NCBI GenBank assembly: GCA_020184695.1
Contig: JAANOX010000048.1
Span: forward strand, 24,598-88,597
Source: Histomonas meleagridis 2922-C6/04-290x
Taxonomy: Eukaryota > Protista > Parabasalia
Length of the DNA stretch: 64,000 bases
Direction of reading: 5' to 3'
In this document: piece by piece, positions 1-64,000 of the stretch
Layout: each line of letters starts with the position of its first letter
Position numbering within the stretch: the stretch's first letter is position 1
The notes under the pieces: model-generated
The model's input: only the letters and a program-made list of their open reading frames with translations
The model's database searches: none
What the model was told of the DNA's origin: nothing
Made by a program: the position numbers and the translations under genes

Positions 1-315
1 ATAAAACAAACATGGGAATGTGTTTTGTGATGGAATAAGGTTGTAGGTGCTAAATTGAAGTGATTCTGTGATGGGTAAATTTATCACATTTTTCGAGATT
101 TCTCCGTTAAGACTAATGATACCTCTAGATGTGTTGGGGTCGTTCTGGAGGTGTTCCTGTTGTGTTCTGTATAGCCTATCGATGATTTCTGGAGAAATTA
201 TCTCGAAATTATTTATCTCCGAAAAAATTTTTTCCGTCCAAAAAAAATTCTTAATAAGGTTATCAGGGGTGCTGATTACGGTAGTATCATTATCTCGACT
301 TAAAATTGCTTGCAT
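1..315 (-). CDS. Hypothetical protein, 5' part only (runs off window start)
   Basis: ATG at 315-313 opens 105 stop-free codons to position 1 (MQAILSRDNDTTVISTPDNLIKNFFWTEK...). Missing from the ORF track because no stop lies in the window; the + strand 68..319 ORF is its antisense shadow. Confidence 0.6.
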   Translation of the reverse strand, partial: MQAILSRDNDTTVISTPDNLIKNFFWTEKIFSEINNFEIISPEIIDRLYRTQQEHLQNDPNTSRGIISLNGEISKNVINLPITESLQFSTYNLIPSQNTFPCLFY

Positions 316-332
316 ATAAAAAATCAAAAAAA

Positions 333-405
333 TGTACCACCCAGGACTCGAACCTGGAATCTCATGCTCCGTAGGCACACGCCTTATCCATTGGGCCAGT
401 GGTAC
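333..405 (-). tRNA. tRNA-Arg(ACG)
   Basis: Reverse complement folds as GTACCAC TG GCCC AATGGATA AGGC G TGTGC CT-ACG-GA GCATG AGATT CCAGG TTCGAGT CCTGG GTGGTAC A. It has 73 nt, A20 (Arg identity element) and a T7 terminator directly after. Confidence 0.95.
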
Positions 406-540
406 TTCTGATAACAATTTAATTTGATTTATAAAAGTATCTATGCCTAACATTTTAGTTAAATCTTAATTTATTAAGTGCTCAGCAAACAGCAAATAAA
501 AACAAAAAATAGATAAGTTAATGAAAAAGCTATTTACAAT

Positions 541-1584
541 TTAAAAATCCAAGGTGAAATCTAATGATTGTATTATGCCGAACAATTGATCCTCAGTTAA
601 GTCAAATTGAGGATGAATCATTGAGTTCTTTGGTGAATCAGAGGTGAGTAGCCATGTTGGTGAATCTATTCTTGTCTTGTTGTATTCTTCTTCTCCCTTT
701 GGCTTAAACTCTTTAAATTCTATTGAACAATCTTGTGTAACAATTGCTACAGATGCGTAATTATTAATACCGCAATAATCCGAGTTTGAGAATATTGTGA
801 TACAGTTTCCTTCCTCTCCAAAAGGATATTCGTATCCAAATTGGCAATATTCGTGAGACCTTATTAATTTGGAAAGATTATTGGAATCCAAAAAAGACTT
901 TAAATTGGCCGCGTTGAAAAAGCAGCCAGCTCCTCTGTCATTAGGTTTGAAATCTTCAATGTCCATTCTTGGATCACTCCATAATATTCCATTTGATATG
1001 GGTGAATCAGATATGAGCATAGGTCGAGTTAAGCTCTCTATGTCTTCTAATGTTGTTAGCTCGGGTGTAATTCCGCCATGAACGCAAAAAATTGAGTTAT
1101 TAACAACAGCTGCAAATGGCATATAGCTAAAGCAATTAATAAACATTTCATATATTTCCGTAGACAGCTTAGTCTCGCATTCTTGCTTAAAGCCAAAAAT
1201 TGATGTTAATTCTTCACATTCATGATTTCCCCTCAAAATATAGATATTTTGTGGGTAAAGAACCTTAAGAGAAAACAACAGTAAAAGTACCTCAACACTA
1301 CATGCTCCTCTATCGACATAGTCCCCTAAAAATAGGAAATTCTGTTCTGGCGGATAATTGCATGTCTGTAAAATCCGAATGAGATCATCAACATTACCAT
1401 GGATGTCTCCAACGATGGTGATTTCTCCATTTATTCTTAAAAGGCTTTTCTCATTTTTGAAGATTTCTTGGACGTTTTCGATCAATTGGGTGATAGTCGA
1501 CTGTAATGGCAGAGCTTCTTCAGAGTTTGGGTGGCGTGAGTTTAATATTTTCGAAACGACTTCGTCGAGTTCGTTGCGGTCCAT
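541..1584 (-). CDS. Ser/Thr protein phosphatase, PPP family (PP1/PP2A-like)
   Basis: Motifs GDIHG, GDYVDRG, LRGNHE, HGG, LWSDP, RSHE are present. First ATG is 1584 (MDRNELDE); the track start uses TTG. Confidence 0.93.
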   Translation of the reverse strand: MDRNELDEVVSKILNSRHPNSEEALPLQSTITQLIENVQEIFKNEKSLLRINGEITIVGDIHGNVDDLIRILQTCNYPPEQNFLFLGDYVDRGACSVEVLLLLFSLKVLYPQNIYILRGNHECEELTSIFGFKQECETKLSTEIYEMFINCFSYMPFAAVVNNSIFCVHGGITPELTTLEDIESLTRPMLISDSPISNGILWSDPRMDIEDFKPNDRGAGCFFNAANLKSFLDSNNLSKLIRSHEYCQFGYEYPFGEEGNCITIFSNSDYCGINNYASVAIVTQDCSIEFKEFKPKGEEEYNKTRIDSPTWLLTSDSPKNSMIHPQFDLTEDQLFGIIQSLDFTLDF

Positions 1585-2470
1585 CCCAAACAAAATCTGA
1601 CAAACCGTAAATTCTATTCATTGCACTTGCCGATTAATTGTGACTGAAGATCAAACAAACTTCGTAAAACGAAATTGAGAGAATAAATGGTTTCATAAAA
1701 TCTATCTCAAGGGTACATTCGCACGCAATTCCATTGAATGAGTATATAACTTATTTTTATCACAAAACTCTAGTTATTCCCTTGTTAAGGCTTAAGCCTT
1801 AAACCCAAAATTTGATCAAATAAAATACATTTTACTTATTGTGCTATTCTTTTTTTCGACAGATAATTTAAATGAACTTAAACCTGATACCTTTATGTAG
1901 TGGTGGGCACATATACTTTATGTCTTGCTTAATGAATATAAATTCTTCAAATAACAATGGCAAATTTTCTTCAATTCTTTATTTCAACTAAATTAAGGCT
2001 AAATTTGAGACCCCAACAACAATGGTATAATATTCACCATGCAAAAACATTAAAATTCAATTTTTATAAATTAATGAAAATTAGCAAAATATTTTATTAA
2101 GGCAAATACAAACACAAGCTAGCTAATGCCACAAACTTTTGGTGAATTTATTATGGAAGAATTCTATGTTTTGAAAAATACTATATATATGTATAATATT
2201 AAATGAACGAATTCACTTTTTTCGTAACTACTTGAACAACCGCTCACGCTGTACTTGTGTTTAAATTTAAACAAAACTAATTATAAAGAAACAAATCGAA
2301 TCAAGAATCAATCAAAATTTTAAATTAAAATGAATTGAAATATATAATGTCCTAGATGTGGTTAATCTGTTATTAAAGACTATTTCTTTTATTTCATGAA
2401 ATTTCCGTTTGGCGCTACCAGACGAATTCTTGCAAGAATTGTCACTTTTCAAGATCACCAACTTTGGAAA

Positions 2471-3049
2471 ATGGATACTTTTATGTTTGTTGATCCTGAA
2501 GAATTCGAAGAGGAAGAAGAAATTGGTGAAGAGTACACACAAGTGCTTTTAATGGGATTAGATGGATCAGGAAAAACAAGTGTATTCAAAAATTTTGTTT
2601 ATAATGATTTCTTCTCCAAACCAGAATCAACTGGAATGAGAGGACATTTCAGATTCAATTATAAAGGGCATAACATATTTATACAAGAGTTGGGAGGAAG
2701 GTTTAGGTATCATGAATTTTGGGAAAAATATTATAATTCAAAGCGTGCTTTAATATGGGTTGTTGACTCTATTGACAGAGGTCGAGTAACAGAATCAAAA
2801 GAGAAATTAGATGAAATTCTAGGTGATAAACGTTTAGGCTCAATTCCAATTCTTTTGATTTTTAACAAACAAGATGGGAAGTACAAAATGACTGATGAAC
2901 TTCTAGATGAAAAATTTCCAGTAAATCACTTTCAAGACAAAAAGATTAAGATGATAAAAACAAACTTTATAACACTCGAAAATATGAATGAAGGATTCGA
3001 TTGGCTTATTGAGCAAATGGATAGTCCAATACAGAATAGTAATGAATAA
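2471..3049 (+). CDS. Arf/Arl-family small GTPase, divergent
   Basis: G1 GLDGSGKTS, WVVDSIDRGR, G4 NKQD; G3 reads ELGGR. ATG 2471 follows an Inr-like TCACTTTT. Confidence 0.8.
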   Translation: MDTFMFVDPEEFEEEEEIGEEYTQVLLMGLDGSGKTSVFKNFVYNDFFSKPESTGMRGHFRFNYKGHNIFIQELGGRFRYHEFWEKYYNSKRALIWVVDSIDRGRVTESKEKLDEILGDKRLGSIPILLIFNKQDGKYKMTDELLDEKFPVNHFQDKKIKMIKTNFITLENMNEGFDWLIEQMDSPIQNSNE

Positions 3050-3117
3050 ATATTATTTCAAAGGAATTTTCATTTAACAGAACATGTTAAAAAATTGACT
3101 TATTTCTGTTCTTTGGT

Positions 3118-3459
3118 ATGAGTGGGAATTTAACAGTTTATCTCTTTGTCAAAGGAAAAGTACAAAATGTTATGTTTAGGCAGACGATTATGAGAGGATC
3201 TATAAGTCGTGGTGTTGTTGCTGGTGCAACAAATAATAGGCAAGATAGACAAAGAGTTGATATTACACTTGAAGGTCCTGAAGACAAAGTAAATGAAATT
3301 ATTGAAGGATTACGGTCAGGCAAGAAACTAAATTCTTGGGGAGCGCATTGTACTTCTGTCGAGATATTAACATCCGGAAAAAAGCCATTAGAGCATGAAG
3401 TTAACACATCAAATGTTGACAATATCAAGTGGAAAAAAGGTGTAGAATTTTATTTATAA
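3118..3459 (+). CDS. Acylphosphatase-family protein
   Basis: VKGKVQNVMFRQ resembles the acylphosphatase phosphate loop (GRVQGVGFR); also GATNN and VDITLEG; 113 aa. Confidence 0.75.
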   Translation: MSGNLTVYLFVKGKVQNVMFRQTIMRGSISRGVVAGATNNRQDRQRVDITLEGPEDKVNEIIEGLRSGKKLNSWGAHCTSVEILTSGKKPLEHEVNTSNVDNIKWKKGVEFYL

Positions 3460-3700
3460 GTAAAAAATCTGCTGTTTTAAAGAATTGATACTTTATACTT
3501 TACAAAGCGACACATCCAGTCATTGCGTAATTTCCAAATTATTAAATCATTGAAACTTTACATTTAAGTAACACATGAGTTAGAAGATCAATTAAAAAAG
3601 AATTAGCAACGATAAAGTCAAATGAATTAAAAATCATCGTATTCAAATTCAAAAACTGAAACAAAGAATTAAAAGATAAAGTAAAAAAAGGTTGCACAAT

Positions 3701-4645
3701 TTATGCCAAAACCAAAAGGGCATCAGAGGCAACACCGCATTGATTGTTCTTGTTACGGCTCATACGGATGTAACCATTTTCACCCCATGATGTACCCCAT
3801 GAGTTACGGACAATCCAGTAGTCAACACCATTGTCGGTACCATAACCAACGCAACCAACGGCATGGTTAAGGTTGTATGATGAGCATCTTGAGTCATTGT
3901 AAACACCAGATGTGTAAAGTTGGAATGAGTATGATGAAGCATCGATAGCAATATCGCAAACACCACGTGTAAGAAGTTCGGCTAAGTAATCTTCATCACC
4001 TTCGATACCATGTTCGTAGCTCTTGATTTGGATGACCTTCTTGGAAGCATCAAATTTGCAAGAGCCTTCATATGCCTTGTATGGATAGTCATCTTCTGCC
4101 ATTAAGTAACCACTTTGTTTTTTAAGGATGTAATCTAATGCGCTTGATTCAAGACCACCATTGCAGCCAGAGCAGCTTGTAACGCAATCAACAAGGTTTT
4201 GTTCAGAGCATGAGTAAAGCTTTCCTGTAGCAAGAGCATAAGCAGATTCGCAAGCTTGAACTGTACCGAAAGCCCAGCATGAACCACATTGACCTTGATC
4301 CTTAACTTCGTTAACAATTTTCTTTTGACGCCAATCAACTGATTCGTCAGCCTTGACCTTGTTAAGTTTCTTGACTGTGTTTCTGTTTTCACCGTTTGGC
4401 TTATGACCGAGGAGTGAAAGGTATTCTGCGTGTGTTAAAGCAGCAAACTTGTTTAATGAAACCTTGAATGTTGATGCTTGGTTGTGTTCTTGAACAAAGC
4501 GTGAGTTAGCAAGATAAATACCTAATCTCATCTTGTATTCGTCACCAGTGTAAAGGGTGTTTGAAGAACGCATCCATGAAAGGAATGACTTTTCTTCGTG
4601 GCTTTTGATTGTAACTGCAGAAGCAAGTGCAATGAAAGCAAACAT
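3701..4645 (-). CDS. Cathepsin L-like cysteine peptidase (papain family C1A)
   Basis: QGQCGSCWAF (catalytic Cys), LNHAV (His), VRNSWG (Asn) and an ERFNIN-like prodomain (EYKMRLGIYLANSRFVQEHN). Signal-peptide-like start MFAFIALASA at ATG 4645. Confidence 0.95.
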   Translation of the reverse strand: MFAFIALASAVTIKSHEEKSFLSWMRSSNTLYTGDEYKMRLGIYLANSRFVQEHNQASTFKVSLNKFAALTHAEYLSLLGHKPNGENRNTVKKLNKVKADESVDWRQKKIVNEVKDQGQCGSCWAFGTVQACESAYALATGKLYSCSEQNLVDCVTSCSGCNGGLESSALDYILKKQSGYLMAEDDYPYKAYEGSCKFDASKKVIQIKSYEHGIEGDEDYLAELLTRGVCDIAIDASSYSFQLYTSGVYNDSRCSSYNLNHAVGCVGYGTDNGVDYWIVRNSWGTSWGENGYIRMSRNKNNQCGVASDALLVLA

Positions 4646-4893
4646 TTTTTTGAAGTGCAAACCCATACAACCGACATATTCAATTTTCACAGCATCGGTT
4701 GAAAATTTGAAAAGATCACCTCATTCAAAATTGAATACAAAAACAGTGCTTTTAGTGTGGTAAGAGAAAAGCGCCTGACTTCACTTTCTCCACTTTTTGA
4801 ATGATCTCATAGAATAAATTCTATTTGTTAATAGAAAAAAATATCATACGAACTTTTTGAATTGCATTTACGACAGGGGGCCCCGAAATGATC

Positions 4894-5101
4894 GCCGATA
4901 CCACTTTTTGAGTGCCCTCAAAAAGTGGTATCGGCCCGTCCGTGCCTGTGAACGACTATTAATCCTGCTTGTAGTCGCAACTTTTTAATGATACTAAGCG
5001 AATATATTATATGTGTGCATCGAAATTTAAAAAAATTGAATGGTTTACAAAACATACCGATACCACTTTTTTTGAATGTTTTATTCAAAAAGTGGTATCG
5101 G
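4894..5101. repeat. Two related palindromes inside the transposon
   Basis: GCCGATACCACTTTTTGAG-TGCC-CTCAAAAAGTGGTATCGGC (4894-4935, perfect 19-bp arms) and CCGATACCACTTTTTTTGAAT-GTTTT-ATTCAAAAAGTGGTATCGG (5057-5101). Confidence 0.9.
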
Positions 5102-5278
5102 CATATATTGATAATAGAAGAAAAATACCAATATATTAATATATAGTTGCACGAGCTAGCTGGATGCGTCCAGTTCGATTAAGCACATGAAAATTAAGCA
5201 ATCGTTGTTCATATCAGTACTAGGCTTATATAATATAAGTAAACATAAAAATAATAATAAAAATCAAATGAGATGGAA

Positions 5279-6190
5279 TTATTTAATCATTTCAATGCAA
5301 GCATCAGTTTGACCTGTATACCTATCCATTGTGCGCCATGCTTCATAGGGTGTTAAGGATTGGTGAGTGAGTTTTCTCAAACTTCGATGCGTCCAAAAAT
5401 AATTATATTCATGAATTATGCTATTAATCTTAGGAATGCTCCATGCAACATTTGGTCCTTTGGCACGTTCAATCGTCAACCAAAAACGTTCTATCTTACC
5501 ATTCTCCTCTGGAGTATAGGGGTGAGTACGGTAATCTTCAATACCATAAAGCTGGAGTATAAATTGAAATGGATTGCCGGTAAATTCTCCCCCATTATCA
5601 ATAGTCAGCATTTTAGGTCGATGTACAACAGAACCTAGAGCTTTAATAAGCGCCGTGGCACAAGCTTCAGAAGTCTTACTTGATAGGACTTCATAATAGA
5701 TCAGGAAGCGAGAACGATCATCAATGAATTCAAGGAGATAAAATCGTTCTCCTTCAATGGTAACATAGTGAATATCTGCATGCCATAACTGATTAGCATA
5801 TTTTGCAACGAAAAGACGGAGATGTTCTTTGGGGAGCTTTTCAGGTTTCTTGTAACAAAGCAGTTTCTGTTCAGTAAATATCTTCCTAACTGACCACTCA
5901 GTAGTTGCAATGTTATGTCGCTTAGCAGACTCAGCAGTTCGTTGGTAGCCAACATGGTATTTGTCTTTGTAGTCGAGGCAAAAATTAACTTCCTCTTCTT
6001 TGATTTCCTTTGACGGTCTCCCTCGGCTAGGAATTGCTATCCCCTCGAGTTTGCAAATTGCATGGATCTTCTCTCGACTGATATGGAATATTTTCCGTGT
6101 ATCTTCGACTCCATTGTCATTAATTGATTGACGGAATGCTTGGATATCGATGCCATTTCTCGGATCGTCGTTACTTGAGTTCTTCTTCAT
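5279..6190 (-). CDS. DDE transposase, IS481/IS3 (rve integrase core) type
   Basis: LWHADIHY (D), MLTIDNGGEF (D), HPYTPEENGKIERFW (E); N-terminal HTH-like region with RGRP. Likely start MKKNSS at 6190; track start is 6244. Confidence 0.92.
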   Translation of the reverse strand: MKKNSSNDDPRNGIDIQAFRQSINDNGVEDTRKIFHISREKIHAICKLEGIAIPSRGRPSKEIKEEEVNFCLDYKDKYHVGYQRTAESAKRHNIATTEWSVRKIFTEQKLLCYKKPEKLPKEHLRLFVAKYANQLWHADIHYVTIEGERFYLLEFIDDRSRFLIYYEVLSSKTSEACATALIKALGSVVHRPKMLTIDNGGEFTGNPFQFILQLYGIEDYRTHPYTPEENGKIERFWLTIERAKGPNVAWSIPKINSIIHEYNYFWTHRSLRKLTHQSLTPYEAWRTMDRYTGQTDACIEMIK

Positions 6191-6617
6191 TGAAAAAATA
6201 AACCATTGAAAAAGTGGAAACGATACAATGGGGCACCCCCTCATATAAACAACAAGAAAGTGACGGAATAAACTTTTGAATTCTCATATACAAACAATTC
6301 TATGAGTTCCATCAAAAAGTGAAGGGAATTAAAAATTCAGTACAAAGTTCACTTTTTGATAAATCTCATATGAAATTTTCTTTTACTCGTTGTAAAATCC
6401 ACTTTTTGAATCATCTCATACAAACAATTCTATGAGTTCATTCAAAAAGTGGAGAAAGTGAAGTCAGGCGCTTTTTCTCTTGCAACAAAACAGTGCTTTT
6501 AGAACGCAATACATCGCCACTTTTTAAAATTGAATGAAAAGTAAAATCATGGCACTTTTCTTTCATCGAAACAGTTCAAACATAAAAAAAATTTAAATTT
6601 CGAATATATATAAACAT

Positions 6618-8402
6618 TTATTCACTATTTGCAACAATTTTCTCGAACAAAAAGGTTTTTGCTAATGATTCAGAGCTATATTCACTTTTTTCAAGTTCGT
6701 TATCTGGTATTTTACTAATTTTTAATATTGCTTCTTTTATTTCATCAAATGATTTTTGATCCATTCCTTTTGGTTTTTTTCTATATTCTGCAATCCATGC
6801 TGTTTGTAATAAGCTATGAAGGTAATTCGGGTAATGATTAAAATCACCATCTGTTGAATATGTTATAATTTTATTAATTTCTTCGAACACTGTTCTTGGG
6901 TTTAGAAGTCGTTCAATTGATTTTTGTAAATCATTCACTTTATTTTTCTCTTTTGAAAGGAATTCAGGAAGTCTATATTCTGAATGAAAAACATTTAAAT
7001 TATTTCTAATTTCATCTAAAAACTTATCTTCGAAATCATCTGGAGGTTGTTGTAAATAATTTTGTATTTGTGAAACTATCATTCTTAATTTCTGTCCTTG
7101 AGCCTCAGCTACATTTGCAGCCAAAGCTTTCAGTATTACAGAAGACGGCAAATATTCAAACATATTTGAGATAAGTGACAACAATTTATTAAATGCATCG
7201 AATGATTTATCAGCACTTAAAAATATTTCTCCACTTAAAATGGAGAAGCAAACAGAAAAACAATTATAAATAACGTCAATGTTTGGCTCAAAATAAAATG
7301 GAAGTATTGATTCAATACATGAAACAGCTTTAACAAGAACAATTGAAGATGTATTAAATCGTATCATTATCGAAACTATGTTTTTAACGAAATCTGGAAT
7401 ATAAGAAAGTTGTGCTTGACTTTCTAATGTTTCTGTGTATTCTCTAAGAGATTTAATTGCTTCGTTTTCTTCGGGTATATCTGAAGTAAGTGTTAAAATA
7501 TCGATTTCATTTAGTTCGGGATCTTTTCCCATTATGCGTAATACTTCGACTGAAAGATTTGATATACTTTTGTTTCGATGATATACACCTGTTTGAAGTC
7601 TATTACATATACTGTTCTCTAATGTCGCAAGTTTGCATAATGAATTAACGACTAATTTATGTATTGATTTGGAGTAATCACATATATGTATAAGAACGGC
7701 AAATAATATATTGGATTCTTGTTTATGAATATGCCCAAGTTCAAGAAATTTTTCAAGAAATATGAGGGCATTGTAAATGGATTCTTCATTGGAAAGTGTT
7801 ATAATAAGTGAAACATATAAAAGAAAAAAATCTGAATTAGTTATAACTTTTTTTCGATCATTTTTTAGCATTAATGTAAGTGCTTGAAATGCTTTTTGAA
7901 ATGAAAAGTCATCATTCGAAATATCAGTTTCAATAATTAACTCAGGAACAAATGATGACTGTTTGTGTATAGGAATTGAGCTATTTGTGCTTATAACAGA
8001 ACTTTTGGATTTGGTACTACTAATTGATAATCGTGATATTTGATGTGTGGTGAAATATGATGGAAATAATAAATTGTAAACAGAAAATGAAAAAAGATCA
8101 CTCGCTATTTTCTTGGTATATGTGTAAAGAGCTTGAATTTGAGAATCATTTCCAAATATTTTGGGTCTTCCTTTTAACTCAATTGGAAGATATCTTGGAG
8201 AAGAAAAATTTTGCTTAAAGGTAGATGTGGCTAATTTAGTTTTAGCTGATATTTCTGGAAGATTGTTCACATTTTCTGATTTTGATTTCAATTTTGCTTC
8301 AATTGAAGTTTTTGCATTTCCATTTTTTCTTTGTGCTAATTTTGATACTGTTCCTCTCTGTGGAATCATAGAACGACTTTTATTCGTCTTTATTTTATCC
8401 AT
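6618..8402 (-). CDS. HEAT-repeat protein resembling the C-terminal half (TOG5/CTD) of XMAP215/ch-TOG
   Basis: 594-aa ORF with a basic N-terminus. DFSFQKAFQAL...VITNSDFFLLYVSL...NALIFLEKFL...HIHKQESNILF resembles the ch-TOG TOG5 segment (recalled alignment). Confidence 0.5.
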   Translation of the reverse strand: MDKIKTNKSRSMIPQRGTVSKLAQRKNGNAKTSIEAKLKSKSENVNNLPEISAKTKLATSTFKQNFSSPRYLPIELKGRPKIFGNDSQIQALYTYTKKIASDLFSFSVYNLLFPSYFTTHQISRLSISSTKSKSSVISTNSSIPIHKQSSFVPELIIETDISNDDFSFQKAFQALTLMLKNDRKKVITNSDFFLLYVSLIITLSNEESIYNALIFLEKFLELGHIHKQESNILFAVLIHICDYSKSIHKLVVNSLCKLATLENSICNRLQTGVYHRNKSISNLSVEVLRIMGKDPELNEIDILTLTSDIPEENEAIKSLREYTETLESQAQLSYIPDFVKNIVSIMIRFNTSSIVLVKAVSCIESILPFYFEPNIDVIYNCFSVCFSILSGEIFLSADKSFDAFNKLLSLISNMFEYLPSSVILKALAANVAEAQGQKLRMIVSQIQNYLQQPPDDFEDKFLDEIRNNLNVFHSEYRLPEFLSKEKNKVNDLQKSIERLLNPRTVFEEINKIITYSTDGDFNHYPNYLHSLLQTAWIAEYRKKPKGMDQKSFDEIKEAILKISKIPDNELEKSEYSSESLAKTFLFEKIVANSE

Positions 8403-10099
8403 AAAAATTCTTCCGTACGTTTAAAATGAGAAAGTGAAACGTTAGAGTGCCACACCCCGCGGCAAAAAGTGAAGAATCCGATTAAAAATGATCTAAAAAG
8501 TTAAATTGACGGCCAATAATAAAAAGGAAATATCTTTATCATTTCGAATAATAAACTAATATTGATGGCAAAAATGGTTATTTATTTTATTCGTTGATTT
8601 AAATATAATTTTTATATATTGAGAAATAAATTTTCAAATGAAAAAAGAAGATACGAACTTGTTCTATTATTGATGTGTTCGGAATTATTTTTTTTAGCTG
8701 AATAACAAAACGACATCCCTAATTATATAATTATCTTAAAAATATAACAAAAATATTTTAACATATCTTGCAATGTTTAAAAATCTTATACCAACATATT
8801 GCCAGAGTAAAAAAGGATTGAAGTCTCATATCTGGACTTCTAGTGAATAAATGATATTTTTAAAAACATTGTTTTATTATAGAAGATGTATGTACTAATA
8901 AACTATAATTCCTTGTCGGTGAAGATATAATTTTGCTTGAAATTTTGGGCACCATCACAAAAATTCTGGCTGCATTCTCGTAAAAATTTGTAATTAAATA
9001 TTTCTTCCTTATATAATTATGCATACCACATTGAAGAATGCACTTAAATATAATATTATAAGCCTGAGAACTTCTAAGGAGATTTGTAAAAAATTCGAAA
9101 AAGTAGATTTATCATGCCTATCCAGGAATTTAATTGTACAAACAACTTTAACTTAATTGAGCTAGTTACTTAGATCCTTGAGAAATATTCATCCTTAATT
9201 ATCAAATGCATCTCAATGTAATACAAGGTAACACGTCAAATAATATTAAAATTTTTTAAATATGATCTGTATTTAAGAAAATATGTCTCAAAGTGGATCC
9301 CATAAGAGTTAATAGGAATTAGGGGAAATTTCCTAAATGAAATGATATAACATTCGAATAGCTTTTTAGAAATCCTGAAGAAAGTTACTTAAGAATTTGA
9401 AGAATTTTATTAATATAATAACAAGTGATCGACCATTGTTGTATTTATGGTATGAAAGTTTTACATATTTACTTTATCAGCTGATAAAGTTCTAATACAT
9501 AACTCAATGTCAATTTTATCTAAAAATTTATGATGTAACATTCTTCTAAAAGTACATAAATATAATCAACAACATTTATTTGATAAATTACTACCTGAAA
9601 TTTAATTTATTACTGATAAAATATAGGGTAAACTGGATTTGGAAAATATGGATATGAATTCATATCGAAAATTGCAACCAATAAATTGACGATTTCAAAA
9701 GATAGAAAAGTTCCTCAATCACACTATTCAATTGACATCACAAGATCTTGTGATTTTTGATTATTTGGAAAAGTATAAAAAATATATAAAGATAAAAGAT
9801 GAACATGACACAAAAACATGCATTTTCGTCGTTAAAAAGCAAAAAGTCTTTGAGAGCCTTAAAATGACTTTAAATAATGAATGGAAAATTTAATCCATAT
9901 TATTAAGCACAGTAAAGAAACACTTTACTAAAGAAAAATCAGGATAAATTTCCTTCCATTGATTGATCGGAGGTTCCAATCATTGTTTTTCTGATAAACA
10001 AAAGATTCCGATCATATTTATTTCGATATCAACAAAATTCTTTTTCATTAATTTCAAATATTTTTTATTTATTTAATTTCAGAACACATCGAATTCATT

Positions 10100-11413
10100 T
10101 TACATATTTTGGACATCCACAGAATTTGCCCAAATCATCGCCACCATTATAGCTGCAGTTACTATTGTTTCCAATATTGCTATAATGCTTACTACTTTTG
10201 ATTGGAACTTAAACATTGCCAAGTAGCACACGGAAGGAATTATATACATTAGCAACATCATCGCAGTGTTTGCGATTATCGAAAATATCTTATAAACAAT
10301 GTTTGGCACGAACACGAAGAAGTCGCATAACAAAACCACTGCTAAACCTGTCACAACTCTTACAGAGTAAATTGACATTTTACCTAAAATTGGATTTTCG
10401 CTTAAATCCTCGCAAAACAATGAAGTAATTTGATCGACAAGTAAATAGTTATACATCACTGAGATATAAATATAATTAATTGCTAATGATATCTTACCGA
10501 TTAAAGTAATTGGATTGTTTTCGAAATAAAAGAAAAATGAATTACTTCCATCATTGTATGTATACAAAGTAAAATAACAGAAAAGACCAGTAAGAAATGT
10601 AAGTATAATGCTGATGATAGATGACATTCCGTACCCAATTAAGATCCGACGCTTTGTTGGGTTTCGGAAGTGGGAGACAAATGATGAAAATAATGGGTGC
10701 AAAAATAATATGGAATTAAACGTTTGGAAACAATCAATAATGCTCTTGAAGTCTGTGGTGAAATATTTGATTTGATTCCCGGAATCAAGGCCTGATGAAC
10801 TAAGTTTAAATTTGAAAAGTATAATGACACAAATAAAGCCTAAAATAAAACATAAGTTGCCAATTGCAGAAACTAGTGTCAAGCCTGAGAAATTTTGATT
10901 AAATAAACTTGGAATTGTAAAGATTATTGAAAATACATATACCCAAAAGAAATCATTATTGGCAAGTGATTCAGGAAGACCAATAGTACTGATGGACATT
11001 AATGATTTGATGATGTTTAAAAAGTTAATAATGGCATCTGCACTAACACTAACAAAATAAATAATTAGAAGAGCTGAAGGAACCCATGAAAACTTATTCC
11101 CGAAAATATTTCCCCAAATTTTTTGGTGTGTAATTATCGAAGAATTAGACCATGATTTAAGGAAAAGTCTGAAAGTGAAATTTGCAAAAAATAGAGCAAC
11201 AATACAGCAGATGATAGCAGTCGCAATTCCACTATTAAAGTTGCTTCCACATAAAAAAGGTGTAACACCAATGCTAGCTCGAATCATTATAAATATACAA
11301 ACAAACATTGGAACTTTGTCACTTCCTCCTGTATCTTCAAGGAATATGCTTTGATCCATGGATTGTCGACTGTTGAATTTATATGTTGAAAGAAGTGCGT
11401 CTCCACCTATCAT
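10100..11413 (-). CDS. Amino-acid transporter (AAAP/Aa_trans family)
   Basis: 437 aa with about 11 hydrophobic segments. N-terminal IMIRASIGVTPF resembles the family's first-helix 'GxGxLxxP' region. Confidence 0.7.
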   Translation of the reverse strand: MIGGDALLSTYKFNSRQSMDQSIFLEDTGGSDKVPMFVCIFIMIRASIGVTPFLCGSNFNSGIATAIICCIVALFFANFTFRLFLKSWSNSSIITHQKIWGNIFGNKFSWVPSALLIIYFVSVSADAIINFLNIIKSLMSISTIGLPESLANNDFFWVYVFSIIFTIPSLFNQNFSGLTLVSAIGNLCFILGFICVIILFKFKLSSSGLDSGNQIKYFTTDFKSIIDCFQTFNSILFLHPLFSSFVSHFRNPTKRRILIGYGMSSIISIILTFLTGLFCYFTLYTYNDGSNSFFFYFENNPITLIGKISLAINYIYISVMYNYLLVDQITSLFCEDLSENPILGKMSIYSVRVVTGLAVVLLCDFFVFVPNIVYKIFSIIANTAMMLLMYIIPSVCYLAMFKFQSKVVSIIAILETIVTAAIMVAMIWANSVDVQNM

Positions 11414-11533
11414 TGCGATTTTGAAGTTTTCAGAAGGTTAAAAAAACGTATTTCATTCAAATTATGAATGCTTTACATATATAAATATTTATCGTTGTAA
11501 AAATGACTACCTATTTGAATTTCCAAACTAAGA

Positions 11534-12082
11534 ATGGAATCAACAAACGAACCTCTCGAAGAAATCCATTTTAGTTTTGTTGTAGGTGGGAAATCAACAG
11601 CTAAGACAAATATTTGCAAAAGATTTTGTGAATTACAACCAACTCTTGTATCTCACAAAAAAATCTTTATTCATGTATGGGAGATAGCAAGTCAAGAAGA
11701 ATACATCGAGGTTGCTCCAATATACTTGAGAAATTGCTCATTTGCAATGATATGTTTTGATACGTCAGACGCTCAAGGATTTCAGAAGGCTGATTTATGG
11801 ATTAACTATATTAAAAGCGTAAAACCAAATTGTCAAATTGCCGTTGCAGCAAATAAATGTCATTGTAGCCAAAATGATGTAGAAATGAAACAAATAAAGT
11901 CATATGCTAGTTCCAAAGGTTTACCTTGTTATTTGGTCGATGGCCATAGTGATGATGACATTAAAAATCTATTTGATCAATGCGTCCATAATGTTTATGA
12001 AAATTATATTAAATTTCAACCACCTAAGCAAACAGTTGATCTTGCAAAAAGCAAAGAAACCAAAGGGAATTGCTTCCAATAA
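11534..12082 (+). CDS. Highly degenerate Rab/Ras-like small GTPase
   Basis: VVGGKSTAKT (G1-like), WEIASQEEY (G3-like), IYLRNCSFAMICFD, ANKCH (G4-like), C-terminal GNCFQ. Confidence 0.7.
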   Translation: MESTNEPLEEIHFSFVVGGKSTAKTNICKRFCELQPTLVSHKKIFIHVWEIASQEEYIEVAPIYLRNCSFAMICFDTSDAQGFQKADLWINYIKSVKPNCQIAVAANKCHCSQNDVEMKQIKSYASSKGLPCYLVDGHSDDDIKNLFDQCVHNVYENYIKFQPPKQTVDLAKSKETKGNCFQ

Positions 12083-12193
12083 GTGTATACACATTATTTA
12101 ATTAAATAAATTCATTAAACAAATTTAAAACTCCTTAAAATAATGTATACATTATGTAATATGATAGTTTATATATGTATCATTAAGATGTGA

Positions 12194-12227
<34 letters not shown>

Positions 12228-12499
12228 CATATACTTATTTCCAAAGATTAAATAATATATACTCGAAAGAAAATATTTCGTAACCAAGATTTCATGTGAA
12301 ATTGCTAATAAGGTTCAAATGTTTTTAAAGAAAACATAATAATCAAATTTAAATATCTAGACTTGGTATTAGATTTTGAAAAAAAGTAATAAAAAATAAA
12401 TATCTAAACAATGAATTTTATTATCAATATGCACATTTTTGGATCCCAAATAAAGATCCAGTTTGGAAATCCTCGAATTTTATTAACGGTCTCAAAAGG

Positions 12500-14032
12500 A
12501 TGGACTTACAGGAGAGGATATTAATTTCTCAAAATCAAAGCGATCAATTATCCAATGAAGGCGGAGAGCTGTTTGAAGTCATTGACCAACTTCATCAATT
12601 TGTAAACTTTCCTGAGGAATTGCTTCTTCCTTTAAATGCGTTTGCAAGTTCCCTAAATTTGTCATGGGCTCAAGTAACGAAACCTATTCTTGATCAAATA
12701 ATATCTACAGTTACAAACACCATTCAGAATAATAAAGAAATGGCACTGCAAATCCTCCAAGTCATCCATCCTTACATTCATCAAAGATTTCTATCAAAAC
12801 TCTTTCAAGAAATTTGTGAAGTATCTCCTTCCATACCTGATTATTTTCTTTTTGAATTATTTGAACTACCTCCATCAATTTTCGATAACATTTTTACTTC
12901 TGCTAAATCCAGACTTTCTATTTATTCACAATGTAAGCCCATATTTATCCGATCCGTTCTTACTACTATCAATGAATTTTGTTGTAATCCATTAAATCTT
13001 GATTTATTTCTCAACAATATCCGTACTCGTGTTACACAAAAAAAGAATGAAGATGGGGTCAAAGTTCGAAATTTTTCTACATCCAAACTTAATCCTCAAC
13101 TTTCTGAATTTCATCATTCCATTTGTTCCGAACCCATCGAAAAGTTACTTTCCATTGCAGGTGAACAGCTTCATTTCTATCAAGAGATTTGTAGTATTCT
13201 TCGTGACATATGGGAGAAAACCGGTAATTCCTTAACTGCATCACTTCGACTTGAATTAGCATTTAAATCACAGCAAACTCAATTTAAAGATCCATTGTTA
13301 CCATTTGCCAAAAGTATATTTAATCTTTTTGATAGCGGCAAGCCCAATTATCTTGAACAAAACTTTCGAGCGTTACCCGATTTTCGTTTTATTACATATG
13401 ATCCACTTTTACGCTTTTATCTCTATTGTGAATTTATACGACGGACATTTGAGCGCATTAAGAAATGTCGATATGAGCCATATGAAAATCGTACAGAACA
13501 AAACAAATTTCTTTTTTTGTTAACGCCAATGATGCAAGATGAAGAACGCGAAGATCTTTCGAATAATATCGAAGCAATTTTCATTGCATTTGATTTAGGT
13601 GAACCTCGTTTTAGTGAATGTTTAGATGCGCTACAAAAGGATACAAAGGTTAACGACGAATCTTCGCATCTGATAATGTTTGTTGGTCAGTTGTACCTCG
13701 AATTACATGACTCACCAGCTTTGATCGAAATCGCATCAAATGAAAACGTAGCGCCTGATGTGATTGTTGGCTATTTGATGATGAGATGGTTGGCACTTAT
13801 GGGGCTAACAGATGCTTCTGCTCACTCTATGCTGAGATTAATCATTTGTTGGGCGCGAAAGGACAGATTTATACTTTCTTATTTGTTGGCATTGTTGGAA
13901 TGTCGATTAGATAAAAGAATGAAACAAGAACAAGAAATAATCGGAAATATAATTAATGAAATTGGAGAATGTTGTTTTGAAGGTATAGAAAAAGCAATGT
14001 TTGAACATATTTGCTCTGTGTTAAATCAATAA
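12500..14032 (+). CDS. NELFB: NELF-B/COBRA1-like protein
   Basis: IEKLLSIAGEQLHFYQEICSILRDIWEKTGNSLTASLRLELAF...DP matches the NELF-B motif VQRLTRMVGKNVKLYDMVLQFLRTLFLRTRNVHYCTLRAELL...DP. The N-terminal helical blocks are also colinear (recalled alignment). Confidence 0.6.
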   Translation: MDLQERILISQNQSDQLSNEGGELFEVIDQLHQFVNFPEELLLPLNAFASSLNLSWAQVTKPILDQIISTVTNTIQNNKEMALQILQVIHPYIHQRFLSKLFQEICEVSPSIPDYFLFELFELPPSIFDNIFTSAKSRLSIYSQCKPIFIRSVLTTINEFCCNPLNLDLFLNNIRTRVTQKKNEDGVKVRNFSTSKLNPQLSEFHHSICSEPIEKLLSIAGEQLHFYQEICSILRDIWEKTGNSLTASLRLELAFKSQQTQFKDPLLPFAKSIFNLFDSGKPNYLEQNFRALPDFRFITYDPLLRFYLYCEFIRRTFERIKKCRYEPYENRTEQNKFLFLLTPMMQDEEREDLSNNIEAIFIAFDLGEPRFSECLDALQKDTKVNDESSHLIMFVGQLYLELHDSPALIEIASNENVAPDVIVGYLMMRWLALMGLTDASAHSMLRLIICWARKDRFILSYLLALLECRLDKRMKQEQEIIGNIINEIGECCFEGIEKAMFEHICSVLNQ

Positions 14033-14172
14033 ATATTTTTTATAGATGAATAACGGTTATAATCGGCTTCGATAGAATTGTATAATTTACAAATTTTACA
14101 AAAGTGTTTAATGTATTCTATTGTTTACAAAAAATGTATATATTCAAAATAATCTATGTGTTAATTGAATTC

Positions 14173-15229
14173 ATGAAAGAATTTTTTGATTGTTAAAACT
14201 TTACCTTCTTCACCAGATCCTTTCGCTAATGATGGACCTGCTTACTTCAACCCTAAGCCTCGTGTAATAACAGATCCTTTTTTAGACCCTTTAATTGATA
14301 ATTCAACATTTAATTCTTCATTTTTTTCAGAAACATTTAATGATCCATTTTCTTCTCTTATGCGCAGACTCTTATTGTTTCCTAGTGAAAATTCACAAAT
14401 ATCTTCTCATTTCCAACAACTTTTTTTAATGAATTCTCCCACAAGTAGTTTTTTTCCTGTATTAGTTGAAATTCTCAAAAACCCCAATATCGATCAAACC
14501 AGCAAATTGTTATCAATTAAATCAATGACAAATTTTTCAATCAACAATGAAGAATTCAGTCGATTTGTCTTAGACAATTGTGCCTATTTTTTTAAACTTT
14601 ATACAAACCGTGACTTCCTCCTTGATGTTCTTGATCTTTTCCAAGCTGTTTGTGCTTATGCCACTGAACAAGATTCAAAAATAATAATTCACAAACTTTA
14701 TCAAGACAATCTCATTCATTATGAAGAAAAGGGAACCATTAGACCCGATGACGTCCGTTCCCGACTCCATTGCATATATTCTATTCTTGCCAAATACGGA
14801 TCACAATTTCCAGATGAGCTTGTCAAATACATTCTTTCCCATTATAACTATCAAACTTTGGGTAAGGATCACCTTAAATGGTCCATTGCATATCCTTCTA
14901 TGACATGTATCGAACAGCTTTTGCAACAACCGGAAACGAATGCGTACAAAATATTAATGGATTCGACGTCGAAACTTAATGCGAAAATTGTTTCCGCTGT
15001 TATATGTTCCGTTAAGAGTAAGAAAGATAACATAAAAATACTCGCGATGAAGATATTGTTTCAATCGGTAAATCATTCATTGCAAATACAGACAATAATG
15101 AGATGGGACTCAATATACAACAACCTGTTGTCGGCTTTAATCGCTTTGAAAAGTTTTGGCAAGAGTCAGGTCAAAGAAATGGCCGAACTGTTGTTGCAAA
15201 TATTTGAATGTCCGACTATATCGAAATAA
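14173..15229 (+). CDS. ARM/HEAT-like hypothetical protein with an apparent 1-nt frameshift near the start
   Basis: 347-codon ORF without an upstream in-frame ATG. ATG 14173 joins it if the T6 run at 14182-14187 is read as T5 (MKEFLIVKTLP...). Confidence 0.6.
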
Positions 15230-15970
15230 ATATGTGATTTAAATAAATATAAATTATATTAATATAATTATGGCTAAATTTTATGTAATGAAAGAGTTTT
15301 ACTTACATTGTTTTGTCAAAGAATTTGTTGGTTGTGTTTTACCTTATCCTTATATCTAATTTTTCCATCAAATCAAAATATTCTGGATTAGTATGATGTC
15401 CAACTTTCTGGTTTAAGAATTTTTATTTTAAATGCACCTTTATGTTTATTTTTAGATCTAACATCAATGAAAGTTTGCGCAATATGTTTAATATTATAAA
15501 GTTATATCATTTTTCATGTATTTTTTATACATGCATTGACATAAGCATGATATTTAGAGAATATTTTATAAATCAAAAAAAATTAATTTCTAACATTATG
15601 AATTCAACTCACATTCTATTTCATTTATTTTCTTCATATATTGAACAAAGTACCGAATTTTCAAATAACTACGACTTCTAAATAAGACATCTGATTGTTT
15701 CTTAAAATTCATAAGTTTTTTAACATTGGTCTTGAGAAATTATAATTGTAATTTATCAAACGTTTCCAAATATAAAAAATTGACATTGTAAAATAAAATA
15801 GAAAATAAATATAAAAAAATTTATGAAGATGACTAATTGTCTACGAAGCTATCAGGTTCTGCTTGAATAAATTGAAAGATGCCACTTTTGAATTGCCGAT
15901 ATTTGCGTAAACCAATGAAATTACCCAAACAACAATAACCGCTTTTGCACTGACAATTTCACACAACGCA

Positions 15971-16678
15971 ATGAGTTCGTTCTTCAACAAGATGCGCCAT
16001 TTCCCAGAGTTTCACGAAACTATAACTGCAATCGAATCTCAAAAGAAAGCAGAGCAAACAATGATCGATGGATATACAAAAGCATTTGGTGATGATTTCA
16101 AAAAATACTCTGGACAACAAAAACCCGAGTTCCAAAATGGTTTAAACGGAATCATCGAATGTGGAATTCAAGAAACAACCATTATTAGAGATAGTTTTGT
16201 AGCAGTTTCTAATTTTGCTAATGACATGCAACCACTCCTTCAACAAGAAATTGAAATCAACAAGTGGAGAGAACTTTGCAAGCAAGCACAAGAATTAGCC
16301 AAGAAGAGTAGAGAAGATGCTAAAAAGAAAGAAGCTGCTTATAATCGTGCACAAACTTCAGGCAAGCCATCAGACATTAGTAAAGCTGAAGTTGCATACT
16401 CTTCTGCTAAGAGAAAAGCTGAAGAGGATACAAACAGTGCTAATGATCAACAAAAGTCATTAGAAGAAAAGGAAGGACCATATAGGGAGCAATTCCTTCA
16501 ATCCTTTGTTACTCCAATGACAGCAGTTATTAACCTTAGAATTCAAGAAGCAGAAAAGATTTTACAACTCACAAATCAATTTGATGAAGCTATTTCTAAA
16601 GTTCAAGACTTCCATGATGAAGGTGTTGATCATTATAAGGAAAGGTTCCAACAACTGAGTGCGGTTGTTGTCGAGTAA
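15971..16678 (+). CDS. All-helical coiled-coil protein, BAR/Vps5-like
   Basis: 235 aa, charged amphipathic helices with a BAR-like three-segment layout; no specific motif. Confidence 0.55.
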   Translation: MSSFFNKMRHFPEFHETITAIESQKKAEQTMIDGYTKAFGDDFKKYSGQQKPEFQNGLNGIIECGIQETTIIRDSFVAVSNFANDMQPLLQQEIEINKWRELCKQAQELAKKSREDAKKKEAAYNRAQTSGKPSDISKAEVAYSSAKRKAEEDTNSANDQQKSLEEKEGPYREQFLQSFVTPMTAVINLRIQEAEKILQLTNQFDEAISKVQDFHDEGVDHYKERFQQLSAVVVE

Positions 16679-16774
16679 ACAAAGTAAACCAACAACAACA
16701 AAAATTTGTTTTTTTTGTAGTTATTCAAAATAACGGTTTTTACACAACGAAAATTCGAATCTTTTTTAGGTAAA

Positions 16775-19700
16775 ATGAGCAAACAAAATCCTCGGGTATG
16801 CGTTTACTGTAGCTCTTTGTGGTATACTCATATTGCTGTCACCGTTACCCGAGAATCACCTACATATATTTTTACTGTTCAATATCCATCAGGAACTGTT
16901 TTCTTTTCAAACACTCCAAAAGTTGACGTTTTCGAAAGTCAAGTAGCTGCTGGGCGTTATATAAAAAGCAAATTTCAATCAAATTTAATTGCTGATGGAA
17001 CAGCTTTAATCGGACTTTCAATTTCTCCTGAAGGTGAAATAATTTATGCAATTATTCAACGCGCAAAAGAAAAGGCCATTCTTCCTAATGGATCATCAAT
17101 ATATAAAACAAAAGAAATTAACATTTTTTCGATTGATTTAACAACACAAAAAACTAAAAAAATCGAGAACGCGCTTGGAAACAATTTCTTTTATTGTCCA
17201 ACTTTTGATATTACACATCCATATCCATCTGAACAAACTGTTTCTGATTATGATCCAGAATTTTGTTGGAATCAAAAATGGCGAATTGCTTTTGAAAAAG
17301 TAGATGCCAGTTTTGCATGCACTGTTCTTCTTCAAGGTTATATTGGGAGTAAGAGTTCAAGTTCTATTTATATTGCTCGACGATCAATATATAATCCATA
17401 TACTAGATACACCTCTCGAGGTATTTCTGAAGGGTGTCCAGCAAATGAACTTGAATGTGAGCTTATATTTCTTGAGGATAAGCGCTTTTGGTCGAACTGT
17501 TGGCGAAGAGGTTCGGCGCCCGTTAAGTGGCGATCTGCAGTTTCAGGAATCAGTGTAATCCATAATGTATTAGATAATGATCCTGAAGAAACACATTGCT
17601 ATTTTATCAAAATTCTCAAGCGATTCCAAATTCAAAAGATCCATGTCTTATCATTATTAGAAGGAAATGGATTTGAAAAAGAGTTATCCAATTCATATCA
17701 AAAGTCAATCCAAAGCTTAGACTTTGTTGATTTCCATGAGTTTAACATCAACACATTAGGCAATGGCAATAGTTTACAAAAAGCAATTTCATTTCAAAAT
17801 TTTTTATCATCAACATTCTTAACATCAGAACCAATTTTTACTGAAGGAGAAGTTGATACTGTAACCAAACGCCAAAACACGATAATGCGTTTTAATTGTG
17901 TAGATTCAACAGATCGTACAAACATTGCAACATTTTTCTATGCAAGAGCGTTAGCCGAACGCAAAGGGTTTTGTAAAATAGATCGAGACTTACTTATTCC
18001 ACTTTTTTTAAAATCGGGAAATGTAATTTCATATTTTTATATGTTAAGTGACGCCACCAAAACGCAAATCATTCGAATCTTTACTCCAAATACCGATGAC
18101 GTTCGATTTAAAAAATGTTTTCCACACTCAATAATATCTACTTCAAAGTCCGATGCGGCGTTAACGATCACCCGCCGATTGAAAGTCAATTCATTTTATG
18201 AGGTCGATAACAATATTTCTGAATGGCTAACCGCCGATTATAAACCCCCGTTAACGTACACCATTGATTGGACCCATTTGTTAATAATTACCAATTCTAA
18301 AATGATATTAAATTATAAACAACCGATGCCAGATTCAATATTACATACAAACACGTCGTGTATTCAATGCGATTTAAATCAATTTTCATCGGAGATAATC
18401 TTAAAGTTACCGAAGCCGATGCGGATATCACATTTGACATTAATCGTAATGCCGAATTCACCAACTTCGTTTACGTTAAGTTGTGGTATGGATGAAAATA
18501 CGCGTCACATATGGCTAAAGGACATCTCATTGCCAATCGTACAAAACCCAATACCATTACGATATTCATTAATCCAATCTTCACGTCGTTGGAACATTAG
18601 CGCTCCATTTGATATCCATGGGACTGAACCGTCGCGTTTTGTATGGATTACATTTAAATGTGACAACAGAAACAATTCGAAAGTTACAATTTCGAATGTT
18701 TTCATTGATGGGATTATAACGAATGAATATCAAGTTCAAAAGTTCGATGCAAATACTTATAACCAAAGTAGTATTAATGAATATGAAAAGAAAATCCAAA
18801 ATTTCTTCGAAGCAAATAATAGGAATTTAAGTGATTATATGGAATTAGAAATATTTCGTATTAAGAATCGGATTTCTTTGGATTTACGCAATTTAATTAC
18901 TATAAGACTTGGTTATAACCCTTTTTATACATCCATTTTATCAAAGTTAAAAGCGGATTTGTCAAAATGTTATTTCTGTTCAAAGATTACAAGTTATAAT
19001 GAAGCAGTTCCAACTTTTTGGGTTCCTAATTTTTGGAATTTACTCGATTATGACAGAAGAAGAGTTGAAACATGTCAAAAGCCCTTTAAATTATGTAATA
19101 ATTGTTATAACCAAATAAAACAATTCGAAAAAGATATTAAAGAATTGGAATATAAGTTAACTACAATCAATAAGAAAGTAAATAAGTCGGAAATTATCAT
19201 GAAGAATTTGGTTAAGGGTTCAACACTTTTATCTTTACCTGATCAAACATGTTTTTTAGAGTATCCTTTAAATTGTTCGAATAATAATAACATTAATAAT
19301 CTTTTAATAGATAACGATGAAGTTTGGTCAATCGATTTACAAGTTAATAATTTAAAGGATTTGATGTTTACAATTTGTTTACCTACGTATTCAATTGTTT
19401 CATCAATTTCAATTGAGTTCATAGGTGATTTACCGAAAACTATTTCGATATTATCTCTTAGCAAACAAACTTTCGAAATAATTGTACAGAACAACGTCTG
19501 CTTTTTGGTGTTTAAAACACCTTTTATAACTGAATCAATAACATTTGTCTTGACACCAAACGTAAATCAAAAGTTTATGACGATGAAATTGATCAAATTT
19601 TTCGGCGAATTCATAAATCGGCCATTACCGCCTCCGATTTTAGAAAGCGTTGACCCAACGAATCGAAAATTAGTATCAATTCATGGTGAAACTGATCCTA

Positions 19701-19996
19701 ATAATAGAACGATGATTTATAGGATTCAAGAAGAAAATTTGGTTTTGACTGAAATTGGTTTTCTAGTCGATGTGAATTATGATTGTCAACCTCAATCAAT
19801 TGCTGTTTCTATTTTTAGATATGGAAAATTACAAAAATATTATCAAATAATTATTCCGCAAATTCAAAATAAAAGAATGTTAATTTATAAGTTGGATGAT
19901 GAACAAATTTGCGACGTATGTATTGTACATTATATTGACTTATCTCAACAAGTATTCGCACCTTATACAACTTTATTTGGAATATCAATTAAATAA
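16775..19996 (+). CDS. SAC-domain phosphoinositide phosphatase (SAC9-like)
   Basis: ARRS...TRY.SRG, ANELECE, RRGSAPVKW and catalytic RFNCVDSTDRTN (CX5RT); long C-terminal extension with CxxC...CxxC. Confidence 0.8.
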   Translation: MSKQNPRVCVYCSSLWYTHIAVTVTRESPTYIFTVQYPSGTVFFSNTPKVDVFESQVAAGRYIKSKFQSNLIADGTALIGLSISPEGEIIYAIIQRAKEKAILPNGSSIYKTKEINIFSIDLTTQKTKKIENALGNNFFYCPTFDITHPYPSEQTVSDYDPEFCWNQKWRIAFEKVDASFACTVLLQGYIGSKSSSSIYIARRSIYNPYTRYTSRGISEGCPANELECELIFLEDKRFWSNCWRRGSAPVKWRSAVSGISVIHNVLDNDPEETHCYFIKILKRFQIQKIHVLSLLEGNGFEKELSNSYQKSIQSLDFVDFHEFNINTLGNGNSLQKAISFQNFLSSTFLTSEPIFTEGEVDTVTKRQNTIMRFNCVDSTDRTNIATFFYARALAERKGFCKIDRDLLIPLFLKSGNVISYFYMLSDATKTQIIRIFTPNTDDVRFKKCFPHSIISTSKSDAALTITRRLKVNSFYEVDNNISEWLTADYKPPLTYTIDWTHLLIITNSKMILNYKQPMPDSILHTNTSCIQCDLNQFSSEIILKLPKPMRISHLTLIVMPNSPTSFTLSCGMDENTRHIWLKDISLPIVQNPIPLRYSLIQSSRRWNISAPFDIHGTEPSRFVWITFKCDNRNNSKVTISNVFIDGIITNEYQVQKFDANTYNQSSINEYEKKIQNFFEANNRNLSDYMELEIFRIKNRISLDLRNLITIRLGYNPFYTSILSKLKADLSKCYFCSKITSYNEAVPTFWVPNFWNLLDYDRRRVETCQKPFKLCNNCYNQIKQFEKDIKELEYKLTTINKKVNKSEIIMKNLVKGSTLLSLPDQTCFLEYPLNCSNNNNINNLLIDNDEVWSIDLQVNNLKDLMFTICLPTYSIVSSISIEFIGDLPKTISILSLSKQTFEIIVQNNVCFLVFKTPFITESITFVLTPNVNQKFMTMKLIKFFGEFINRPLPPPILESVDPTNRKLVSIHGETDPNNRTMIYRIQEENLVLTEIGFLVDVNYDCQPQSIAVSIFRYGKLQKYYQIIIPQIQNKRMLIYKLDDEQICDVCIVHYIDLSQQVFAPYTTLFGISIK

Positions 19997-20102
19997 AATT
20001 ATTTGTATAGATAAATGTTTTTGTTTTTTAACTTTATACAAAAAAAAAAAATTATCACTTTTTGATAGTAATGCGGTTATTTTCAGATAAAACGATCGTT
20101 TC

Positions 20103-21518
20103 CTATTGAATTTCGACTGTTGTAAAGTTTTCTTCGTTTTGTTCAATGGGGCGGAAGAAATTTTCAAGTATATAAGAAATACGAATTCGAACTTCTTCAT
20201 TAGTTTGTTCTAATATTGTATTTAGTGTTTCAAATAAAACAGATTCTTCTGCAATCTGAATGAAAAATTTATAATCATTTTCAAATGCTTCACAAATTAT
20301 ATCCAAAGTTACAACAAGTTTCCTCAAGGATAAAAGTTCAATAAAATCTAAAATATATCGAAAAATTTCACCTTTAATTTTAAGAGGAACTAAATAACTT
20401 TTCTCCTTATTATTAAAAGAGAAATGTAATAAATGAACGAAGAAATACTCACAACGAATTTTTTGTTCGACATTACTCCTCTCAGCAACATTCAACAAAA
20501 AATACACAATTTCATATTTGTACAAAAACTCAAAATGTTCATCAATTAAAGAATCAAAAAACACAAAAATAGGACGATTTTGTTGTGATGTTAAAATCGG
20601 AACGCATTTTATCGCTAATTTTATAATTTCATCTTTAAGAAACATTTGAATATTATTGTCGTCATAATTAATAATGTTATTAATAATCATAAAGAAATAT
20701 GGAATTGATTCGTTTTCAATAATTGGAATCGATGCGTTAAGTTCATTAATTAAATTATTGATCGATATTTCTTCGATGCATCTGTCATTAAATAGAACAT
20801 ATGAAAGACACTGATATGAAAGCATTTGAATTTGTTTGTTCATATTACATAAGTTTTGTCTATAAAATGGTATTAATGGAATAAAAATTTCGAGCTGTTC
20901 AATTTCATTATCTATTAAAAATTCCGAAATTTCACTTTCGATATGTAAAATACAATAAATGTCTTTGGGTGATTGAGTGCGTGTTGAAATTGTGGATAGT
21001 AATGGAAGAATTTGATTTTGAATGAGAATATAAATAAGTGGCTGCTTATTGGTTTTCGTGGATACTAAATTACTGAAAAAAATAAGAAGCTTTGATTGAA
21101 CTTCTGGTACACTATGAAACATTCCATCCATAAGATTATGGATAAAATCATTATTGAGAAAAAGCGATTCAGAACCAATATCAAGAAAGCTTAAATGGGT
21201 TAAAACTGTAATAAGATTGTTAAGAAAATCGCCGGGAATTTCACAATTGAAAACTGAAAAAATGATTTCTTCAATCCCAAGTTGAATTAAATCAGAAGGA
21301 TCAACAGGAGGATCTAAGGAACTAATAATACCAATTATTTCAAAGCCATCTTGAGTCGATAAAATTAATTCTTTTTCTTCTGGATATTGATCAATTGAAA
21401 TAAAGTCGGATTTGGAGAGTAATTTTCCTTCTTGGTTCATTTTGTCAAAAAAATCCAAGTTACTACCAGTGAGAATTTCACGAATATCTTGTTTGGGTTG
21501 GATTTTGTACTCGCTCAT
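20103..21518 (-). CDS. ARM-repeat (importin-alpha-like fold) hypothetical protein
   Basis: 471-aa acidic helical-repeat ORF (e.g. LIFFSNLV, SYQCLSYV). Confidence 0.55.
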   Translation of the reverse strand: MSEYKIQPKQDIREILTGSNLDFFDKMNQEGKLLSKSDFISIDQYPEEKELILSTQDGFEIIGIISSLDPPVDPSDLIQLGIEEIIFSVFNCEIPGDFLNNLITVLTHLSFLDIGSESLFLNNDFIHNLMDGMFHSVPEVQSKLLIFFSNLVSTKTNKQPLIYILIQNQILPLLSTISTRTQSPKDIYCILHIESEISEFLIDNEIEQLEIFIPLIPFYRQNLCNMNKQIQMLSYQCLSYVLFNDRCIEEISINNLINELNASIPIIENESIPYFFMIINNIINYDDNNIQMFLKDEIIKLAIKCVPILTSQQNRPIFVFFDSLIDEHFEFLYKYEIVYFLLNVAERSNVEQKIRCEYFFVHLLHFSFNNKEKSYLVPLKIKGEIFRYILDFIELLSLRKLVVTLDIICEAFENDYKFFIQIAEESVLFETLNTILEQTNEEVRIRISYILENFFRPIEQNEENFTTVEIQ

Positions 21519-21612
21519 AAAGAACGTTTAAATATTTTTATATATGAACATGTAATAGAACGTTAATTTTATTGATTAATTTGAATATGTTTGTTCGAAT
21601 GGTGGGGATAAA

Positions 21613-22512
21613 ATGTGGTCAGAGTATTCCAATAGTAAAATTCCTTCCCAAGGAATTATAACTTCTATTGCATTTTCATCAAACAGTCGAAGCTTCGCAC
21701 TTGGCCTTAGCAGTGGATGGATATATATTTATCATATGGATCCAAATGAAACATTTCAAAAGAAACCAATTTTTACATGTGCAATAAATTGTATCACTTG
21801 GTCAAGAGATGATAAGTATTTAGTTTTGTGCTCAGAAGATTGCAAAGTTTGTTTAATAAATTCATCAACCTTAAAAATTGTTCGCGAATATTTTGGTTCT
21901 CTTGAAGCTCTTTATGCTTGCGATATTTCAAGGTATAATGATAGAATTGTTGCAGGCGGTCGAGACACAATGATACATCTTTGGTCAACATCTACTTCAG
22001 ATCACATTGATTTTATTTCAGCTCACAGAGAGGTTATTACTTCTATTCATTTCAGTAGTGATGGTCAGTTTATTCTCACGTCTGCTCTTGATGGTCTTTG
22101 TCGAATCTTTAATACTAATAACCTATTACTTCTTCGTACTTATGTCACAAATGGGGGCTTTACAACATATTCAACATTTTGTCCTAGTGAAAAATATATT
22201 TTTGCATCCACAACAGATAATAGTTTAAACTTAATTAGTATTCGAGAAAATCGTGTAATTGCATCATACAAAGGTCACATTGATACAAAGCTTCGTGCTT
22301 CAATTTTTGTACGAAATAGGGAAATGAATGTTGAAGTAATTGTTCCATCAGATGATGGAAGTGTTAAATGTTATAATGCAATTGATGGAAATATCCTTTG
22401 GGATATAAACCTTGGAGAATCTCCCGGATTGATGATTGGAGTATCTCCTGACTCAGAGTTTATTGTAGTAACGAAAAAAAAGAATTTTATAGTATTCAAG
22501 AGAAACGAATGA
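21613..22512 (+). CDS. WD40 protein, WDR5/Swd3-like
   Basis: AHREVITSIHFSSDGQFILTSALDGLCRIF, FCPSEKYIFASTTDNSL and YKGH parallel WDR5 blades. Confidence 0.7.
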   Translation: MWSEYSNSKIPSQGIITSIAFSSNSRSFALGLSSGWIYIYHMDPNETFQKKPIFTCAINCITWSRDDKYLVLCSEDCKVCLINSSTLKIVREYFGSLEALYACDISRYNDRIVAGGRDTMIHLWSTSTSDHIDFISAHREVITSIHFSSDGQFILTSALDGLCRIFNTNNLLLLRTYVTNGGFTTYSTFCPSEKYIFASTTDNSLNLISIRENRVIASYKGHIDTKLRASIFVRNREMNVEVIVPSDDGSVKCYNAIDGNILWDINLGESPGLMIGVSPDSEFIVVTKKKNFIVFKRNE

Positions 22513-22763
22513 AATTAATAGGGATAATTATTTATGTAAATATTATTTTCGAATTTCTTGTGATTATTTTTTTTGACATGATAATTTCAAAAATTTATTC
22601 TTTATACAAGCTTTCTGAATTAAATTTTCTCGACATTGAGATATATTTACGAAGGGGGTAAAAATGGCTCGAACATTTAAGAGTTCACAACATGAAGTAA
22701 TTAAACGTTCATGGTCACTTTTTACATCCTTCACTCAGCAAGCAATCATCAACAAAAAAATAT

Positions 22764-25700
22764 ATGAGTGAAAGAGATGAACTTTGTCGTGATATCAAAT
22801 GCTTGCTTGATGGGTTTCAAATCGAATTTTCTTTGCTTGATCACGAAAAAATAATTGATGCACTTTTATCAATGGAACAAAAATATTCTCCTTATCAAGG
22901 CCATGAGGATATGCTTAATAATTGTCTTGGAATGATGTTTAATTATGGAATTAGAAAATCTATTGATCTTATGAATATGAAAACAGAAAGAAGTTATCCA
23001 ATTGGCAAAAAATTTATGAAAATGATAACAATATTTGTATCTTTTTATAATTCACATGACAAAGATTTATATATAAAATCATTAATAAACATTATAACAG
23101 ACTCATTAGATGAGAAACCAATTAGATTACCATCAATCAATCTTAGAGATGAGAAAAAATTTAGTTCAACTGAAATTTTTTCTCATCTTGGGTCGACAAA
23201 ATTTTTAATTCAAGTTTTAATATCAATACTTTCACAACATATTTTTAATGATGTTTCACTTCTTTTTGTTATCTTTAAATGTCTTCAAAACGAAAATATT
23301 GACATCCAATATTTAGGTTTAAAATGTTTATCACGAATAAATTTTTATTCCACACAAATCAATTTCCAAGAAATCCGAGTTTTAATTGAATGCTTAAAAA
23401 CCAATTTAATCGGAGTCTATGAAGTTTATCCCAAATCGGACAAATTTTGGTCACTTTCATTTAATAATTCCATTCGATATCTTTTTAAATATATCCAAAT
23501 ATTAATTGGTAAAGAATTATTTAGTATAATTTCGGTGATAACATTTATATCAGATTTACCACAAACTACGAAAACAATTTTTCAATTAATTGATCAATTT
23601 TTAACAAATGATAAATCTTCATATGATATGTCAATGACAATATTTAACAAAATATTTCCATTTTTTTATCATTCAGAAGAATTCATTAAGATATGTAAAG
23701 AAATATCATTATATGAACCAAATTTTATAAATAAATTATTAAAATCATATTCAAATGATATAAAATATATAATTTCATTATCGAAAATCATTGATATTGA
23801 ACAAATTCATATATTTAATAATCATTTTAATAACATTGATCCTAATTATATATATCCATTAGTTTCAGCATATAAAAAAGAAAATATGCCGAAACAATTA
23901 AAGATATATATAAAAGAATCAATTATGAATATACCTCCAATGGTTAACTATATAAAACCTTTATTGAGTTTTGCATTTGATGAAATATTATCACAAATTA
24001 TACGTTATCATCCAAGAGATGTATTATATATATTAAAATTAATAAAAGAAATTAAAGAATGGAATCAAATACAAAATTCATTTAAAGAACAAATTATTAG
24101 TTATGCATTAAATAGTGAATCATTAGAGTTAATATCATTTGTAGCATTATATTCATTACAATATAATACTTTTAAAGATATAATTAAAACAAATTCTTCA
24201 ATAATTAATTCATATGAATCGAAAAGTTTCATTCAAGTTTTACCAAAAATTTTTAATGAAAATTATAAAGAATTAATTCCAAATAATTTAATTATCGAAT
24301 TATTTAAGTTATCAAAGTTTAAAGCAATTAATAATATAATACAAAGATCTGAATTTTGGAACATATTTTTAGAACAATATTTCCAAATATTTGAAGAGTT
24401 CGATGATTATTTAGTTGCAAATGCATTGTATTTCTTAAAGAATTATCCAAAATTACGCGAAGTTATAATATTAAATAAGTTTTATGTTGTTCGACGAATA
24501 TTTAATTTAATTAAAGATGATGATAACTTAAAAATTTCAAATAGAAATCGTAAAATTAGATATTGTTCAATGTGTAGAGATCATTTTTTTAAAGATTTAT
24601 TTGGATTAGATCAAATTAAATATTCATTAATACCCGTTTTAATTAGTGAAGGAAACATTAATTTGTTAAATGATTTTTCGAATTTATTACTAAATTTAAA
24701 TCAAAATTTAATACAAAGATTAAAAAGTACTATCGATAACTTAATATCACAAGTTGAAACTCGAATTGATTTCTTAAATTTATTAATGGAATTAAATAAT
24801 AATCTTTCAAATTTATTAAAAATTACGAATAATGATTTATCAAATTTATTAAAGTTTAAAATCGATCAAAAGATAATTTTGACTTTCTTAAATGATTTAC
24901 ATAAGAAAATATTTGATATATTAAAAACAAATTCCGATTTTTTTGAATTTTCTAAAACAACAAATTTTGAGTTTTTAAGTTTATTTAAAGATTTAAATCA
25001 AAAGATTTCAACAGTTTTAAATTTAATATCAGAAAGTTCTATTGAAACCACGACAGAAGAAAATGGTAATAATTATAAACAAATTGATATTATATTACTT
25101 AAATTATTAATCACTACAATAAATGATGCATCAGAATTATCGAAAGTTACAGTGAATGATTTAGTTAGAGATTGTTCATCTGAAATATTTACATATTTAT
25201 TTGGTTATGTACCACGAAATATTGCAACAACTGGAATCATAACATTAAATAAATTAAAAATAAATCCAAATGATTTACATTATGGTCATACATTATTAAA
25301 AGAATCGAAATGTTTAGCAGAAGTATCATCACAAGTATTTTTATTGTTAGGACATCCTTCACGAGAAATTCGAATTCAAGCATTAAAAGGTGTTGGAATT
25401 TTAGGCTCATTACATGAAGCATTAAATATCTTTAAAATAGAATCTGTTCCACCAGAGAAGAAAACACAAGTTTTATATTCTAAATTATGGGAAAAACATT
25501 TTTTAAATACAATTTTGAAATTTTCGATAATTTTAGGTAATAAAAATAAACAAATTTGTTTTAAATTAATGATAGTTAAATCATTATTATTTAGTATTAA
25601 GTCAAATTATTTCGAGAATTTAATTGACATTTTTTTTCCTAAATTAACTTCTTGTATAGATATAGCAATACAATATCCAGAACTAAGAGAAAAATGTTTA

Positions 25701-28700
25701 AAGTTTTGGATAAGTTTTATTCAAGCAATTAAAACTCCAAATACATTAACACGTTTATTTGGTCATATTATATCACAAGTTATACAATTTTATGATTCTT
25801 TTCCTAAACATGTAACAGAAATATTAAAACTTTTAATATTTAATAACGCTAAAATCACTAAAGATTACTTTTATGAGATTGTAAATTTACCATTTTTTTA
25901 TGAGCATTCAGAATTAAATATATTTTTAAATGAATTAAAAAAAGAATCAAGTGAAAAAGATTGGAAACAACAAATTAATCAATTATATTTACAAATCGAA
26001 CAAGCATCGCCATCATTACGTCATTTAATATTAATCCAAATACATATTTTATTAAAACATAATTTAAATGAATTAGAAACCGAATTCTTGAATAAATTAT
26101 TTGATAGTTTATGGAAATTAGTTTTACATGAAACAAATAATTTAAATTTAATACTTTGTGGTCAATGTATGGGATTAATATTAACATTTATTAAAGATTT
26201 AAATCCACCTGAAGAAGAAGTTATAGATAAAAATAATTCAAATCAAATAATTCATAAGTTAATTGTTGATTATCTTGTAAATATTCTTGAAGATTCTTCA
26301 TCAATATCTAATCATGATCATGCTGCTTATGCTATTCAAGAATTATTAAAACTTTTAGGTTGTAATAATGATGATAGTGAAAATTGGAATTTATTTCCTG
26401 ATTCTGTTAAAACAGTTATAAATCCATTTCGAAAATCTGCTTTTATAGCAGAAATGATTCATCCATTAGAAACGGATTATAAACCAATAGCTTTTAATAA
26501 TGGAATTAATTCATTTAATATTTGGTTACCTTCTTTTACTAATGCTTTATTATCTGTTATAGTCACCGATAAAACAAACAAATTTAATAAAATATTTTTA
26601 TGTTGTGATAAAGCTTTAAAAGATTCACAATCAATTAATAAATTTATTTTACCATTTTTAATTGCGAATAATTATACAAATGAATTGTTTTTAAATGCTT
26701 TACATATCGAATGGGAAGCAATTTATAATAAATTAACTTCTAAAGAAAGAAATAATTGGAATTCTGATATTATATTTGCACGAGAAGCTATTTCATTATT
26801 CTTTTCATTATTCAGTTCATTAGCTAAATGGAATATAACGCCTGGTTATAATAAACTAAGAGTTAATTGGTCAACATTAAATATTTCTGATGATTATAAC
26901 TTTGCTATAGCTGCATATGAATGTAAATTATATTATCATTCATTACAACATTTAGAATTATATATCTTCAATAATAAAATTGAAGATCCAACAGAAAACC
27001 CTCAAACAAGAGATTTATTATATTCTATTTATATGCATATTGATCAAGATTCACTTGAAGCATTTCATGAAAGTCAAAATAATCAAAATGTATATAATAA
27101 TGATGAAGATTATTCATCTAAAGAAATCCAAATATTTTTTAATGATAATGATAATACTAATAATAAAATACAATTTGTAAAACAATTAATGAGATCTGGT
27201 CGATATGAAAGAGCTTTATCTGATTCATTATCATTAAAGAAGAAATTTCCTTTTAATGAGAACTTAAATGTTATAATTGTTAATAGTGCTATTCGACTTT
27301 CACGTTGGGATGTTTTATCTAATTTATATGATCATAATCAAGAGAATAATATCATTAATCAAAAACAACATATATCATTTCAAAAGAAATTTGATATTTC
27401 AATCGGAAAATTATTATTACATTTAAAGAATAATAAAATTGATTTATTCCAAAAACAATTACATATTTCACGTGAATGTTTATTCCCAATGTTAAAGAAT
27501 AACTCATCAATTTCTTATGATAAATTAACTTCTATTCTTGCATTATATAAATTACTTGATGAAATTGAAGATTTACAAATATCAAAAACATTACCTAATA
27601 CTTGGAATCAATGGACATCACAAACGTCATTAAACATTGATGTAATTGAACAAATTACTTCAATTCGTTGTTCTTTAATTAGTATTTATGCTGAGAAATC
27701 AAAAGTTAATTCATTAATATCTCAACAATGGTTATTCTTATCTAAAATATCACGTAAAAGTAATTTCTTATTTCAAGCTGAAATGTTTTGTACACGTGCA
27801 ATACAATTCTCAAGTGATGAATTCCAACGATCGATTTGTATCTATGAATTATCGAAAATATTATTTGCGAAACCTAAAAATGGAATTCAAGCGTTATCAT
27901 TATTACAACAAAATGAACAAAAGAATTCGACTAATTCATTATATCCTAAAATATTATATAAACGAGCTAAATATATGATTGATTTAAACACATCTAATTC
28001 TAATGAAATCATTGAAATATTAAATAAAGTTATAGAGAAACAAATCGAATTTAATAATAATTCAGGTAAAGCTTATTTTACATTAGCAAATTTAGCTGAT
28101 CAAAGAGTTATTTCTTATATTCGTTATCTTGAACAAACATCTTCTGATCCTTCATCAATTCATACACGTAATAGAACAAGTTCAACGAAATTTTGGAATT
28201 CTTCTACATTACCTGGATATGTGACTGACTTTTTTAAAGAACAAATTCCTTTAGCATTAAAAAATTATATCGAAGCAATTACACATTCACCACAATATTC
28301 ATATGAAATCATTCCACGAATTTTAGAATTATTTTTTGATATTGGTAAATATTTTACTCCTGATAGTAAATTCGAGTTAATAAATGCACAACAAAAAGAA
28401 ACTGTACTTGAAGCATTAAAACTTTCAATGAAAATGGAAAACCTTAAAAAGGTATCATCAATAGTATGGATTAATTCTATTACCCAATTAATATCTCGTA
28501 TAGAACATCCGGATGTACTTAAAAATGTCCTTTTTAAATTATTACGAATTTGTTGCGAAGATTTCTTACAACAATCGTTATGGCATTTAATGACATTATG
28601 TCAAAGTGAATCTAATACAAGAAGATCACAATTTAATATATTTTGGGAATATGTACAATCTGATTTAGAAGCGAAAATAGGTAATAACGTAACAACTATT

Positions 28701-29942
28701 TATAATACTTTCATGCAAATAACTTCTGAAACTATAAATCTTTGTAAACTTCAAACTACAAATACAAGTCGAACATCCAAAATAATGGATTCTAATAAAG
28801 CATGTCCGAAACTTAAGAATAGTTTCAACCAAGAAACGCCTATTTTAATGCCTCTTTCAACAACTTTAATGTTTGGAATAAGCCGATCAATAAATAAAAC
28901 GACAGAAATATATATAAATGGAATGTCGAACAATGTAAATGTCTTAAATTCATTACAAAAGCCAAAGAAAATCGAATTGATTGGTTCCAATGGTAAAAAT
29001 TATCATTACTTATGTAAGAAAGATGATGACTTACGTAAGGACATGCGAATGATGGAATTTGCGACTTTCATCAACCTAATTTTACGTGGCGATCGTCGAT
29101 CTCGTCAACGTAATTTATCGATAGTTACATATGCAGTCATATGTTTAAATGAACGTTGCGGAATGATCGAATGGGTTGAACATACAACTTGTTTTCGAAG
29201 TGTTGTTGAATCGATATATCATGAATTACATATTCGAGTTGAGCCGGAAACTATAAAAAGATTACAAATGTATGAAAATAATCGGAAAGATCCAAAAGCG
29301 AATTCTAAGAAACAACAATTCTTTAAAGAACAAGTTTTACCAAAACTACCGCCAGTATCACATATATGGTTTTGTACAAACTTTAGAGACGTTTCGAAGT
29401 GGTTTAAGGCACAAATTTTGTACTCAAGATCAACTGCTGTTTGGTCAATGGTTGGACATATTGTTGGTTTAGGAGATCGACATTCCGAAAATATTTTAAT
29501 CAATCAAGAAACTGGCGGATGTGTCCACGTCGATTTTAATTGTATTTTCGATAGAGCAAAAACTTTGCCGGTTCCGGAATGTGTTCCTTTTAGATTGACA
29601 AGAAATATCGTAGATGCAATGGGGGTTTTAGGAACTAATGGAGTGTTTACAGTATCATCTAAAATAGTTTTGGAGGTGCTAAGAGCAAAAAGACAGAAAC
29701 TTGTGTCCGTTCTACAGCCTTTTATACATGATCCTTTGTTGGAATGGAAAAAAGTGAATAAAGAAACAACAGTGGCTACAGCCAAAATGACCCTAAAGGA
29801 AATAGAAAGAAGATTGGCTGGTCTGGCTGATGATAGATCAACCATATTATCTGCTGAAAGCGTGGTAAAGGAATTGATTAAAAAGGCAAAAGACCCGGAT
29901 AATTTGGCGCTTATGTTTACTGGGTGGCAACCATTTTACTAA
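22764..29942 (+). CDS. ATR: PIKK kinase ATR/Mec1
   Basis: HEAT/FAT region, CKKDDDLRKDMRMMEF, YSRSTAVWSMVGHIVGLGDRHSENIL, HVDFNCIFD, VPFRLTRN and FATC end LALMFTGWQPFY. Confidence 0.9.
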   Translation: MSERDELCRDIKCLLDGFQIEFSLLDHEKIIDALLSMEQKYSPYQGHEDMLNNCLGMMFNYGIRKSIDLMNMKTERSYPIGKKFMKMITIFVSFYNSHDKDLYIKSLINIITDSLDEKPIRLPSINLRDEKKFSSTEIFSHLGSTKFLIQVLISILSQHIFNDVSLLFVIFKCLQNENIDIQYLGLKCLSRINFYSTQINFQEIRVLIECLKTNLIGVYEVYPKSDKFWSLSFNNSIRYLFKYIQILIGKELFSIISVITFISDLPQTTKTIFQLIDQFLTNDKSSYDMSMTIFNKIFPFFYHSEEFIKICKEISLYEPNFINKLLKSYSNDIKYIISLSKIIDIEQIHIFNNHFNNIDPNYIYPLVSAYKKENMPKQLKIYIKESIMNIPPMVNYIKPLLSFAFDEILSQIIRYHPRDVLYILKLIKEIKEWNQIQNSFKEQIISYALNSESLELISFVALYSLQYNTFKDIIKTNSSIINSYESKSFIQVLPKIFNENYKELIPNNLIIELFKLSKFKAINNIIQRSEFWNIFLEQYFQIFEEFDDYLVANALYFLKNYPKLREVIILNKFYVVRRIFNLIKDDDNLKISNRNRKIRYCSMCRDHFFKDLFGLDQIKYSLIPVLISEGNINLLNDFSNLLLNLNQNLIQRLKSTIDNLISQVETRIDFLNLLMELNNNLSNLLKITNNDLSNLLKFKIDQKIILTFLNDLHKKIFDILKTNSDFFEFSKTTNFEFLSLFKDLNQKISTVLNLISESSIETTTEENGNNYKQIDIILLKLLITTINDASELSKVTVNDLVRDCSSEIFTYLFGYVPRNIATTGIITLNKLKINPNDLHYGHTLLKESKCLAEVSSQVFLLLGHPSREIRIQALKGVGILGSLHEALNIFKIESVPPEKKTQVLYSKLWEKHFLNTILKFSIILGNKNKQICFKLMIVKSLLFSIKSNYFENLIDIFFPKLTSCIDIAIQYPELREKCLKFWISFIQAIKTPNTLTRLFGHIISQVIQFYDSFPKHVTEILKLLIFNNAKITKDYFYEIVNLPFFYEHSELNIFLNELKKESSEKDWKQQINQLYLQIEQASPSLRHLILIQIHILLKHNLNELETEFLNKLFDSLWKLVLHETNNLNLILCGQCMGLILTFIKDLNPPEEEVIDKNNSNQIIHKLIVDYLVNILEDSSSISNHDHAAYAIQELLKLLGCNNDDSENWNLFPDSVKTVINPFRKSAFIAEMIHPLETDYKPIAFNNGINSFNIWLPSFTNALLSVIVTDKTNKFNKIFLCCDKALKDSQSINKFILPFLIANNYTNELFLNALHIEWEAIYNKLTSKERNNWNSDIIFAREAISLFFSLFSSLAKWNITPGYNKLRVNWSTLNISDDYNFAIAAYECKLYYHSLQHLELYIFNNKIEDPTENPQTRDLLYSIYMHIDQDSLEAFHESQNNQNVYNNDEDYSSKEIQIFFNDNDNTNNKIQFVKQLMRSGRYERALSDSLSLKKKFPFNENLNVIIVNSAIRLSRWDVLSNLYDHNQENNIINQKQHISFQKKFDISIGKLLLHLKNNKIDLFQKQLHISRECLFPMLKNNSSISYDKLTSILALYKLLDEIEDLQISKTLPNTWNQWTSQTSLNIDVIEQITSIRCSLISIYAEKSKVNSLISQQWLFLSKISRKSNFLFQAEMFCTRAIQFSSDEFQRSICIYELSKILFAKPKNGIQALSLLQQNEQKNSTNSLYPKILYKRAKYMIDLNTSNSNEIIEILNKVIEKQIEFNNNSGKAYFTLANLADQRVISYIRYLEQTSSDPSSIHTRNRTSSTKFWNSSTLPGYVTDFFKEQIPLALKNYIEAITHSPQYSYEIIPRILELFFDIGKYFTPDSKFELINAQQKETVLEALKLSMKMENLKKVSSIVWINSITQLISRIEHPDVLKNVLFKLLRICCEDFLQQSLWHLMTLCQSESNTRRSQFNIFWEYVQSDLEAKIGNNVTTIYNTFMQITSETINLCKLQTTNTSRTSKIMDSNKACPKLKNSFNQETPILMPLSTTLMFGISRSINKTTEIYINGMSNNVNVLNSLQKPKKIELIGSNGKNYHYLCKKDDDLRKDMRMMEFATFINLILRGDRRSRQRNLSIVTYAVICLNERCGMIEWVEHTTCFRSVVESIYHELHIRVEPETIKRLQMYENNRKDPKANSKKQQFFKEQVLPKLPPVSHIWFCTNFRDVSKWFKAQILYSRSTAVWSMVGHIVGLGDRHSENILINQETGGCVHVDFNCIFDRAKTLPVPECVPFRLTRNIVDAMGVLGTNGVFTVSSKIVLEVLRAKRQKLVSVLQPFIHDPLLEWKKVNKETTVATAKMTLKEIERRLAGLADDRSTILSAESVVKELIKKAKDPDNLALMFTGWQPFY

Positions 29943-30067
29943 ATAAAAAACTTTGTTTGTAATGAAAATTATTTAAAATTTGGTTTTTGCATCTGTTTGT
30001 TTTGATTAGGGCGACAAAATTATTTTCAATCAATTTTAAATGACATTTTATTTTTTTTAATTTAGAA

Positions 30068-31012
30068 ATGAAAAAAATTGCAGTTCACTCAGAATCTTTT
30101 CACGCTGATGATGCAATATCTGTTTACTTACTTAAACATACAGCAGAATTTAAAGATGCTGAAATTATTAGAACAAGAGATATGAATATCATTAATCAAT
30201 GTGATGCAGCTGCTGATGTTGGTTGTGAATATGATCATGAAAAACGTCGTTACGATCATCATCAGCAAGGTTTTGATGTTAAATTCCCTGGAAGTAATAT
30301 ACGATGTGCTGCTGCTGGTCTTGTATACATTCATTTTGGAAAAGAAGTACTTCAAAATCTTATTCAAAAATTTAATCTTGATGTAGGTAATTATTTTGAC
30401 TTTGTTTATAATGCTATGTATTATAATTTTATTCAAGAAATTGATGCAATTGATAATGGAATTTCAATCGTTGATGAACAAACAGACAAATCCTACAACA
30501 TATCTAGCGATATATCCTCTAGAGTTGCTATATTAAATCCACATTGGAGAACACCAAATCCAAATCCGGATTTACAATTTACAAAAGCAATTCAACTTGT
30601 TGGTGACGAATTTGAAACCTTGCTTAAACATGTTGTTAAACATTGGATAGAAGGCTTTGCAACATTTAAAGAAGCATATGAAAATCGATTTAATTATGAT
30701 AAATCAGGAAAAATTATTTTTCTTCCGAATCAACCTTTTGTTCATTATTTCCTTCGTGAGTTTGGAGATGACTTCGAAGGAGTATTCTTTGTTGCCCAAA
30801 ATAATAAAGGATGTAGTGTCAAATCGATTCCATACTTTAATCAACCTTTTAAATATAGAAAATATCTTCCATTTGCTGGTGAAGACCCGAAAGAAATCGA
30901 AAAGAAAACAAATACTCATGGAGTATTGTTTTCTCATAAGTCAGGATTTCTAATTGTGTATTCAAGTGAAGAAGAAGCACATAAATTTGCTAAGTTCGCA
31001 TTAGAAAACTAG
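30068..31012 (+). CDS. MYG1: MYG1-family (UPF0160) DHH-like exonuclease
   Basis: HSESFHADD, DVGCEYD, YDHHQ, AAGLVYIHFG, IDAIDNGI. Confidence 0.9.
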   Translation: MKKIAVHSESFHADDAISVYLLKHTAEFKDAEIIRTRDMNIINQCDAAADVGCEYDHEKRRYDHHQQGFDVKFPGSNIRCAAAGLVYIHFGKEVLQNLIQKFNLDVGNYFDFVYNAMYYNFIQEIDAIDNGISIVDEQTDKSYNISSDISSRVAILNPHWRTPNPNPDLQFTKAIQLVGDEFETLLKHVVKHWIEGFATFKEAYENRFNYDKSGKIIFLPNQPFVHYFLREFGDDFEGVFFVAQNNKGCSVKSIPYFNQPFKYRKYLPFAGEDPKEIEKKTNTHGVLFSHKSGFLIVYSSEEEAHKFAKFALEN

Positions 31013-31517
31013 TAAAAATTTATTGAGAAATAATAAAACAAGATCTCGATGTATTTTTATAAAAATATTTTTTGTGAAGAATATATTCATAAACGTTTTT
31101 CCAAATTGAAATTTACCGGCGTTTTAATTCATTATCCAGAAAATTTCCATAGAAAATATTATAAACAATTCAAAAATTTCAGTTTGATATGATATATTTA
31201 AAAATTCAATGTATAATTGGCTCGTTGTTGTATTTTCTAATTTTAAAAAATCCAAATTTATTTCTTTATTCGAACCATAATAAATAAAATAATCAAGAAT
31301 AGCTTATAAAATATTTTTTACATCTAAAAACATGATTTAAATCTTGTTTCTACATGAATCACGAAAATGAGATTTTGTTGAATGGATTCATCCATTTTGA
31401 AATGTATTCAAAAAGCTCGTTAGTAGGCCACTTTTGTTTTTGACTCATTGAATTTTCAATATTTTATTTTACGTTTTGATTCTGTTATTAAAAGTTCGTT
31501 ATTAACAAAAGCAAAGG

Positions 31518-34500
31518 ATGACCTGTCAAGACACAATCGAACTAAAAACCCTATCAGGAAAATTAAAATATTCCTCAATCCTACGCGTTCCATTCATCAC
31601 CGTTTTTGCCGAAGAAATAAGTAAGATGAAAGCAAGAATCAATATTAAATGTTCATTCCACAAATCATTACACATAGTCTTTGCTTTCTTTAACATCCTC
31701 TTGTTTTTAGGTCCATCCTTTTTTGTTGAATCATCGATTATATGGGAAAGTGATTCGATTATTAGTCAGATTCTACGGATTTTTGGATATTTCTGGCAGT
31801 TTTATTCAGGCTCAGTAAGACAGATTTGTTCCTTTATATACTTAATACTAATAATTCTTACAGAAATCCTAATTTTCATAAAAAATTTCAAATTTAAAAT
31901 TGAACAGATCATTGATACTAAGCAATCTCAAGCTATTCTTCTTCTGGAGAAGTTTATCTGTCCACTTTTATTTGTTCCATCATGTTCTTGTGTTTCTGAT
32001 TTCATTAGTATAATTATGAATAACAATATTCAAGTTCTTCCAATCATCAATATCATACTTTTTGTCATTGTTTTATTAATATATCCATATGGTTATTATA
32101 TTATTTCCACACGACTTTTAGTTGAAGATAATCCAATTCATGAATGGTCCCCAGAGCATAATCTTATCTGGTTATTTTCATGCGGAGTCTTATCCATCCT
32201 TAGCTCTACCATTAATTTTGGCAAACAATGGCATTTTTCCAATCTCATAATAGGAGCGGTAATATATATTGCATTAGGAATTTATTTTTATTATCTTTCA
32301 CCATTTCTCAAGCGGCGGATGTCACTAACATATTCTGCTATCTCATTTACCGGATTTATTTTAACATTATCTGAATTATTATGTGTTGTTATCAAACCTA
32401 TAGATTCAGGAATATTTATACTATTAGCACTCATAGCGTTTATAGCCTTCTTTTTATTGTTAACATTAATACAAAAATATCATTTACGAAGTATCTTAAC
32501 AATATTTTCAAGATGTGAAAATGACCCAACTAATGAAGAACAAATATTAATGGAGAAATGGAAATCGCCGAATTTATTTGCAGCAGCAGTTCGAAATTGT
32601 TTTGATGTCTTTGATCCATATTTATTATCATGGAAACCATTTAGTATATATTTACAACGCTTTCCAGAGAATCATCAATTATGTTATTTATGTTGTCGAA
32701 TTAATTCATTATTTCCTAAGCAAACTGAATTCTTTCGATGGCTTATTTCTCATTTTGAAGATTTAAAGCCGACATCAATTCGTTCCACATTTTTATATCA
32801 ATTATTATATTTATCATATTCAAGAATTAATGAAACGACACCATTAATCTTTTCTAAATTTGAGAAAGCAAATAAAATGTCGAATCATATTCAAGCATTA
32901 CAACGACGATTTTGGGAGAAATTATTACAGAAATCACTTGGAAGTTTTTGGTCATCTGTTTCATCATTAACTAATTCAACTGATAAATTAAATGTTGAAT
33001 ATCAACAATTATTAGAAGCATATCCTAATAACAAAGATATTGTCAAGAAATATTGTAATTTCTTATATGAAATTAAAGCAGATATAGAAGGATTTAATTA
33101 TTGGAGTCATCGATATCGACAAATGCAAATGGGGAAGAAGTTAAATATTGATCCAGCATTAGAAAGAGCATTACCATTTTTACCTGAATTACAACAAATA
33201 TGTGATGATGCAGTAGGTGATGTATCTAAGACTACAATGATTAGTATATCTATAGATGAAGATGTATCTTCTTCAGGGAATCAATTAAAGACAAGTTTCC
33301 AACAAATTATATCAAAGAGTAAATTCGGTGAACATAAATGTAATATGTTTATAATAATATTAGGTACATTAATATCATTAATCTTCTTTATAATATTAGT
33401 AATTACTTTCCAACAAAATTATATTGATAATTTTACTAATTCTGGTACATTTATATTTAATTTTAATCAATTAATTTTAGATTTCGTTCGTACATCAGAA
33501 ATTATTTCATTATATCCATTATTTAATAGTGGAATTAAAGAATTTACTCCAACAGATGAAATATTTCAAACTATAGTTAGTCCAATTTTATATAATAGTA
33601 ATCGAATTCCTAAATGGAATTATAACAAAACTATAGTTGTGAATGAAATATCAAATTTAAGAGAAACTTTAAATAACTTTGATAGTATCTTTGATAATTT
33701 AGGATCATCAGATGAATTTAATTTGATTTATGAACGAATATATGTAACACCTTATAAAGATAATCAAAATATATTAAATTATTTAAGGAATACATTATTA
33801 ACATTTACAAATTTAATTGAATTAAGTTCAAATGACTTTTTATCAGATTCACGATTTTTAGAATTTGATCAAGAAATGGATGATTTCTCTAATAATATTG
33901 TTAATATATCTGAAGATTTATATAATATAATTATCTCAAATCTTAGTTCTAAGAATCAAACAATTAATATCTTTTTAATTATAATATTTTTAGTCGTATT
34001 TGTATTAATTGAAATTCCTTGTATCTTTCGACATTTATCAAATACAATTGAATCATCAGCAATATGTAATGCATTTGCTTCTATACCTAATTCATCAATT
34101 CATGACTTATTATTAAAATATGATAATTCTAAGAAATCTAAGAATGAAGGTGAGAATGAAAATAAAGGTCGTGAAATAATATTAAATATGCGACGTAAAG
34201 ATAAAAGTACAACAGAAATATCATTATTATTTATATTTAATATGTTATTTATCTTAATTGGTTCATTAATAGTTTATTTCTTTACTTATATAATACCTGA
34301 TGAAACTACATTAAATTTACATAGAGCTTCTTATTTACATAGACCTTTCATTAATGAATATTTATCATTTTATAGAATGAGTCGTATTATAACTATTGAT
34401 TCATTTAATCCTTCTACACAAACAACAGAAATTCAAGAAATGCGTAAACTTGAAATTGACTATTTTACAACTGATTGTACCTCATTCAAGACGAATGTAA

Positions 34501-36128
34501 CGTATTCAATTTGGGGTGATTTATCATTAGCAGAATGTTTATTTAAATCGAATGAAGAAATTGATTATTATGAAGATTTAATCCCTTATGTAATGGATAT
34601 ATCGAGTGAAGTAGCGCCACATTTAACTACATTTGAAGAACTTGCTACACATGATTTCTTATTTTCATTGGATTTATTATTAACGGCATTAAATTCATTT
34701 GCTACTGAATCAGAAAATAATTTAGTACCATTAAATACTTATACTAATTCATGGCAATATATATATTATTTCATCCAATTTTTAGATGAAGAACGTAATG
34801 ATAAATTTATTAATATAGTTATTAATCAAGTATATTCATCATTTAATCATTATCAAAGTATATCGATTATATTATTAATTATAGTAATTATAGCACAATT
34901 AATAATATTATTAATTACTTTATATTATTTCCATTCGAAAACTAAATATATTAAGAATTCATTATATTTCTTATTATTCTTTGAACCACAAGAAATTTTA
35001 GAACTTAAAGCTATTTCTGACTTATTAAATTCGATTGTTGAAACAGATACTAAAATTCATGAATCATTTGAAAATGCTGAACGAATATTAGAAAGATTAT
35101 CAGAGCCAATTACATTACTTGATAACAACTTAATCTTTTTAGATACTAATTTAGCATTTACTGAATTAATTGGTAAAAACAAAGATGAAATTATAGGTAA
35201 TTATATCTCTGATATATTAATGAACATTACTAATGATCCAGATTCAAGTGAAAAGTTAATTATTAATATATTAGATTCTTTACGAGGTAATTCATTACCT
35301 TCTTTTGAAGAGAAATATGATTTGAAAATGCCGAATAATGAAATCAAAACGATATTAATTAATGTAATCTTAATTACGCCAATAGGTAAAGCTACTGAAT
35401 CAATGTTAGATCAAGTAAATTCTATTGCATTAATATTAACTGATTTAACTCAACAATTACAACGTGAAAAACTTTATGAAGAAGAACACCAAAAACTTAC
35501 ACAAATCTTAACAAGTATTTTACCTTTGAACATAGTACAACAATTACAAAATGGTATAAAATCAATTTCATTCTCTGTACAATCTGGTACTTTTGGATAT
35601 ATACAAATGTCTTTAGGTCATATATTAGGTGATAATGATATATCTCAAAGATTTACTTTAATGAATTCGATATATTCATATTTCGATAAATATATTCAAG
35701 AATTCCCATTATTAACGAAAATTAGAATTATGTCAAATGTATATTCGTATGCTGGCGGTATATTCGGTACTGTAAATAAACCTGAGAAACATGCAGAAGA
35801 GGCAATAAGATTCGCGTTGAAGTTAATACAAGAAATTGAGTACATATCAAAAGAAGTGGGAGCTACAATACAACTGAAAGTAGGTATTAACACAGGAGGA
35901 CCAGTGTTCGGTGGTATTGTGTCATTGGATTCGCCGCAGTTTCAATTGGTAGGACCTGCAACAGAAGTCGCACATCAAATGATGCTGAAGTCTTTGCCTT
36001 CGAAAATACATATAACGAGATCAGTGTACGAACTTGTGTACGGATTTAACTTTAACGTGGTACAGAGAGGAGACGTAAAGATATCGAGAAATAGAACGGT
36101 GTCAACTTATATTATTTCTTTGAATTGA
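31518..36128 (+). CDS. Multi-pass transmembrane class III nucleotide cyclase homologue with PAS-like domain; catalytic residues lost
   Basis: N-terminal TM bundle, further TM pairs, PAS-like segment (FLDTNLAFTELIG...EIIG) and a C-terminal cyclase fold (KVGINTGGPVFGG, IHITRSVYEL). Typical parabasalid transmembrane cyclase architecture. Confidence 0.85.
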   Translation: MTCQDTIELKTLSGKLKYSSILRVPFITVFAEEISKMKARINIKCSFHKSLHIVFAFFNILLFLGPSFFVESSIIWESDSIISQILRIFGYFWQFYSGSVRQICSFIYLILIILTEILIFIKNFKFKIEQIIDTKQSQAILLLEKFICPLLFVPSCSCVSDFISIIMNNNIQVLPIINIILFVIVLLIYPYGYYIISTRLLVEDNPIHEWSPEHNLIWLFSCGVLSILSSTINFGKQWHFSNLIIGAVIYIALGIYFYYLSPFLKRRMSLTYSAISFTGFILTLSELLCVVIKPIDSGIFILLALIAFIAFFLLLTLIQKYHLRSILTIFSRCENDPTNEEQILMEKWKSPNLFAAAVRNCFDVFDPYLLSWKPFSIYLQRFPENHQLCYLCCRINSLFPKQTEFFRWLISHFEDLKPTSIRSTFLYQLLYLSYSRINETTPLIFSKFEKANKMSNHIQALQRRFWEKLLQKSLGSFWSSVSSLTNSTDKLNVEYQQLLEAYPNNKDIVKKYCNFLYEIKADIEGFNYWSHRYRQMQMGKKLNIDPALERALPFLPELQQICDDAVGDVSKTTMISISIDEDVSSSGNQLKTSFQQIISKSKFGEHKCNMFIIILGTLISLIFFIILVITFQQNYIDNFTNSGTFIFNFNQLILDFVRTSEIISLYPLFNSGIKEFTPTDEIFQTIVSPILYNSNRIPKWNYNKTIVVNEISNLRETLNNFDSIFDNLGSSDEFNLIYERIYVTPYKDNQNILNYLRNTLLTFTNLIELSSNDFLSDSRFLEFDQEMDDFSNNIVNISEDLYNIIISNLSSKNQTINIFLIIIFLVVFVLIEIPCIFRHLSNTIESSAICNAFASIPNSSIHDLLLKYDNSKKSKNEGENENKGREIILNMRRKDKSTTEISLLFIFNMLFILIGSLIVYFFTYIIPDETTLNLHRASYLHRPFINEYLSFYRMSRIITIDSFNPSTQTTEIQEMRKLEIDYFTTDCTSFKTNVTYSIWGDLSLAECLFKSNEEIDYYEDLIPYVMDISSEVAPHLTTFEELATHDFLFSLDLLLTALNSFATESENNLVPLNTYTNSWQYIYYFIQFLDEERNDKFINIVINQVYSSFNHYQSISIILLIIVIIAQLIILLITLYYFHSKTKYIKNSLYFLLFFEPQEILELKAISDLLNSIVETDTKIHESFENAERILERLSEPITLLDNNLIFLDTNLAFTELIGKNKDEIIGNYISDILMNITNDPDSSEKLIINILDSLRGNSLPSFEEKYDLKMPNNEIKTILINVILITPIGKATESMLDQVNSIALILTDLTQQLQREKLYEEEHQKLTQILTSILPLNIVQQLQNGIKSISFSVQSGTFGYIQMSLGHILGDNDISQRFTLMNSIYSYFDKYIQEFPLLTKIRIMSNVYSYAGGIFGTVNKPEKHAEEAIRFALKLIQEIEYISKEVGATIQLKVGINTGGPVFGGIVSLDSPQFQLVGPATEVAHQMMLKSLPSKIHITRSVYELVYGFNFNVVQRGDVKISRNRTVSTYIISLN

Positions 36129-36214
36129 ATTGTTTGATTAATAAATGATTTTATTATAATTTGGTGAAACATAAATCAGAAAAAATATATTTATGTGTCG
36201 AAGCTATTACGCGC

Positions 36215-36492
36215 TTTCAGGAGTGAACGATGTGTAAAGAATTTAATCTGCTATTACTAAGTTATCATATGATCATATGAAAACATATGTTTTCAAGAGT
36301 AAACGTTGTGTAAAAAATGTTATCTGCTACCACGTTATCATATGTTTTCAAGAGTAAACGTTGTGTAAAGAATGTTATCGCTTTTGCTAAGCTAACACTT
36401 GTTTTCAAGAGTGAACGCTGTGTAAAGAATTTCATCTGCTATTACTAAGTTATCACTTGTTTGCATGAGCAGGCGCTGTGAAAACAATCAGC
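36215..36492. repeat. Non-coding tandem array, 4 full plus 1 partial units of 55-58 bp
   Basis: Units start at 36215, 36290, 36345, 36402 and 36460; approximate consensus TTTTCAAGAGTRAACGYTGTGTAAAGAATKTTATCTGCTATTACTAAGTTATCAYWTG. Confidence 0.9.
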
Positions 36493-36762
36493 AAAATCAA
36501 GTAAAAATTAACATTGTGCTTCATTTCAAACTTTATATATAAACAAATGTTACTAATATTTCTATATCAATAAAGTTATTTCACTGATTTTTCAAATGTT
36601 GCTTCAAAGCTTTCTTCTTTATGAAGCATAATGTTGAATCGGTTACCAAACCAAAAATTCATTTACAATGCGATTCAGAAAAGAAATCATACGAAAACGT
36701 TTCTCTAGAAAACTCTTTGAATTTTACCAATGCAAAAAGATAATATCTGAAATTAATTTCGT

Positions 36763-37605
36763 TTACTGACGTGGTGGGAGACCAGCAGCTGCAAGACGTT
36801 CGTTGAGGAGTCTCTTGCGTTCTTCTGGTGAGAGCCTCTTTGCGTGTGGCTTCTTGAGTTGGTAATGTGTTGTTGCCTTTGGAGCTGGATCTGGGTTAGC
36901 GCGGATGGCCTTGTGTGCTTCGGTGTAAATCTTTTCGAGATTTTCTGGTGCGATGCCTTCTTTGATGTAGCGTGAGAATTGTCTCTTGTAGGCATCTTCG
37001 TTTTCGGACTTAAGTTTCTTCATGTAATCAGCAATGTGGCCACCGAGGATGAAGTACCTTTGCTTCTTTTCCTTTTCGCCACCAGCAATACGTGTGTCGC
37101 TATGTGGAACAAATAATCCGCCATCAACAGCTCCTTTCATAACACCGAAAACACGTGCACCTGTGGTTGTACGACGAAGACCAACATCAAGGAGAACTTT
37201 GAATGGACGGCGAGCATCTTCATCTTCTTCTTCTGGATTGACGGCTGTCTTGAAGATTTCGTCAAGGCCAAGCTTCTTGAGGAGTCTACGAGCAACAAGT
37301 AAACCAGTGCAGTAAGCTGCTGGATAGTTAGCAAGACCAAGCTTGATTCCATACTTAACAAGTTCGGTGGATTGGGCTTGGGCCATTGTAACATCGTGGT
37401 CAAGTTCAGCATAAACAATTTGAGCGATGACCTTTGTATTTGTGATACGAGCAACAAGACGATATTTCTTAGCACCATACTTTGTCTTATCTTGTTGAAT
37501 TAATGATGAACGTTGAACATAATCAGTCTTGCATTCACGCCTCCTGCGGAATGGGGTTTGGTAACGTGAAAAGTAAGATGAGTTCTTGATGATCTTTGCA
37601 GACAT
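36763..37605 (-). CDS. RPL5: 60S ribosomal protein L5 (uL18)
   Basis: YFSRYQTPFRRRRECKTDY, NYPAAYCTGLLVARR, LDVGL..TTGARVFG.MKGAVDGGL, YKRQFSRYIK. Confidence 0.97.
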   Translation of the reverse strand: MSAKIIKNSSYFSRYQTPFRRRRECKTDYVQRSSLIQQDKTKYGAKKYRLVARITNTKVIAQIVYAELDHDVTMAQAQSTELVKYGIKLGLANYPAAYCTGLLVARRLLKKLGLDEIFKTAVNPEEEDEDARRPFKVLLDVGLRRTTTGARVFGVMKGAVDGGLFVPHSDTRIAGGEKEKKQRYFILGGHIADYMKKLKSENEDAYKRQFSRYIKEGIAPENLEKIYTEAHKAIRANPDPAPKATTHYQLKKPHAKRLSPEERKRLLNERLAAAGLPPRQ

Positions 37606-37612
37606 TGTGCAA

Positions 37613-37666
37613 AAAGGAGGAACACATCAAACCGCTGTCAAAACACGTGTGGCCATTTGTCACTTT
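37613..37666 (-). promoter_or_regulatory. Parabasalid M5 + M3 (+ M2) core promoter of RPL5
   Basis: On the minus strand: CCTTT (37617-37613), AGCGGTTT (37636-37629) and AAAGTGAC (37666-37659), matching Trichomonas core-promoter motifs. Confidence 0.75.
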
Positions 37667-37751
37667 TCTGCCTGTGAAATCATTTTAAGTGTGTTTGACC
37701 GCATTAGCATGCAAAAAGTCAATTTCGTCGTCAAACAGCTTCACCAAAAGC

Positions 37752-40478
37752 ATGGATCAAATTGCTTTTTATCTGAGCAAATTCGTCGAGACTAATTCTG
37801 TTATTATTCAAAATTACTTGCTTTTGAGTCGTACTTTAGAAAGTGAGTATTCAATTATTTTTTTATTTGCAGGAATTATTTCATTTTTATGTTCTTTTGT
37901 TATTTCACAAATTCACTCAATCTCTAGGCTTCCAAACATTGCATTTTCTATTGGATATCTCATATGGGGAATCACATTTTTGATATATTCTAGACAAGAC
38001 ATTCCAGATTTTGTAATTGCCTTATTATTTATAACGTCAACAATCTCACGCACAGGGTTCAGATTAATTGAACTGGATTATAAAGATGTGAATCAAAAGC
38101 TGTTATCAATTATTCCATTTCTTAGTGTATTAACTTTACCCATTTGTTTAAATGACAAACTTTCCTTTGTTTATGGAGTCCTTTCAATATTTTCTGCAGT
38201 AATTGCTTTCTCTATGAAATCACCAAAAAGTAAGCCAACAAAATACAATTTAAAGGAAATGATTTCAGTTTTTAAGCCTTCAATGCTTGATGAAAATATA
38301 ACGTTTGTTCTGTTATTTTCCTTTTTGTTATTAATAATTATTAATGAACAAATGTCAATTTTATCATTTTTAGAAACATTCAACACTATTGCCAAGCCTG
38401 TTTTTGTTGCTGTTTTCTTGGGTCTTATTGGATTGTCATTCATTATTGATTTTACAAATTTCAAAAGCACTGGTACAAAACTTGCCATCTCTTTAATTGC
38501 TGGTGTTATATGCCTTAAGCTCTCAGTTAGTCTCTTACATTATGTTGGAGTTGCTCTTCTCACACTTGGAATCATTTCACTTGAGAATCAAATTCGAGCA
38601 ATGCTTTCTGACTACGTTCCACAATCTGTTACATCGAGTTTTATCACTACATTTGAGTCTCTTTCCATTCTTTTCCCTCTTTTCGGTTCCCACTTTTTGA
38701 TAGTTTCCGCTTTTTCAATATTAATTTTATCTATCGTTCTTCCTCAATATCTTCGTTCTAAAACACAAATACTTATGACTCCTTATGCCGAAAAAATGTC
38801 TCGTGATTTACCATGGAATGAATATCCTCGTCCTCAATTTAAACGTGATTCATTTTTCAATCTTAATGGAAAATGGAATTATAAAATTACTTCTTCTAAT
38901 GTCATACCAGAAAATATTGACGGTGAAATTCTTGTTCCGTTCCCACTTGAATCCATCTTAAGTGGTGTTGGTAAATCACTTTCTAAAACACAATTTTTGT
39001 ATTACAAGAGAACGTTTATTTTACCTAATGATTTTGTTAAAGATAAATTATTACTTCATTTTGGAGCTGTTGATTGTATTGCCACTGTTTTCTTAAATGG
39101 CAAAGAACTTATTACACATGTTGGAGGTTATATACCCTTTCAAATCGATATCACATCTTCTGTAAATTATAATTCTGAGAACACGCTAATTGTTCGAGTT
39201 CAAGATCAACTCGATCACAAATATCCATACGGAAAGCAAAGGAAGGACCGAGGCGGCATGTGGTATACACCTGTAAGCGGCATTTGGCAAACAGTTTGGG
39301 TTGAAAGTGTATCAAATGATTACATTGAAAGTCTCAAAATTTTACCCGACATTGACCGCAGCCAAGTCACAATTCAAGTCAATGGCACAACATCCGAAAA
39401 GACAATCACCATTTATCAAGATGATAAATATCAAAAATCGATTCTTTCCACTACATTTACCGATAATAGTACCACTATTAACATTCCTAATGCACATCTT
39501 TGGTCACCTGAAGATCCACATCTTTATTACTTCACAATCTCTACATCCACAGATACAATCAAATCATATTTTGCAATGCGCAAATTTAGTATTGACAAAC
39601 AACAAAAGCGTCTTTGCCTCAACAATAAGCCTTACTTCTTCAATGGCCTTCTTGACCAAGGCTACTTCAGCGATGGCATTTTCTTACCAGCCACAAGCGA
39701 AGGGTACAAAGACGACATAATACGTATGAAAGAACTCGGTTTTAATACATTACGGAAGCACATCAAAATCGAGCCATTAATTTTTTATTATTTATGTGAT
39801 ATCTATGGCATGGTCATATTCCAAGATTTTGTTAATAACACTGACTATTCGTTCATTATCGACACAGCATTACCTACTATAGGATTAAAGAAACTTAACG
39901 ACGAGAAATTCCGAGTGCCGAAAGTGAACAAAGAAATTTTCATCCAAACTATGAATGAAACTGTTTCGTTGTTATATAATTCACCATGCATTGGTTATTG
40001 GACTATCTTTAATGAAGGCTGGGGACAATTCGAAAGTTCCCGTGTTTATCATATATTACAAAAACTCGATTCAACACGAATCATTGATAGTCATTCAGGT
40101 TGGTTTAATGGTGGCGAAAGTGACGTAGAAAGTTTGCACATATATTTCAAGCAACTTTATGATGTTGAATCTGATTTACCATTAGTCCTAAGTGAATTCG
40201 GTGGATATTCTTATAAAATTGATGAAAACTCTTTTAACACTGAACATAATTACGGATATCGTTTATATAATGATCAAGCTGATTTCCAAAAAGGTTTCGT
40301 TAATTTGTATGAAAACGAAGTAATGCCATTGATTAAAAAGGGTTTGTGTGCTTGTATATATACACAAGTAAGTGATGTTGAAGATGAAACAAATGGAATT
40401 TTAACATATGATAGAAAGGTGTGTAAGCTAAAGAAAGATGAAATTGTTGAAATGATGAAAAAGCTTAAGATTGAGTAA
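37752..40478 (+). CDS. Fusion of a 12-TM MFS-like membrane domain (aa 1-341) and a glycoside hydrolase family 2 enzyme
   Basis: Single stop-free frame from ATG 37752. Twelve hydrophobic segments (6+6) are followed from 38775 by MTPYAE...EYPRPQFKRDSFFNLNGKW, LHFGAVD, GIWQTVW, GLLDQGY..DG, RKHIK, WTIFNEGWGQ and LSEFGG. Confidence 0.85.
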   Translation: MDQIAFYLSKFVETNSVIIQNYLLLSRTLESEYSIIFLFAGIISFLCSFVISQIHSISRLPNIAFSIGYLIWGITFLIYSRQDIPDFVIALLFITSTISRTGFRLIELDYKDVNQKLLSIIPFLSVLTLPICLNDKLSFVYGVLSIFSAVIAFSMKSPKSKPTKYNLKEMISVFKPSMLDENITFVLLFSFLLLIIINEQMSILSFLETFNTIAKPVFVAVFLGLIGLSFIIDFTNFKSTGTKLAISLIAGVICLKLSVSLLHYVGVALLTLGIISLENQIRAMLSDYVPQSVTSSFITTFESLSILFPLFGSHFLIVSAFSILILSIVLPQYLRSKTQILMTPYAEKMSRDLPWNEYPRPQFKRDSFFNLNGKWNYKITSSNVIPENIDGEILVPFPLESILSGVGKSLSKTQFLYYKRTFILPNDFVKDKLLLHFGAVDCIATVFLNGKELITHVGGYIPFQIDITSSVNYNSENTLIVRVQDQLDHKYPYGKQRKDRGGMWYTPVSGIWQTVWVESVSNDYIESLKILPDIDRSQVTIQVNGTTSEKTITIYQDDKYQKSILSTTFTDNSTTINIPNAHLWSPEDPHLYYFTISTSTDTIKSYFAMRKFSIDKQQKRLCLNNKPYFFNGLLDQGYFSDGIFLPATSEGYKDDIIRMKELGFNTLRKHIKIEPLIFYYLCDIYGMVIFQDFVNNTDYSFIIDTALPTIGLKKLNDEKFRVPKVNKEIFIQTMNETVSLLYNSPCIGYWTIFNEGWGQFESSRVYHILQKLDSTRIIDSHSGWFNGGESDVESLHIYFKQLYDVESDLPLVLSEFGGYSYKIDENSFNTEHNYGYRLYNDQADFQKGFVNLYENEVMPLIKKGLCACIYTQVSDVEDETNGILTYDRKVCKLKKDEIVEMMKKLKIE

Positions 40479-41081
40479 ATATTTGTTTTAGTTTTTATGA
40501 TTTTCTTCAAAGAGAAAAAATTTTTTCTATTTCATTATTAAAAGTAAATGACATCAAGTTTTGATACAAAAATGTAATGCCGATAATTTTTCGTGCGTGC
40601 TTATTCACGACTTATTTGACACTATTCAAATCTTTGAAGTAAATTTAACAAAATTGTTCAAATTTCAGCGTTTATTTATTTTTGATAGCAACTTGCATAA
40701 ACTTTAAGAAAAATTCAATTCCACTTACGGTTTTTAAACGGCAAGTTTATGCTGCGTTTTAATATTTTCTATGAGTTTCACAATGGGATTTCTTTTTGCT
40801 TTGCTTAAATATTTACGCCTATAAGAAATTGTTAATAAAATTTATTGGGTCATTTTTCATGTACATTAAAAATGAAACCCAAACCTATGTCTACAATGTT
40901 CATAATAATTTTCATAAGTGTGAAAGAGACCACAGTTTAATTTTAAATTAACCGCCAACATACCTCACAGAATCGACGTGGTTTTAAATATTGTAACTTT
41001 TTGAGATAATATTCAACGGTTTCAGCCATATTTCAATTGCAATTCAAAGCTGGACAACCACAAAGCAATATTACCCTCAAT

Positions 41082-42371
41082 ATGTCTTACTTAAGCCCTG
41101 CCAACATGAAGCAACTACTAGATCAACTCGCCACCGAATATGAGTTCTTAGTCAACAATCGTACAAAACTAGAAAATGATTGCACAAAGTTAAAGGATTA
41201 TATCGATTCTCAAATAACACAGATTCAATCACTAAATAATGACTTTGAAAAACTACGCCAAGAATTCCTTAAAAGGGGCGGTACACAACTAATGAAGCAA
41301 GTACAAGACCCTGCACCAACAGAAGCTGAACAACATGCAGAAGAAGAACAAACAACTCAAGATTGGGAACTAATAACACTCGCGGCACCTGAGAACATCT
41401 TGAAGCCCTACATAATTTCCTTAATTGCAGAAATCTTAGATATTTCGGTTATTTGTTCCACATCTTTTAGTCCTAACGGAACTTTTATTGCAATTGGATC
41501 TGATAAGACCATACGTGTATACAACATCGAAAAGGATACTTTTCAGTTCCAAGAAACAATAGAAACAAATGAAACAGATCCATCAATAAGTCATATTCGA
41601 TCAATTTCATGGATTGGTAATGACAAAATCATTGTATGTCATGGTGGTGATAGTCATATCCGTGTATATGATATATATGAAAAAAAATTATGTAATGATT
41701 TCACTACAGGCGAAGGCGGTGTATTTCAGGTACTTGTTTCTAACAACAATAAATACATTTCTGCCATCACTGGTGATGGTTCTCTTGTAATTTTTTCGAT
41801 GGATGATTTTACAGAGATTGCCAGAATGAAGCGTACAGCAGTTGAAAGTGATGAAGAGGTCATAGCAGTATCAATGGCCATATCACTTGACGACAAGATC
41901 ATAGCTGTTGGTTATAGTGATTATCACATTGTCTTATGGGATGTTGAAACACATCAACAACTTTTAGACAACAAATGTCACAGTGATGGCATTCAAGCCA
42001 TTAAGTTCATACCCAATTCTAATCGGTTAGCTACCGCCTCTCTTGATTTCACAATTAAGATTTGGGAAATGAATAAGACAGATGATGGTAAAATCGATTT
42101 CCAAATGTGGAAGTCGATTGACGGACATGAAAACTTTGTGTTAACCCTTGCCGTTGATGCAAAAGGCGAATGGTTACTTAGCGGTTCTAAGGATATGTCG
42201 GCGCGTTTAATCGACTTAAAGACCGGAGAAATGATATATAACATTAAAGGTCATGCGAACTCGATCATATCTGTAGACTTTAATAAGGCCGGAAATTTGT
42301 TTTGTACTGGATCTGGTGATAAATCTGTTAAAATCTGGTCGTTTACACCAGAAGAAACAGGTGAAATTTAA
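41082..42371 (+). CDS. TUP1: Tup1-like transcriptional corepressor (N-terminal coiled coil + WD40)
   Basis: LLDQLATEYEFL Tup_N-like coil; VICSTSFSPNG.FIAIGSDKTIRVY, GHENFVLTLA, LSGSKD, GHANSIISV, FCTGSGDKSVKIWSF. First ATG is 41082. Confidence 0.7.
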   Translation: MSYLSPANMKQLLDQLATEYEFLVNNRTKLENDCTKLKDYIDSQITQIQSLNNDFEKLRQEFLKRGGTQLMKQVQDPAPTEAEQHAEEEQTTQDWELITLAAPENILKPYIISLIAEILDISVICSTSFSPNGTFIAIGSDKTIRVYNIEKDTFQFQETIETNETDPSISHIRSISWIGNDKIIVCHGGDSHIRVYDIYEKKLCNDFTTGEGGVFQVLVSNNNKYISAITGDGSLVIFSMDDFTEIARMKRTAVESDEEVIAVSMAISLDDKIIAVGYSDYHIVLWDVETHQQLLDNKCHSDGIQAIKFIPNSNRLATASLDFTIKIWEMNKTDDGKIDFQMWKSIDGHENFVLTLAVDAKGEWLLSGSKDMSARLIDLKTGEMIYNIKGHANSIISVDFNKAGNLFCTGSGDKSVKIWSFTPEETGEI

Positions 42372-42535
42372 TTTAAATATTTTTTTTATTAAAATTAATA
42401 AACGAATTTAAATGTATTTAAAATACGTTTCAAGTGGCAAAAATTTTTGTGACACGCATTCAAAATTCAATGCAAATAACCTGTTAATTGTGTTGGGATC
42501 AAACTTTTTGACTGATTAATCCTTTCAAATATCCA

Positions 42536-43245
42536 TACGCGATGAAGGCGGAAATGTAAATTGTGACAATCTTGATCAATTATCTGTTGAAAGACCTTTT
42601 CCAGGTCAATTTAATTTATATTTAATATGTTATGTACTTTTTTCAATTTGGTTTTCATTTCTTATTTTTATATTTAACTCATCAACTTGTATATGCAACT
42701 GGTTATAAAGTTGATAAGTTTAATTATCTCACACATTTCTCACCTTCGTTATTAAACACAGCTATGTTCATAATGAAGGCGAAAATTGTGACAATCTTGG
42801 TCAATTATAGAGGTAGTCCTTTCATGTAATCATTCACAGAAAACAAAATGTTATTAATTGGGACAATTTTATCGGCGGTTATAATCGGTGTGCCTTTGAT
42901 AGGTTTACATCCGTAGATCACTAAGTTAGTACCAATTCCTTCAACGTCATTCCAAATTAAGTTCGCATCTTATTGTATATTGGATGCATTACTTTCCTTC
43001 TTGTCAGATGCTTTGTGCCTTTGAATTTTCTCGAGAAGAAATAAAAAGGTTTGGTGAAAGATGAAGCTTTGAGTGATTACGTTTCAAATGATGACAATAT
43101 TTTACCAGAAGAATATCACGAATTCGGTCTCATGGAAATGTTAAAGGAAAATATGCAAATGCAAAAGACAATTGCTGATAAAAACAGAGAAAATACTAAA
43201 AAAGAATTAAGAAAGGCTGAATTGACAAGAAAAACAGCTGAATAA
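42536..43245 (+). pseudogene. Probable decayed gene remnant
   Basis: One frame from 42841 to 43245 has 135 codons with only three internal TAA. A 26-bp internal duplication lies at 42558-42583 and 42783-42808. No usable ATG at the start. Confidence 0.35.
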
Positions 43246-43663
43246 GCTATGGGAGATGGAAAATAAATTAAAAATTAAATAAAACTCTTTTTGTTGCAAT
43301 AATTTTTAAATTTAATAATTTATATGAATTTGATATCGTTAAAAAATGTACGTTAAAAAAATTCGGTTAAGTAAGATAAAGGAATTGATGAATTGATGTT
43401 AATTTGTCTTTTATGTGAGTGTGAAAGCCAAATGCTTCTGCTTAACATCCCAGTGATTTATAAATATATAAATGCAAAGAGAAGCTTTACTTTCGAATCA
43501 AATATCTCAACACGACTCAAGCAATGCTTACCTTAAACCTTTGTTCATACTGTTAACTCATGAGCAGCAAACATTGATATATGGAGACAACGATGAAATC
43601 TCATTATCATTCTTAAAATTCTTAAAATCAAACATTACAACATATAAAAAAAGTTTATTTTTA

Positions 43664-45502
43664 TTAATAATCAGTATTACGTGAATAAGATGAACCATAA
43701 CTTCTGCCACTTCCACCAGATTCATATCCGCGGTTACCATAACCATGTGAGCCGCCTCCGAAGCTACCTCCGTAACTTCTTCCATTGTTATCTCTTCTGC
43801 CGAAGTTACCTCCATAACCTCTATTGCCTCCGCCAAATCGATTGCCATATCCGCCTTGTCTTGATGAACCTCTTGGCGTCATAGCGGCCAGTGACTGCAG
43901 CCACTCTGGAATTTGCTGTTTCGCTTGTGTGAGAACTTTAAGTAACTTTCTGCTCATGTTCTTATTTTCATCCGTGAAATATGTTATAGCTATTCCTTCC
44001 TTGTTACCTCTTGCTGTTCGACCAATTCGATGTATGTAACTTTCGATATCGCCTGGAAAGTCAAAGTTCATAACAATGTCTATGTCGTTAACATCTAAAC
44101 CTCTTGCTGCTACATCAGTGGCAACTAAAATCCCCGACTTTTCATGTTTGAACTTGTTCAACACATAATCACGCGCTGTTTGTGGCTTGTCGCCATGAAT
44201 AGATAACGCATTCATTCCTTTGGAGTTTAAATTGTCTGCTAAATCATCTGCCGATTTTTTCGTTTTCGTAAATATTAATATCTTTTTGTCGTATTTGTCT
44301 TGTAAATATTGGGTCGCCTTGCTCAACTTTTCATATTCTTCTACTTTTTCAATGGTCTGGTGAATGGCAGAGTTTGTGGACAACTCGTTTGAGCCGATGA
44401 TCATATGAACGGGATCAACCAAATAATCGTTTGCAAGGTTTCGGATTTCTTTGGGCCATGTGGCTGAAAACATCATAGTTTGGCGATCGTTTCCGATCTT
44501 GTCAATAATTTGTCGGATTTGTGGCTCAAATCCCATATCAAGCATTCGGTCTGCTTCATCAAGAACTAAAAAGTTAACACGTGACAAACTAATGACACTT
44601 TGTTCCATAAAATCGATCAGACGCCCAGGTGTGGCTACAACTAATGCTGGATATCGTCGAAGCTCAGTTAGTTGAGGACCACGTCCTGCGCCTCCAAATA
44701 TGCAACATTGCCTGCATCCAATTGCAGGTGCAAAAATTTGCGCAACTTCGGAGGTTTGCTGTGCTAATTCACGCGTTGGGGATAAAACTAAGACAATTGG
44801 CCCATCGCCGCGTTGCATTGGGGGTTGTTGTTGAATATGAATCATTGCTGGCAAAACGAAAGCACCCGTCTTACCAGAGCCTGTCTTAGCTATACCAATA
44901 AGATCTCGACCTTTTAATGCAACTGGAATGGATATAGCTTGAATTGGTGTGGGTGCAGTCCAACCATTATTATGAATTTGGCGCATGATTTGTTCGGGTA
45001 AATTCATCTCTTCAAATGTAAGGGCAGGTGGAGGGACATCATGACCAACAGCCAATTTAATGGAGTTGACGGCAAAGAACTCCCTTTGTTGCTCAGGAGT
45101 TGTTGATGGAATAATGTCAATGTTTAACTTAACACCTTCAACAGGTTCTGTACGTGGTGGAGGTGATGGAGAATGAAAACGGCCTCCTCCACGTCTGTCA
45201 TCATTCCGTCTTCTATTGTCTCTCCTTCTGTCATCATCCCTTCTATCATAATCATCCCTTCTTCCATAACTGTCTCTTCTATCATAATCGTCCCTTCTTC
45301 CATAACTATCTCTTCTTCCATAGCTATCTCTCCTGTCATCGTCTCTTCTTCCGTAACTGTCTCTTCTATCATAATCATCTCGTCTTTCTATTGAAAATGA
45401 GCGAGAGTGTGGAACGGAGCTATAATCATCGTCGCGTGAACGACGTTGATAATCATCAGAATCAGAAGAATCATAACGATTCCTGCGAGAAGACATAGGC
45501 AA
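43664..45502 (-). CDS. DBP2: DEAD-box RNA helicase DDX5/Dbp2 (p68)
   Basis: GWTAPTPIQ, AKTGSGKT, PTRELAQQ, ATPGRL, LDEADRMLDMGFEPQIR, SATWPKE, HRIGRTAR; RD-repeat N-terminus and RGG-rich C-terminus. Confidence 0.93.
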   Translation of the reverse strand: MPMSSRRNRYDSSDSDDYQRRSRDDDYSSVPHSRSFSIERRDDYDRRDSYGRRDDDRRDSYGRRDSYGRRDDYDRRDSYGRRDDYDRRDDDRRRDNRRRNDDRRGGGRFHSPSPPPRTEPVEGVKLNIDIIPSTTPEQQREFFAVNSIKLAVGHDVPPPALTFEEMNLPEQIMRQIHNNGWTAPTPIQAISIPVALKGRDLIGIAKTGSGKTGAFVLPAMIHIQQQPPMQRGDGPIVLVLSPTRELAQQTSEVAQIFAPAIGCRQCCIFGGAGRGPQLTELRRYPALVVATPGRLIDFMEQSVISLSRVNFLVLDEADRMLDMGFEPQIRQIIDKIGNDRQTMMFSATWPKEIRNLANDYLVDPVHMIIGSNELSTNSAIHQTIEKVEEYEKLSKATQYLQDKYDKKILIFTKTKKSADDLADNLNSKGMNALSIHGDKPQTARDYVLNKFKHEKSGILVATDVAARGLDVNDIDIVMNFDFPGDIESYIHRIGRTARGNKEGIAITYFTDENKNMSRKLLKVLTQAKQQIPEWLQSLAAMTPRGSSRQGGYGNRFGGGNRGYGGNFGRRDNNGRSYGGSFGGGSHGYGNRGYESGGSGRSYGSSYSRNTDY

Positions 45503-45691
45503 TTGTTTTTGGTCGACCTTAGATATATCAAAAAGTGGCGGAGATTGAGTGGAAAAAGATGGCTTTTTTCACAAATGAGGCCGTTTACTCTTGACCAAAA
45601 TCAAGAGATGAGGGCAAACGGCTGTTTTTGGCGCCAATAAATTGTCGTTTTACTCCATAAATTTTTTTCTACTTGAAACAAGCTCTTTTAA

Positions 45692-46634
45692 CTTAATCAT
45701 TACTTATCATGTTCATCGTATACCGATATTACAATTCCAAATTCAGTTAGAACAATTGGCAGTTATGCATTTTTGTCATGTTTTAATTTAAAGATATTAA
45801 CGCTCGGGTCAGGAATACAACGTATTGGTAATTGTCATAAACTTGAATGTATTCATTATTATGCAAATGTCGAATTAAATATTGATGAAAATGGTTTTTA
45901 TAATGTTTCAGTCAAAGTTATCACATATTCGACATATGAACCGGATACATTTGGGATTTTAAGTGTCTATAAGGAAAATAAAGAAGAAATTTGCAACGCG
46001 ATGCCAACGCTTACATTCACACAATCAAATACATTCAGTCAATCAAATACTTATACACAATCAAATACTTATGCACAATCAGATACATTCACTAAATCAA
46101 ATTCATTTGATAATTCAAATATATTTGCTGAAATATTAAAAAGTGATATAACGAAATCATTTTCATATACATTAGCACATACATTAATGATTACGCATTC
46201 ATTAACTATTTATGAAATTCAAACGAAAACAATATCAATTTTTCACAATAATTCACAGTGTATTTATCTTGAAACGGAACTTATTTACTATACTTATACG
46301 ATTATTATTATTTATTCGACTTATTACAACTATTATTCAAATTTCCTTACAATGTTTTATACAAATGAATTGCAACGCAAAGATAACAAAACAACAATTA
46401 TTGTTTCTGTTTGTGTTGTTGCTGTAATTTTAATTATATTATCATTACTGATTGTGGTGTTGATTCGCATTCGAAATAAAAAAGAAGAAATTAATGAAAA
46501 TGAAAGTTCAGAACAAAATGAAAAAGAAAACACAAACACATTTACAACTGGAATTTCTATTTCGAATGTAGATGAAGATCCGTCAAACGTTTGCTGATGA
46601 TTTCAAAGAGGAAAAATTTATTGAACAAATATAA
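45692..46634 (+). pseudogene. 5'-truncated BspA-like (TpLRR) surface-protein gene with a frameshifted cytoplasmic tail
   Basis: The frame upstream of the track ORF reads DITIPNSVRTIGSYAFLSCFNLKILTLGSGIQRIG (BspA LRR), then TFTQSNTFSQSNTYTQSN repeats and a TM segment (IIVSVCVVAVILIILSLLIVVLI). No ATG or signal peptide before the stop at 45689; 7-nt insertion at 46583-46589. Confidence 0.75.
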
Positions 46635-47165
46635 TTTGTTTAATTAATATTAAATAAAAATACTACTTTTGCATATTATTTGCTTATATATATTTCATTT
46701 TCCTTTGTGGATGTCTCTGGAATTTTAATGATTTTATTTTTTTATGTTTTTAACATAAACGAAAAGCTCAAGTTACGTAACTATAAAATTAACATTTTAT
46801 ATATTGAATCTCCAAATAAACTTTTTTCCATACAGTTTAAAACAGTGAAAAACAATGTGTAACACGCAAATATCAAACAGTGCTTATCTCATTCATGAAG
46901 TACTTTCAAATAAGTTCCCTCAGTAATAAAACTTTTTAAATTTATGTGAACAAATTACTGCTGTATTGAGTTAATTATCAAACACGTTTTGTTACATTTT
47001 CTGAAAATGAGCACATTTTTCAGTAGATCGATTAATGTAATGTTTTGAATAAAAACATCTTTTCTTTTCTCCAATTGAAAACAACTTTTCAAATTCACAG
47101 CATTTGTGAGACTTAAAACCCCAAAAACAAAATAACACAAAAACAAATTTTTATTACAAACTATC

Positions 47166-50100
47166 CTAGTCAAACACTGCCGAATGTTTTGTTTTTGGGG
47201 TCAGCGCTTCGAAATTCGATGGTTCCATTCTTGGCCTGAAATTGAATTTTGTAATTTTGCTGAAGTCGTTCAGCGTGTGCGCCTCGTCATTCCTCGCCAA
47301 ATCGAATTTCAAGTGTTTGTCCTTATTCTTCAGTATTCCGGTTAATCTTTTTGGCATATTTTTCTTTTTTTCTTTTGTAATTTCTATTTTGTTATTTGAA
47401 TTATTAATAATTTCTTCGAAAGTTTCGAACTTTTTATCTATTTCTATTTGTAATGAATTAAATAATTTTTCGTATTCGTACGAAAACTTTTGTATCTTCT
47501 GCATAATAATTACTGAGTTCGATGAAATGTTTTGTTGATTTGTAAAACGTAAAATTGTCGAAAATATTTCGTTTTCATTTTTACATGATAACATTCGTAA
47601 TAATATATCAATGAATCGTTGATGTTCATTACGAATTTCTTCATATTTATTTCGAATTATTTTATTCTCTTCGATCGAATTCGATAATTTTCGTATTAAA
47701 TTCGAATTTTGATGAATTTCTTTTTCATTTTTTATTTCGAGTTCTTTTTTGTTATTATTTTCTTCATTTAATTTGTTTGTAAGTAATTCATTTTCTTTCA
47801 TTAAACGATTTTCATTATTTTTCATTAGAATTATTTCATTATTTAATTGTTCGATTTTATTTTTAAGTTCAATGTTATGTTCATTATTAATATTTATTGT
47901 ATCTTTTGCGATTTTTAATGACTTTTCACTTTCGATTTTATAATTATTAAAATCATTTTCGAGTAATTTATATTTTTCGTTATCATTTTCTATTTCTTTG
48001 TTATTATTATTATTATTGTTAAATGGTTTAATTGGCGATGATGAAATTGATGTTTTCATTAAATTGTTTTGCTGTTGTTGCTGTTGCTTCGATATCTCTA
48101 AGAATTGTATCGAATATTCATTGATTTTGTTTTGTTGTATTTCAATAAGTTCTTTATAAGTGTTTAACATTAACTTCGCATTTTGATATTCATCTTCAGC
48201 ATTTTGTTTTTGTAATTTATAGATTTCAATTGTCGAGTTTTCTTCCATTAATTTAATGTTACGTTTTTCCATTTCATCAATTTGTAATAGTAATTCCTTA
48301 CGTTCATTTTCATATTCATAGTTTATTTGCGATTTATATTTTTCGATTTCTTCTTTTAATTCATTGTTTTCTGTTTCTTTTTCATTATATTTTTGTAAAT
48401 ATTCATCAATTTCACTTTGTAATATATCATTTTTATTTGTTAATTCATTGTTTTGGTTCTTTAATGTTTCATTTATATTCTTTTCATCTTCAAATGATTT
48501 TATTGTATTTGTTAATTCTTTTTGTATATCTTCAAATGTATTTAATTTGGAATTAAGTTCTTTTATAATATTTTCTTGATAACTATATGAAGACTCATAA
48601 TTTAATTCAAGTGTATTATATTTAGTTTGCAATTGTTCATTAATTGTTTTTAAGTTATTAATTTCTTTTTCTTTCATTTCTATTTCAGTATTTGTTTGAC
48701 TTTCTTCAATTTGTAATTGTAATGATTGAATATTTGATAATAATTCTTCATTTGTTTGCTTTTGTTTGTTGATTTGTATATCTAATGAATCAATGATTTG
48801 ATCTTTTTCATCAATTTGTTGATTAAGTAATGAAATTTGTTCATTATAATTCATTTGATTTATTTCATTAATTTGTTTTTGTAATTTATTAATTTCTTCT
48901 TCTTTTTCTTTGATGTTTATTAATAAATTAGAATTTTCTTTACTTTGTTTTATATCTTTTTGTGAATATTCGTCAAATGTTTCTTTAATTTTCATATAAT
49001 TATCTTGTAGTTCTTTAAGTTTATTATTTAGTTCTTCATTAATTTGTTTATGTTCATTAATTTGTGCATCTAATGAATCAATGATTTGATCCTTTTCATC
49101 TATTTTATCATTTAAAGTTTCAATTTGATCATTATAATTTATTTGATTTAATTCATTAATTTGATCTTTTTCTTCAAGTTGTTCTTTAAGTAATTTAATT
49201 TGTTCATTATAATTCATTTGACTTATTTCATTAATTTGTTTTTGTAATTTATTAATTTGTTCGTCTTTTTCTTTGATGTTTATTAATAAATTCGAATTTT
49301 CGTTTTGTGAATATTGTAAATTTTGAAGTTTGTTATTAAGCTCTTCATTAGTTTTCATTTGTATATTAATTTGTTGGTTCAGTTTATTAATAATTTGATC
49401 TTTTCCTTTAAGTTGTTGTGTATAATTTTGCGAATTAACTTCATTTTCTTTTATTTGATTTATATCTTTTTGTTTATAATCTTCAAGTATATTATTTACA
49501 TTCATAAAATCACTTTGAAGTTTCTCATATTTAATACTAAGTTCTTCATTATTAATTGTAAGTTCATTAATTTGGATATCTAATGAATCAATAATTGCAT
49601 CCTTTTCATCAAGTTGTTGATTAAGTGCTTTAATTTGTTCATTATTATCAGAATTAATTTGTTGTCTTAAATTATTAATTTGTTGTTGTAACGCAATGAT
49701 TTCATTGTTTTGTTTTATATCATTTTGTTTATATTGTTCAATTGTTTCATTAACATTCGAATAATTATTTAAATAACTTTGAAGTTGCTTATTAGTTTGA
49801 ATTTGTTCATTAATTTGTTGATTTAAATTATTAATTTGCGTTTCAAGTGAATTAATGATTTGTGACTTTTCTTCAATTTGTTTATTATAATTTTGTGAAT
49901 TAGTTTCTCTTAAATTATTAATTTGTTGTTGCAATTCAATGATTTCATTGTTTTGTTTAATGTTATTTTGTTTATACTGTTCAATTGTTTCATTAACATT
50001 TTGAAGTTCTTTATTTTTATTATTAATATAACTAATTTGTTGATTTAAATTATAAATTTGAGTTTCAAGTGAATTTATAATTTTTGATTTTTCTTCAATT

Positions 50101-51392
50101 TGTTCATTACTTTTATTCATGATATAACTAATTTGTTGATTTAAATTATTAATTTGTGTTTCAAGTGAATTTATAATTTCTGATTTTTCTTCAATTTGTT
50201 CATTACTTTTATTAGTAATATAACTAATTTGTTGATTTAATTCATTGTTTTTTGTTTCAAGTGAATTGATAATTTTCATTTTTTCTTCGATTTGTTCATT
50301 AACATCATTTTCCGAATTAATTTGTTGTTTTAATATATTAATTTCTTCTTCTTTTTGATTTAATATATTTTTCAAATTTTCTTTTTCTTCGAAACTTTTT
50401 TGTAAGTTTTCAATTTCATGATTTAATTCTTCGATTTGAAGTTCTTTTATATTTAATATGCTTTGAACTTCATCATTTCCATTTGCTTCTTTTATTTTTT
50501 CGATTTCTTCAAGACGTGTAATAAGTTCTTCATTCATATCAATTAAAGTTTTAACATCTTTGTTTTCATCTAAAAGATTTTCGTTTTCTTTTTCAAGAGA
50601 ATTAATTTTGTTTTGTAAATTATTAATTTCTTTTGATGATGTTTCAATTGTTGACTTAAGATTTGTGATTTCAAAGTCTTTTGTTGTGATTATCGATTGA
50701 AATGATTCTTTATCATGTTCCATTAATTTGATCTTTTCTTCAATTTGTGATATATTATGTTGATATTCAATTCGTTCATTTTCATATCGTTCAATCGTAG
50801 CCCGTTGTTCATCAATAACATGTTTAAGATATTGTAATTCATTGTCATTCGATGTATTTGATATATTTTCACGTAGTTTATGTATTTCTTCTTCTTGTTT
50901 GGAATTGATTTCAACTTGATGTGAAAATTCTTCTTGTAATTTTTGATGTTCTTGTCTTAAAGCTAAAAGTTCATTTTGAGTTGCTTCATTATTTTGATTT
51001 GATTTTTGAGTTTGAAAATATGAAAATAAATTTGTTAGTTTAAATTCAGCTTGATCTATACGACTAACAAAATTATTAACTGTTTGAAGGTGTACTTCAA
51101 AAAACTTTATAAAAACATCATCAAATTGTTGAACCCAATGAGATGCACGTTCAAGTGTGGCATCAACAAGTTTTACATTAAGATTATTAGCAAACTCTAA
51201 AGTGGATTCATATTCTTTTATTTCATTTTCATGATTTTGTCGTATGATTTCAAGATCTTCCATTAATTGTTTTTGAGATGTTAAAGAAGATGATGTAATT
51301 GCAGCATATTTCATGATATCAGGATTTTGTTGTTTGGATTTGCTTGCATGAGTTGGGATACCTGTTTTCTTTTTTTGAAATCCAAAACTCAT
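47166..51392 (-). CDS. Large coiled-coil protein (1408 aa) with internal tandem repeats
   Basis: E/K/Q/N-rich heptads; three tandem 96-bp (32-aa) units anchored at 50091, 50187 and 50283. Confidence 0.8.
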   Translation of the reverse strand: MSFGFQKKKTGIPTHASKSKQQNPDIMKYAAITSSSLTSQKQLMEDLEIIRQNHENEIKEYESTLEFANNLNVKLVDATLERASHWVQQFDDVFIKFFEVHLQTVNNFVSRIDQAEFKLTNLFSYFQTQKSNQNNEATQNELLALRQEHQKLQEEFSHQVEINSKQEEEIHKLRENISNTSNDNELQYLKHVIDEQRATIERYENERIEYQHNISQIEEKIKLMEHDKESFQSIITTKDFEITNLKSTIETSSKEINNLQNKINSLEKENENLLDENKDVKTLIDMNEELITRLEEIEKIKEANGNDEVQSILNIKELQIEELNHEIENLQKSFEEKENLKNILNQKEEEINILKQQINSENDVNEQIEEKMKIINSLETKNNELNQQISYITNKSNEQIEEKSEIINSLETQINNLNQQISYIMNKSNEQIEEKSKIINSLETQIYNLNQQISYINNKNKELQNVNETIEQYKQNNIKQNNEIIELQQQINNLRETNSQNYNKQIEEKSQIINSLETQINNLNQQINEQIQTNKQLQSYLNNYSNVNETIEQYKQNDIKQNNEIIALQQQINNLRQQINSDNNEQIKALNQQLDEKDAIIDSLDIQINELTINNEELSIKYEKLQSDFMNVNNILEDYKQKDINQIKENEVNSQNYTQQLKGKDQIINKLNQQINIQMKTNEELNNKLQNLQYSQNENSNLLINIKEKDEQINKLQKQINEISQMNYNEQIKLLKEQLEEKDQINELNQINYNDQIETLNDKIDEKDQIIDSLDAQINEHKQINEELNNKLKELQDNYMKIKETFDEYSQKDIKQSKENSNLLINIKEKEEEINKLQKQINEINQMNYNEQISLLNQQIDEKDQIIDSLDIQINKQKQTNEELLSNIQSLQLQIEESQTNTEIEMKEKEINNLKTINEQLQTKYNTLELNYESSYSYQENIIKELNSKLNTFEDIQKELTNTIKSFEDEKNINETLKNQNNELTNKNDILQSEIDEYLQKYNEKETENNELKEEIEKYKSQINYEYENERKELLLQIDEMEKRNIKLMEENSTIEIYKLQKQNAEDEYQNAKLMLNTYKELIEIQQNKINEYSIQFLEISKQQQQQQNNLMKTSISSSPIKPFNNNNNNNKEIENDNEKYKLLENDFNNYKIESEKSLKIAKDTININNEHNIELKNKIEQLNNEIILMKNNENRLMKENELLTNKLNEENNNKKELEIKNEKEIHQNSNLIRKLSNSIEENKIIRNKYEEIRNEHQRFIDILLRMLSCKNENEIFSTILRFTNQQNISSNSVIIMQKIQKFSYEYEKLFNSLQIEIDKKFETFEEIINNSNNKIEITKEKKKNMPKRLTGILKNKDKHLKFDLARNDEAHTLNDFSKITKFNFRPRMEPSNFEALTPKTKHSAVFD

Positions 51393-51485
51393 GAAAATAT
51401 GATGGAGGTAAAGTAAACGGTATCATTGACCGTTTATACCGATCGTTCCGAACAGAAAATATTCCTAAACGGAAATCTTCAAGGA

Positions 51486-53693
51486 ATGATGAAAAATTCA
51501 CCAGAAGATAAAATTCCCCTTGAAGAACAATTCCGAAACCCACTTAATTTAGTTCAACCTATAATAATCAAGTCACCATCAGAAATTGAAGAAATTTTTT
51601 CAGAACTAAATACTAATTTAACACAAAAAGATGATTGGGAACTCCGTTTGGCATCCATAAAAAGAGCTATGTCTTATCTCAAAGGTAATGCACAAGACTT
51701 TGAAAGTGGTTGTTTTGAATATATTTCATCTGGAATTTCAACGTGTGTAGCTGATCTTCGGTCAACATTAGTCAAATGGAGTTCTTTATATATTGCTTCT
51801 GCTGCACAAACACTTGGGGCTACTTTTGCAACTTCAATAGAGATACTATTACCGCCTCTTTTTAAACAATTATCACATGGAACTTCTATAATTTCCAATT
51901 CATGTCATTTTGCACTTTTAGAGATAGGTCTTCATGTTCAGCATCGTCGAACAGCTCGTGCATTTCTTGTTTATCATACATCCAAAGCCAATATTCAGCG
52001 TATTGTTGTTGCAGAATTTATTTCCAATTGTATTCGAACATGGAAGCCAAATTTATTAACAAGTTTTGAACATTCATTTAATGATGTTCTTCGTAAATTT
52101 GTTACAGATCCATCAGCATCCGTAAGAAAAATAGCCAAAGAAAATTATAATGTTCAACGTACAGATATAAGCAACAAACAAATAATTCATAATATCCCAT
52201 CAACACCACAACCATCAAAACAAAATATTCGTCGTTCAACACCATTACCTAAAACTCCAAATCCTAAAACACGGAAAACATTACTTCGTTCAAGTTCACC
52301 CGTAAAAAATGAAAGAACATCACAAAAACTTCTAAATACATTTTCAACACCACAAAAACGTTCAAGTTCACCAACTCGAACTGAAAGAAATGTTCCACGA
52401 CTTAATAACATTAGTCCAAGTCATGATAATTCACCACGTAAAGACAAGTTAACATTAAGAAGAGAAATAAGTTCTCCAAATCCAAAGAAAACTAGAAGTA
52501 AATCACCAAAAAAAGGGCCTAAAAAAACAATGTGCATTGAAGAGTTTATGCCACCAAAATCACAAAATGATACGAAACAATTTATTAATATCCTTAATGA
52601 GATTACAAGTAATGGAAACTTCGAACTTTTGGACGGACTTGAAGTACTTTTAATTCCTTCTATAATATCGGCAACTCAATTCGAACCTAATATTCGTTCA
52701 TGGAGACTTTTATTACCCATTTTATTTCAACAATTTAATGAAATATTTTCTCAAAAAATTCATGAGTTGATTATTGCATTTAATTTTAATTCATGGTTAT
52801 TAAGAACGGTTTCAATATCTTTTAATTTGCAAAAAATCGCATTAGATATTATGCATACATCTATAGAAAATGCTTATAAGTTTTACGTTGCTGTTTTTAG
52901 TAATGGAATTCATTTAGAAATTTCAAACACAATCAAAAAACACATTTTGAGATTGATTAATTTATATAAAAGTGATGAAAATGTTCCTTTTTTGACTGAT
53001 GTAGTTTCACCGCAAAATGATCGTCCTTCTCAAACACAACAGTTTTGTGAAATGTGTCAATTAATGAAAGAAAATAAAGATTTTTCATATAATAATTTAG
53101 TAACAGACATTAAAGATAATAATTTTTGTATAGAAGAAAAAGTATTTTGTGATCAAATCTCTGATTTATTAACAAATGGAAATGATGATCAAAAACTTAA
53201 AATTATAAATTTTTGTCTCAAAATCCAGCAAAATATTCCACATCGAATGTATTCAAAGATAATTGATTCATTTGTAAAAATCTTAAGTGATATCAATCGA
53301 AACATTGCAACAATTTCAGAACAATTTATTAATACTATGCTAAATAATGAGCCGGATTTTGTGTTGTATATGTTAAAAATGGCAAAAGATTCAATTACAA
53401 ATGAGAATGAAGGAAACTCAATTTCGATACTATCGATCATTTTGAAATATTTCCAAAGTCTTTCGGAACAAACGCTTAATAATTATAGCGAATTTGTTGT
53501 CGAGAATTTACATAACTCTCTTTCTTCAAGTAATACAACTGTTAGAAGATACGTAATTTTGATTTTTGCGGAGTTTAGAAGGAAAATTCCAAATGAGTTC
53601 TCGAGATATTTCCAACAATTTAACTTAACGCACCAAAAATTAATAGAATTATATTGCTCAAAAAGATCAAAAGATGCAAACGAAAAGGCCTAA
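51486..53693 (+). CDS. CLASP-N (TOG-like) domain protein
   Basis: DDWELRLASI, DLRSTLVK, S/P/R-rich basic linker and C-terminal HEATs (SSNTTVRRYVILIFAEF). First ATG is 51486. Confidence 0.7.
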   Translation: MMKNSPEDKIPLEEQFRNPLNLVQPIIIKSPSEIEEIFSELNTNLTQKDDWELRLASIKRAMSYLKGNAQDFESGCFEYISSGISTCVADLRSTLVKWSSLYIASAAQTLGATFATSIEILLPPLFKQLSHGTSIISNSCHFALLEIGLHVQHRRTARAFLVYHTSKANIQRIVVAEFISNCIRTWKPNLLTSFEHSFNDVLRKFVTDPSASVRKIAKENYNVQRTDISNKQIIHNIPSTPQPSKQNIRRSTPLPKTPNPKTRKTLLRSSSPVKNERTSQKLLNTFSTPQKRSSSPTRTERNVPRLNNISPSHDNSPRKDKLTLRREISSPNPKKTRSKSPKKGPKKTMCIEEFMPPKSQNDTKQFINILNEITSNGNFELLDGLEVLLIPSIISATQFEPNIRSWRLLLPILFQQFNEIFSQKIHELIIAFNFNSWLLRTVSISFNLQKIALDIMHTSIENAYKFYVAVFSNGIHLEISNTIKKHILRLINLYKSDENVPFLTDVVSPQNDRPSQTQQFCEMCQLMKENKDFSYNNLVTDIKDNNFCIEEKVFCDQISDLLTNGNDDQKLKIINFCLKIQQNIPHRMYSKIIDSFVKILSDINRNIATISEQFINTMLNNEPDFVLYMLKMAKDSITNENEGNSISILSIILKYFQSLSEQTLNNYSEFVVENLHNSLSSSNTTVRRYVILIFAEFRRKIPNEFSRYFQQFNLTHQKLIELYCSKRSKDANEKA

Positions 53694-54036
53694 CAAATGT
53701 GTAAATAAAAATTATTTGTATGATAAAATGATTTTATTCCTTATGATGAATAAATGTCTTTGATTTTTTTTGAGTTATTTCTATAAATGAGTGAAAAAAA
53801 ATCAAATTTTTTGTTTCCTTTTGAAGGAAATTTAAAAGTATTTGATAATTATCATGTTTAATATTTGCTAAAAGATATATTATTTGATTAATAACTATTT
53901 GGTAACATTACATTAATTATTGTTTGTACGAGCTATAAAACTTGCTTCTTGTTTAAATAAGAATTTTTTATTGATTTTTTGGAAGAGCTTCCCACGATTA
54001 AGTAATGAGCCGATCAATGGGGCACTCCGTTTATTT

Positions 54037-55002
54037 ATGGAGAACCCACTCGAGGAGCTTGTAAAACTTGTTGCGTACATGTTTTACGAAGGGGACGTTA
54101 CCATGGTCCTTGTTGGGCTCCTTGGGATTGAAAATCCAATGAATCAAGATGAATTATCACATTATTTAAAATTTAGAAAATCAGATCTTGGTAAAGTCTT
54201 AGGTATTCTCCATCACGACAAGCTTATTGGTGTTGAAACTCGTGAAGATCTCACAGGAGTTGAAGATCCAGATAAATTGTCTGAATATCGACGGAAAAAA
54301 TTACTAAAAGATTATTATGCCATTGACTATAAATCCTTTGTTGATTCCGTCAATCTCAAAATCCGTCTAGTTTTAGAAGAACTTAAAGATCAATGCGGGC
54401 CCGAAGATAATATTTATTATCAATGTACTAACTGTCAACGCAAATATTTGCTTATTGACCTTATTTCATTTGACGATGGCCAGTTCGAATGTCCCATCTG
54501 CAAAGGTAGTATGATAGAGTTAGATGATACAGATGAGATTAACATTAAACAACAACGAAAGAATGAATTCACCGAAATGACAGCCCCATTACTTGAGTTA
54601 ATCAAACAAACCGAAGGACTTGTCATGATTGATGATCCTGATGAAAGATGTAAATCAGATAGCATGTGGGAGAAGAAAGACTACACCGAAAAGAGGGACA
54701 GAATCGATAAGTTAAAGCGAACCCCTAAGGTTAGGACGCATGTTACCACGAGTACCGATCTGCTTAAGCACACAAGCAATGTGATTGTTGTTACGGATAA
54801 AGTCCAACAACAACAGCCGGAAATCAAAGACATGAAAGTGTTTGTGGATAAGGAAAAGAAACCTGAGCCAGTAGGAGAAGTAAAGACAATAATTATTAAT
54901 GGAAAGGAATATACCGCAAAGGATATAACAGATGAATTGTTGGATAGTTTGCCGGAAGATGAGTTTAATAGAGCAATCGAATTTAAAGAACAAAATGAAT
55001 GA
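54037..55002 (+). CDS. GTF2E1: General transcription factor TFIIE alpha subunit
   Basis: Winged-helix N-terminus (LVKLVAYMFY...LGKVLGILHHDKLI), YYAIDYKSFVDSVNLKI and Zn ribbon CTNC...FECPIC. First ATG is 54037. Confidence 0.85.
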   Translation: MENPLEELVKLVAYMFYEGDVTMVLVGLLGIENPMNQDELSHYLKFRKSDLGKVLGILHHDKLIGVETREDLTGVEDPDKLSEYRRKKLLKDYYAIDYKSFVDSVNLKIRLVLEELKDQCGPEDNIYYQCTNCQRKYLLIDLISFDDGQFECPICKGSMIELDDTDEINIKQQRKNEFTEMTAPLLELIKQTEGLVMIDDPDERCKSDSMWEKKDYTEKRDRIDKLKRTPKVRTHVTTSTDLLKHTSNVIVVTDKVQQQQPEIKDMKVFVDKEKKPEPVGEVKTIIINGKEYTAKDITDELLDSLPEDEFNRAIEFKEQNE

Positions 55003-55605
55003 ACAATAAAAAATGATATAATATAATATGGAATGTGTTAAATTTTGATGCTTAAAGTTTTCAAAAATGCTCCAATTGTTTTATTTAATTTTTCTTGAGC
55101 AATGCATAAATAAGTTAAAACCAACATTTTATTTATTTTAATATGATATTAATTCGTTTTTAATCAAAAGTTAATCACATGGTGAATTGTTTTGTATATC
55201 TAGTCAATTTCTTATTATGTTTCTTGTTTGTAAATAAATTTACATTATGCAAGTAATCAAAATTTGAATATTAGATTTTTAAAATTAGCAGTTTGAAAGA
55301 TTTTTATTTGTAATTATTCCAAATTTGCAATCAAAAAAGAAAAGAAAGAACTATTGAACCAAAATAAATATATTTCTTAAGTTTTGTTAAGGTCTTAACT
55401 TTCTTTAAAGAATTTAGCCAATTATTTCAAAATTCATTCTGTTTTCATTTAGATTTCCTTAAAAATCCATATATAAATAAATCTAAAAATATTCACATTT
55501 AAAAAAAAAAACACGACAGAAATAAGGAATTTAAAAATAGATACAGTCATATACACCATCCTAATCAATAAAAAACATAAAAAAAAAAAAATATAAATTT
55601 TCAAA

Positions 55606-57213
55606 TTAATGTAATAATTTATAGTCAAGTGGGTAAGTCATTGATGTATCAATTCCTTCTATCAATTGGTATAAGAAATCAGTTGCATTCTTTTTATAAT
55701 CTGCTAATCTGTTTGGTTCGGTTTCTTTTGTTTTTACTAACAAAGGTCCGAATATATTTGCTAATTCAGCACTTCCTATTTTATTATATTCTTCAAACTT
55801 TACAATATGTTGTAAGAATCCGGTTAAATACAACAATGTATACATATGAGTTTTAGGTAAAGCAAATGGTATATTTAAATATTTTCCAGAATTACATAGC
55901 AAATTAAATTCAGGCAAAAACGACATTGGAATTATTGAATTTGTAAGTTGCTGAAACCATAATTTAATTAATTCGCATAAATTATATAAATCCATTTTTT
56001 GCAAGCATGTTATATCTTCATTTGCCATACTTGCATTCATGCTAATAATTTTTTCAACACCTGGTTCATGAAATATTCCCTCTTCACGTAACCCATTCTT
56101 GTTAATGAAGAGTTGCGTCATATAATATAATATATATGGTATAGGACATAATGGGACTTTCTTTCTTTGAGCCCACATAATTTCATAGATGGAAGTATTG
56201 AATTGCTTTGAATTGCTATCGGTTTCATACAATTTTTTAATATCGTTTTGTTCAATGAAAAAATTGTCTTCCCTTCCTATACAGCATCGACTTTCAAAAC
56301 GAATGAATGCAAGCTGAGCAATCTCTTTCACTTTTTCAAGCTCGTTTTGATCAAGTGCAGTATGGGCGATGTGTGCTAAAATATAAAGCTGCGAGTCAAG
56401 AGTAGAAGGAAAAAGCGATGCAATAATAAGGAAAAGTTCCCAACTACGAAGTTTAAGATCTTGATTTGGAGTATTGGTGGTTTGAGCTATCAATTGGAAA
56501 AATACTTCATCACGAAGAGCAGTATATTCACATAGAAGCTTCAAAAGCTTAACTAGAGAGTCTTCCGCTTTTTCTTCCGTGTTTTTCTTGTTGTTTATTA
56601 CTCGAGTATATTTAAGGATGTAAACAAAAGACTTAAGAGCAACAGGAACAACGTTACTTGGAAGGTGGCAAAGAATAGGCTTAATGATGGGCTTTGATGT
56701 GAACTTGATAGCATTACGGAAAGAATATATTTTCCTGAAAAAGATGAATCCCTTCTTATTTTTCTTGAAAAAGTTCATGCGGAAATCGAGATCTTGAAAC
56801 TCTTCAATGCTACGTAGAAATATGTTTCGATCAAAATATGTTGGCCCAAATCCATCTTTCATCTTTTCCTTTTTAACATTAGCTGAAGCTCTTAAAATAG
56901 AAAGAGGAGTAGGAACTATACATGAAAGCTCAATAGACAATTCAACAACACTATTACGTGGAGGATTATCTTTCGAATCTTCTTTCGGAACTTCGGGAAT
57001 TCCGATTTTGCTTCGAAAGGTAAATGGATTATTGTTTTCATCTACCCAATTTCCAGGCGGAACATGTAAAAGATCCGTTGTATTCGGATCAAATATAAAT
57101 CCATATGATGGGAAATCATAAGAAACACTTTCATCATTAGTATCATAATAATAATACCGACCTTTTTTGTCCTTATATGCTAAAAAATCATGAATTTCAT
57201 CTTGTTCGCTCAT
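55606..57213 (-). CDS. WW-like + MyTH4 + RhoGAP protein (ARHGAP39/Vilse-like)
   Basis: GRYYYYDTNDESVSYDFP (WW-like), LRDEVFFQLIAQTTNTP...WELFLIIASLFP (MyTH4), EGIFHEPG, LIKLWF, NLANIFGP-type helix (ELANIFGP). Confidence 0.8.
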   Translation of the reverse strand: MSEQDEIHDFLAYKDKKGRYYYYDTNDESVSYDFPSYGFIFDPNTTDLLHVPPGNWVDENNNPFTFRSKIGIPEVPKEDSKDNPPRNSVVELSIELSCIVPTPLSILRASANVKKEKMKDGFGPTYFDRNIFLRSIEEFQDLDFRMNFFKKNKKGFIFFRKIYSFRNAIKFTSKPIIKPILCHLPSNVVPVALKSFVYILKYTRVINNKKNTEEKAEDSLVKLLKLLCEYTALRDEVFFQLIAQTTNTPNQDLKLRSWELFLIIASLFPSTLDSQLYILAHIAHTALDQNELEKVKEIAQLAFIRFESRCCIGREDNFFIEQNDIKKLYETDSNSKQFNTSIYEIMWAQRKKVPLCPIPYILYYMTQLFINKNGLREEGIFHEPGVEKIISMNASMANEDITCLQKMDLYNLCELIKLWFQQLTNSIIPMSFLPEFNLLCNSGKYLNIPFALPKTHMYTLLYLTGFLQHIVKFEEYNKIGSAELANIFGPLLVKTKETEPNRLADYKKNATDFLYQLIEGIDTSMTYPLDYKLLH

Positions 57214-57438
57214 AAATTAAATTCACTTTTTATTATGAATTTTATGATCAACTGCAAAAATTTATTTCGTTATTATATTGACTAAAAAGTTATTAATGAT
57301 GAATAATACTTTTTGTATTTAAGGAAAGAAATATACATACGTTGCAATATGATGTAATGCAGAAATTGATTAAATTTTTAAAATGAAATAATTTGATATG
57401 AAATATAAAAAAGGAAGATTTGTGATAAATTAGGATTT

Positions 57439-57846
57439 TTATTGTTCTTCCTTCTTCATTCTGCAGCCTGCATTGTAAACGAAAATGTTCTTTTCTTGTG
57501 CAGCTTTTTCAATCTGACGGCGAAGCTTTCCACCAACAGCGTGATGGATGACTGCGCAATACTTTGTGTTGTTGGTGAACAATGGTTCAAGTTCCTTAAC
57601 ATTATGAACAATAACTGGTCTGAAACCATTTGGAAGCATGTACTTTGTTTCTTTGTCACTTCCATAACCGCACTTTGGATGTGCTGGTGTGCCGCGTTGG
57701 TTCTTACGGAATCTTGAATCAATACCACGAGTAAGACGCCAGCTTGATTTGACACGGACGAAAAGATCTGATTGAATACGGTTGAACCTTGTGGTCTTCT
57801 TCTTGATGATTGGTTTATGTTCAGCAGCAACAACAGTAGTCGACAT
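57439..57846 (-). CDS. RPL32: 60S ribosomal protein L32 (eL32)
   Basis: KKKTTRFNRIQSD, WRLTRGIDS, GYGSDKETKYMLPNGF, VHNVKELE. Confidence 0.95.
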   Translation of the reverse strand: MSTTVVAAEHKPIIKKKTTRFNRIQSDLFVRVKSSWRLTRGIDSRFRKNQRGTPAHPKCGYGSDKETKYMLPNGFRPVIVHNVKELEPLFTNNTKYCAVIHHAVGGKLRRQIEKAAQEKNIFVYNAGCRMKKEEQ

Positions 57847-57850
57847 TTGG

Positions 57851-57869
57851 AAAGGCCGACCAAACCGTT
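57851..57869 (-). promoter_or_regulatory. M5 + M3 core promoter of RPL32
   Basis: Minus strand reads AACGGTTT-GGTCGG-CCTTT-CCAA-ATG. Confidence 0.75.
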
Positions 57870-57935
57870 ATTCAAATTGAATCCAAGATTTTAACGGTCG
57901 ATTTTCGGCGAACGTTTAAACACGTTAACTCCCAT

Positions 57936-60689
57936 ATGGAAGAAACAAATGATTTAGCAAATACAGATATAGAAAATCATCCAGCTATTGCAAAATTAAA
58001 TCAACTCTTAGATTCAGGCCAAATTACAAAGGATATATATGATAATTTAAATTTTAAATTTCAAAAATTACATCAAGCATTTTCACAATCATGTATGACA
58101 GAACAAATTTTACTTAGGAGAACTCGCGATCTTAATAAAGAACTTAAAGCTCAAAAAATGACTATTGAAGATTCAACATCACAACAACAAGATCATCATG
58201 CAACTCTTACTTTGCTTCGTCAACTTGTTACAAATGCGCAGACAGAACTTGATGCTGCCAAAGAACAAATCGAATCCATTAGAGCTAATACAGCACTTAA
58301 AAAAAAAGAAAGGGATAAATTAATTGAGAAAGTTGCACAAGCTAAAGAAGATCAAAGTCTTAAACTTGAACCTCTTAAACTTCAAATATCTAATGAAGTC
58401 CAAGCATTAGAAGAATCAATCAAAGAAAAGACGCAAACAGTAAATAATCTTAAAAATACATCACAAAGTATTGCAAATAGACTTCAAATTTGTGAAGAAC
58501 AAATTGCAGATATTGAATCAAAGAAAAAAGTTGCCAATCAAAAGATGTTAGAAATTGGTTCAATTCCAATTAAAACGCGACAAAAAGTTTTTGTAGTTGA
58601 ATCATCACATAATTCTCTTTTATCAGAAGAAAAATCAATTGTCGAACAACTTAATTCAACTGAAACTACACTTACGCATTTACATTCACAATCACTTGAA
58701 TTAGAAACAGAATATCAAAACATATCAAATGAAATAGAACAAATGATAAAAGTTGTAAACAATATCAAATTAAAAAACGAAGAAATCCGTCAACTTAATG
58801 AAGAACAAAATAATATTAAACAACAAAAAGAATATGAAGTTCATCAAGTTATTAAACTTGTAAATGAACAAAATAGTGAAATTACAACACTTGAACAAAA
58901 ATTAGAAACAATTGAAAAAGATATAAATAAAAAAGAAAAAGAAAAACATCGAATTGAAGAAGCAATTACAAAACTTCAAATCGACACAAAAAATTTAAAT
59001 TCACAACTTGATGCATTAAAAACCGAAGAACAAAAAGAAGAATTAAATAATTCTCAATTAAAAACACAACTCGATAAAAGCATTGAAGCAAAAGAATCAG
59101 CATTAAGAGCCGTATTATCAGTTAAAAACATTAACGAGAAAATTTTAGAAGAAATTAAATCGGCTTTAATAGAAAGGAATCGTAAACAAACTATACATGA
59201 TGAATTAGCTAAGAAAGAACATGAACTACAATTACAATTAACAGAAATGTCTTTAATCCGTGATAGAAAAGCACGTGAAACAGCATCAATGAAAAAGAAA
59301 ACAATTGATACAAAGGCTTTAGCTATGGAAAGAAATCTCGACTTAATGGATCTCCATCGAAAACAAGAACAAAATTCACAAAAACTTAAGGATTGTTCTG
59401 AGTTATATGAAAAAGCTAAAATCGATCGAAACAAAAACTTAAATCATATTCAATCATCTCGACAATATATTGTTGAGTATAAAGAAAAAATTCGAATTCT
59501 TGAAAATGAAGTTGATTTTTTACGGAATGAATTTGAACAAGTTGATGCATCTGTTAAATTACAAAAGAATTCTCTTTTGGAAGCATTAACACGAAGAGAT
59601 TCAACAAAATCGGATTTGAAAAAAGCGGAAAAACTTTATCAAGAACTTCAATCTAAAATTGATTTACAACATAATGAAATTGAGCGTTTAAATCTCATTT
59701 TACAAAATCGAGAAAATGCTATAACACATCAACAATCAAGATATACAGTACAAGCAGATGATTGTTCTAATATGAGAAGAATGTTAATAGATAAACAAGA
59801 TGAATTATATTTAATACATGAGCAATTTAATCGTCATGAAGAAGTCATGAAAAGAGGCGAAATTGCTTTAAAAGAACGTGAAGAAGAACAAAAATTACTT
59901 TCACTTCAATTAAAAGACTTTGTTCGAAGAATAGAAATTATGCAAAAAAAGATTCCTCAACTTAAAGCTTATGAAAATGAAATATCTGAACTTGAAAAAC
60001 AAATTGTTAAAGAAAGAAGTGAAGTTGAAAAAGTTACAGAAAAACTAGAAATTCCCGATTTAAAGGGCAGAAAGCGTATATATTGTGGAAAAGATTATAC
60101 ACAAAAAGAACTTGATGAGAAGGTAAAACTTTATGAACAAAGAATTAATGAAAAAAGTCAACAAATTTGGGAAAAACAAATTCTACTTAATGATATCGAA
60201 GAAAAAATTAAAGAAATTAAAGAAAATCAACAAAATATCAACACACAAAGATCTTCAAAAACTCATGAAAAAAGTGAAAACTTTAGAGTGGAAACAATGG
60301 CTTTGAGAAGAAAGAAAATGGCTGCACTTGCTGAGTCTGCAATTTATCAGGCTCAAAGTGAAGAATTAAAAGAACAAAAGGAAAATATTAAGGCTGAAAT
60401 AGAAATGGCAGGAAAAAGAACTCAAAAAGGTGAAGCCTTTGATCAATATGCGGAAAAAATGGTTAAAATGCATATTCGAGATGCAAATTCTAGTTTAAGA
60501 GCTAGAACTGCAAACATTGATGGGGATGAATTGGATGAAAAAAGAAACAAAAGACAACACTTTGATGCATATCCTACAGCTGATGGATTGTCAAGGCCTT
60601 ATGGAGCATTCCCTGTATTTCAACCAGCTGAACCTTCTGGACAACTAAGGCATTATAGAAATGAAAATGTTCGACCAATAGAAATATAA
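57936..60689 (+). CDS. CCDC146: Flagellar coiled-coil protein CCDC146/MBO2-like
   Basis: About 900-aa coiled coil ending FDAYPTADGLSRPYGAFPVFQPAEPSGQLRHYRNENVRPIEI, like the CCDC146 tail (PKPYGA..PFKPSEPG.NMRH.RKP..KPVEI). Confidence 0.7.
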   Translation: MEETNDLANTDIENHPAIAKLNQLLDSGQITKDIYDNLNFKFQKLHQAFSQSCMTEQILLRRTRDLNKELKAQKMTIEDSTSQQQDHHATLTLLRQLVTNAQTELDAAKEQIESIRANTALKKKERDKLIEKVAQAKEDQSLKLEPLKLQISNEVQALEESIKEKTQTVNNLKNTSQSIANRLQICEEQIADIESKKKVANQKMLEIGSIPIKTRQKVFVVESSHNSLLSEEKSIVEQLNSTETTLTHLHSQSLELETEYQNISNEIEQMIKVVNNIKLKNEEIRQLNEEQNNIKQQKEYEVHQVIKLVNEQNSEITTLEQKLETIEKDINKKEKEKHRIEEAITKLQIDTKNLNSQLDALKTEEQKEELNNSQLKTQLDKSIEAKESALRAVLSVKNINEKILEEIKSALIERNRKQTIHDELAKKEHELQLQLTEMSLIRDRKARETASMKKKTIDTKALAMERNLDLMDLHRKQEQNSQKLKDCSELYEKAKIDRNKNLNHIQSSRQYIVEYKEKIRILENEVDFLRNEFEQVDASVKLQKNSLLEALTRRDSTKSDLKKAEKLYQELQSKIDLQHNEIERLNLILQNRENAITHQQSRYTVQADDCSNMRRMLIDKQDELYLIHEQFNRHEEVMKRGEIALKEREEEQKLLSLQLKDFVRRIEIMQKKIPQLKAYENEISELEKQIVKERSEVEKVTEKLEIPDLKGRKRIYCGKDYTQKELDEKVKLYEQRINEKSQQIWEKQILLNDIEEKIKEIKENQQNINTQRSSKTHEKSENFRVETMALRRKKMAALAESAIYQAQSEELKEQKENIKAEIEMAGKRTQKGEAFDQYAEKMVKMHIRDANSSLRARTANIDGDELDEKRNKRQHFDAYPTADGLSRPYGAFPVFQPAEPSGQLRHYRNENVRPIEI

Positions 60690-60822
60690 TTAATAATAAA
60701 TATTTTTTTATAAGGAATCAAAAAAGGTGTTTTAGTTCCCATAAAAATTGTTTCATTGTATATTTTGAAAAAGTTCATTTCCTTCATGTGTTGAAATATG
60801 GCAATCGACAAATTCTAACGAA

Positions 60823-60922
60823 ATTGATGTCGTCTAATGGGCAGGGCACGCATTTCTTCCTTTAAATCATTCAAGTTGAATGTTCGAGGAGCGTAATCAA
60901 GGTTCGATTCCTTGCATCAATA
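60823..60922 (+). ncRNA. tRNA-like Pol III gene with a non-canonical 45-nt anticodon domain (isotype unassignable)
   Basis: Acceptor ATTGATG/CATCAAT + A73, D arm GTCT/GGGC, variable TAAT, T arm CAAGG-TTCGATT-CCTTG, A-box- and B-box-like sequences, T7 terminator at 60923-60929. Confidence 0.75.
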
Positions 60923-61046
60923 TTTTTTTGATTTTTTTCTCGTTTTTTTTGTGAATGATAAAAGTTACAAATATTAAGTAAAAATTATAAATAAAAAATA
61001 TATCAAAACGGAAATCAATTTATTTAAATTATTATTAATTCTCTGC

Positions 61047-62072
61047 TTAAGCAAAAGGAGTATTTTTTGTGTTGCAATAATGTATTGAATACGAAATATT
61101 CACTGTGTTACCGACTGATGCAATACCATTACTTGCTACTCCAGTTTCATAATTATTTATATCTACTGAAGCACTGCCTAATGAAACAGAGTTATCAAAG
61201 ACTTCTATTCCAAGTGTATCTTTTCCAACGTTATTAAACTTCATTATTTCAGACCAAACTGGCGATGCGCCCGCAGCATTTTCTGTTTGTCTCGTTTGAC
61301 CTTTATAACTTAAGACACAGTAAGTAGTACTGTTAGCACTGAGACCAGTGGCACTGTTAATGCGTACATTTAATGCATAGACAACGCGTAATTTCCAATA
61401 TATCGTAAAGGCTAAAAGTGCAAGAAGAATTACAACTACTGTCCAAAGAACAAACTTGTTGAAGATAATCCGTCGCAGCATTTTGTTCGCAATGCTTTGT
61501 CCTTTTTTCCCTTCGGTTTGAATATCATCTAAATTACTATTAACATTGTTAAGAATCTTACGATCTTCTTGGAGTGTAGTCATGGTTTGGTCGGCTGTTT
61601 GTTTTGTTTCATTTCCAATTGATATGGCTTGATCAAGATCGTCAAGAATAAGACCTTGCTTATCAAGGTTCTTATGAAGCTGTTGGTTTTGCTTGTAGCC
61701 AGGATCATTTTCCATAGATTGCATTTTCTGGCGAAGATCTGTCATCATCCGATTATATGTGGGCCTTAGATTTTGATTAATTTCTTCAACATAGAAATCA
61801 CGTTCTCCTTCAGGGATAGAGTTACACATGGTTGTAAGTTTCGAAATTTTGGTATTGAGTTGTGAAAGTTTATTTTCTATTGTTCTTCCCAAGTTCTTTT
61901 TTTCATCATAATTAGAACTATTAAATTGTGAGAAATTAGATTGAATACTTTGGATCAATTCTTCAGCTTCATTTAACCCATCATCAAGTTGTTGCAGCAT
62001 TTTTTGGTGTTTGAATTCAAAGCTTTTTGAATTAATACTCAAATATTCAATTAAACGGTTGCGTATTGCCAT
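61047..62072 (-). CDS. VTI1: Vti1-like Qb-SNARE with a C2-like domain C-terminal to the TM anchor
   Basis: Habc-like N-terminus (alternative start MLQQ at 62000), SNARE motif (LDQAISIGNETKQTADQTMTTLQEDRKIL...KMLRRIIFNK), TM (FVLWTVVVILLALLAFTIYW), then VRINSATGL...YCVLSY...RQT...SPVWSE..F...LGIEVFD...LGSASVDI. Confidence 0.8.
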   Translation of the reverse strand: MAIRNRLIEYLSINSKSFEFKHQKMLQQLDDGLNEAEELIQSIQSNFSQFNSSNYDEKKNLGRTIENKLSQLNTKISKLTTMCNSIPEGERDFYVEEINQNLRPTYNRMMTDLRQKMQSMENDPGYKQNQQLHKNLDKQGLILDDLDQAISIGNETKQTADQTMTTLQEDRKILNNVNSNLDDIQTEGKKGQSIANKMLRRIIFNKFVLWTVVVILLALLAFTIYWKLRVVYALNVRINSATGLSANSTTYCVLSYKGQTRQTENAAGASPVWSEIMKFNNVGKDTLGIEVFDNSVSLGSASVDINNYETGVASNGIASVGNTVNISYSIHYCNTKNTPFA

Positions 62073-62431
62073 AATAACTTTTTAAATGAAGTTGTTGTTT
62101 TCGGGTGCCCAGAATATAACCGTCATGCAATTTTGTTTTATAAATGTGATTATTTTACACTTGATATGATATTGCTAGAAAAATTTTATTCGTTAAGTGT
62201 TAAAAAAATACATAATTTTATTCAGCAAAAATTTAAAATACAGTTCAACAATTTGAAATTTAAATATTGTTCACAAATTTAGAACAAGAAAATTAAAATT
62301 AAATTGTGAATTTCATTTATGGTCCTGTTTAGATTTTCATGAATAGCTTAAAAAAAATAAATAATACTTCATGAAATTATAATCAGATCAGACAAAATAA
62401 AGTGAAAGTTACAAATTTGTTTAGAAAGAAA

Positions 62432-63124
62432 TCATATTTCTTGTGATGGAAGTTGGTCCAAAGAAATGTTATTTGACATAAGAGGAAGCTTAGTGTAAAG
62501 TGGTCTTTTGAAGTACCAAATTCCAACAACAATAGCAACAACAGCACATACAAAGAAAGCGATTACACAACCAATGAGAACGCGTTGAGTTTTTTCAACT
62601 TCAGCTTGACTTTGTGATTCTTCAATTTCAGAATTAGCAGCAATTTTACGTGGGCGATAACACACCTTATTTCGCTTGCTCCATTTACATGGGTGAATAC
62701 ACTTATCTTTAGACTTAGCTGATGCACATGTTGATTTCTTGCATTTTGTGGTATTGAAAAGCCAATCTTGTGAAAGACATTTTAGACCAAATGGGCCAGA
62801 AGCATCACCTTCAGCACATATACCGAGACCTTCACACCAGCCACATTGCTTGTTGGCGTCATTTGAAACACATTTTTGGCATCCATCATCTGTGAAAAGG
62901 GTGAAGCAAGTACCAAGGCCACCATGTTTACCTGTCATTGAGTTAGTTGATGGGCATTTCTTTGATGGAGTTCCATCATAATTAAATGCAGAATAGCAAG
63001 AATGAGTTTCTACGCAATATCTACAACCAAGATATGATACGCAAGACTGAGGATCAAAAGAAAACAATGAGCAAACATCTTGATCGACAAAAGCTAAGGA
63101 AAGAACCGAAAACAAAGCAATCAT
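62432..63124 (-). CDS. Cys-rich (PSI-like) single-pass surface/endosomal membrane protein
   Basis: Signal peptide MIALFSVLSLAF, PSI-like C..C.....CGWC....C repeats, TM (VLIGCVIAFFVCAVVAIVVGIWYF), tail with YTKL. Confidence 0.7.
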   Translation of the reverse strand: MIALFSVLSLAFVDQDVCSLFSFDPQSCVSYLGCRYCVETHSCYSAFNYDGTPSKKCPSTNSMTGKHGGLGTCFTLFTDDGCQKCVSNDANKQCGWCEGLGICAEGDASGPFGLKCLSQDWLFNTTKCKKSTCASAKSKDKCIHPCKWSKRNKVCYRPRKIAANSEIEESQSQAEVEKTQRVLIGCVIAFFVCAVVAIVVGIWYFKRPLYTKLPLMSNNISLDQLPSQEI

Positions 63125-63291
63125 CTGAACGATCCAGAGTCAAATTGACAAAATTTGAATTAATATGCGTTCAACTAAATTCAAAAAAGTGTCAGACAGA
63201 GACCAAATCAAACAGCACATAAACCTATCAAAAATATTTGTCAGAACGATGCAAAGTTTAAAGAGAAAAACGTTTTATTGATCGGTGACCG

Positions 63292-64000
63292 TTAAAGGTT
63301 TTTAATGATGTTGTTTAATTTTTGAATGAATTCGTTGGTTGTGTCTCGAAGTTCTTTGATTTTTTTATTTTGATTTTCACATATTTCTTCGAGTTCTTTG
63401 ATCTTTTTATTTTGATTTTTACATATTTCTTCAAGTTTTTTGATCTTTTCCTTTTCATCTTCTTCCATTTCTTTTGTGCTGGATGGTGCTGGATAACATT
63501 CATGTTGTCTTTCAATATTTTTATCATTTTCATCTTTTATTGTTATTGACTGTGGTGGTTGGGGAATATTTTCCTTTTCATCTTCTTCCATTTTTTTTTG
63601 TGCTGGATGGTGCTGGATAACATTCATGTTGTCTTTCAATATTTTTATCATTTTCATCTTTTGTTGTTATTGATTGTGATGGTTGGGGAATATTTTCCTT
63701 TTCATCTTCTTCCATTTCTTTTGTGCTGGATGGTGCTGGATAACATTCATGTTGTCTTTCAACATTTTTATCATTTTCACACCTTATATGAGGTTGTTGT
63801 GCTGAAGGTATATTTTCTTTGTTAGCTCCCATTTTTGTTTTTCTAATATTATTTATAAAATCTCTAATACTTATTGAAAACTTTCCGCCATAATCAAAGA
63901 TATCTTCTTTACTCTTTGCATCTTCTGGATTATTACAATGTTTATCTTGGTAATACCAGTTTTTTAGTATCTCCAATTTGATTTTAAGTTTATTTAATCT
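63292..64000 (-). CDS. 3' part of a repeat-containing protein (starts beyond the window), frameshifted at a T9 run
   Basis: Frame is open from 64000. It contains 41-aa repeats (ENDKNIERQHECYPAPSSTKEMEEDEKENIPQP.QSIT.KD). The track ORFs 63578..63976 and 63292..63657 join if T9 (63591-63599) loses one base. Confidence 0.65.
63451..63780. repeat. 123-bp coding tandem repeat (about 2.7 copies)
   Basis: Anchor CTTTTCATCTTCTTCCA at 63451, 63574 and 63698 (spacings 123 and 124). Confidence 0.9.

Follow-up and report, generated by a model that had tools for sequence, protein, structure and literature searches.

The concept of an MFS permease that works with a cytoplasmic GH2 enzyme to cleave the imported glycoside is embodied by LacY and LacZ of E. 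coli, and it probably also held for the bacterial ancestors of the gene described here, which lies in a 64,000-nucleotide stretch of Histomonas meleagridis DNA (the window). The two systems differ in their parts. LacY and LacZ are separate proteins, whereas the enzyme in the window is fused to a transporter half and lacks the five-domain build of LacZ; its N-terminal half (N-half) is degenerate and falls outside the LacY family (oligosaccharide:H+ symporter).

The enzyme can be compared with furanosidase group III of GH2 (CAZy subfamilies GH2_18/GH2_19), to which the beta-D-galactofuranosidase ORF1110 of Streptomyces sp. JHA19 (PDB: 9J6M/9J6N), BACCELL_01794 (PDB: 7SF2), and the BtGUS-like 7XYR belong (PMC12243196, PMC11627007). 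The jelly-roll/Ig/TIM three-domain build, the NE acid/base motif, and the nucleophile Glu are common to this group and the window's protein. A further mark of the group is a Thr where other GH2 enzymes have the stacking Trp of subsite -1. Unlike the group, the latter has neither a signal peptide nor CBM42/AbfB, and carries an N-terminal 12-TM domain instead.

Trichomonads, parabasalids of the gut or of mucosal surfaces, possess laterally acquired bacterial-type glycosidases, for which multiple independent GH2 acquisitions have been proposed, and approximately one third of their CAZymes are predicted to have TM segments (bioRxiv 10.64898/2026.10.12.758501; Mol Biol Evol msaf276). This body of work makes no mention of an MFS-derived domain or of the transfer of a transporter-enzyme module, the terms "MFS" and "fusion" each having 0 occurrences.

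MFS_1+GH2 fusions or overlapping gene pairs of Clostridia (for example, P0003, P0024, and P0099) share their domain order, linker length, and GH2 clade with the window gene, and the GH2 half of the fusions is 50–54% identical to that of the window. The holders of this module are MAGs of Oscillospiraceae, Lachnospiraceae, Acutalibacteraceae, Faecousia, and Christensenellaceae. The gene in the window differs from them in residing in a eukaryotic genome and in having an N-half that is not recognised by Pfam MFS_1. Our search of the literature on MFS-GH2 fusions, the bacterial family included, found no description of them.

Reading frame, transcript, and genomic setting

The ORF at 37689–40478 on the forward strand has its first ATG at 37752 and encodes 908 uninterrupted codons from there; no internal stop was found in the frame 37752–40478, which closes with the TAA at 40476–40478. 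The ORF listing, Pfam, and AlphaFold2 confirmed what the preliminary description had proposed, namely a permease-like 12-TM domain in a 6+6 layout joined in a single frame to a complete GH2 domain. This ORF is transcribed as one unit. Each of the four RNA runs yielded one contig without mismatch or gap along the ORF, and in none of them was there a stop or indel at the junction or a division into two transcripts. The contigs span 37565–40492, 37640–40537, 37698–40405, and 37576–40293; X1 and X2 pass the stop codon by 14 nt and 59 nt, respectively (ending at 40492 and 40537), and X3 and X4 end within the ORF (40405 and 40293). All four begin 5' of the ATG at 37752 and cover a 5' region at 37565..37751 (+), with 5' ends between 37565 and 37698. 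The stop and a short 3' end occupy 40476..40537 (+), where a TAAA overlaps the stop codon. An out-of-frame upstream ATG is located at 37709, inside the 5' region.

RNA depth over the ORF was 13–18, compared with thousands over the neighbouring ribosomal-protein gene, and it was 0 at 40626–41078 in three of the four runs. The RNA contigs are assemblies, and their depth is flat; an added internal transcription start would be compatible with them. The deposited gene model, P0001, has 708 aa and begins only at Met201 (38352..38354, +). Comparison with the RNA contigs indicates that this model is shorter than the transcript supports and that the true start is further upstream, leaving the public model short by 200 residues.

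The gene is an ordinary, expressed, AT-rich nuclear gene. A ribosomal-protein gene on one side and a WD40 gene on the other, both eukaryotic, flank it on the same contig, and its base composition (GC) matches that of the flanks. Since a stop-free stretch of 341 codons would be very unlikely in neutrally evolving DNA of ~30% GC, the frame of the N-half is not due to chance; the existence of P0002, a homologue with the same layout in a second eukaryote, leads to the same conclusion.

P0002 originates from human-gut metagenomes, where its eukaryotic contig (L002) was seen in four samples, and it repeats the architecture in a second gut eukaryote. L002 is eukaryotic by its PAP2_C neighbour gene. 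As with the window gene, P0002 had no Pfam or NCBIfam MFS match. Its cluster comprises four copies that differ by at most two codons, and the dN/dS of the N-half is therefore uninformative. A parabasalid host of P0002 is weakly supported by a TCAYW-like initiator that shortly precedes the ATG.

The GH2 half and its bacterial relatives

The GH2 half (38823..40475, +) was characterised by Pfam, a PDB search, invariant alignment columns, and AlphaFold2. It matched PF02837 (Glyco_hydro_2_N) with 42 bits (cut-off 28), PF00703 (Glyco_hydro_2) with 34.7 bits (cut-off 23), and PF02836 (Glyco_hydro_2_C) with 34.8 bits (cut-off 21). The two catalytic glutamates pointed out in the preliminary description are present: the acid/base N754-E755 (NE motif) and the nucleophile E815 (SEFGG) are invariant in 37 aligned relatives and align with N463/E464 and E530 of ORF1110, respectively.

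The PDB search returned 7SF2 (2e-109), 9J6N (1e-91), and 7XYR (5e-70), with classical GUS/LacZ structures at 1e-24 or weaker. LacZ-type NCBIfam models scored 46–83 bits against cut-offs of 999–2000, and no LacY or galactoside-permease profile matched the N-half. In ORF1110, the furanose ring and the O5/O6 diol are contacted by K212, Y228, H401, Y551, and E594. These residues correspond to K495, Y505, H670, Y836, and E879, as hand-counted on a pairwise alignment, and the latter positions are invariant or nearly so among the 37 relatives. All eight Galf-mimic-binding residues of ORF1110 are identical in the window (K495, Y505, H670, N754, E755, E815, Y836, and E879). The GH2 half is intact. Its most likely identity is that of an exo-acting enzyme of GH2 group III, either a beta-D-galactofuranosidase or an alpha-L-arabinofuranosidase, Galf and Araf specificity being indistinguishable at the level of sequence. 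A LacZ or beta-glucuronidase identity, as had been suggested earlier, is not supported, the nearest solved relatives being those of group III (7SF2, 9J6N/9J6M, and 7XYR), and the annotation should read probable furanosidase, not beta-galactosidase or glucuronidase.

A bacterial origin of the GH2 half, also put forward in the preliminary description, is supported. In the GH2 tree, a quick LG+G4 search, the window protein and P0002 are sisters (99*) inside a starred clade of 50 rows that includes all 15 of the fused bacterial proteins, with the other 70 stand-alone GH2 proteins outside this clade. The rows nearest the protist pair include the fused P0003, with supports near the protist clade of 84–94, unstarred. 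Beside the protist clade is P0044, a bacterial GH2 with just a two-TM N-terminal extension, which could be taken as a precedent for membrane anchoring of GH2.

The bacterial module itself is widespread. Fifteen bacterial clusters of 985–1016 aa combine MFS_1/MFS_2 with GH2 and cover 82–96% of the query, and at least 595 species genomes have this MFS type. Among the best 80 loci of these at least 595, one ORF was present in 23, adjacent or overlapping MFS and GH2 genes in 37, and the MFS alone in 16, the remaining 4 being at a contig edge; nearly all of the 80 belong to Clostridia-type gut MAGs, and one is labelled Spirochaetaceae. From this pattern of fusion and adjacency, the bacterial ancestors were almost certainly coupled permease-hydrolase modules. 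Bacterial genome contexts of the module were seen in contigs L001 and L003. No shared polysaccharide-utilisation context was found around the bacterial modules; their neighbours are heterogeneous, and the substrate is consequently not inferable from context.

The preliminary description had pictured an acquired GH2 becoming fused to a transporter inside the protist. Against this, the domain order and junction spacing of the protist gene are those widespread in gut Clostridia, either as fusions or as overlapping neighbours, so that the architecture is indeed a common family in bacteria, but not in protists. The junction (aa 335–357, YLRSKTQILMTPYAEKMSRDLPWNE; 38754..38822, +) reads ...LRSKTQILMTPYAE..., matching the earlier description, and its linker length equals that of the bacterial fusions. 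Stand-alone bacterial GH2 proteins begin exactly at the position of Met342, a residue that is not conserved, being Glu in P0002.

The membrane half

The N-half (aa 1–334; 37752..38753, +) has 12 helices in a 6+6 arrangement, and AlphaFold2, Foldseek, language-model neighbours, and hhalign together suggest that it descends, with strong divergence, from the MFS that accompanies this GH2 in Clostridia. A Kyte-Doolittle plot displayed ~10 hydrophobic peaks within aa 30–330. Twelve long helices, 6+6, were predicted in both AlphaFold2 runs, the first six at 2–27, 30–55, 60–79, 86–109, 115–132, and 135–154, and the last six at 183–210, 215–231, 237–257, 261–288, 296–310, and 314–334. The AlphaFold2 helices and the alignment place a central cytoplasmic loop at aa 155–182 (38214..38297, +), and its six Lys/Arg agree with the charged central loop noted earlier. 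No other N-half motif is as well conserved between the window protein and P0002 as this loop's FKPSMLDENIT, the counterpart of F-R-P-S in the bacterial sequences. The predicted loops carry 14 Lys/Arg inside versus 5 outside; both the N- and C-termini are predicted to be cytosolic, with the GH2 on the cytosolic face of the membrane.

Foldseek with the N-half model gave matches exclusively to MFS structures (TM 0.6–0.73 over residues 2–335), supporting the earlier proposal of an MFS-like N-half with cytosolic termini, as predicted. The model reached a pLDDT of 83 on an alignment dominated by bacterial MFS, which renders the fold match partly circular. In the full-length AlphaFold2 model, built on a 37-row alignment, pLDDT was >90 over aa 345–908 of the GH2 and 40–60 in the N-half; the latter value is too low for the placement of the GH2 relative to the membrane domain to be interpreted. 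Protein-language-model neighbours of the N-half were all MFS, the nearest clusters being Bacillota MFS. Profile searches of the N-half gave no Pfam or NCBIfam MFS match at E up to 1, compared with 1e-24 to 1e-37 for the bacterial MFS partners.

Direct comparison with the MFS of the bacterial module disclosed a weak but collinear similarity. BLASTP gave 3e-4, and hhalign, run with the query rows taken out of the bacterial profile to prevent circularity, gave a score of 38.1 over 265 collinear columns (E 2.7e-4), a weak match with a probability of 26–42%; the best of 31 reversed or shuffled controls scored 20.7, approximately half of the real score. The signature peptides of the module MFS, [MLF]DC[VI]MTFF and NDA[AC]FNAW, are absent from the window N-half. 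An HMM of the two protist N-halves searched against 1.84 billion representatives found its own cluster only, with no bacterial or eukaryotic relative. A word-indexed search with the N-half alone recovered just the window's own product, other candidates being crowded out by low-complexity TM words.

Conservation of the two halves is asymmetric. The window N-half is ~90 residues shorter than the bacterial MFS half and ~20% identical to it, and 32 of the 163 bacterial-invariant MFS positions (~20%) are kept, versus 160 of 165 in the GH2 half. MFS motif A, G-x-x-x-D-R/K-x-G-R/K-R/K, is situated in the TM2-TM3 loop. It is lost in the window, where S56, R59, L60, P61, and N62 align with the bacterial D69, G72, K73, R74, and K75. 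The conserved intramembrane residues E27, D125, N136/D137, R153/E157, and R366 of the bacterial MFS are likewise replaced or deleted. Among bacterial fused pairs, the median identity is 67% for the MFS half and 56% for the GH2 half, whereas the window and P0002 share 23–29% in the N-half and 68% in the GH2 half; the protist N-half thus diverges at a much higher rate than the GH2 half, whereas in the bacteria the MFS half is the more conserved of the two.

All 12 helices are kept in both eukaryotes. The polar intramembrane residues N21, E199, K256, and E302 are common to the window and P0002; 12 helices and these shared residues exceed the needs of a simple tether and would fit a re-specified transporter.

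Origin and function of the module

The explanation we favour, with a probability of roughly 0.55, is lateral acquisition of the module in its entirety, the product now being a membrane-tethered, cytosol-facing furanosidase whose N-half is either an anchor with the MFS fold or a permease that has changed greatly. The same order and spacing in Clostridia, together with the collinear if weak N-half alignment, argue that both halves came from the bacterial module. The source would be gut Clostridia, in which an MFS permease and a GH2 form a self-contained module encoded by a single fused ORF or by two overlapping genes, and both halves would have been taken up by a eukaryotic gut protist lineage before the organism of the window split from that of L002. 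Transfer of an already fused gene and fusion after transfer of an overlapping pair are indistinguishable here. After the transfer, the GH2 half would have stayed nearly unchanged, and the N-half would have kept a compact 12-helix MFS fold while losing ~80% of the bacterial-invariant residues, motif A included. On account of these losses, we read the N-half as a polytopic tether rather than a faithful LacY-like importer; coupled transport may have been lost. As such a tether for the furanosidase, it could possibly have residual or re-specified permease activity.

A fully working permease, in which one polypeptide would import a glycoside from the gut lumen or phagolysosome and cleave it at the cytosolic pore exit, is conceivable but doubtful. 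It would be in keeping with the predicted retention of 12 helices in the canonical MFS fold and of an N-in/C-in topology, with a domain that is an open frame throughout in two eukaryotic lineages and shares polar intrahelical residues between them, with almost certainly coupled bacterial ancestors, and with the requirement of a cytosolic enzyme for substrate supply. Set against these are the survival of just 32/163 bacterial-invariant positions, the replacement or deletion of motif A (D-x-x-G-K-R-K) and of conserved intramembrane residues, an N-half evolving far faster than the GH2 half, opposite to bacteria, and the lack of a Pfam MFS match. Of the one-protein LacY-LacZ analogue envisaged in the preliminary description, the fusion stands; with 20% of invariant positions kept and motif A lost, the working importer is in doubt. 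A furanosidase that faces the cytosol nevertheless depends on substrate getting there, an argument for some degree of permease activity, in this protein or elsewhere. Tentatively, the whole module may have been taken up as one translatable unit with both halves in use, a re-specified permease of the plasma membrane or phagolysosomes handing galactofuranosides/arabinofuranosides to the fused hydrolase.

It is unlikely that the N-half is a dead remnant and the active product a shorter one, either 708 aa from Met201 or a soluble GH2 from Met342. The public annotation does begin at Met201, Met342 coincides with the start of stand-alone bacterial GH2 proteins, and the N-half is highly diverged, but the RNA contigs start 5' of ATG 37752 in 4/4 runs, the 341 codons are stop-free in two lineages that are merely ~25% identical there, Met342 is Glu in P0002, and a start at Met201 would produce an odd 6-helix half-MFS. 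We regard it as very improbable that the protist itself joined one of its own transporter genes to a bacterial GH2 acquired separately. The N-half alone has no significant sequence-database match, so its bacterial origin is unproven by sequence alone; domain order and linker length are nonetheless as in the bacterial fusions, the N-half resembles the MFS of this very module collinearly and above controls, its closest clusters in the language model are MFS of Bacillota, and the HMM search of 1.84 billion representatives found no eukaryotic relative. Bacterial contamination or an assembly chimera, which the exclusively bacterial closest GH2 relatives might bring to mind, is hardly credible for a gene that is flanked by eukaryotic genes on the same contig, has the composition of its flanks, shows expression in RNA runs of the organism, with the stop-reaching contigs ending 14 and 59 nt past the stop, and has an orthologue on an independent eukaryotic contig from four samples.

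Transfer of bacterial glycosidases to gut parabasalids is already known, and a bacterial GH2 is unsurprising here. What is new is that the acquired unit would combine two functions, permease and hydrolase, within a single reading frame, and that two gut eukaryotes have retained it. Also new is the fusion/fission family itself, which is widespread among gut Clostridia, has apparently not been described before, and connects an uncharacterised MFS subfamily with GH2 furanosidases in the manner of a "Rosetta stone". The two halves would have met opposite fates after transfer, the enzyme frozen and the transporter stripped of conserved residues with its fold kept, and this contrast offers a clean natural experiment on how a bacterial polytopic membrane domain fares inside a eukaryote. 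If both halves are in use, this would be the first description from a eukaryote of uptake and cleavage by a single polypeptide, and it would exemplify how an operon-like pair can, through fusion, outlast its transfer to a eukaryote.

Gene structure and expression

The open frame (37689-40478, plus strand) encodes 908 aa from its first ATG at 37752, with no internal stops, and closes on a TAA (40476-40478) that overlaps a TAAA. Residues 368-800 matched three Pfam GH2 domains at scores above the curated cut-offs; aa 1-341 had no match in Pfam or NCBIfam. Hydropathy gave about ten strong peaks in the N-half, and the AlphaFold2 model displayed twelve long helices, six on either side of a loop (aa 155-182) containing six Lys/Arg. 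The preliminary description of the ORF was accurate: the single frame, the 6+6 helices, the junction LRSKTQILMTPYAE, and the GH2 motifs NE (754-755) and SEFGG with E815 are all present as quoted.

Flanking the gene are a eukaryotic ribosomal-protein L5/uL18 gene on the minus strand (36763-37605) and a WD40-repeat gene (41037-42371), and the GC content of the ORF (0.29-0.35) is similar to that of its surroundings. Four runs from the same organism, labelled RNA(?) and here called X1 to X4, each yielded one contig over the ORF without mismatches or gaps (37565-40492, 37640-40537, 37698-40405, and 37576-40293). Read depth (13-18 on the gene versus thousands on L5, and zero at 40626-41078 in three of four runs) follows an RNA pattern and not one of contaminating DNA. 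All contigs begin upstream of the ATG at 37752; those of X1 and X2 extend through the stop codon and end 14 and 59 nt past it, and those of X3 and X4 end within the ORF (40405 and 40293). Each crosses the junction unbroken, which places the start codon, the junction, and GH2 on one transcript. The gene is real, expressed, and eukaryotic. The deposited 708-aa model, P0001 (38352-40478), starts at Met-201, midway through the membrane domain; given RNA contigs that begin 5' of 37752, this model is too short, missing 200 residues.

An out-of-frame ATG (37709-37711), 43 nt 5' of the start codon and inside the contigs of X1, X2, and X4 (three of four), would open a short uORF overlapping the start if the 5' UTR is truly that long. 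The L5/uL18 gene was covered by many short RNA contigs with 2-5 differences (positions 37009-37045), some continuing at 37617 into sequence unlike the window, suggesting multiple nearly identical paralogues that differ in their flanks.

A bacterial MFS+GH2 module and the origin of the protist gene

A homology search with the protein returned about 100 stand-alone GH2 enzymes (555-630 aa, 50-55% identity), fifteen clusters (985-1016 aa, 82-96% query coverage) with MFS (PF07690/PF13347) and GH2 domains, and one 911-aa protein, P0002 (53% identity, 100% coverage). Two of the fused proteins, P0099 and P0003, are located on ordinary bacterial contigs, and their N-halves matched Pfam MFS_1 at 1e-24 to 1e-37. 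In a scan of the MFS half against one genome per prokaryotic species, at least 595 genomes matched; of the best 80, almost all were Clostridia-type MAGs from ruminant and human guts, including Oscillospiraceae, Lachnospiraceae, Acutalibacteraceae, Faecousia, and Christensenellaceae. At 23 of these 80 loci a single ORF contained MFS and GH2, at 37 the GH2 ORF came right after or overlapped the MFS ORF in another frame, 16 had MFS with no GH2 at the locus, and four lay at a contig edge. The architecture is bacterial and common in gut Clostridia. Together with these arrangements, heterogeneous flanking genes mark the pair as a self-contained module, repeatedly fusing and splitting. A literature search for an MFS-GH2 fusion family found no describing paper, and the Clostridial family, detectable in databases via its Pfam domains, appears to be undescribed.

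The ORF overlaps range from a few bases to some tens among loci L006-L085 (for example, L006 4786-4799 and L008 4762-4790); the boundary looks like a recurrent fusion/fission hot-spot, and some cases may be sequencing frameshifts in MAGs. One MAG labelled Spirochaetaceae (L079) carries a pair with 63% identity to the Clostridial query, reflecting either inter-bacterial transfer or a binning error. The stand-alone GH2 P0009 has, 8 nt upstream, a gene (L089 1356-2993) for a protein of 545 aa and about 13 hydrophobic segments; with no Pfam match and no MFS similarity, it is another, unrelated membrane partner of this GH2 clade.

P0002 is encoded on L002, a human-gut metagenome contig of 26.7 kb and 21-28% GC. 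Around it, at spacings of 38-48 nt, are an ORF of 2876 aa, a PAP2_C gene resembling sphingomyelin synthase, for which no named relative was detected, and a kinase of the ATR type. Its ATG is preceded by TCATA, which resembles an initiator, and the gene recurs in three more metagenome/SRA assemblies (four samples in total) with at most two codons different. L002 is eukaryotic, and its positions 1-18736 include very long ORFs that run 2876 and 2366 aa without interruption. The contig and the window share no synteny. The simplest reading is a single acquisition that predates the divergence of the two lineages; eukaryote-to-eukaryote transfer is a possible alternative.

In a tree of 120 GH2 domains (quick LG+G4 search, SH-aLRT support), the window protein and P0002 were sisters (99, starred) within a starred 50-row clade holding all 15 fused bacterial proteins, with the remaining 70 stand-alone enzymes outside; the closest rows were P0003 (fused), P0007, P0009, and P0044. 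This nesting upholds the proposed bacterial origin of the GH2 half. The N-half is collinear with bacterial MFS (BLASTP 3e-4 over residues 67-297), and profile-profile comparison with 65 bacterial MFS halves scored 38.1 over 265 columns (E 2.7e-4), against 20.7 for the reversed query and at most 19.5 for 30 column-shuffled queries. The two have in common Y-L-I-W-G in TM3, F-K/R-P-S ahead of TM7, and D-x-x-P following TM10, and, as in bacterial fusions, about 24 aa separate the last helix from the YPRP motif. A protein language model placed the N-half among Bacillota MFS clusters (0.95-0.96), with MFS in 10 of the 10 best family matches. Folding with a 67-row alignment gave pLDDT 83 and pTM 0.79, and residues 2-335 of this model matched MFS structures exclusively (TM 0.6-0.73), a result that is partly circular since the alignment is mostly bacterial MFS. 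The MFS nature of the N-half is thus backed by structure and language-model matches, though not by Pfam or NCBIfam. Together, the GH2 tree and the collinear N-half indicate that both halves probably derive from the bacterial module. The donor gene being already fused is about twice as probable as an overlapping pair that fused at or after transfer; in eukaryotes, a second cistron can be translated only via fusion.

Enzyme class and opposite fates of the two halves

The closest solved structures were BACCELL_01794 (7SF2, 2e-109), the Streptomyces beta-D-galactofuranosidase ORF1110 (9J6N/9J6M, 1e-91), and 7XYR (5e-70), all within or clustering with GH2 group III (GH2_18/19), whose characterised members are alpha-L-arabinofuranosidases and beta-D-galactofuranosidases (PMC12243196). 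Matches to classical beta-glucuronidases and to LacZ-type enzymes were at 1e-24 and weaker. Residues binding a Galf mimic in ORF1110, K212, Y228, H401, N463, E464, E530, Y551, and E594 (PMC11627007), correspond by HMMER alignment to K495, Y505, H670, N754, E755, E815, Y836, and E879 in the window protein, invariant or nearly so across a 37-sequence alignment. From the group III structures and these residues, the enzyme is predicted to be an exo-furanosidase with Galf and/or Araf as its target, and not a LacZ or GUS analogue as in the earlier beta-galactosidase/glucuronidase reading. Plant arabinans, arabinoxylans, and galactofuranose of bacterial or fungal glycans are possible gut substrates; bacterial gene context was of no help.

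Three of about 25 inspected module neighbours are nucleoside-metabolism genes: Ppnp (L003 2376-2684), a pyrimidine nucleoside phosphorylase (L008 2185-3483), and an adenosine deaminase (L025 6467-7435). Nucleosides are furanosides; these neighbours may be coincidence or could be a substrate lead.

Across the 15 bacterial fusions, 163 N-half and 165 C-half columns are invariant. The window protein retains 32/163 (another 32 are gaps) and 160/165, respectively, and P0002 retains 32/163 and 159/165. Median identity among bacterial fused pairs is 67% for MFS and 56% for GH2, and pairs with GH2 60-75% identical have MFS halves 65-80% identical. Between the window protein and P0002, identity is 23-29% for MFS and 68% for GH2; against the bacterial fusions, the window protein has medians of about 20% and 54%. 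The MFS half is therefore the better kept in bacteria, and the reverse holds in the protist pair. Motif A residues D69, G72, K73, R74, and K75 became S, R, L, P, and N, and intramembrane E27, D125, N136/D137, R153/E157, and Q363/R366 are substituted or deleted. This pattern argues that, after transfer, bacterial-transporter constraints were lost and enzyme constraints were unchanged. What survives is a 341-codon open frame in AT-rich DNA with twelve hydrophobic helices and, in both protist proteins, a central-loop motif (FKxSMLDENITxVLLF) and polar N21, E199, K256, and E302.

Proposed function

For the bacterial ancestors, import of a glycoside by the module followed by cytoplasmic cleavage is almost certain, and there the LacY-LacZ analogy is apt. 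Loop Lys/Arg residues (14 predicted inside versus 5 outside) fit the canonical N-in/C-in topology of MFS proteins, which would place GH2 on the cytosolic face. We consider it somewhat better than even (roughly 0.55) that the protist protein is a membrane-tethered furanosidase at that face, with an N-half that would chiefly provide a polytopic anchor and might have some residual or altered permease activity. A simple membrane anchor on this enzyme does occur: P0044 (L090 950-2839), a bacterial GH2 beside the protist clade, has a 60-residue two-helix N-terminal extension and no MFS domain, and this extension may be what is left of the final two MFS helices, serving as an anchor.

The main rival, a re-specified N-half that still transports, is a tentative alternative; all twelve helices are retained and a cytosolic enzyme must be supplied with substrate, against which stands the loss of the bacterial-transporter residues. 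A truncated product initiated internally is unlikely: the contigs extend 5' of Met-1; as assemblies, they are also compatible with an extra internal start. Still less probable is a host transporter joined in the protist to a foreign enzyme, the literal reading of the preliminary inference, given the bacterial domain order, linker spacing, GH2 clade, and collinear MFS. Contamination is extremely improbable, given the eukaryotic genes on either side, a GC content like theirs, expression in the organism's RNA runs, and the orthologue on L002.

Bacterial-type GH2 enzymes of trichomonads and their lateral origin have been reported (bioRxiv 10.64898/2026.10.12.758501), with no mention there of an MFS-derived domain or of transporter-enzyme module transfer. 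The gene described here is not a protist-made LacY-LacZ chimera; it represents a real and well-supported transfer of a whole module with asymmetric decay.

Follow-up and report, generated by a model that had tools for sequence, protein, structure and literature searches.

A Vti1-type SNARE gene of Histomonas meleagridis that continues past its membrane anchor into a predicted C2 domain

A gene of the parabasalid Histomonas meleagridis encodes, in one uninterrupted reading frame, a Vti1-type SNARE that continues beyond its single transmembrane (TM) helix into a predicted C2 domain, which would lie on the luminal or extracellular side of the membrane. The gene occupies positions 61047..62072 of the minus strand of the window, the stretch of 64,000 nucleotides of contig JAANOX010000048.1 that was analysed here. 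SNAREs are textbook tail-anchored proteins, and C2 domains are textbook cytosolic membrane-binding modules; the Histomonas protein joins a SNARE and a C2 domain across the bilayer. We are highly confident that the architecture and topology are as read here, i.e. a Vti1 SNARE with one TM helix and a non-cytosolic C2 domain. The fuller explanation, which we consider probable, is that an intact Histomonas gene, one of two paralogues, encodes a Vti1 SNARE that has been made a type II protein by the addition, after its TM helix, of a degenerate, Ca2+-independent C2 domain of topology II, which would serve as a luminal handle. The analysis covers two paralogues of one species, and function has been read from sequence and predicted structure.

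The open reading frame (ORF), on the minus strand, begins with an ATG at 62072, ends with a TAA (61047-61049) and has no internal stop in its 341 codons, so that the Habc domain, the Qb motif, the TM helix and the C2 domain stand in one frame, as the preliminary description of this DNA had claimed. From the base composition, the 115 codons after the TM helix would remain open by chance with a probability of about 1e-4, while the other five frames over the same stretch contain 5-12 stops apiece. The two halves of the gene are alike in GC content (0.336 vs 0.356; GC3, 0.292 vs 0.224). A hidden intron was rejected, because no trichomonad intron 3' motif occurs anywhere in the gene. As to the start codon, an initiator-like TCATTT (62084..62089, minus strand) was read from the sequence, with its A located 15 nt upstream of the first ATG (62072); it fits TCA+1Y(T/A), which we take to be the trichomonad Inr consensus, and its position speaks for M1 rather than M25 or M82 as the start codon. 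The start of the relatives aligns with M25 of the window protein in the family alignment, and the start of the window protein is thus M1 or M25. The public gene model of this locus (P0001, 260 aa; 61047..61829, minus strand) starts at M82 and thereby drops the first two Habc helices. Homology with the paralogue and the relatives extends back to aa 25, and on this sequence comparison the public model is truncated at its N-terminus; the full 341-aa ORF corrects it. Two other ORFs lie close to the gene. The one at 62432-63124 (minus strand) encodes a Cys-rich protein of 230 aa with a hydrophobic N-terminal start and a C-terminal TM; it scores 23.3 bits for PSI (plexin repeat) against a cutoff of 23.1, and looks like a type I surface protein. 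The other, at 57936-60689 (plus strand), encodes 917 aa rich in Glu, Lys and Gln, is coiled-coil-like by sequence, and has no Pfam match at E <= 0.01. Immediately downstream of the SNARE gene, ARAGORN detected no tRNA within 60600-61100.

The cytosolic part of the protein comprises a Habc-type three-helix N-terminal domain at aa 25-121 (61710..62000, minus strand), recognised by PF05008, by the family profile and by single-sequence AF2, and a Qb SNARE motif at aa 144-201 (61470..61643, minus strand), recognised by PF12352 and by the family profile against the Vti1a structure 2nps_C. On the window protein alone, PF05008 scores 24-25 bits, just under its curated cutoff of 25.9, and PF12352 gives an E-value of 1e-3, likewise just below its curated cutoff. 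PF05008 reaches 36.7 bits on the paralogue (P0002), and it is matched by 20 of 26 relatives. When a profile built from the 26 relatives was compared with the PDB, it matched the Habc domain of Vti1a (1vcs_A) with an E-value of 2.7e-10 and the SNARE motif of Vti1a (2nps_C) with an E-value of 8.4e-6; Vti1a ranked best and Vti1b next, followed by SNAP-25 and Sec9 with much weaker scores. By these sequence measures, a Vti1-type Habc domain is present, clearly so at the level of the family and at the borderline for the window sequence alone, and the Vti1-type identity that had been proposed from inspection of the sequence is borne out by the family profile. Single-sequence AF2 predicted helices at aa 2-50, 55-84 and 88-121, with pLDDT values of 80-95 across aa 21-120, and one long helix that spans the SNARE motif and runs into the TM.

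The layer residues of the SNARE motif also speak for a member of this family. Asp170 (codon GAT, 61563..61565, minus strand) is invariant in the 26-sequence family alignment, and it aligns with the Asp of the DRERIQ stretch in Vti1a (2nps_C), which is the 0 layer of that protein; R201 and W210 are invariant as well. Layers +1 to +4 of the window protein are L, V, L and I, matching the tail-anchored relatives, while layers +5 and +6 are Gly; the register of the N-terminal layers is approximate. In both C2-bearing proteins, the layer residues are those of the tail-anchored relatives, which argues that the SNARE motif has not decayed. Taken as sequence evidence, these results support the assignment of the window protein to the Vti1 family of Qb SNAREs. 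The same residues bear on another reading, which we consider unlikely, namely that the protein is a neofunctionalised SNARE derivative in which the Vti1 scaffold no longer drives fusion but forms a coiled-coil stalk in the cytosol, or acts as an inhibitory, non-fusogenic SNARE, and the main job is done by the C2 domain. The Pfam SNARE scores below cutoff, the Gly at layers +5 and +6, the long branch of the window copy (0.8, compared with 0.36 for the paralogue) and the bulky luminal domain found in no other relative would all suit such a protein. However, among the tail-anchored relatives examined, most also have Gly at +5/+6 (with Ala at +5 in some), and their remaining layers match as well; Asp at layer 0, R201 and W210 do not vary in the family, and the full set of Habc domain, motif and TM has been kept in both paralogues.

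The region after the TM is predicted to fold as a C2 beta-sandwich of topology II at aa 230-336 (61065..61385, minus strand), on the grounds of PF00168, AF2, and the Foldseek PDB and ESM Atlas comparisons. PF00168 scores 32.4 bits (cutoff 22) when aa 227-341 are scanned alone, and the match goes unreported when the whole window protein is scanned; the paralogue tail scores 18.5 bits, under the cutoff. Each of the two tails separately matches repeats of multi-C2 proteins, those of two euglenids, Ploeotia and Entosiphon, and of one further contig; in the PDB, the two-tail profile matches C2 domains and nothing else. With a 30-sequence alignment, AF2 predicted eight strands with a pLDDT of 91.6 and a pTM of 0.82, a confidence that depends on the alignment of C2 repeats, which were themselves recruited by sequence similarity to the query; in the single-sequence model, the tail had a pLDDT of about 30, too low to be informative. 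Foldseek returned at least 191 PDB matches at E <= 1e-3 for this model, and all 50 of those listed are C2 domains, headed by C2 proteins of T. vaginalis, cPLA2, Munc13-1 C2B and dysferlin C2A. The structure search of the ESM Atlas found PF00168 in nine of the ten rows listed, with a best TM-score of 0.90 to a phospholipase A2 C2 domain. The stretch LxVxVxxAxGL, starting at about aa 231 and thus four to five residues beyond the TM, forms the first strand of the domain, which indicates topology II; the best match to the cPLA2 C2 domain agrees with this. The C2 fold that the preliminary description had seen in the strand patterns after the TM is therefore what the profile and the structure comparisons predict as well.

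The tail resembles the C2 domains of topology II (the C2 domain of cPLA2, Munc13-1 C2B, dysferlin C2A, and the single C2 proteins of T. vaginalis, 9zk0/9bky) in having eight strands that follow one another in the order seen there, together with the motifs P-x-W-N/S-E and K/Q-T, and the model superimposes on them with TM-scores of 0.77-0.90. Those domains, on the other hand, are cytosolic, and mostly bind Ca2+ or lipid via loops 1 and 3, whereas the Histomonas domain has a shortened loop 1, has lost four of the five Asp, and would be placed outside the cytosol. When the tails were aligned with 28 C2 repeats, one of the five Ca2+-ligand Asp of loops 1 and 3 proved to be retained in the window protein, and none or one in the paralogue, in agreement with the earlier remark that most of them are missing. 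Alignment with the C2 repeats further showed that loop 1 of the tail is seven residues shorter and that the polybasic cluster (groove) of strands 3-4 is absent. Both canonical determinants of lipid binding by C2 domains are thus missing from the tail, the Ca2+ ligands mostly and the polybasic groove altogether, and the tail is predicted from the models to be a degenerate C2 fold, an eight-stranded antiparallel sandwich. The preliminary suggestion that the SNARE senses lipids or cargo in the lumen goes further than these features support.

These features weigh against another reading, in which the domain is a Ca2+-independent, lipid-handling C2 in the lumen that influences hemifusion or the opening of the pore, or that holds internal vesicles or ingested membranes to the limiting membrane. 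It is true that most C2 domains are membrane-binding modules, that the domain sits a few residues from the bilayer, and that the closest structural matches listed include the lipid-binding C2 domains of cPLA2, dysferlin and Munc13. Yet the loss of ligands, the shorter loop 1 and the lack of a basic cluster remove the usual means of lipid binding, and topology II would turn the loop tip away from the protein's own membrane, so that we regard a lipid-handling domain as quite improbable.

The placement of the tail depends on the membrane anchor. Hydropathy and flanking charges define a single TM helix at aa 207-226 (61395..61454, minus strand); the KD19 maximum of 2.65 falls on these residues, and the best value elsewhere in the protein is 0.83, leaving one hydrophobic span, so that the second TM that was looked for is not there. 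Lys and Arg make up 6 of the 18 residues on the N-terminal flank and 3 of the 18 on the C-terminal flank. The 115-aa tail begins three residues past the helix, where the relatives have a median tail of about 7 residues. Tail-anchored proteins have their TM within ~30-40 residues of the C-terminus; here 115 residues follow it, which puts the protein outside that class, as had been noted. Since there is one TM, the charge bias obeys the positive-inside rule, and the tail-anchored relatives have their N-terminus in the cytosol, the C2 tail would lie on the luminal or extracellular side, as the preliminary description had it. The two sequons that it pointed out in the tail, NST (N247) and NIS (N325), are present; they are no denser there than in the cytosolic part (2 in the 115-aa tail vs 3 in the 204-aa cytosolic part), and they were accordingly dropped as support for a luminal side. 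No Cys pair conserved between the two paralogues was found, although a luminal domain might be expected to have one.

That the C2 domain is cytosolic after all, with a hydrophobic stretch that does not span the membrane or is inserted in reverse, appears very unlikely to us, even though C2 domains are almost always cytosolic and neither a conserved disulphide pair nor an enrichment of sequons marks this one as luminal. A span of 20 residues (KD value 2.65) does not have the length needed for a hairpin, the protein has no second hydrophobic segment, the N-terminal side of the TM is the more basic one, reverse insertion would need the translocation of a folded N-terminal part of 200 aa, and in the relatives the homologous TM anchors the C-terminus.

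The gene is present in more than one assembly and has a paralogue. The region of the gene is identical over 3 kb in the H. meleagridis assembly GCA_020186115.1, both SNARE-C2 genes are found on two contigs each in GCA_020186115.1 and GCA_020184695.1, and the contig reported for the window protein is present in 2 samples. The paralogue, P0002, has 322 aa and bears the NCBI annotation 'Vesicle transport v-SNARE protein [Histomonas meleagridis]'. It sits at another locus, with neighbours that differ from those of the window gene, and shows 40% identity to the window protein over aa 25-333 with the same domain order. The tails after the TM are recognisably related on their own (BLASTP E 4e-10), and the junctions from the TM to the first strand, YWKLRVVYALNVRI and YWKFRKVYYLKVRI, are conserved in the pattern YWK[LF]R.VY.L.VRI. 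A paralogue at a separate locus with the same order and the same junction makes an assembly or read-through artefact practically untenable: although the public model of the window gene is itself imperfect in starting at M82, it is hardly credible that a stop codon was lost through an assembly or sequencing error, or that a SNARE gene was wrongly fused with an adjacent C2 gene, in an ORF that is identical on two contigs, is matched in order and junction by a copy elsewhere among other neighbours, and would stay open by chance about 1e-4 times per gene.

The paralogue, as KAH0801133, was listed by mass spectrometry in a surface-enriched fraction of H. meleagridis (PMC9610433 Supplementary Table S2), and this table shows just that the paralogue was detected. 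The columns for molecular weight and number of TMs in that table look mis-sorted relative to the identifiers (e.g. ribosomal protein L32 at 72 kDa, RPB2 at 12.8 kDa and EF-1 alpha with 8 TM), so that its per-protein values are unfit for use. Another proteome paper names a SNARE-domain protein and a C2 protein, neither of which can be linked to the window gene (PMC6250841).

The closest relative of the paralogue, P0112, is 58% identical to it and has no C2 domain; it ends 13 residues past its TM, with 118 bp between its end and the start of the following gene. P0112 (L003:510-1142) comes from a low-coverage metagenome contig, ERZ24773461, perhaps of a close relative of Histomonas. In a tree without P0112, the window gene and P0002 pair with support of 86/94. 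When P0112 is included, the AU test gives p 0.14 for the grouping (window, P0002) and p 0.17 for (P0112, P0002). The simplest reading of these sequences is a single gain of the C2 domain followed by duplication in the Histomonas line; this order of events is not proven, because P0112 has no C2 domain and the branching order of the three is not settled by the trees.

The combination of a SNARE, a TM and a C2 domain appears to be rare in the extreme. In an exhaustive search of 1.84 billion representative proteins, it was found in the two Histomonas proteins only. The search gave 103 matches, nearly all of them SNAREs of 200-235 aa. Among the 99 matches that bear a TM, the tail after it has a median of ~7 residues, and about a third carry 18-70 aa; the 14 longest tails listed are of low complexity in all 14 cases, mostly rich in Pro, Ser and Thr. 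Judged from these sequences, it is not a luminal extension per se that is rare among the Vti1-like relatives but a folded domain. Examples of long tails include P0003, P0021, P0031, P0063, P0072, P0088, P0103 and P0113, the longest being mostly mucin-like; P0113 also carries an N-terminal extension of 77 aa that looks like a mis-called start. In several long tails, the last residues are aromatic or hydrophobic (...LNLF, ...SLLF, ...IPDVF, ...DALFF, ...KFFI), and both Histomonas C2 tails have a Phe two residues before their end; such ends may represent a luminal C-terminal motif, or chance.

Other searches pointed in the same direction. Word-index protein searches returned no match to the full window protein beyond its own product and none to the two-tail alignment; with the paralogue as query they returned the tail-anchored P0112 and P0113 only, and no further SNARE-TM-C2 protein. 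A feature search of the ESM Atlas gave no usable match, and when metagenome DNA was scanned for patterns of the junction and the C2 domain, none of the 132 pattern matches was confirmed. A description of a C2 or other folded domain luminal to a SNARE was not found in the open-access literature. The earlier statement that no equivalent has been described thus holds for that literature and, beyond the paralogue, for the protein libraries searched.

Several known proteins share parts of this architecture. The members of the Vti1 family (Qb.III: Vti1a, Vti1b and yeast Vti1p) likewise have a three-helix Habc domain, a Qb motif and a single TM towards the C-terminus, and mammalian Vti1a has Asp at the 0 layer and provides, with its Habc domain and SNARE motif, the best sequence matches in the PDB. 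Unlike the Histomonas protein, they stop at or just past the TM, where it runs on for 115 residues that are predicted to be folded. Synaptotagmins, E-Syts and ferlins combine a TM and one or more C2 domains with a role in fusion, but they lack a SNARE motif, and relative to the anchor their C2 domains are on the side of the cytosol. A C2 fold working outside the cytosol is known from perforin, the C-terminal C2 domain of which is extracellular, Ca2+-dependent and part of a secreted pore-forming toxin; it is, however, not anchored in a membrane and not linked to a SNARE. SynaptopHluorin, an engineered VAMP2 with a luminal GFP, inserts and cycles; it resembles the Histomonas protein in having a SNARE, a TM and a folded, beta-rich luminal domain, and differs in being artificial and an R-SNARE.

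The length of the tail has a closer natural counterpart. A 2026 survey of SNARE TMs reports that most human SNAREs reach no more than one residue (<=1) beyond the luminal phosphate plane, that Myobrevin has ~22 luminal residues, which are disordered, and that the C-terminal end of VAMP7 is short and curled (PMC13748404). In the same survey, Sec20 of many plants and fungi is described as having more than 100 luminal residues with a K/H/RDEL end (PMC13748404). Sec20 is, like the Histomonas protein, a Qb SNARE with a long luminal stretch past its TM, and its tail shows that SNAREs can be type II rather than tail-anchored proteins. It belongs to another subfamily (Qb.I), however, and acts at the ER, and its tail is described by its K/H/RDEL signal with no folded domain named (PMC13748404). 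This retrieval signal is absent from both Histomonas proteins, the window protein ending in ...NTPFA and the paralogue in ...SETFE. The preliminary description had also assumed that Vti1 SNAREs have almost no luminal part, and this did not stand up, given the tails of 18-70 aa in about one third of the Vti1-like matches and the more than 100 residues of Sec20 (PMC13748404). A long luminal SNARE tail therefore has a precedent in plant and fungal Sec20, and the new element is the folded C2 domain.

According to the explanation that we favour, a type II Vti1 SNARE with a luminal handle, the cytosolic part would still contribute the Qb helix to endosomal, lysosomal or phagosomal SNARE complexes. 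The TM would act as a type II signal anchor with co-translational insertion, because 115 residues follow it. In C2 domains of topology II, the N- and C-termini are at the end of the domain away from the loop tip. The base of the domain would accordingly sit against the luminal leaflet, with the tip directed into the lumen, or outward after exocytic fusion. With four of the five Ca2+ ligands lost and no polybasic groove, the domain would be a luminal protein-binding, sorting or retention handle with greater likelihood than a Ca2+ or lipid sensor; taken by itself, this role of a handle is one that we put forward as a possibility to be held with some doubt.

The protein raises the questions of which route a Vti1 SNARE takes to its compartment once it has left tail-anchor insertion, how a bulky luminal domain is reconciled with the formation of a fusion pore, and what role a C2 fold has when it is off the cytosolic side. 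More speculatively still, it may be the first natural SNARE with a folded binding domain at its non-cytosolic end, so that the fusion machine itself could read events in the lumen or, once exocytic or phagosomal fusion has occurred, at the surface, or be sorted along with them. If this is true, such events would include cargo, ingested material of bacterial or host origin, and the condition of the distal leaflet, and the protein would be a natural test of how heavily the luminal end of a SNARE can be loaded without blocking pore opening. H. meleagridis is a tissue-invasive parasite of poultry, and the C2 part may be exposed at the surface of its cell.
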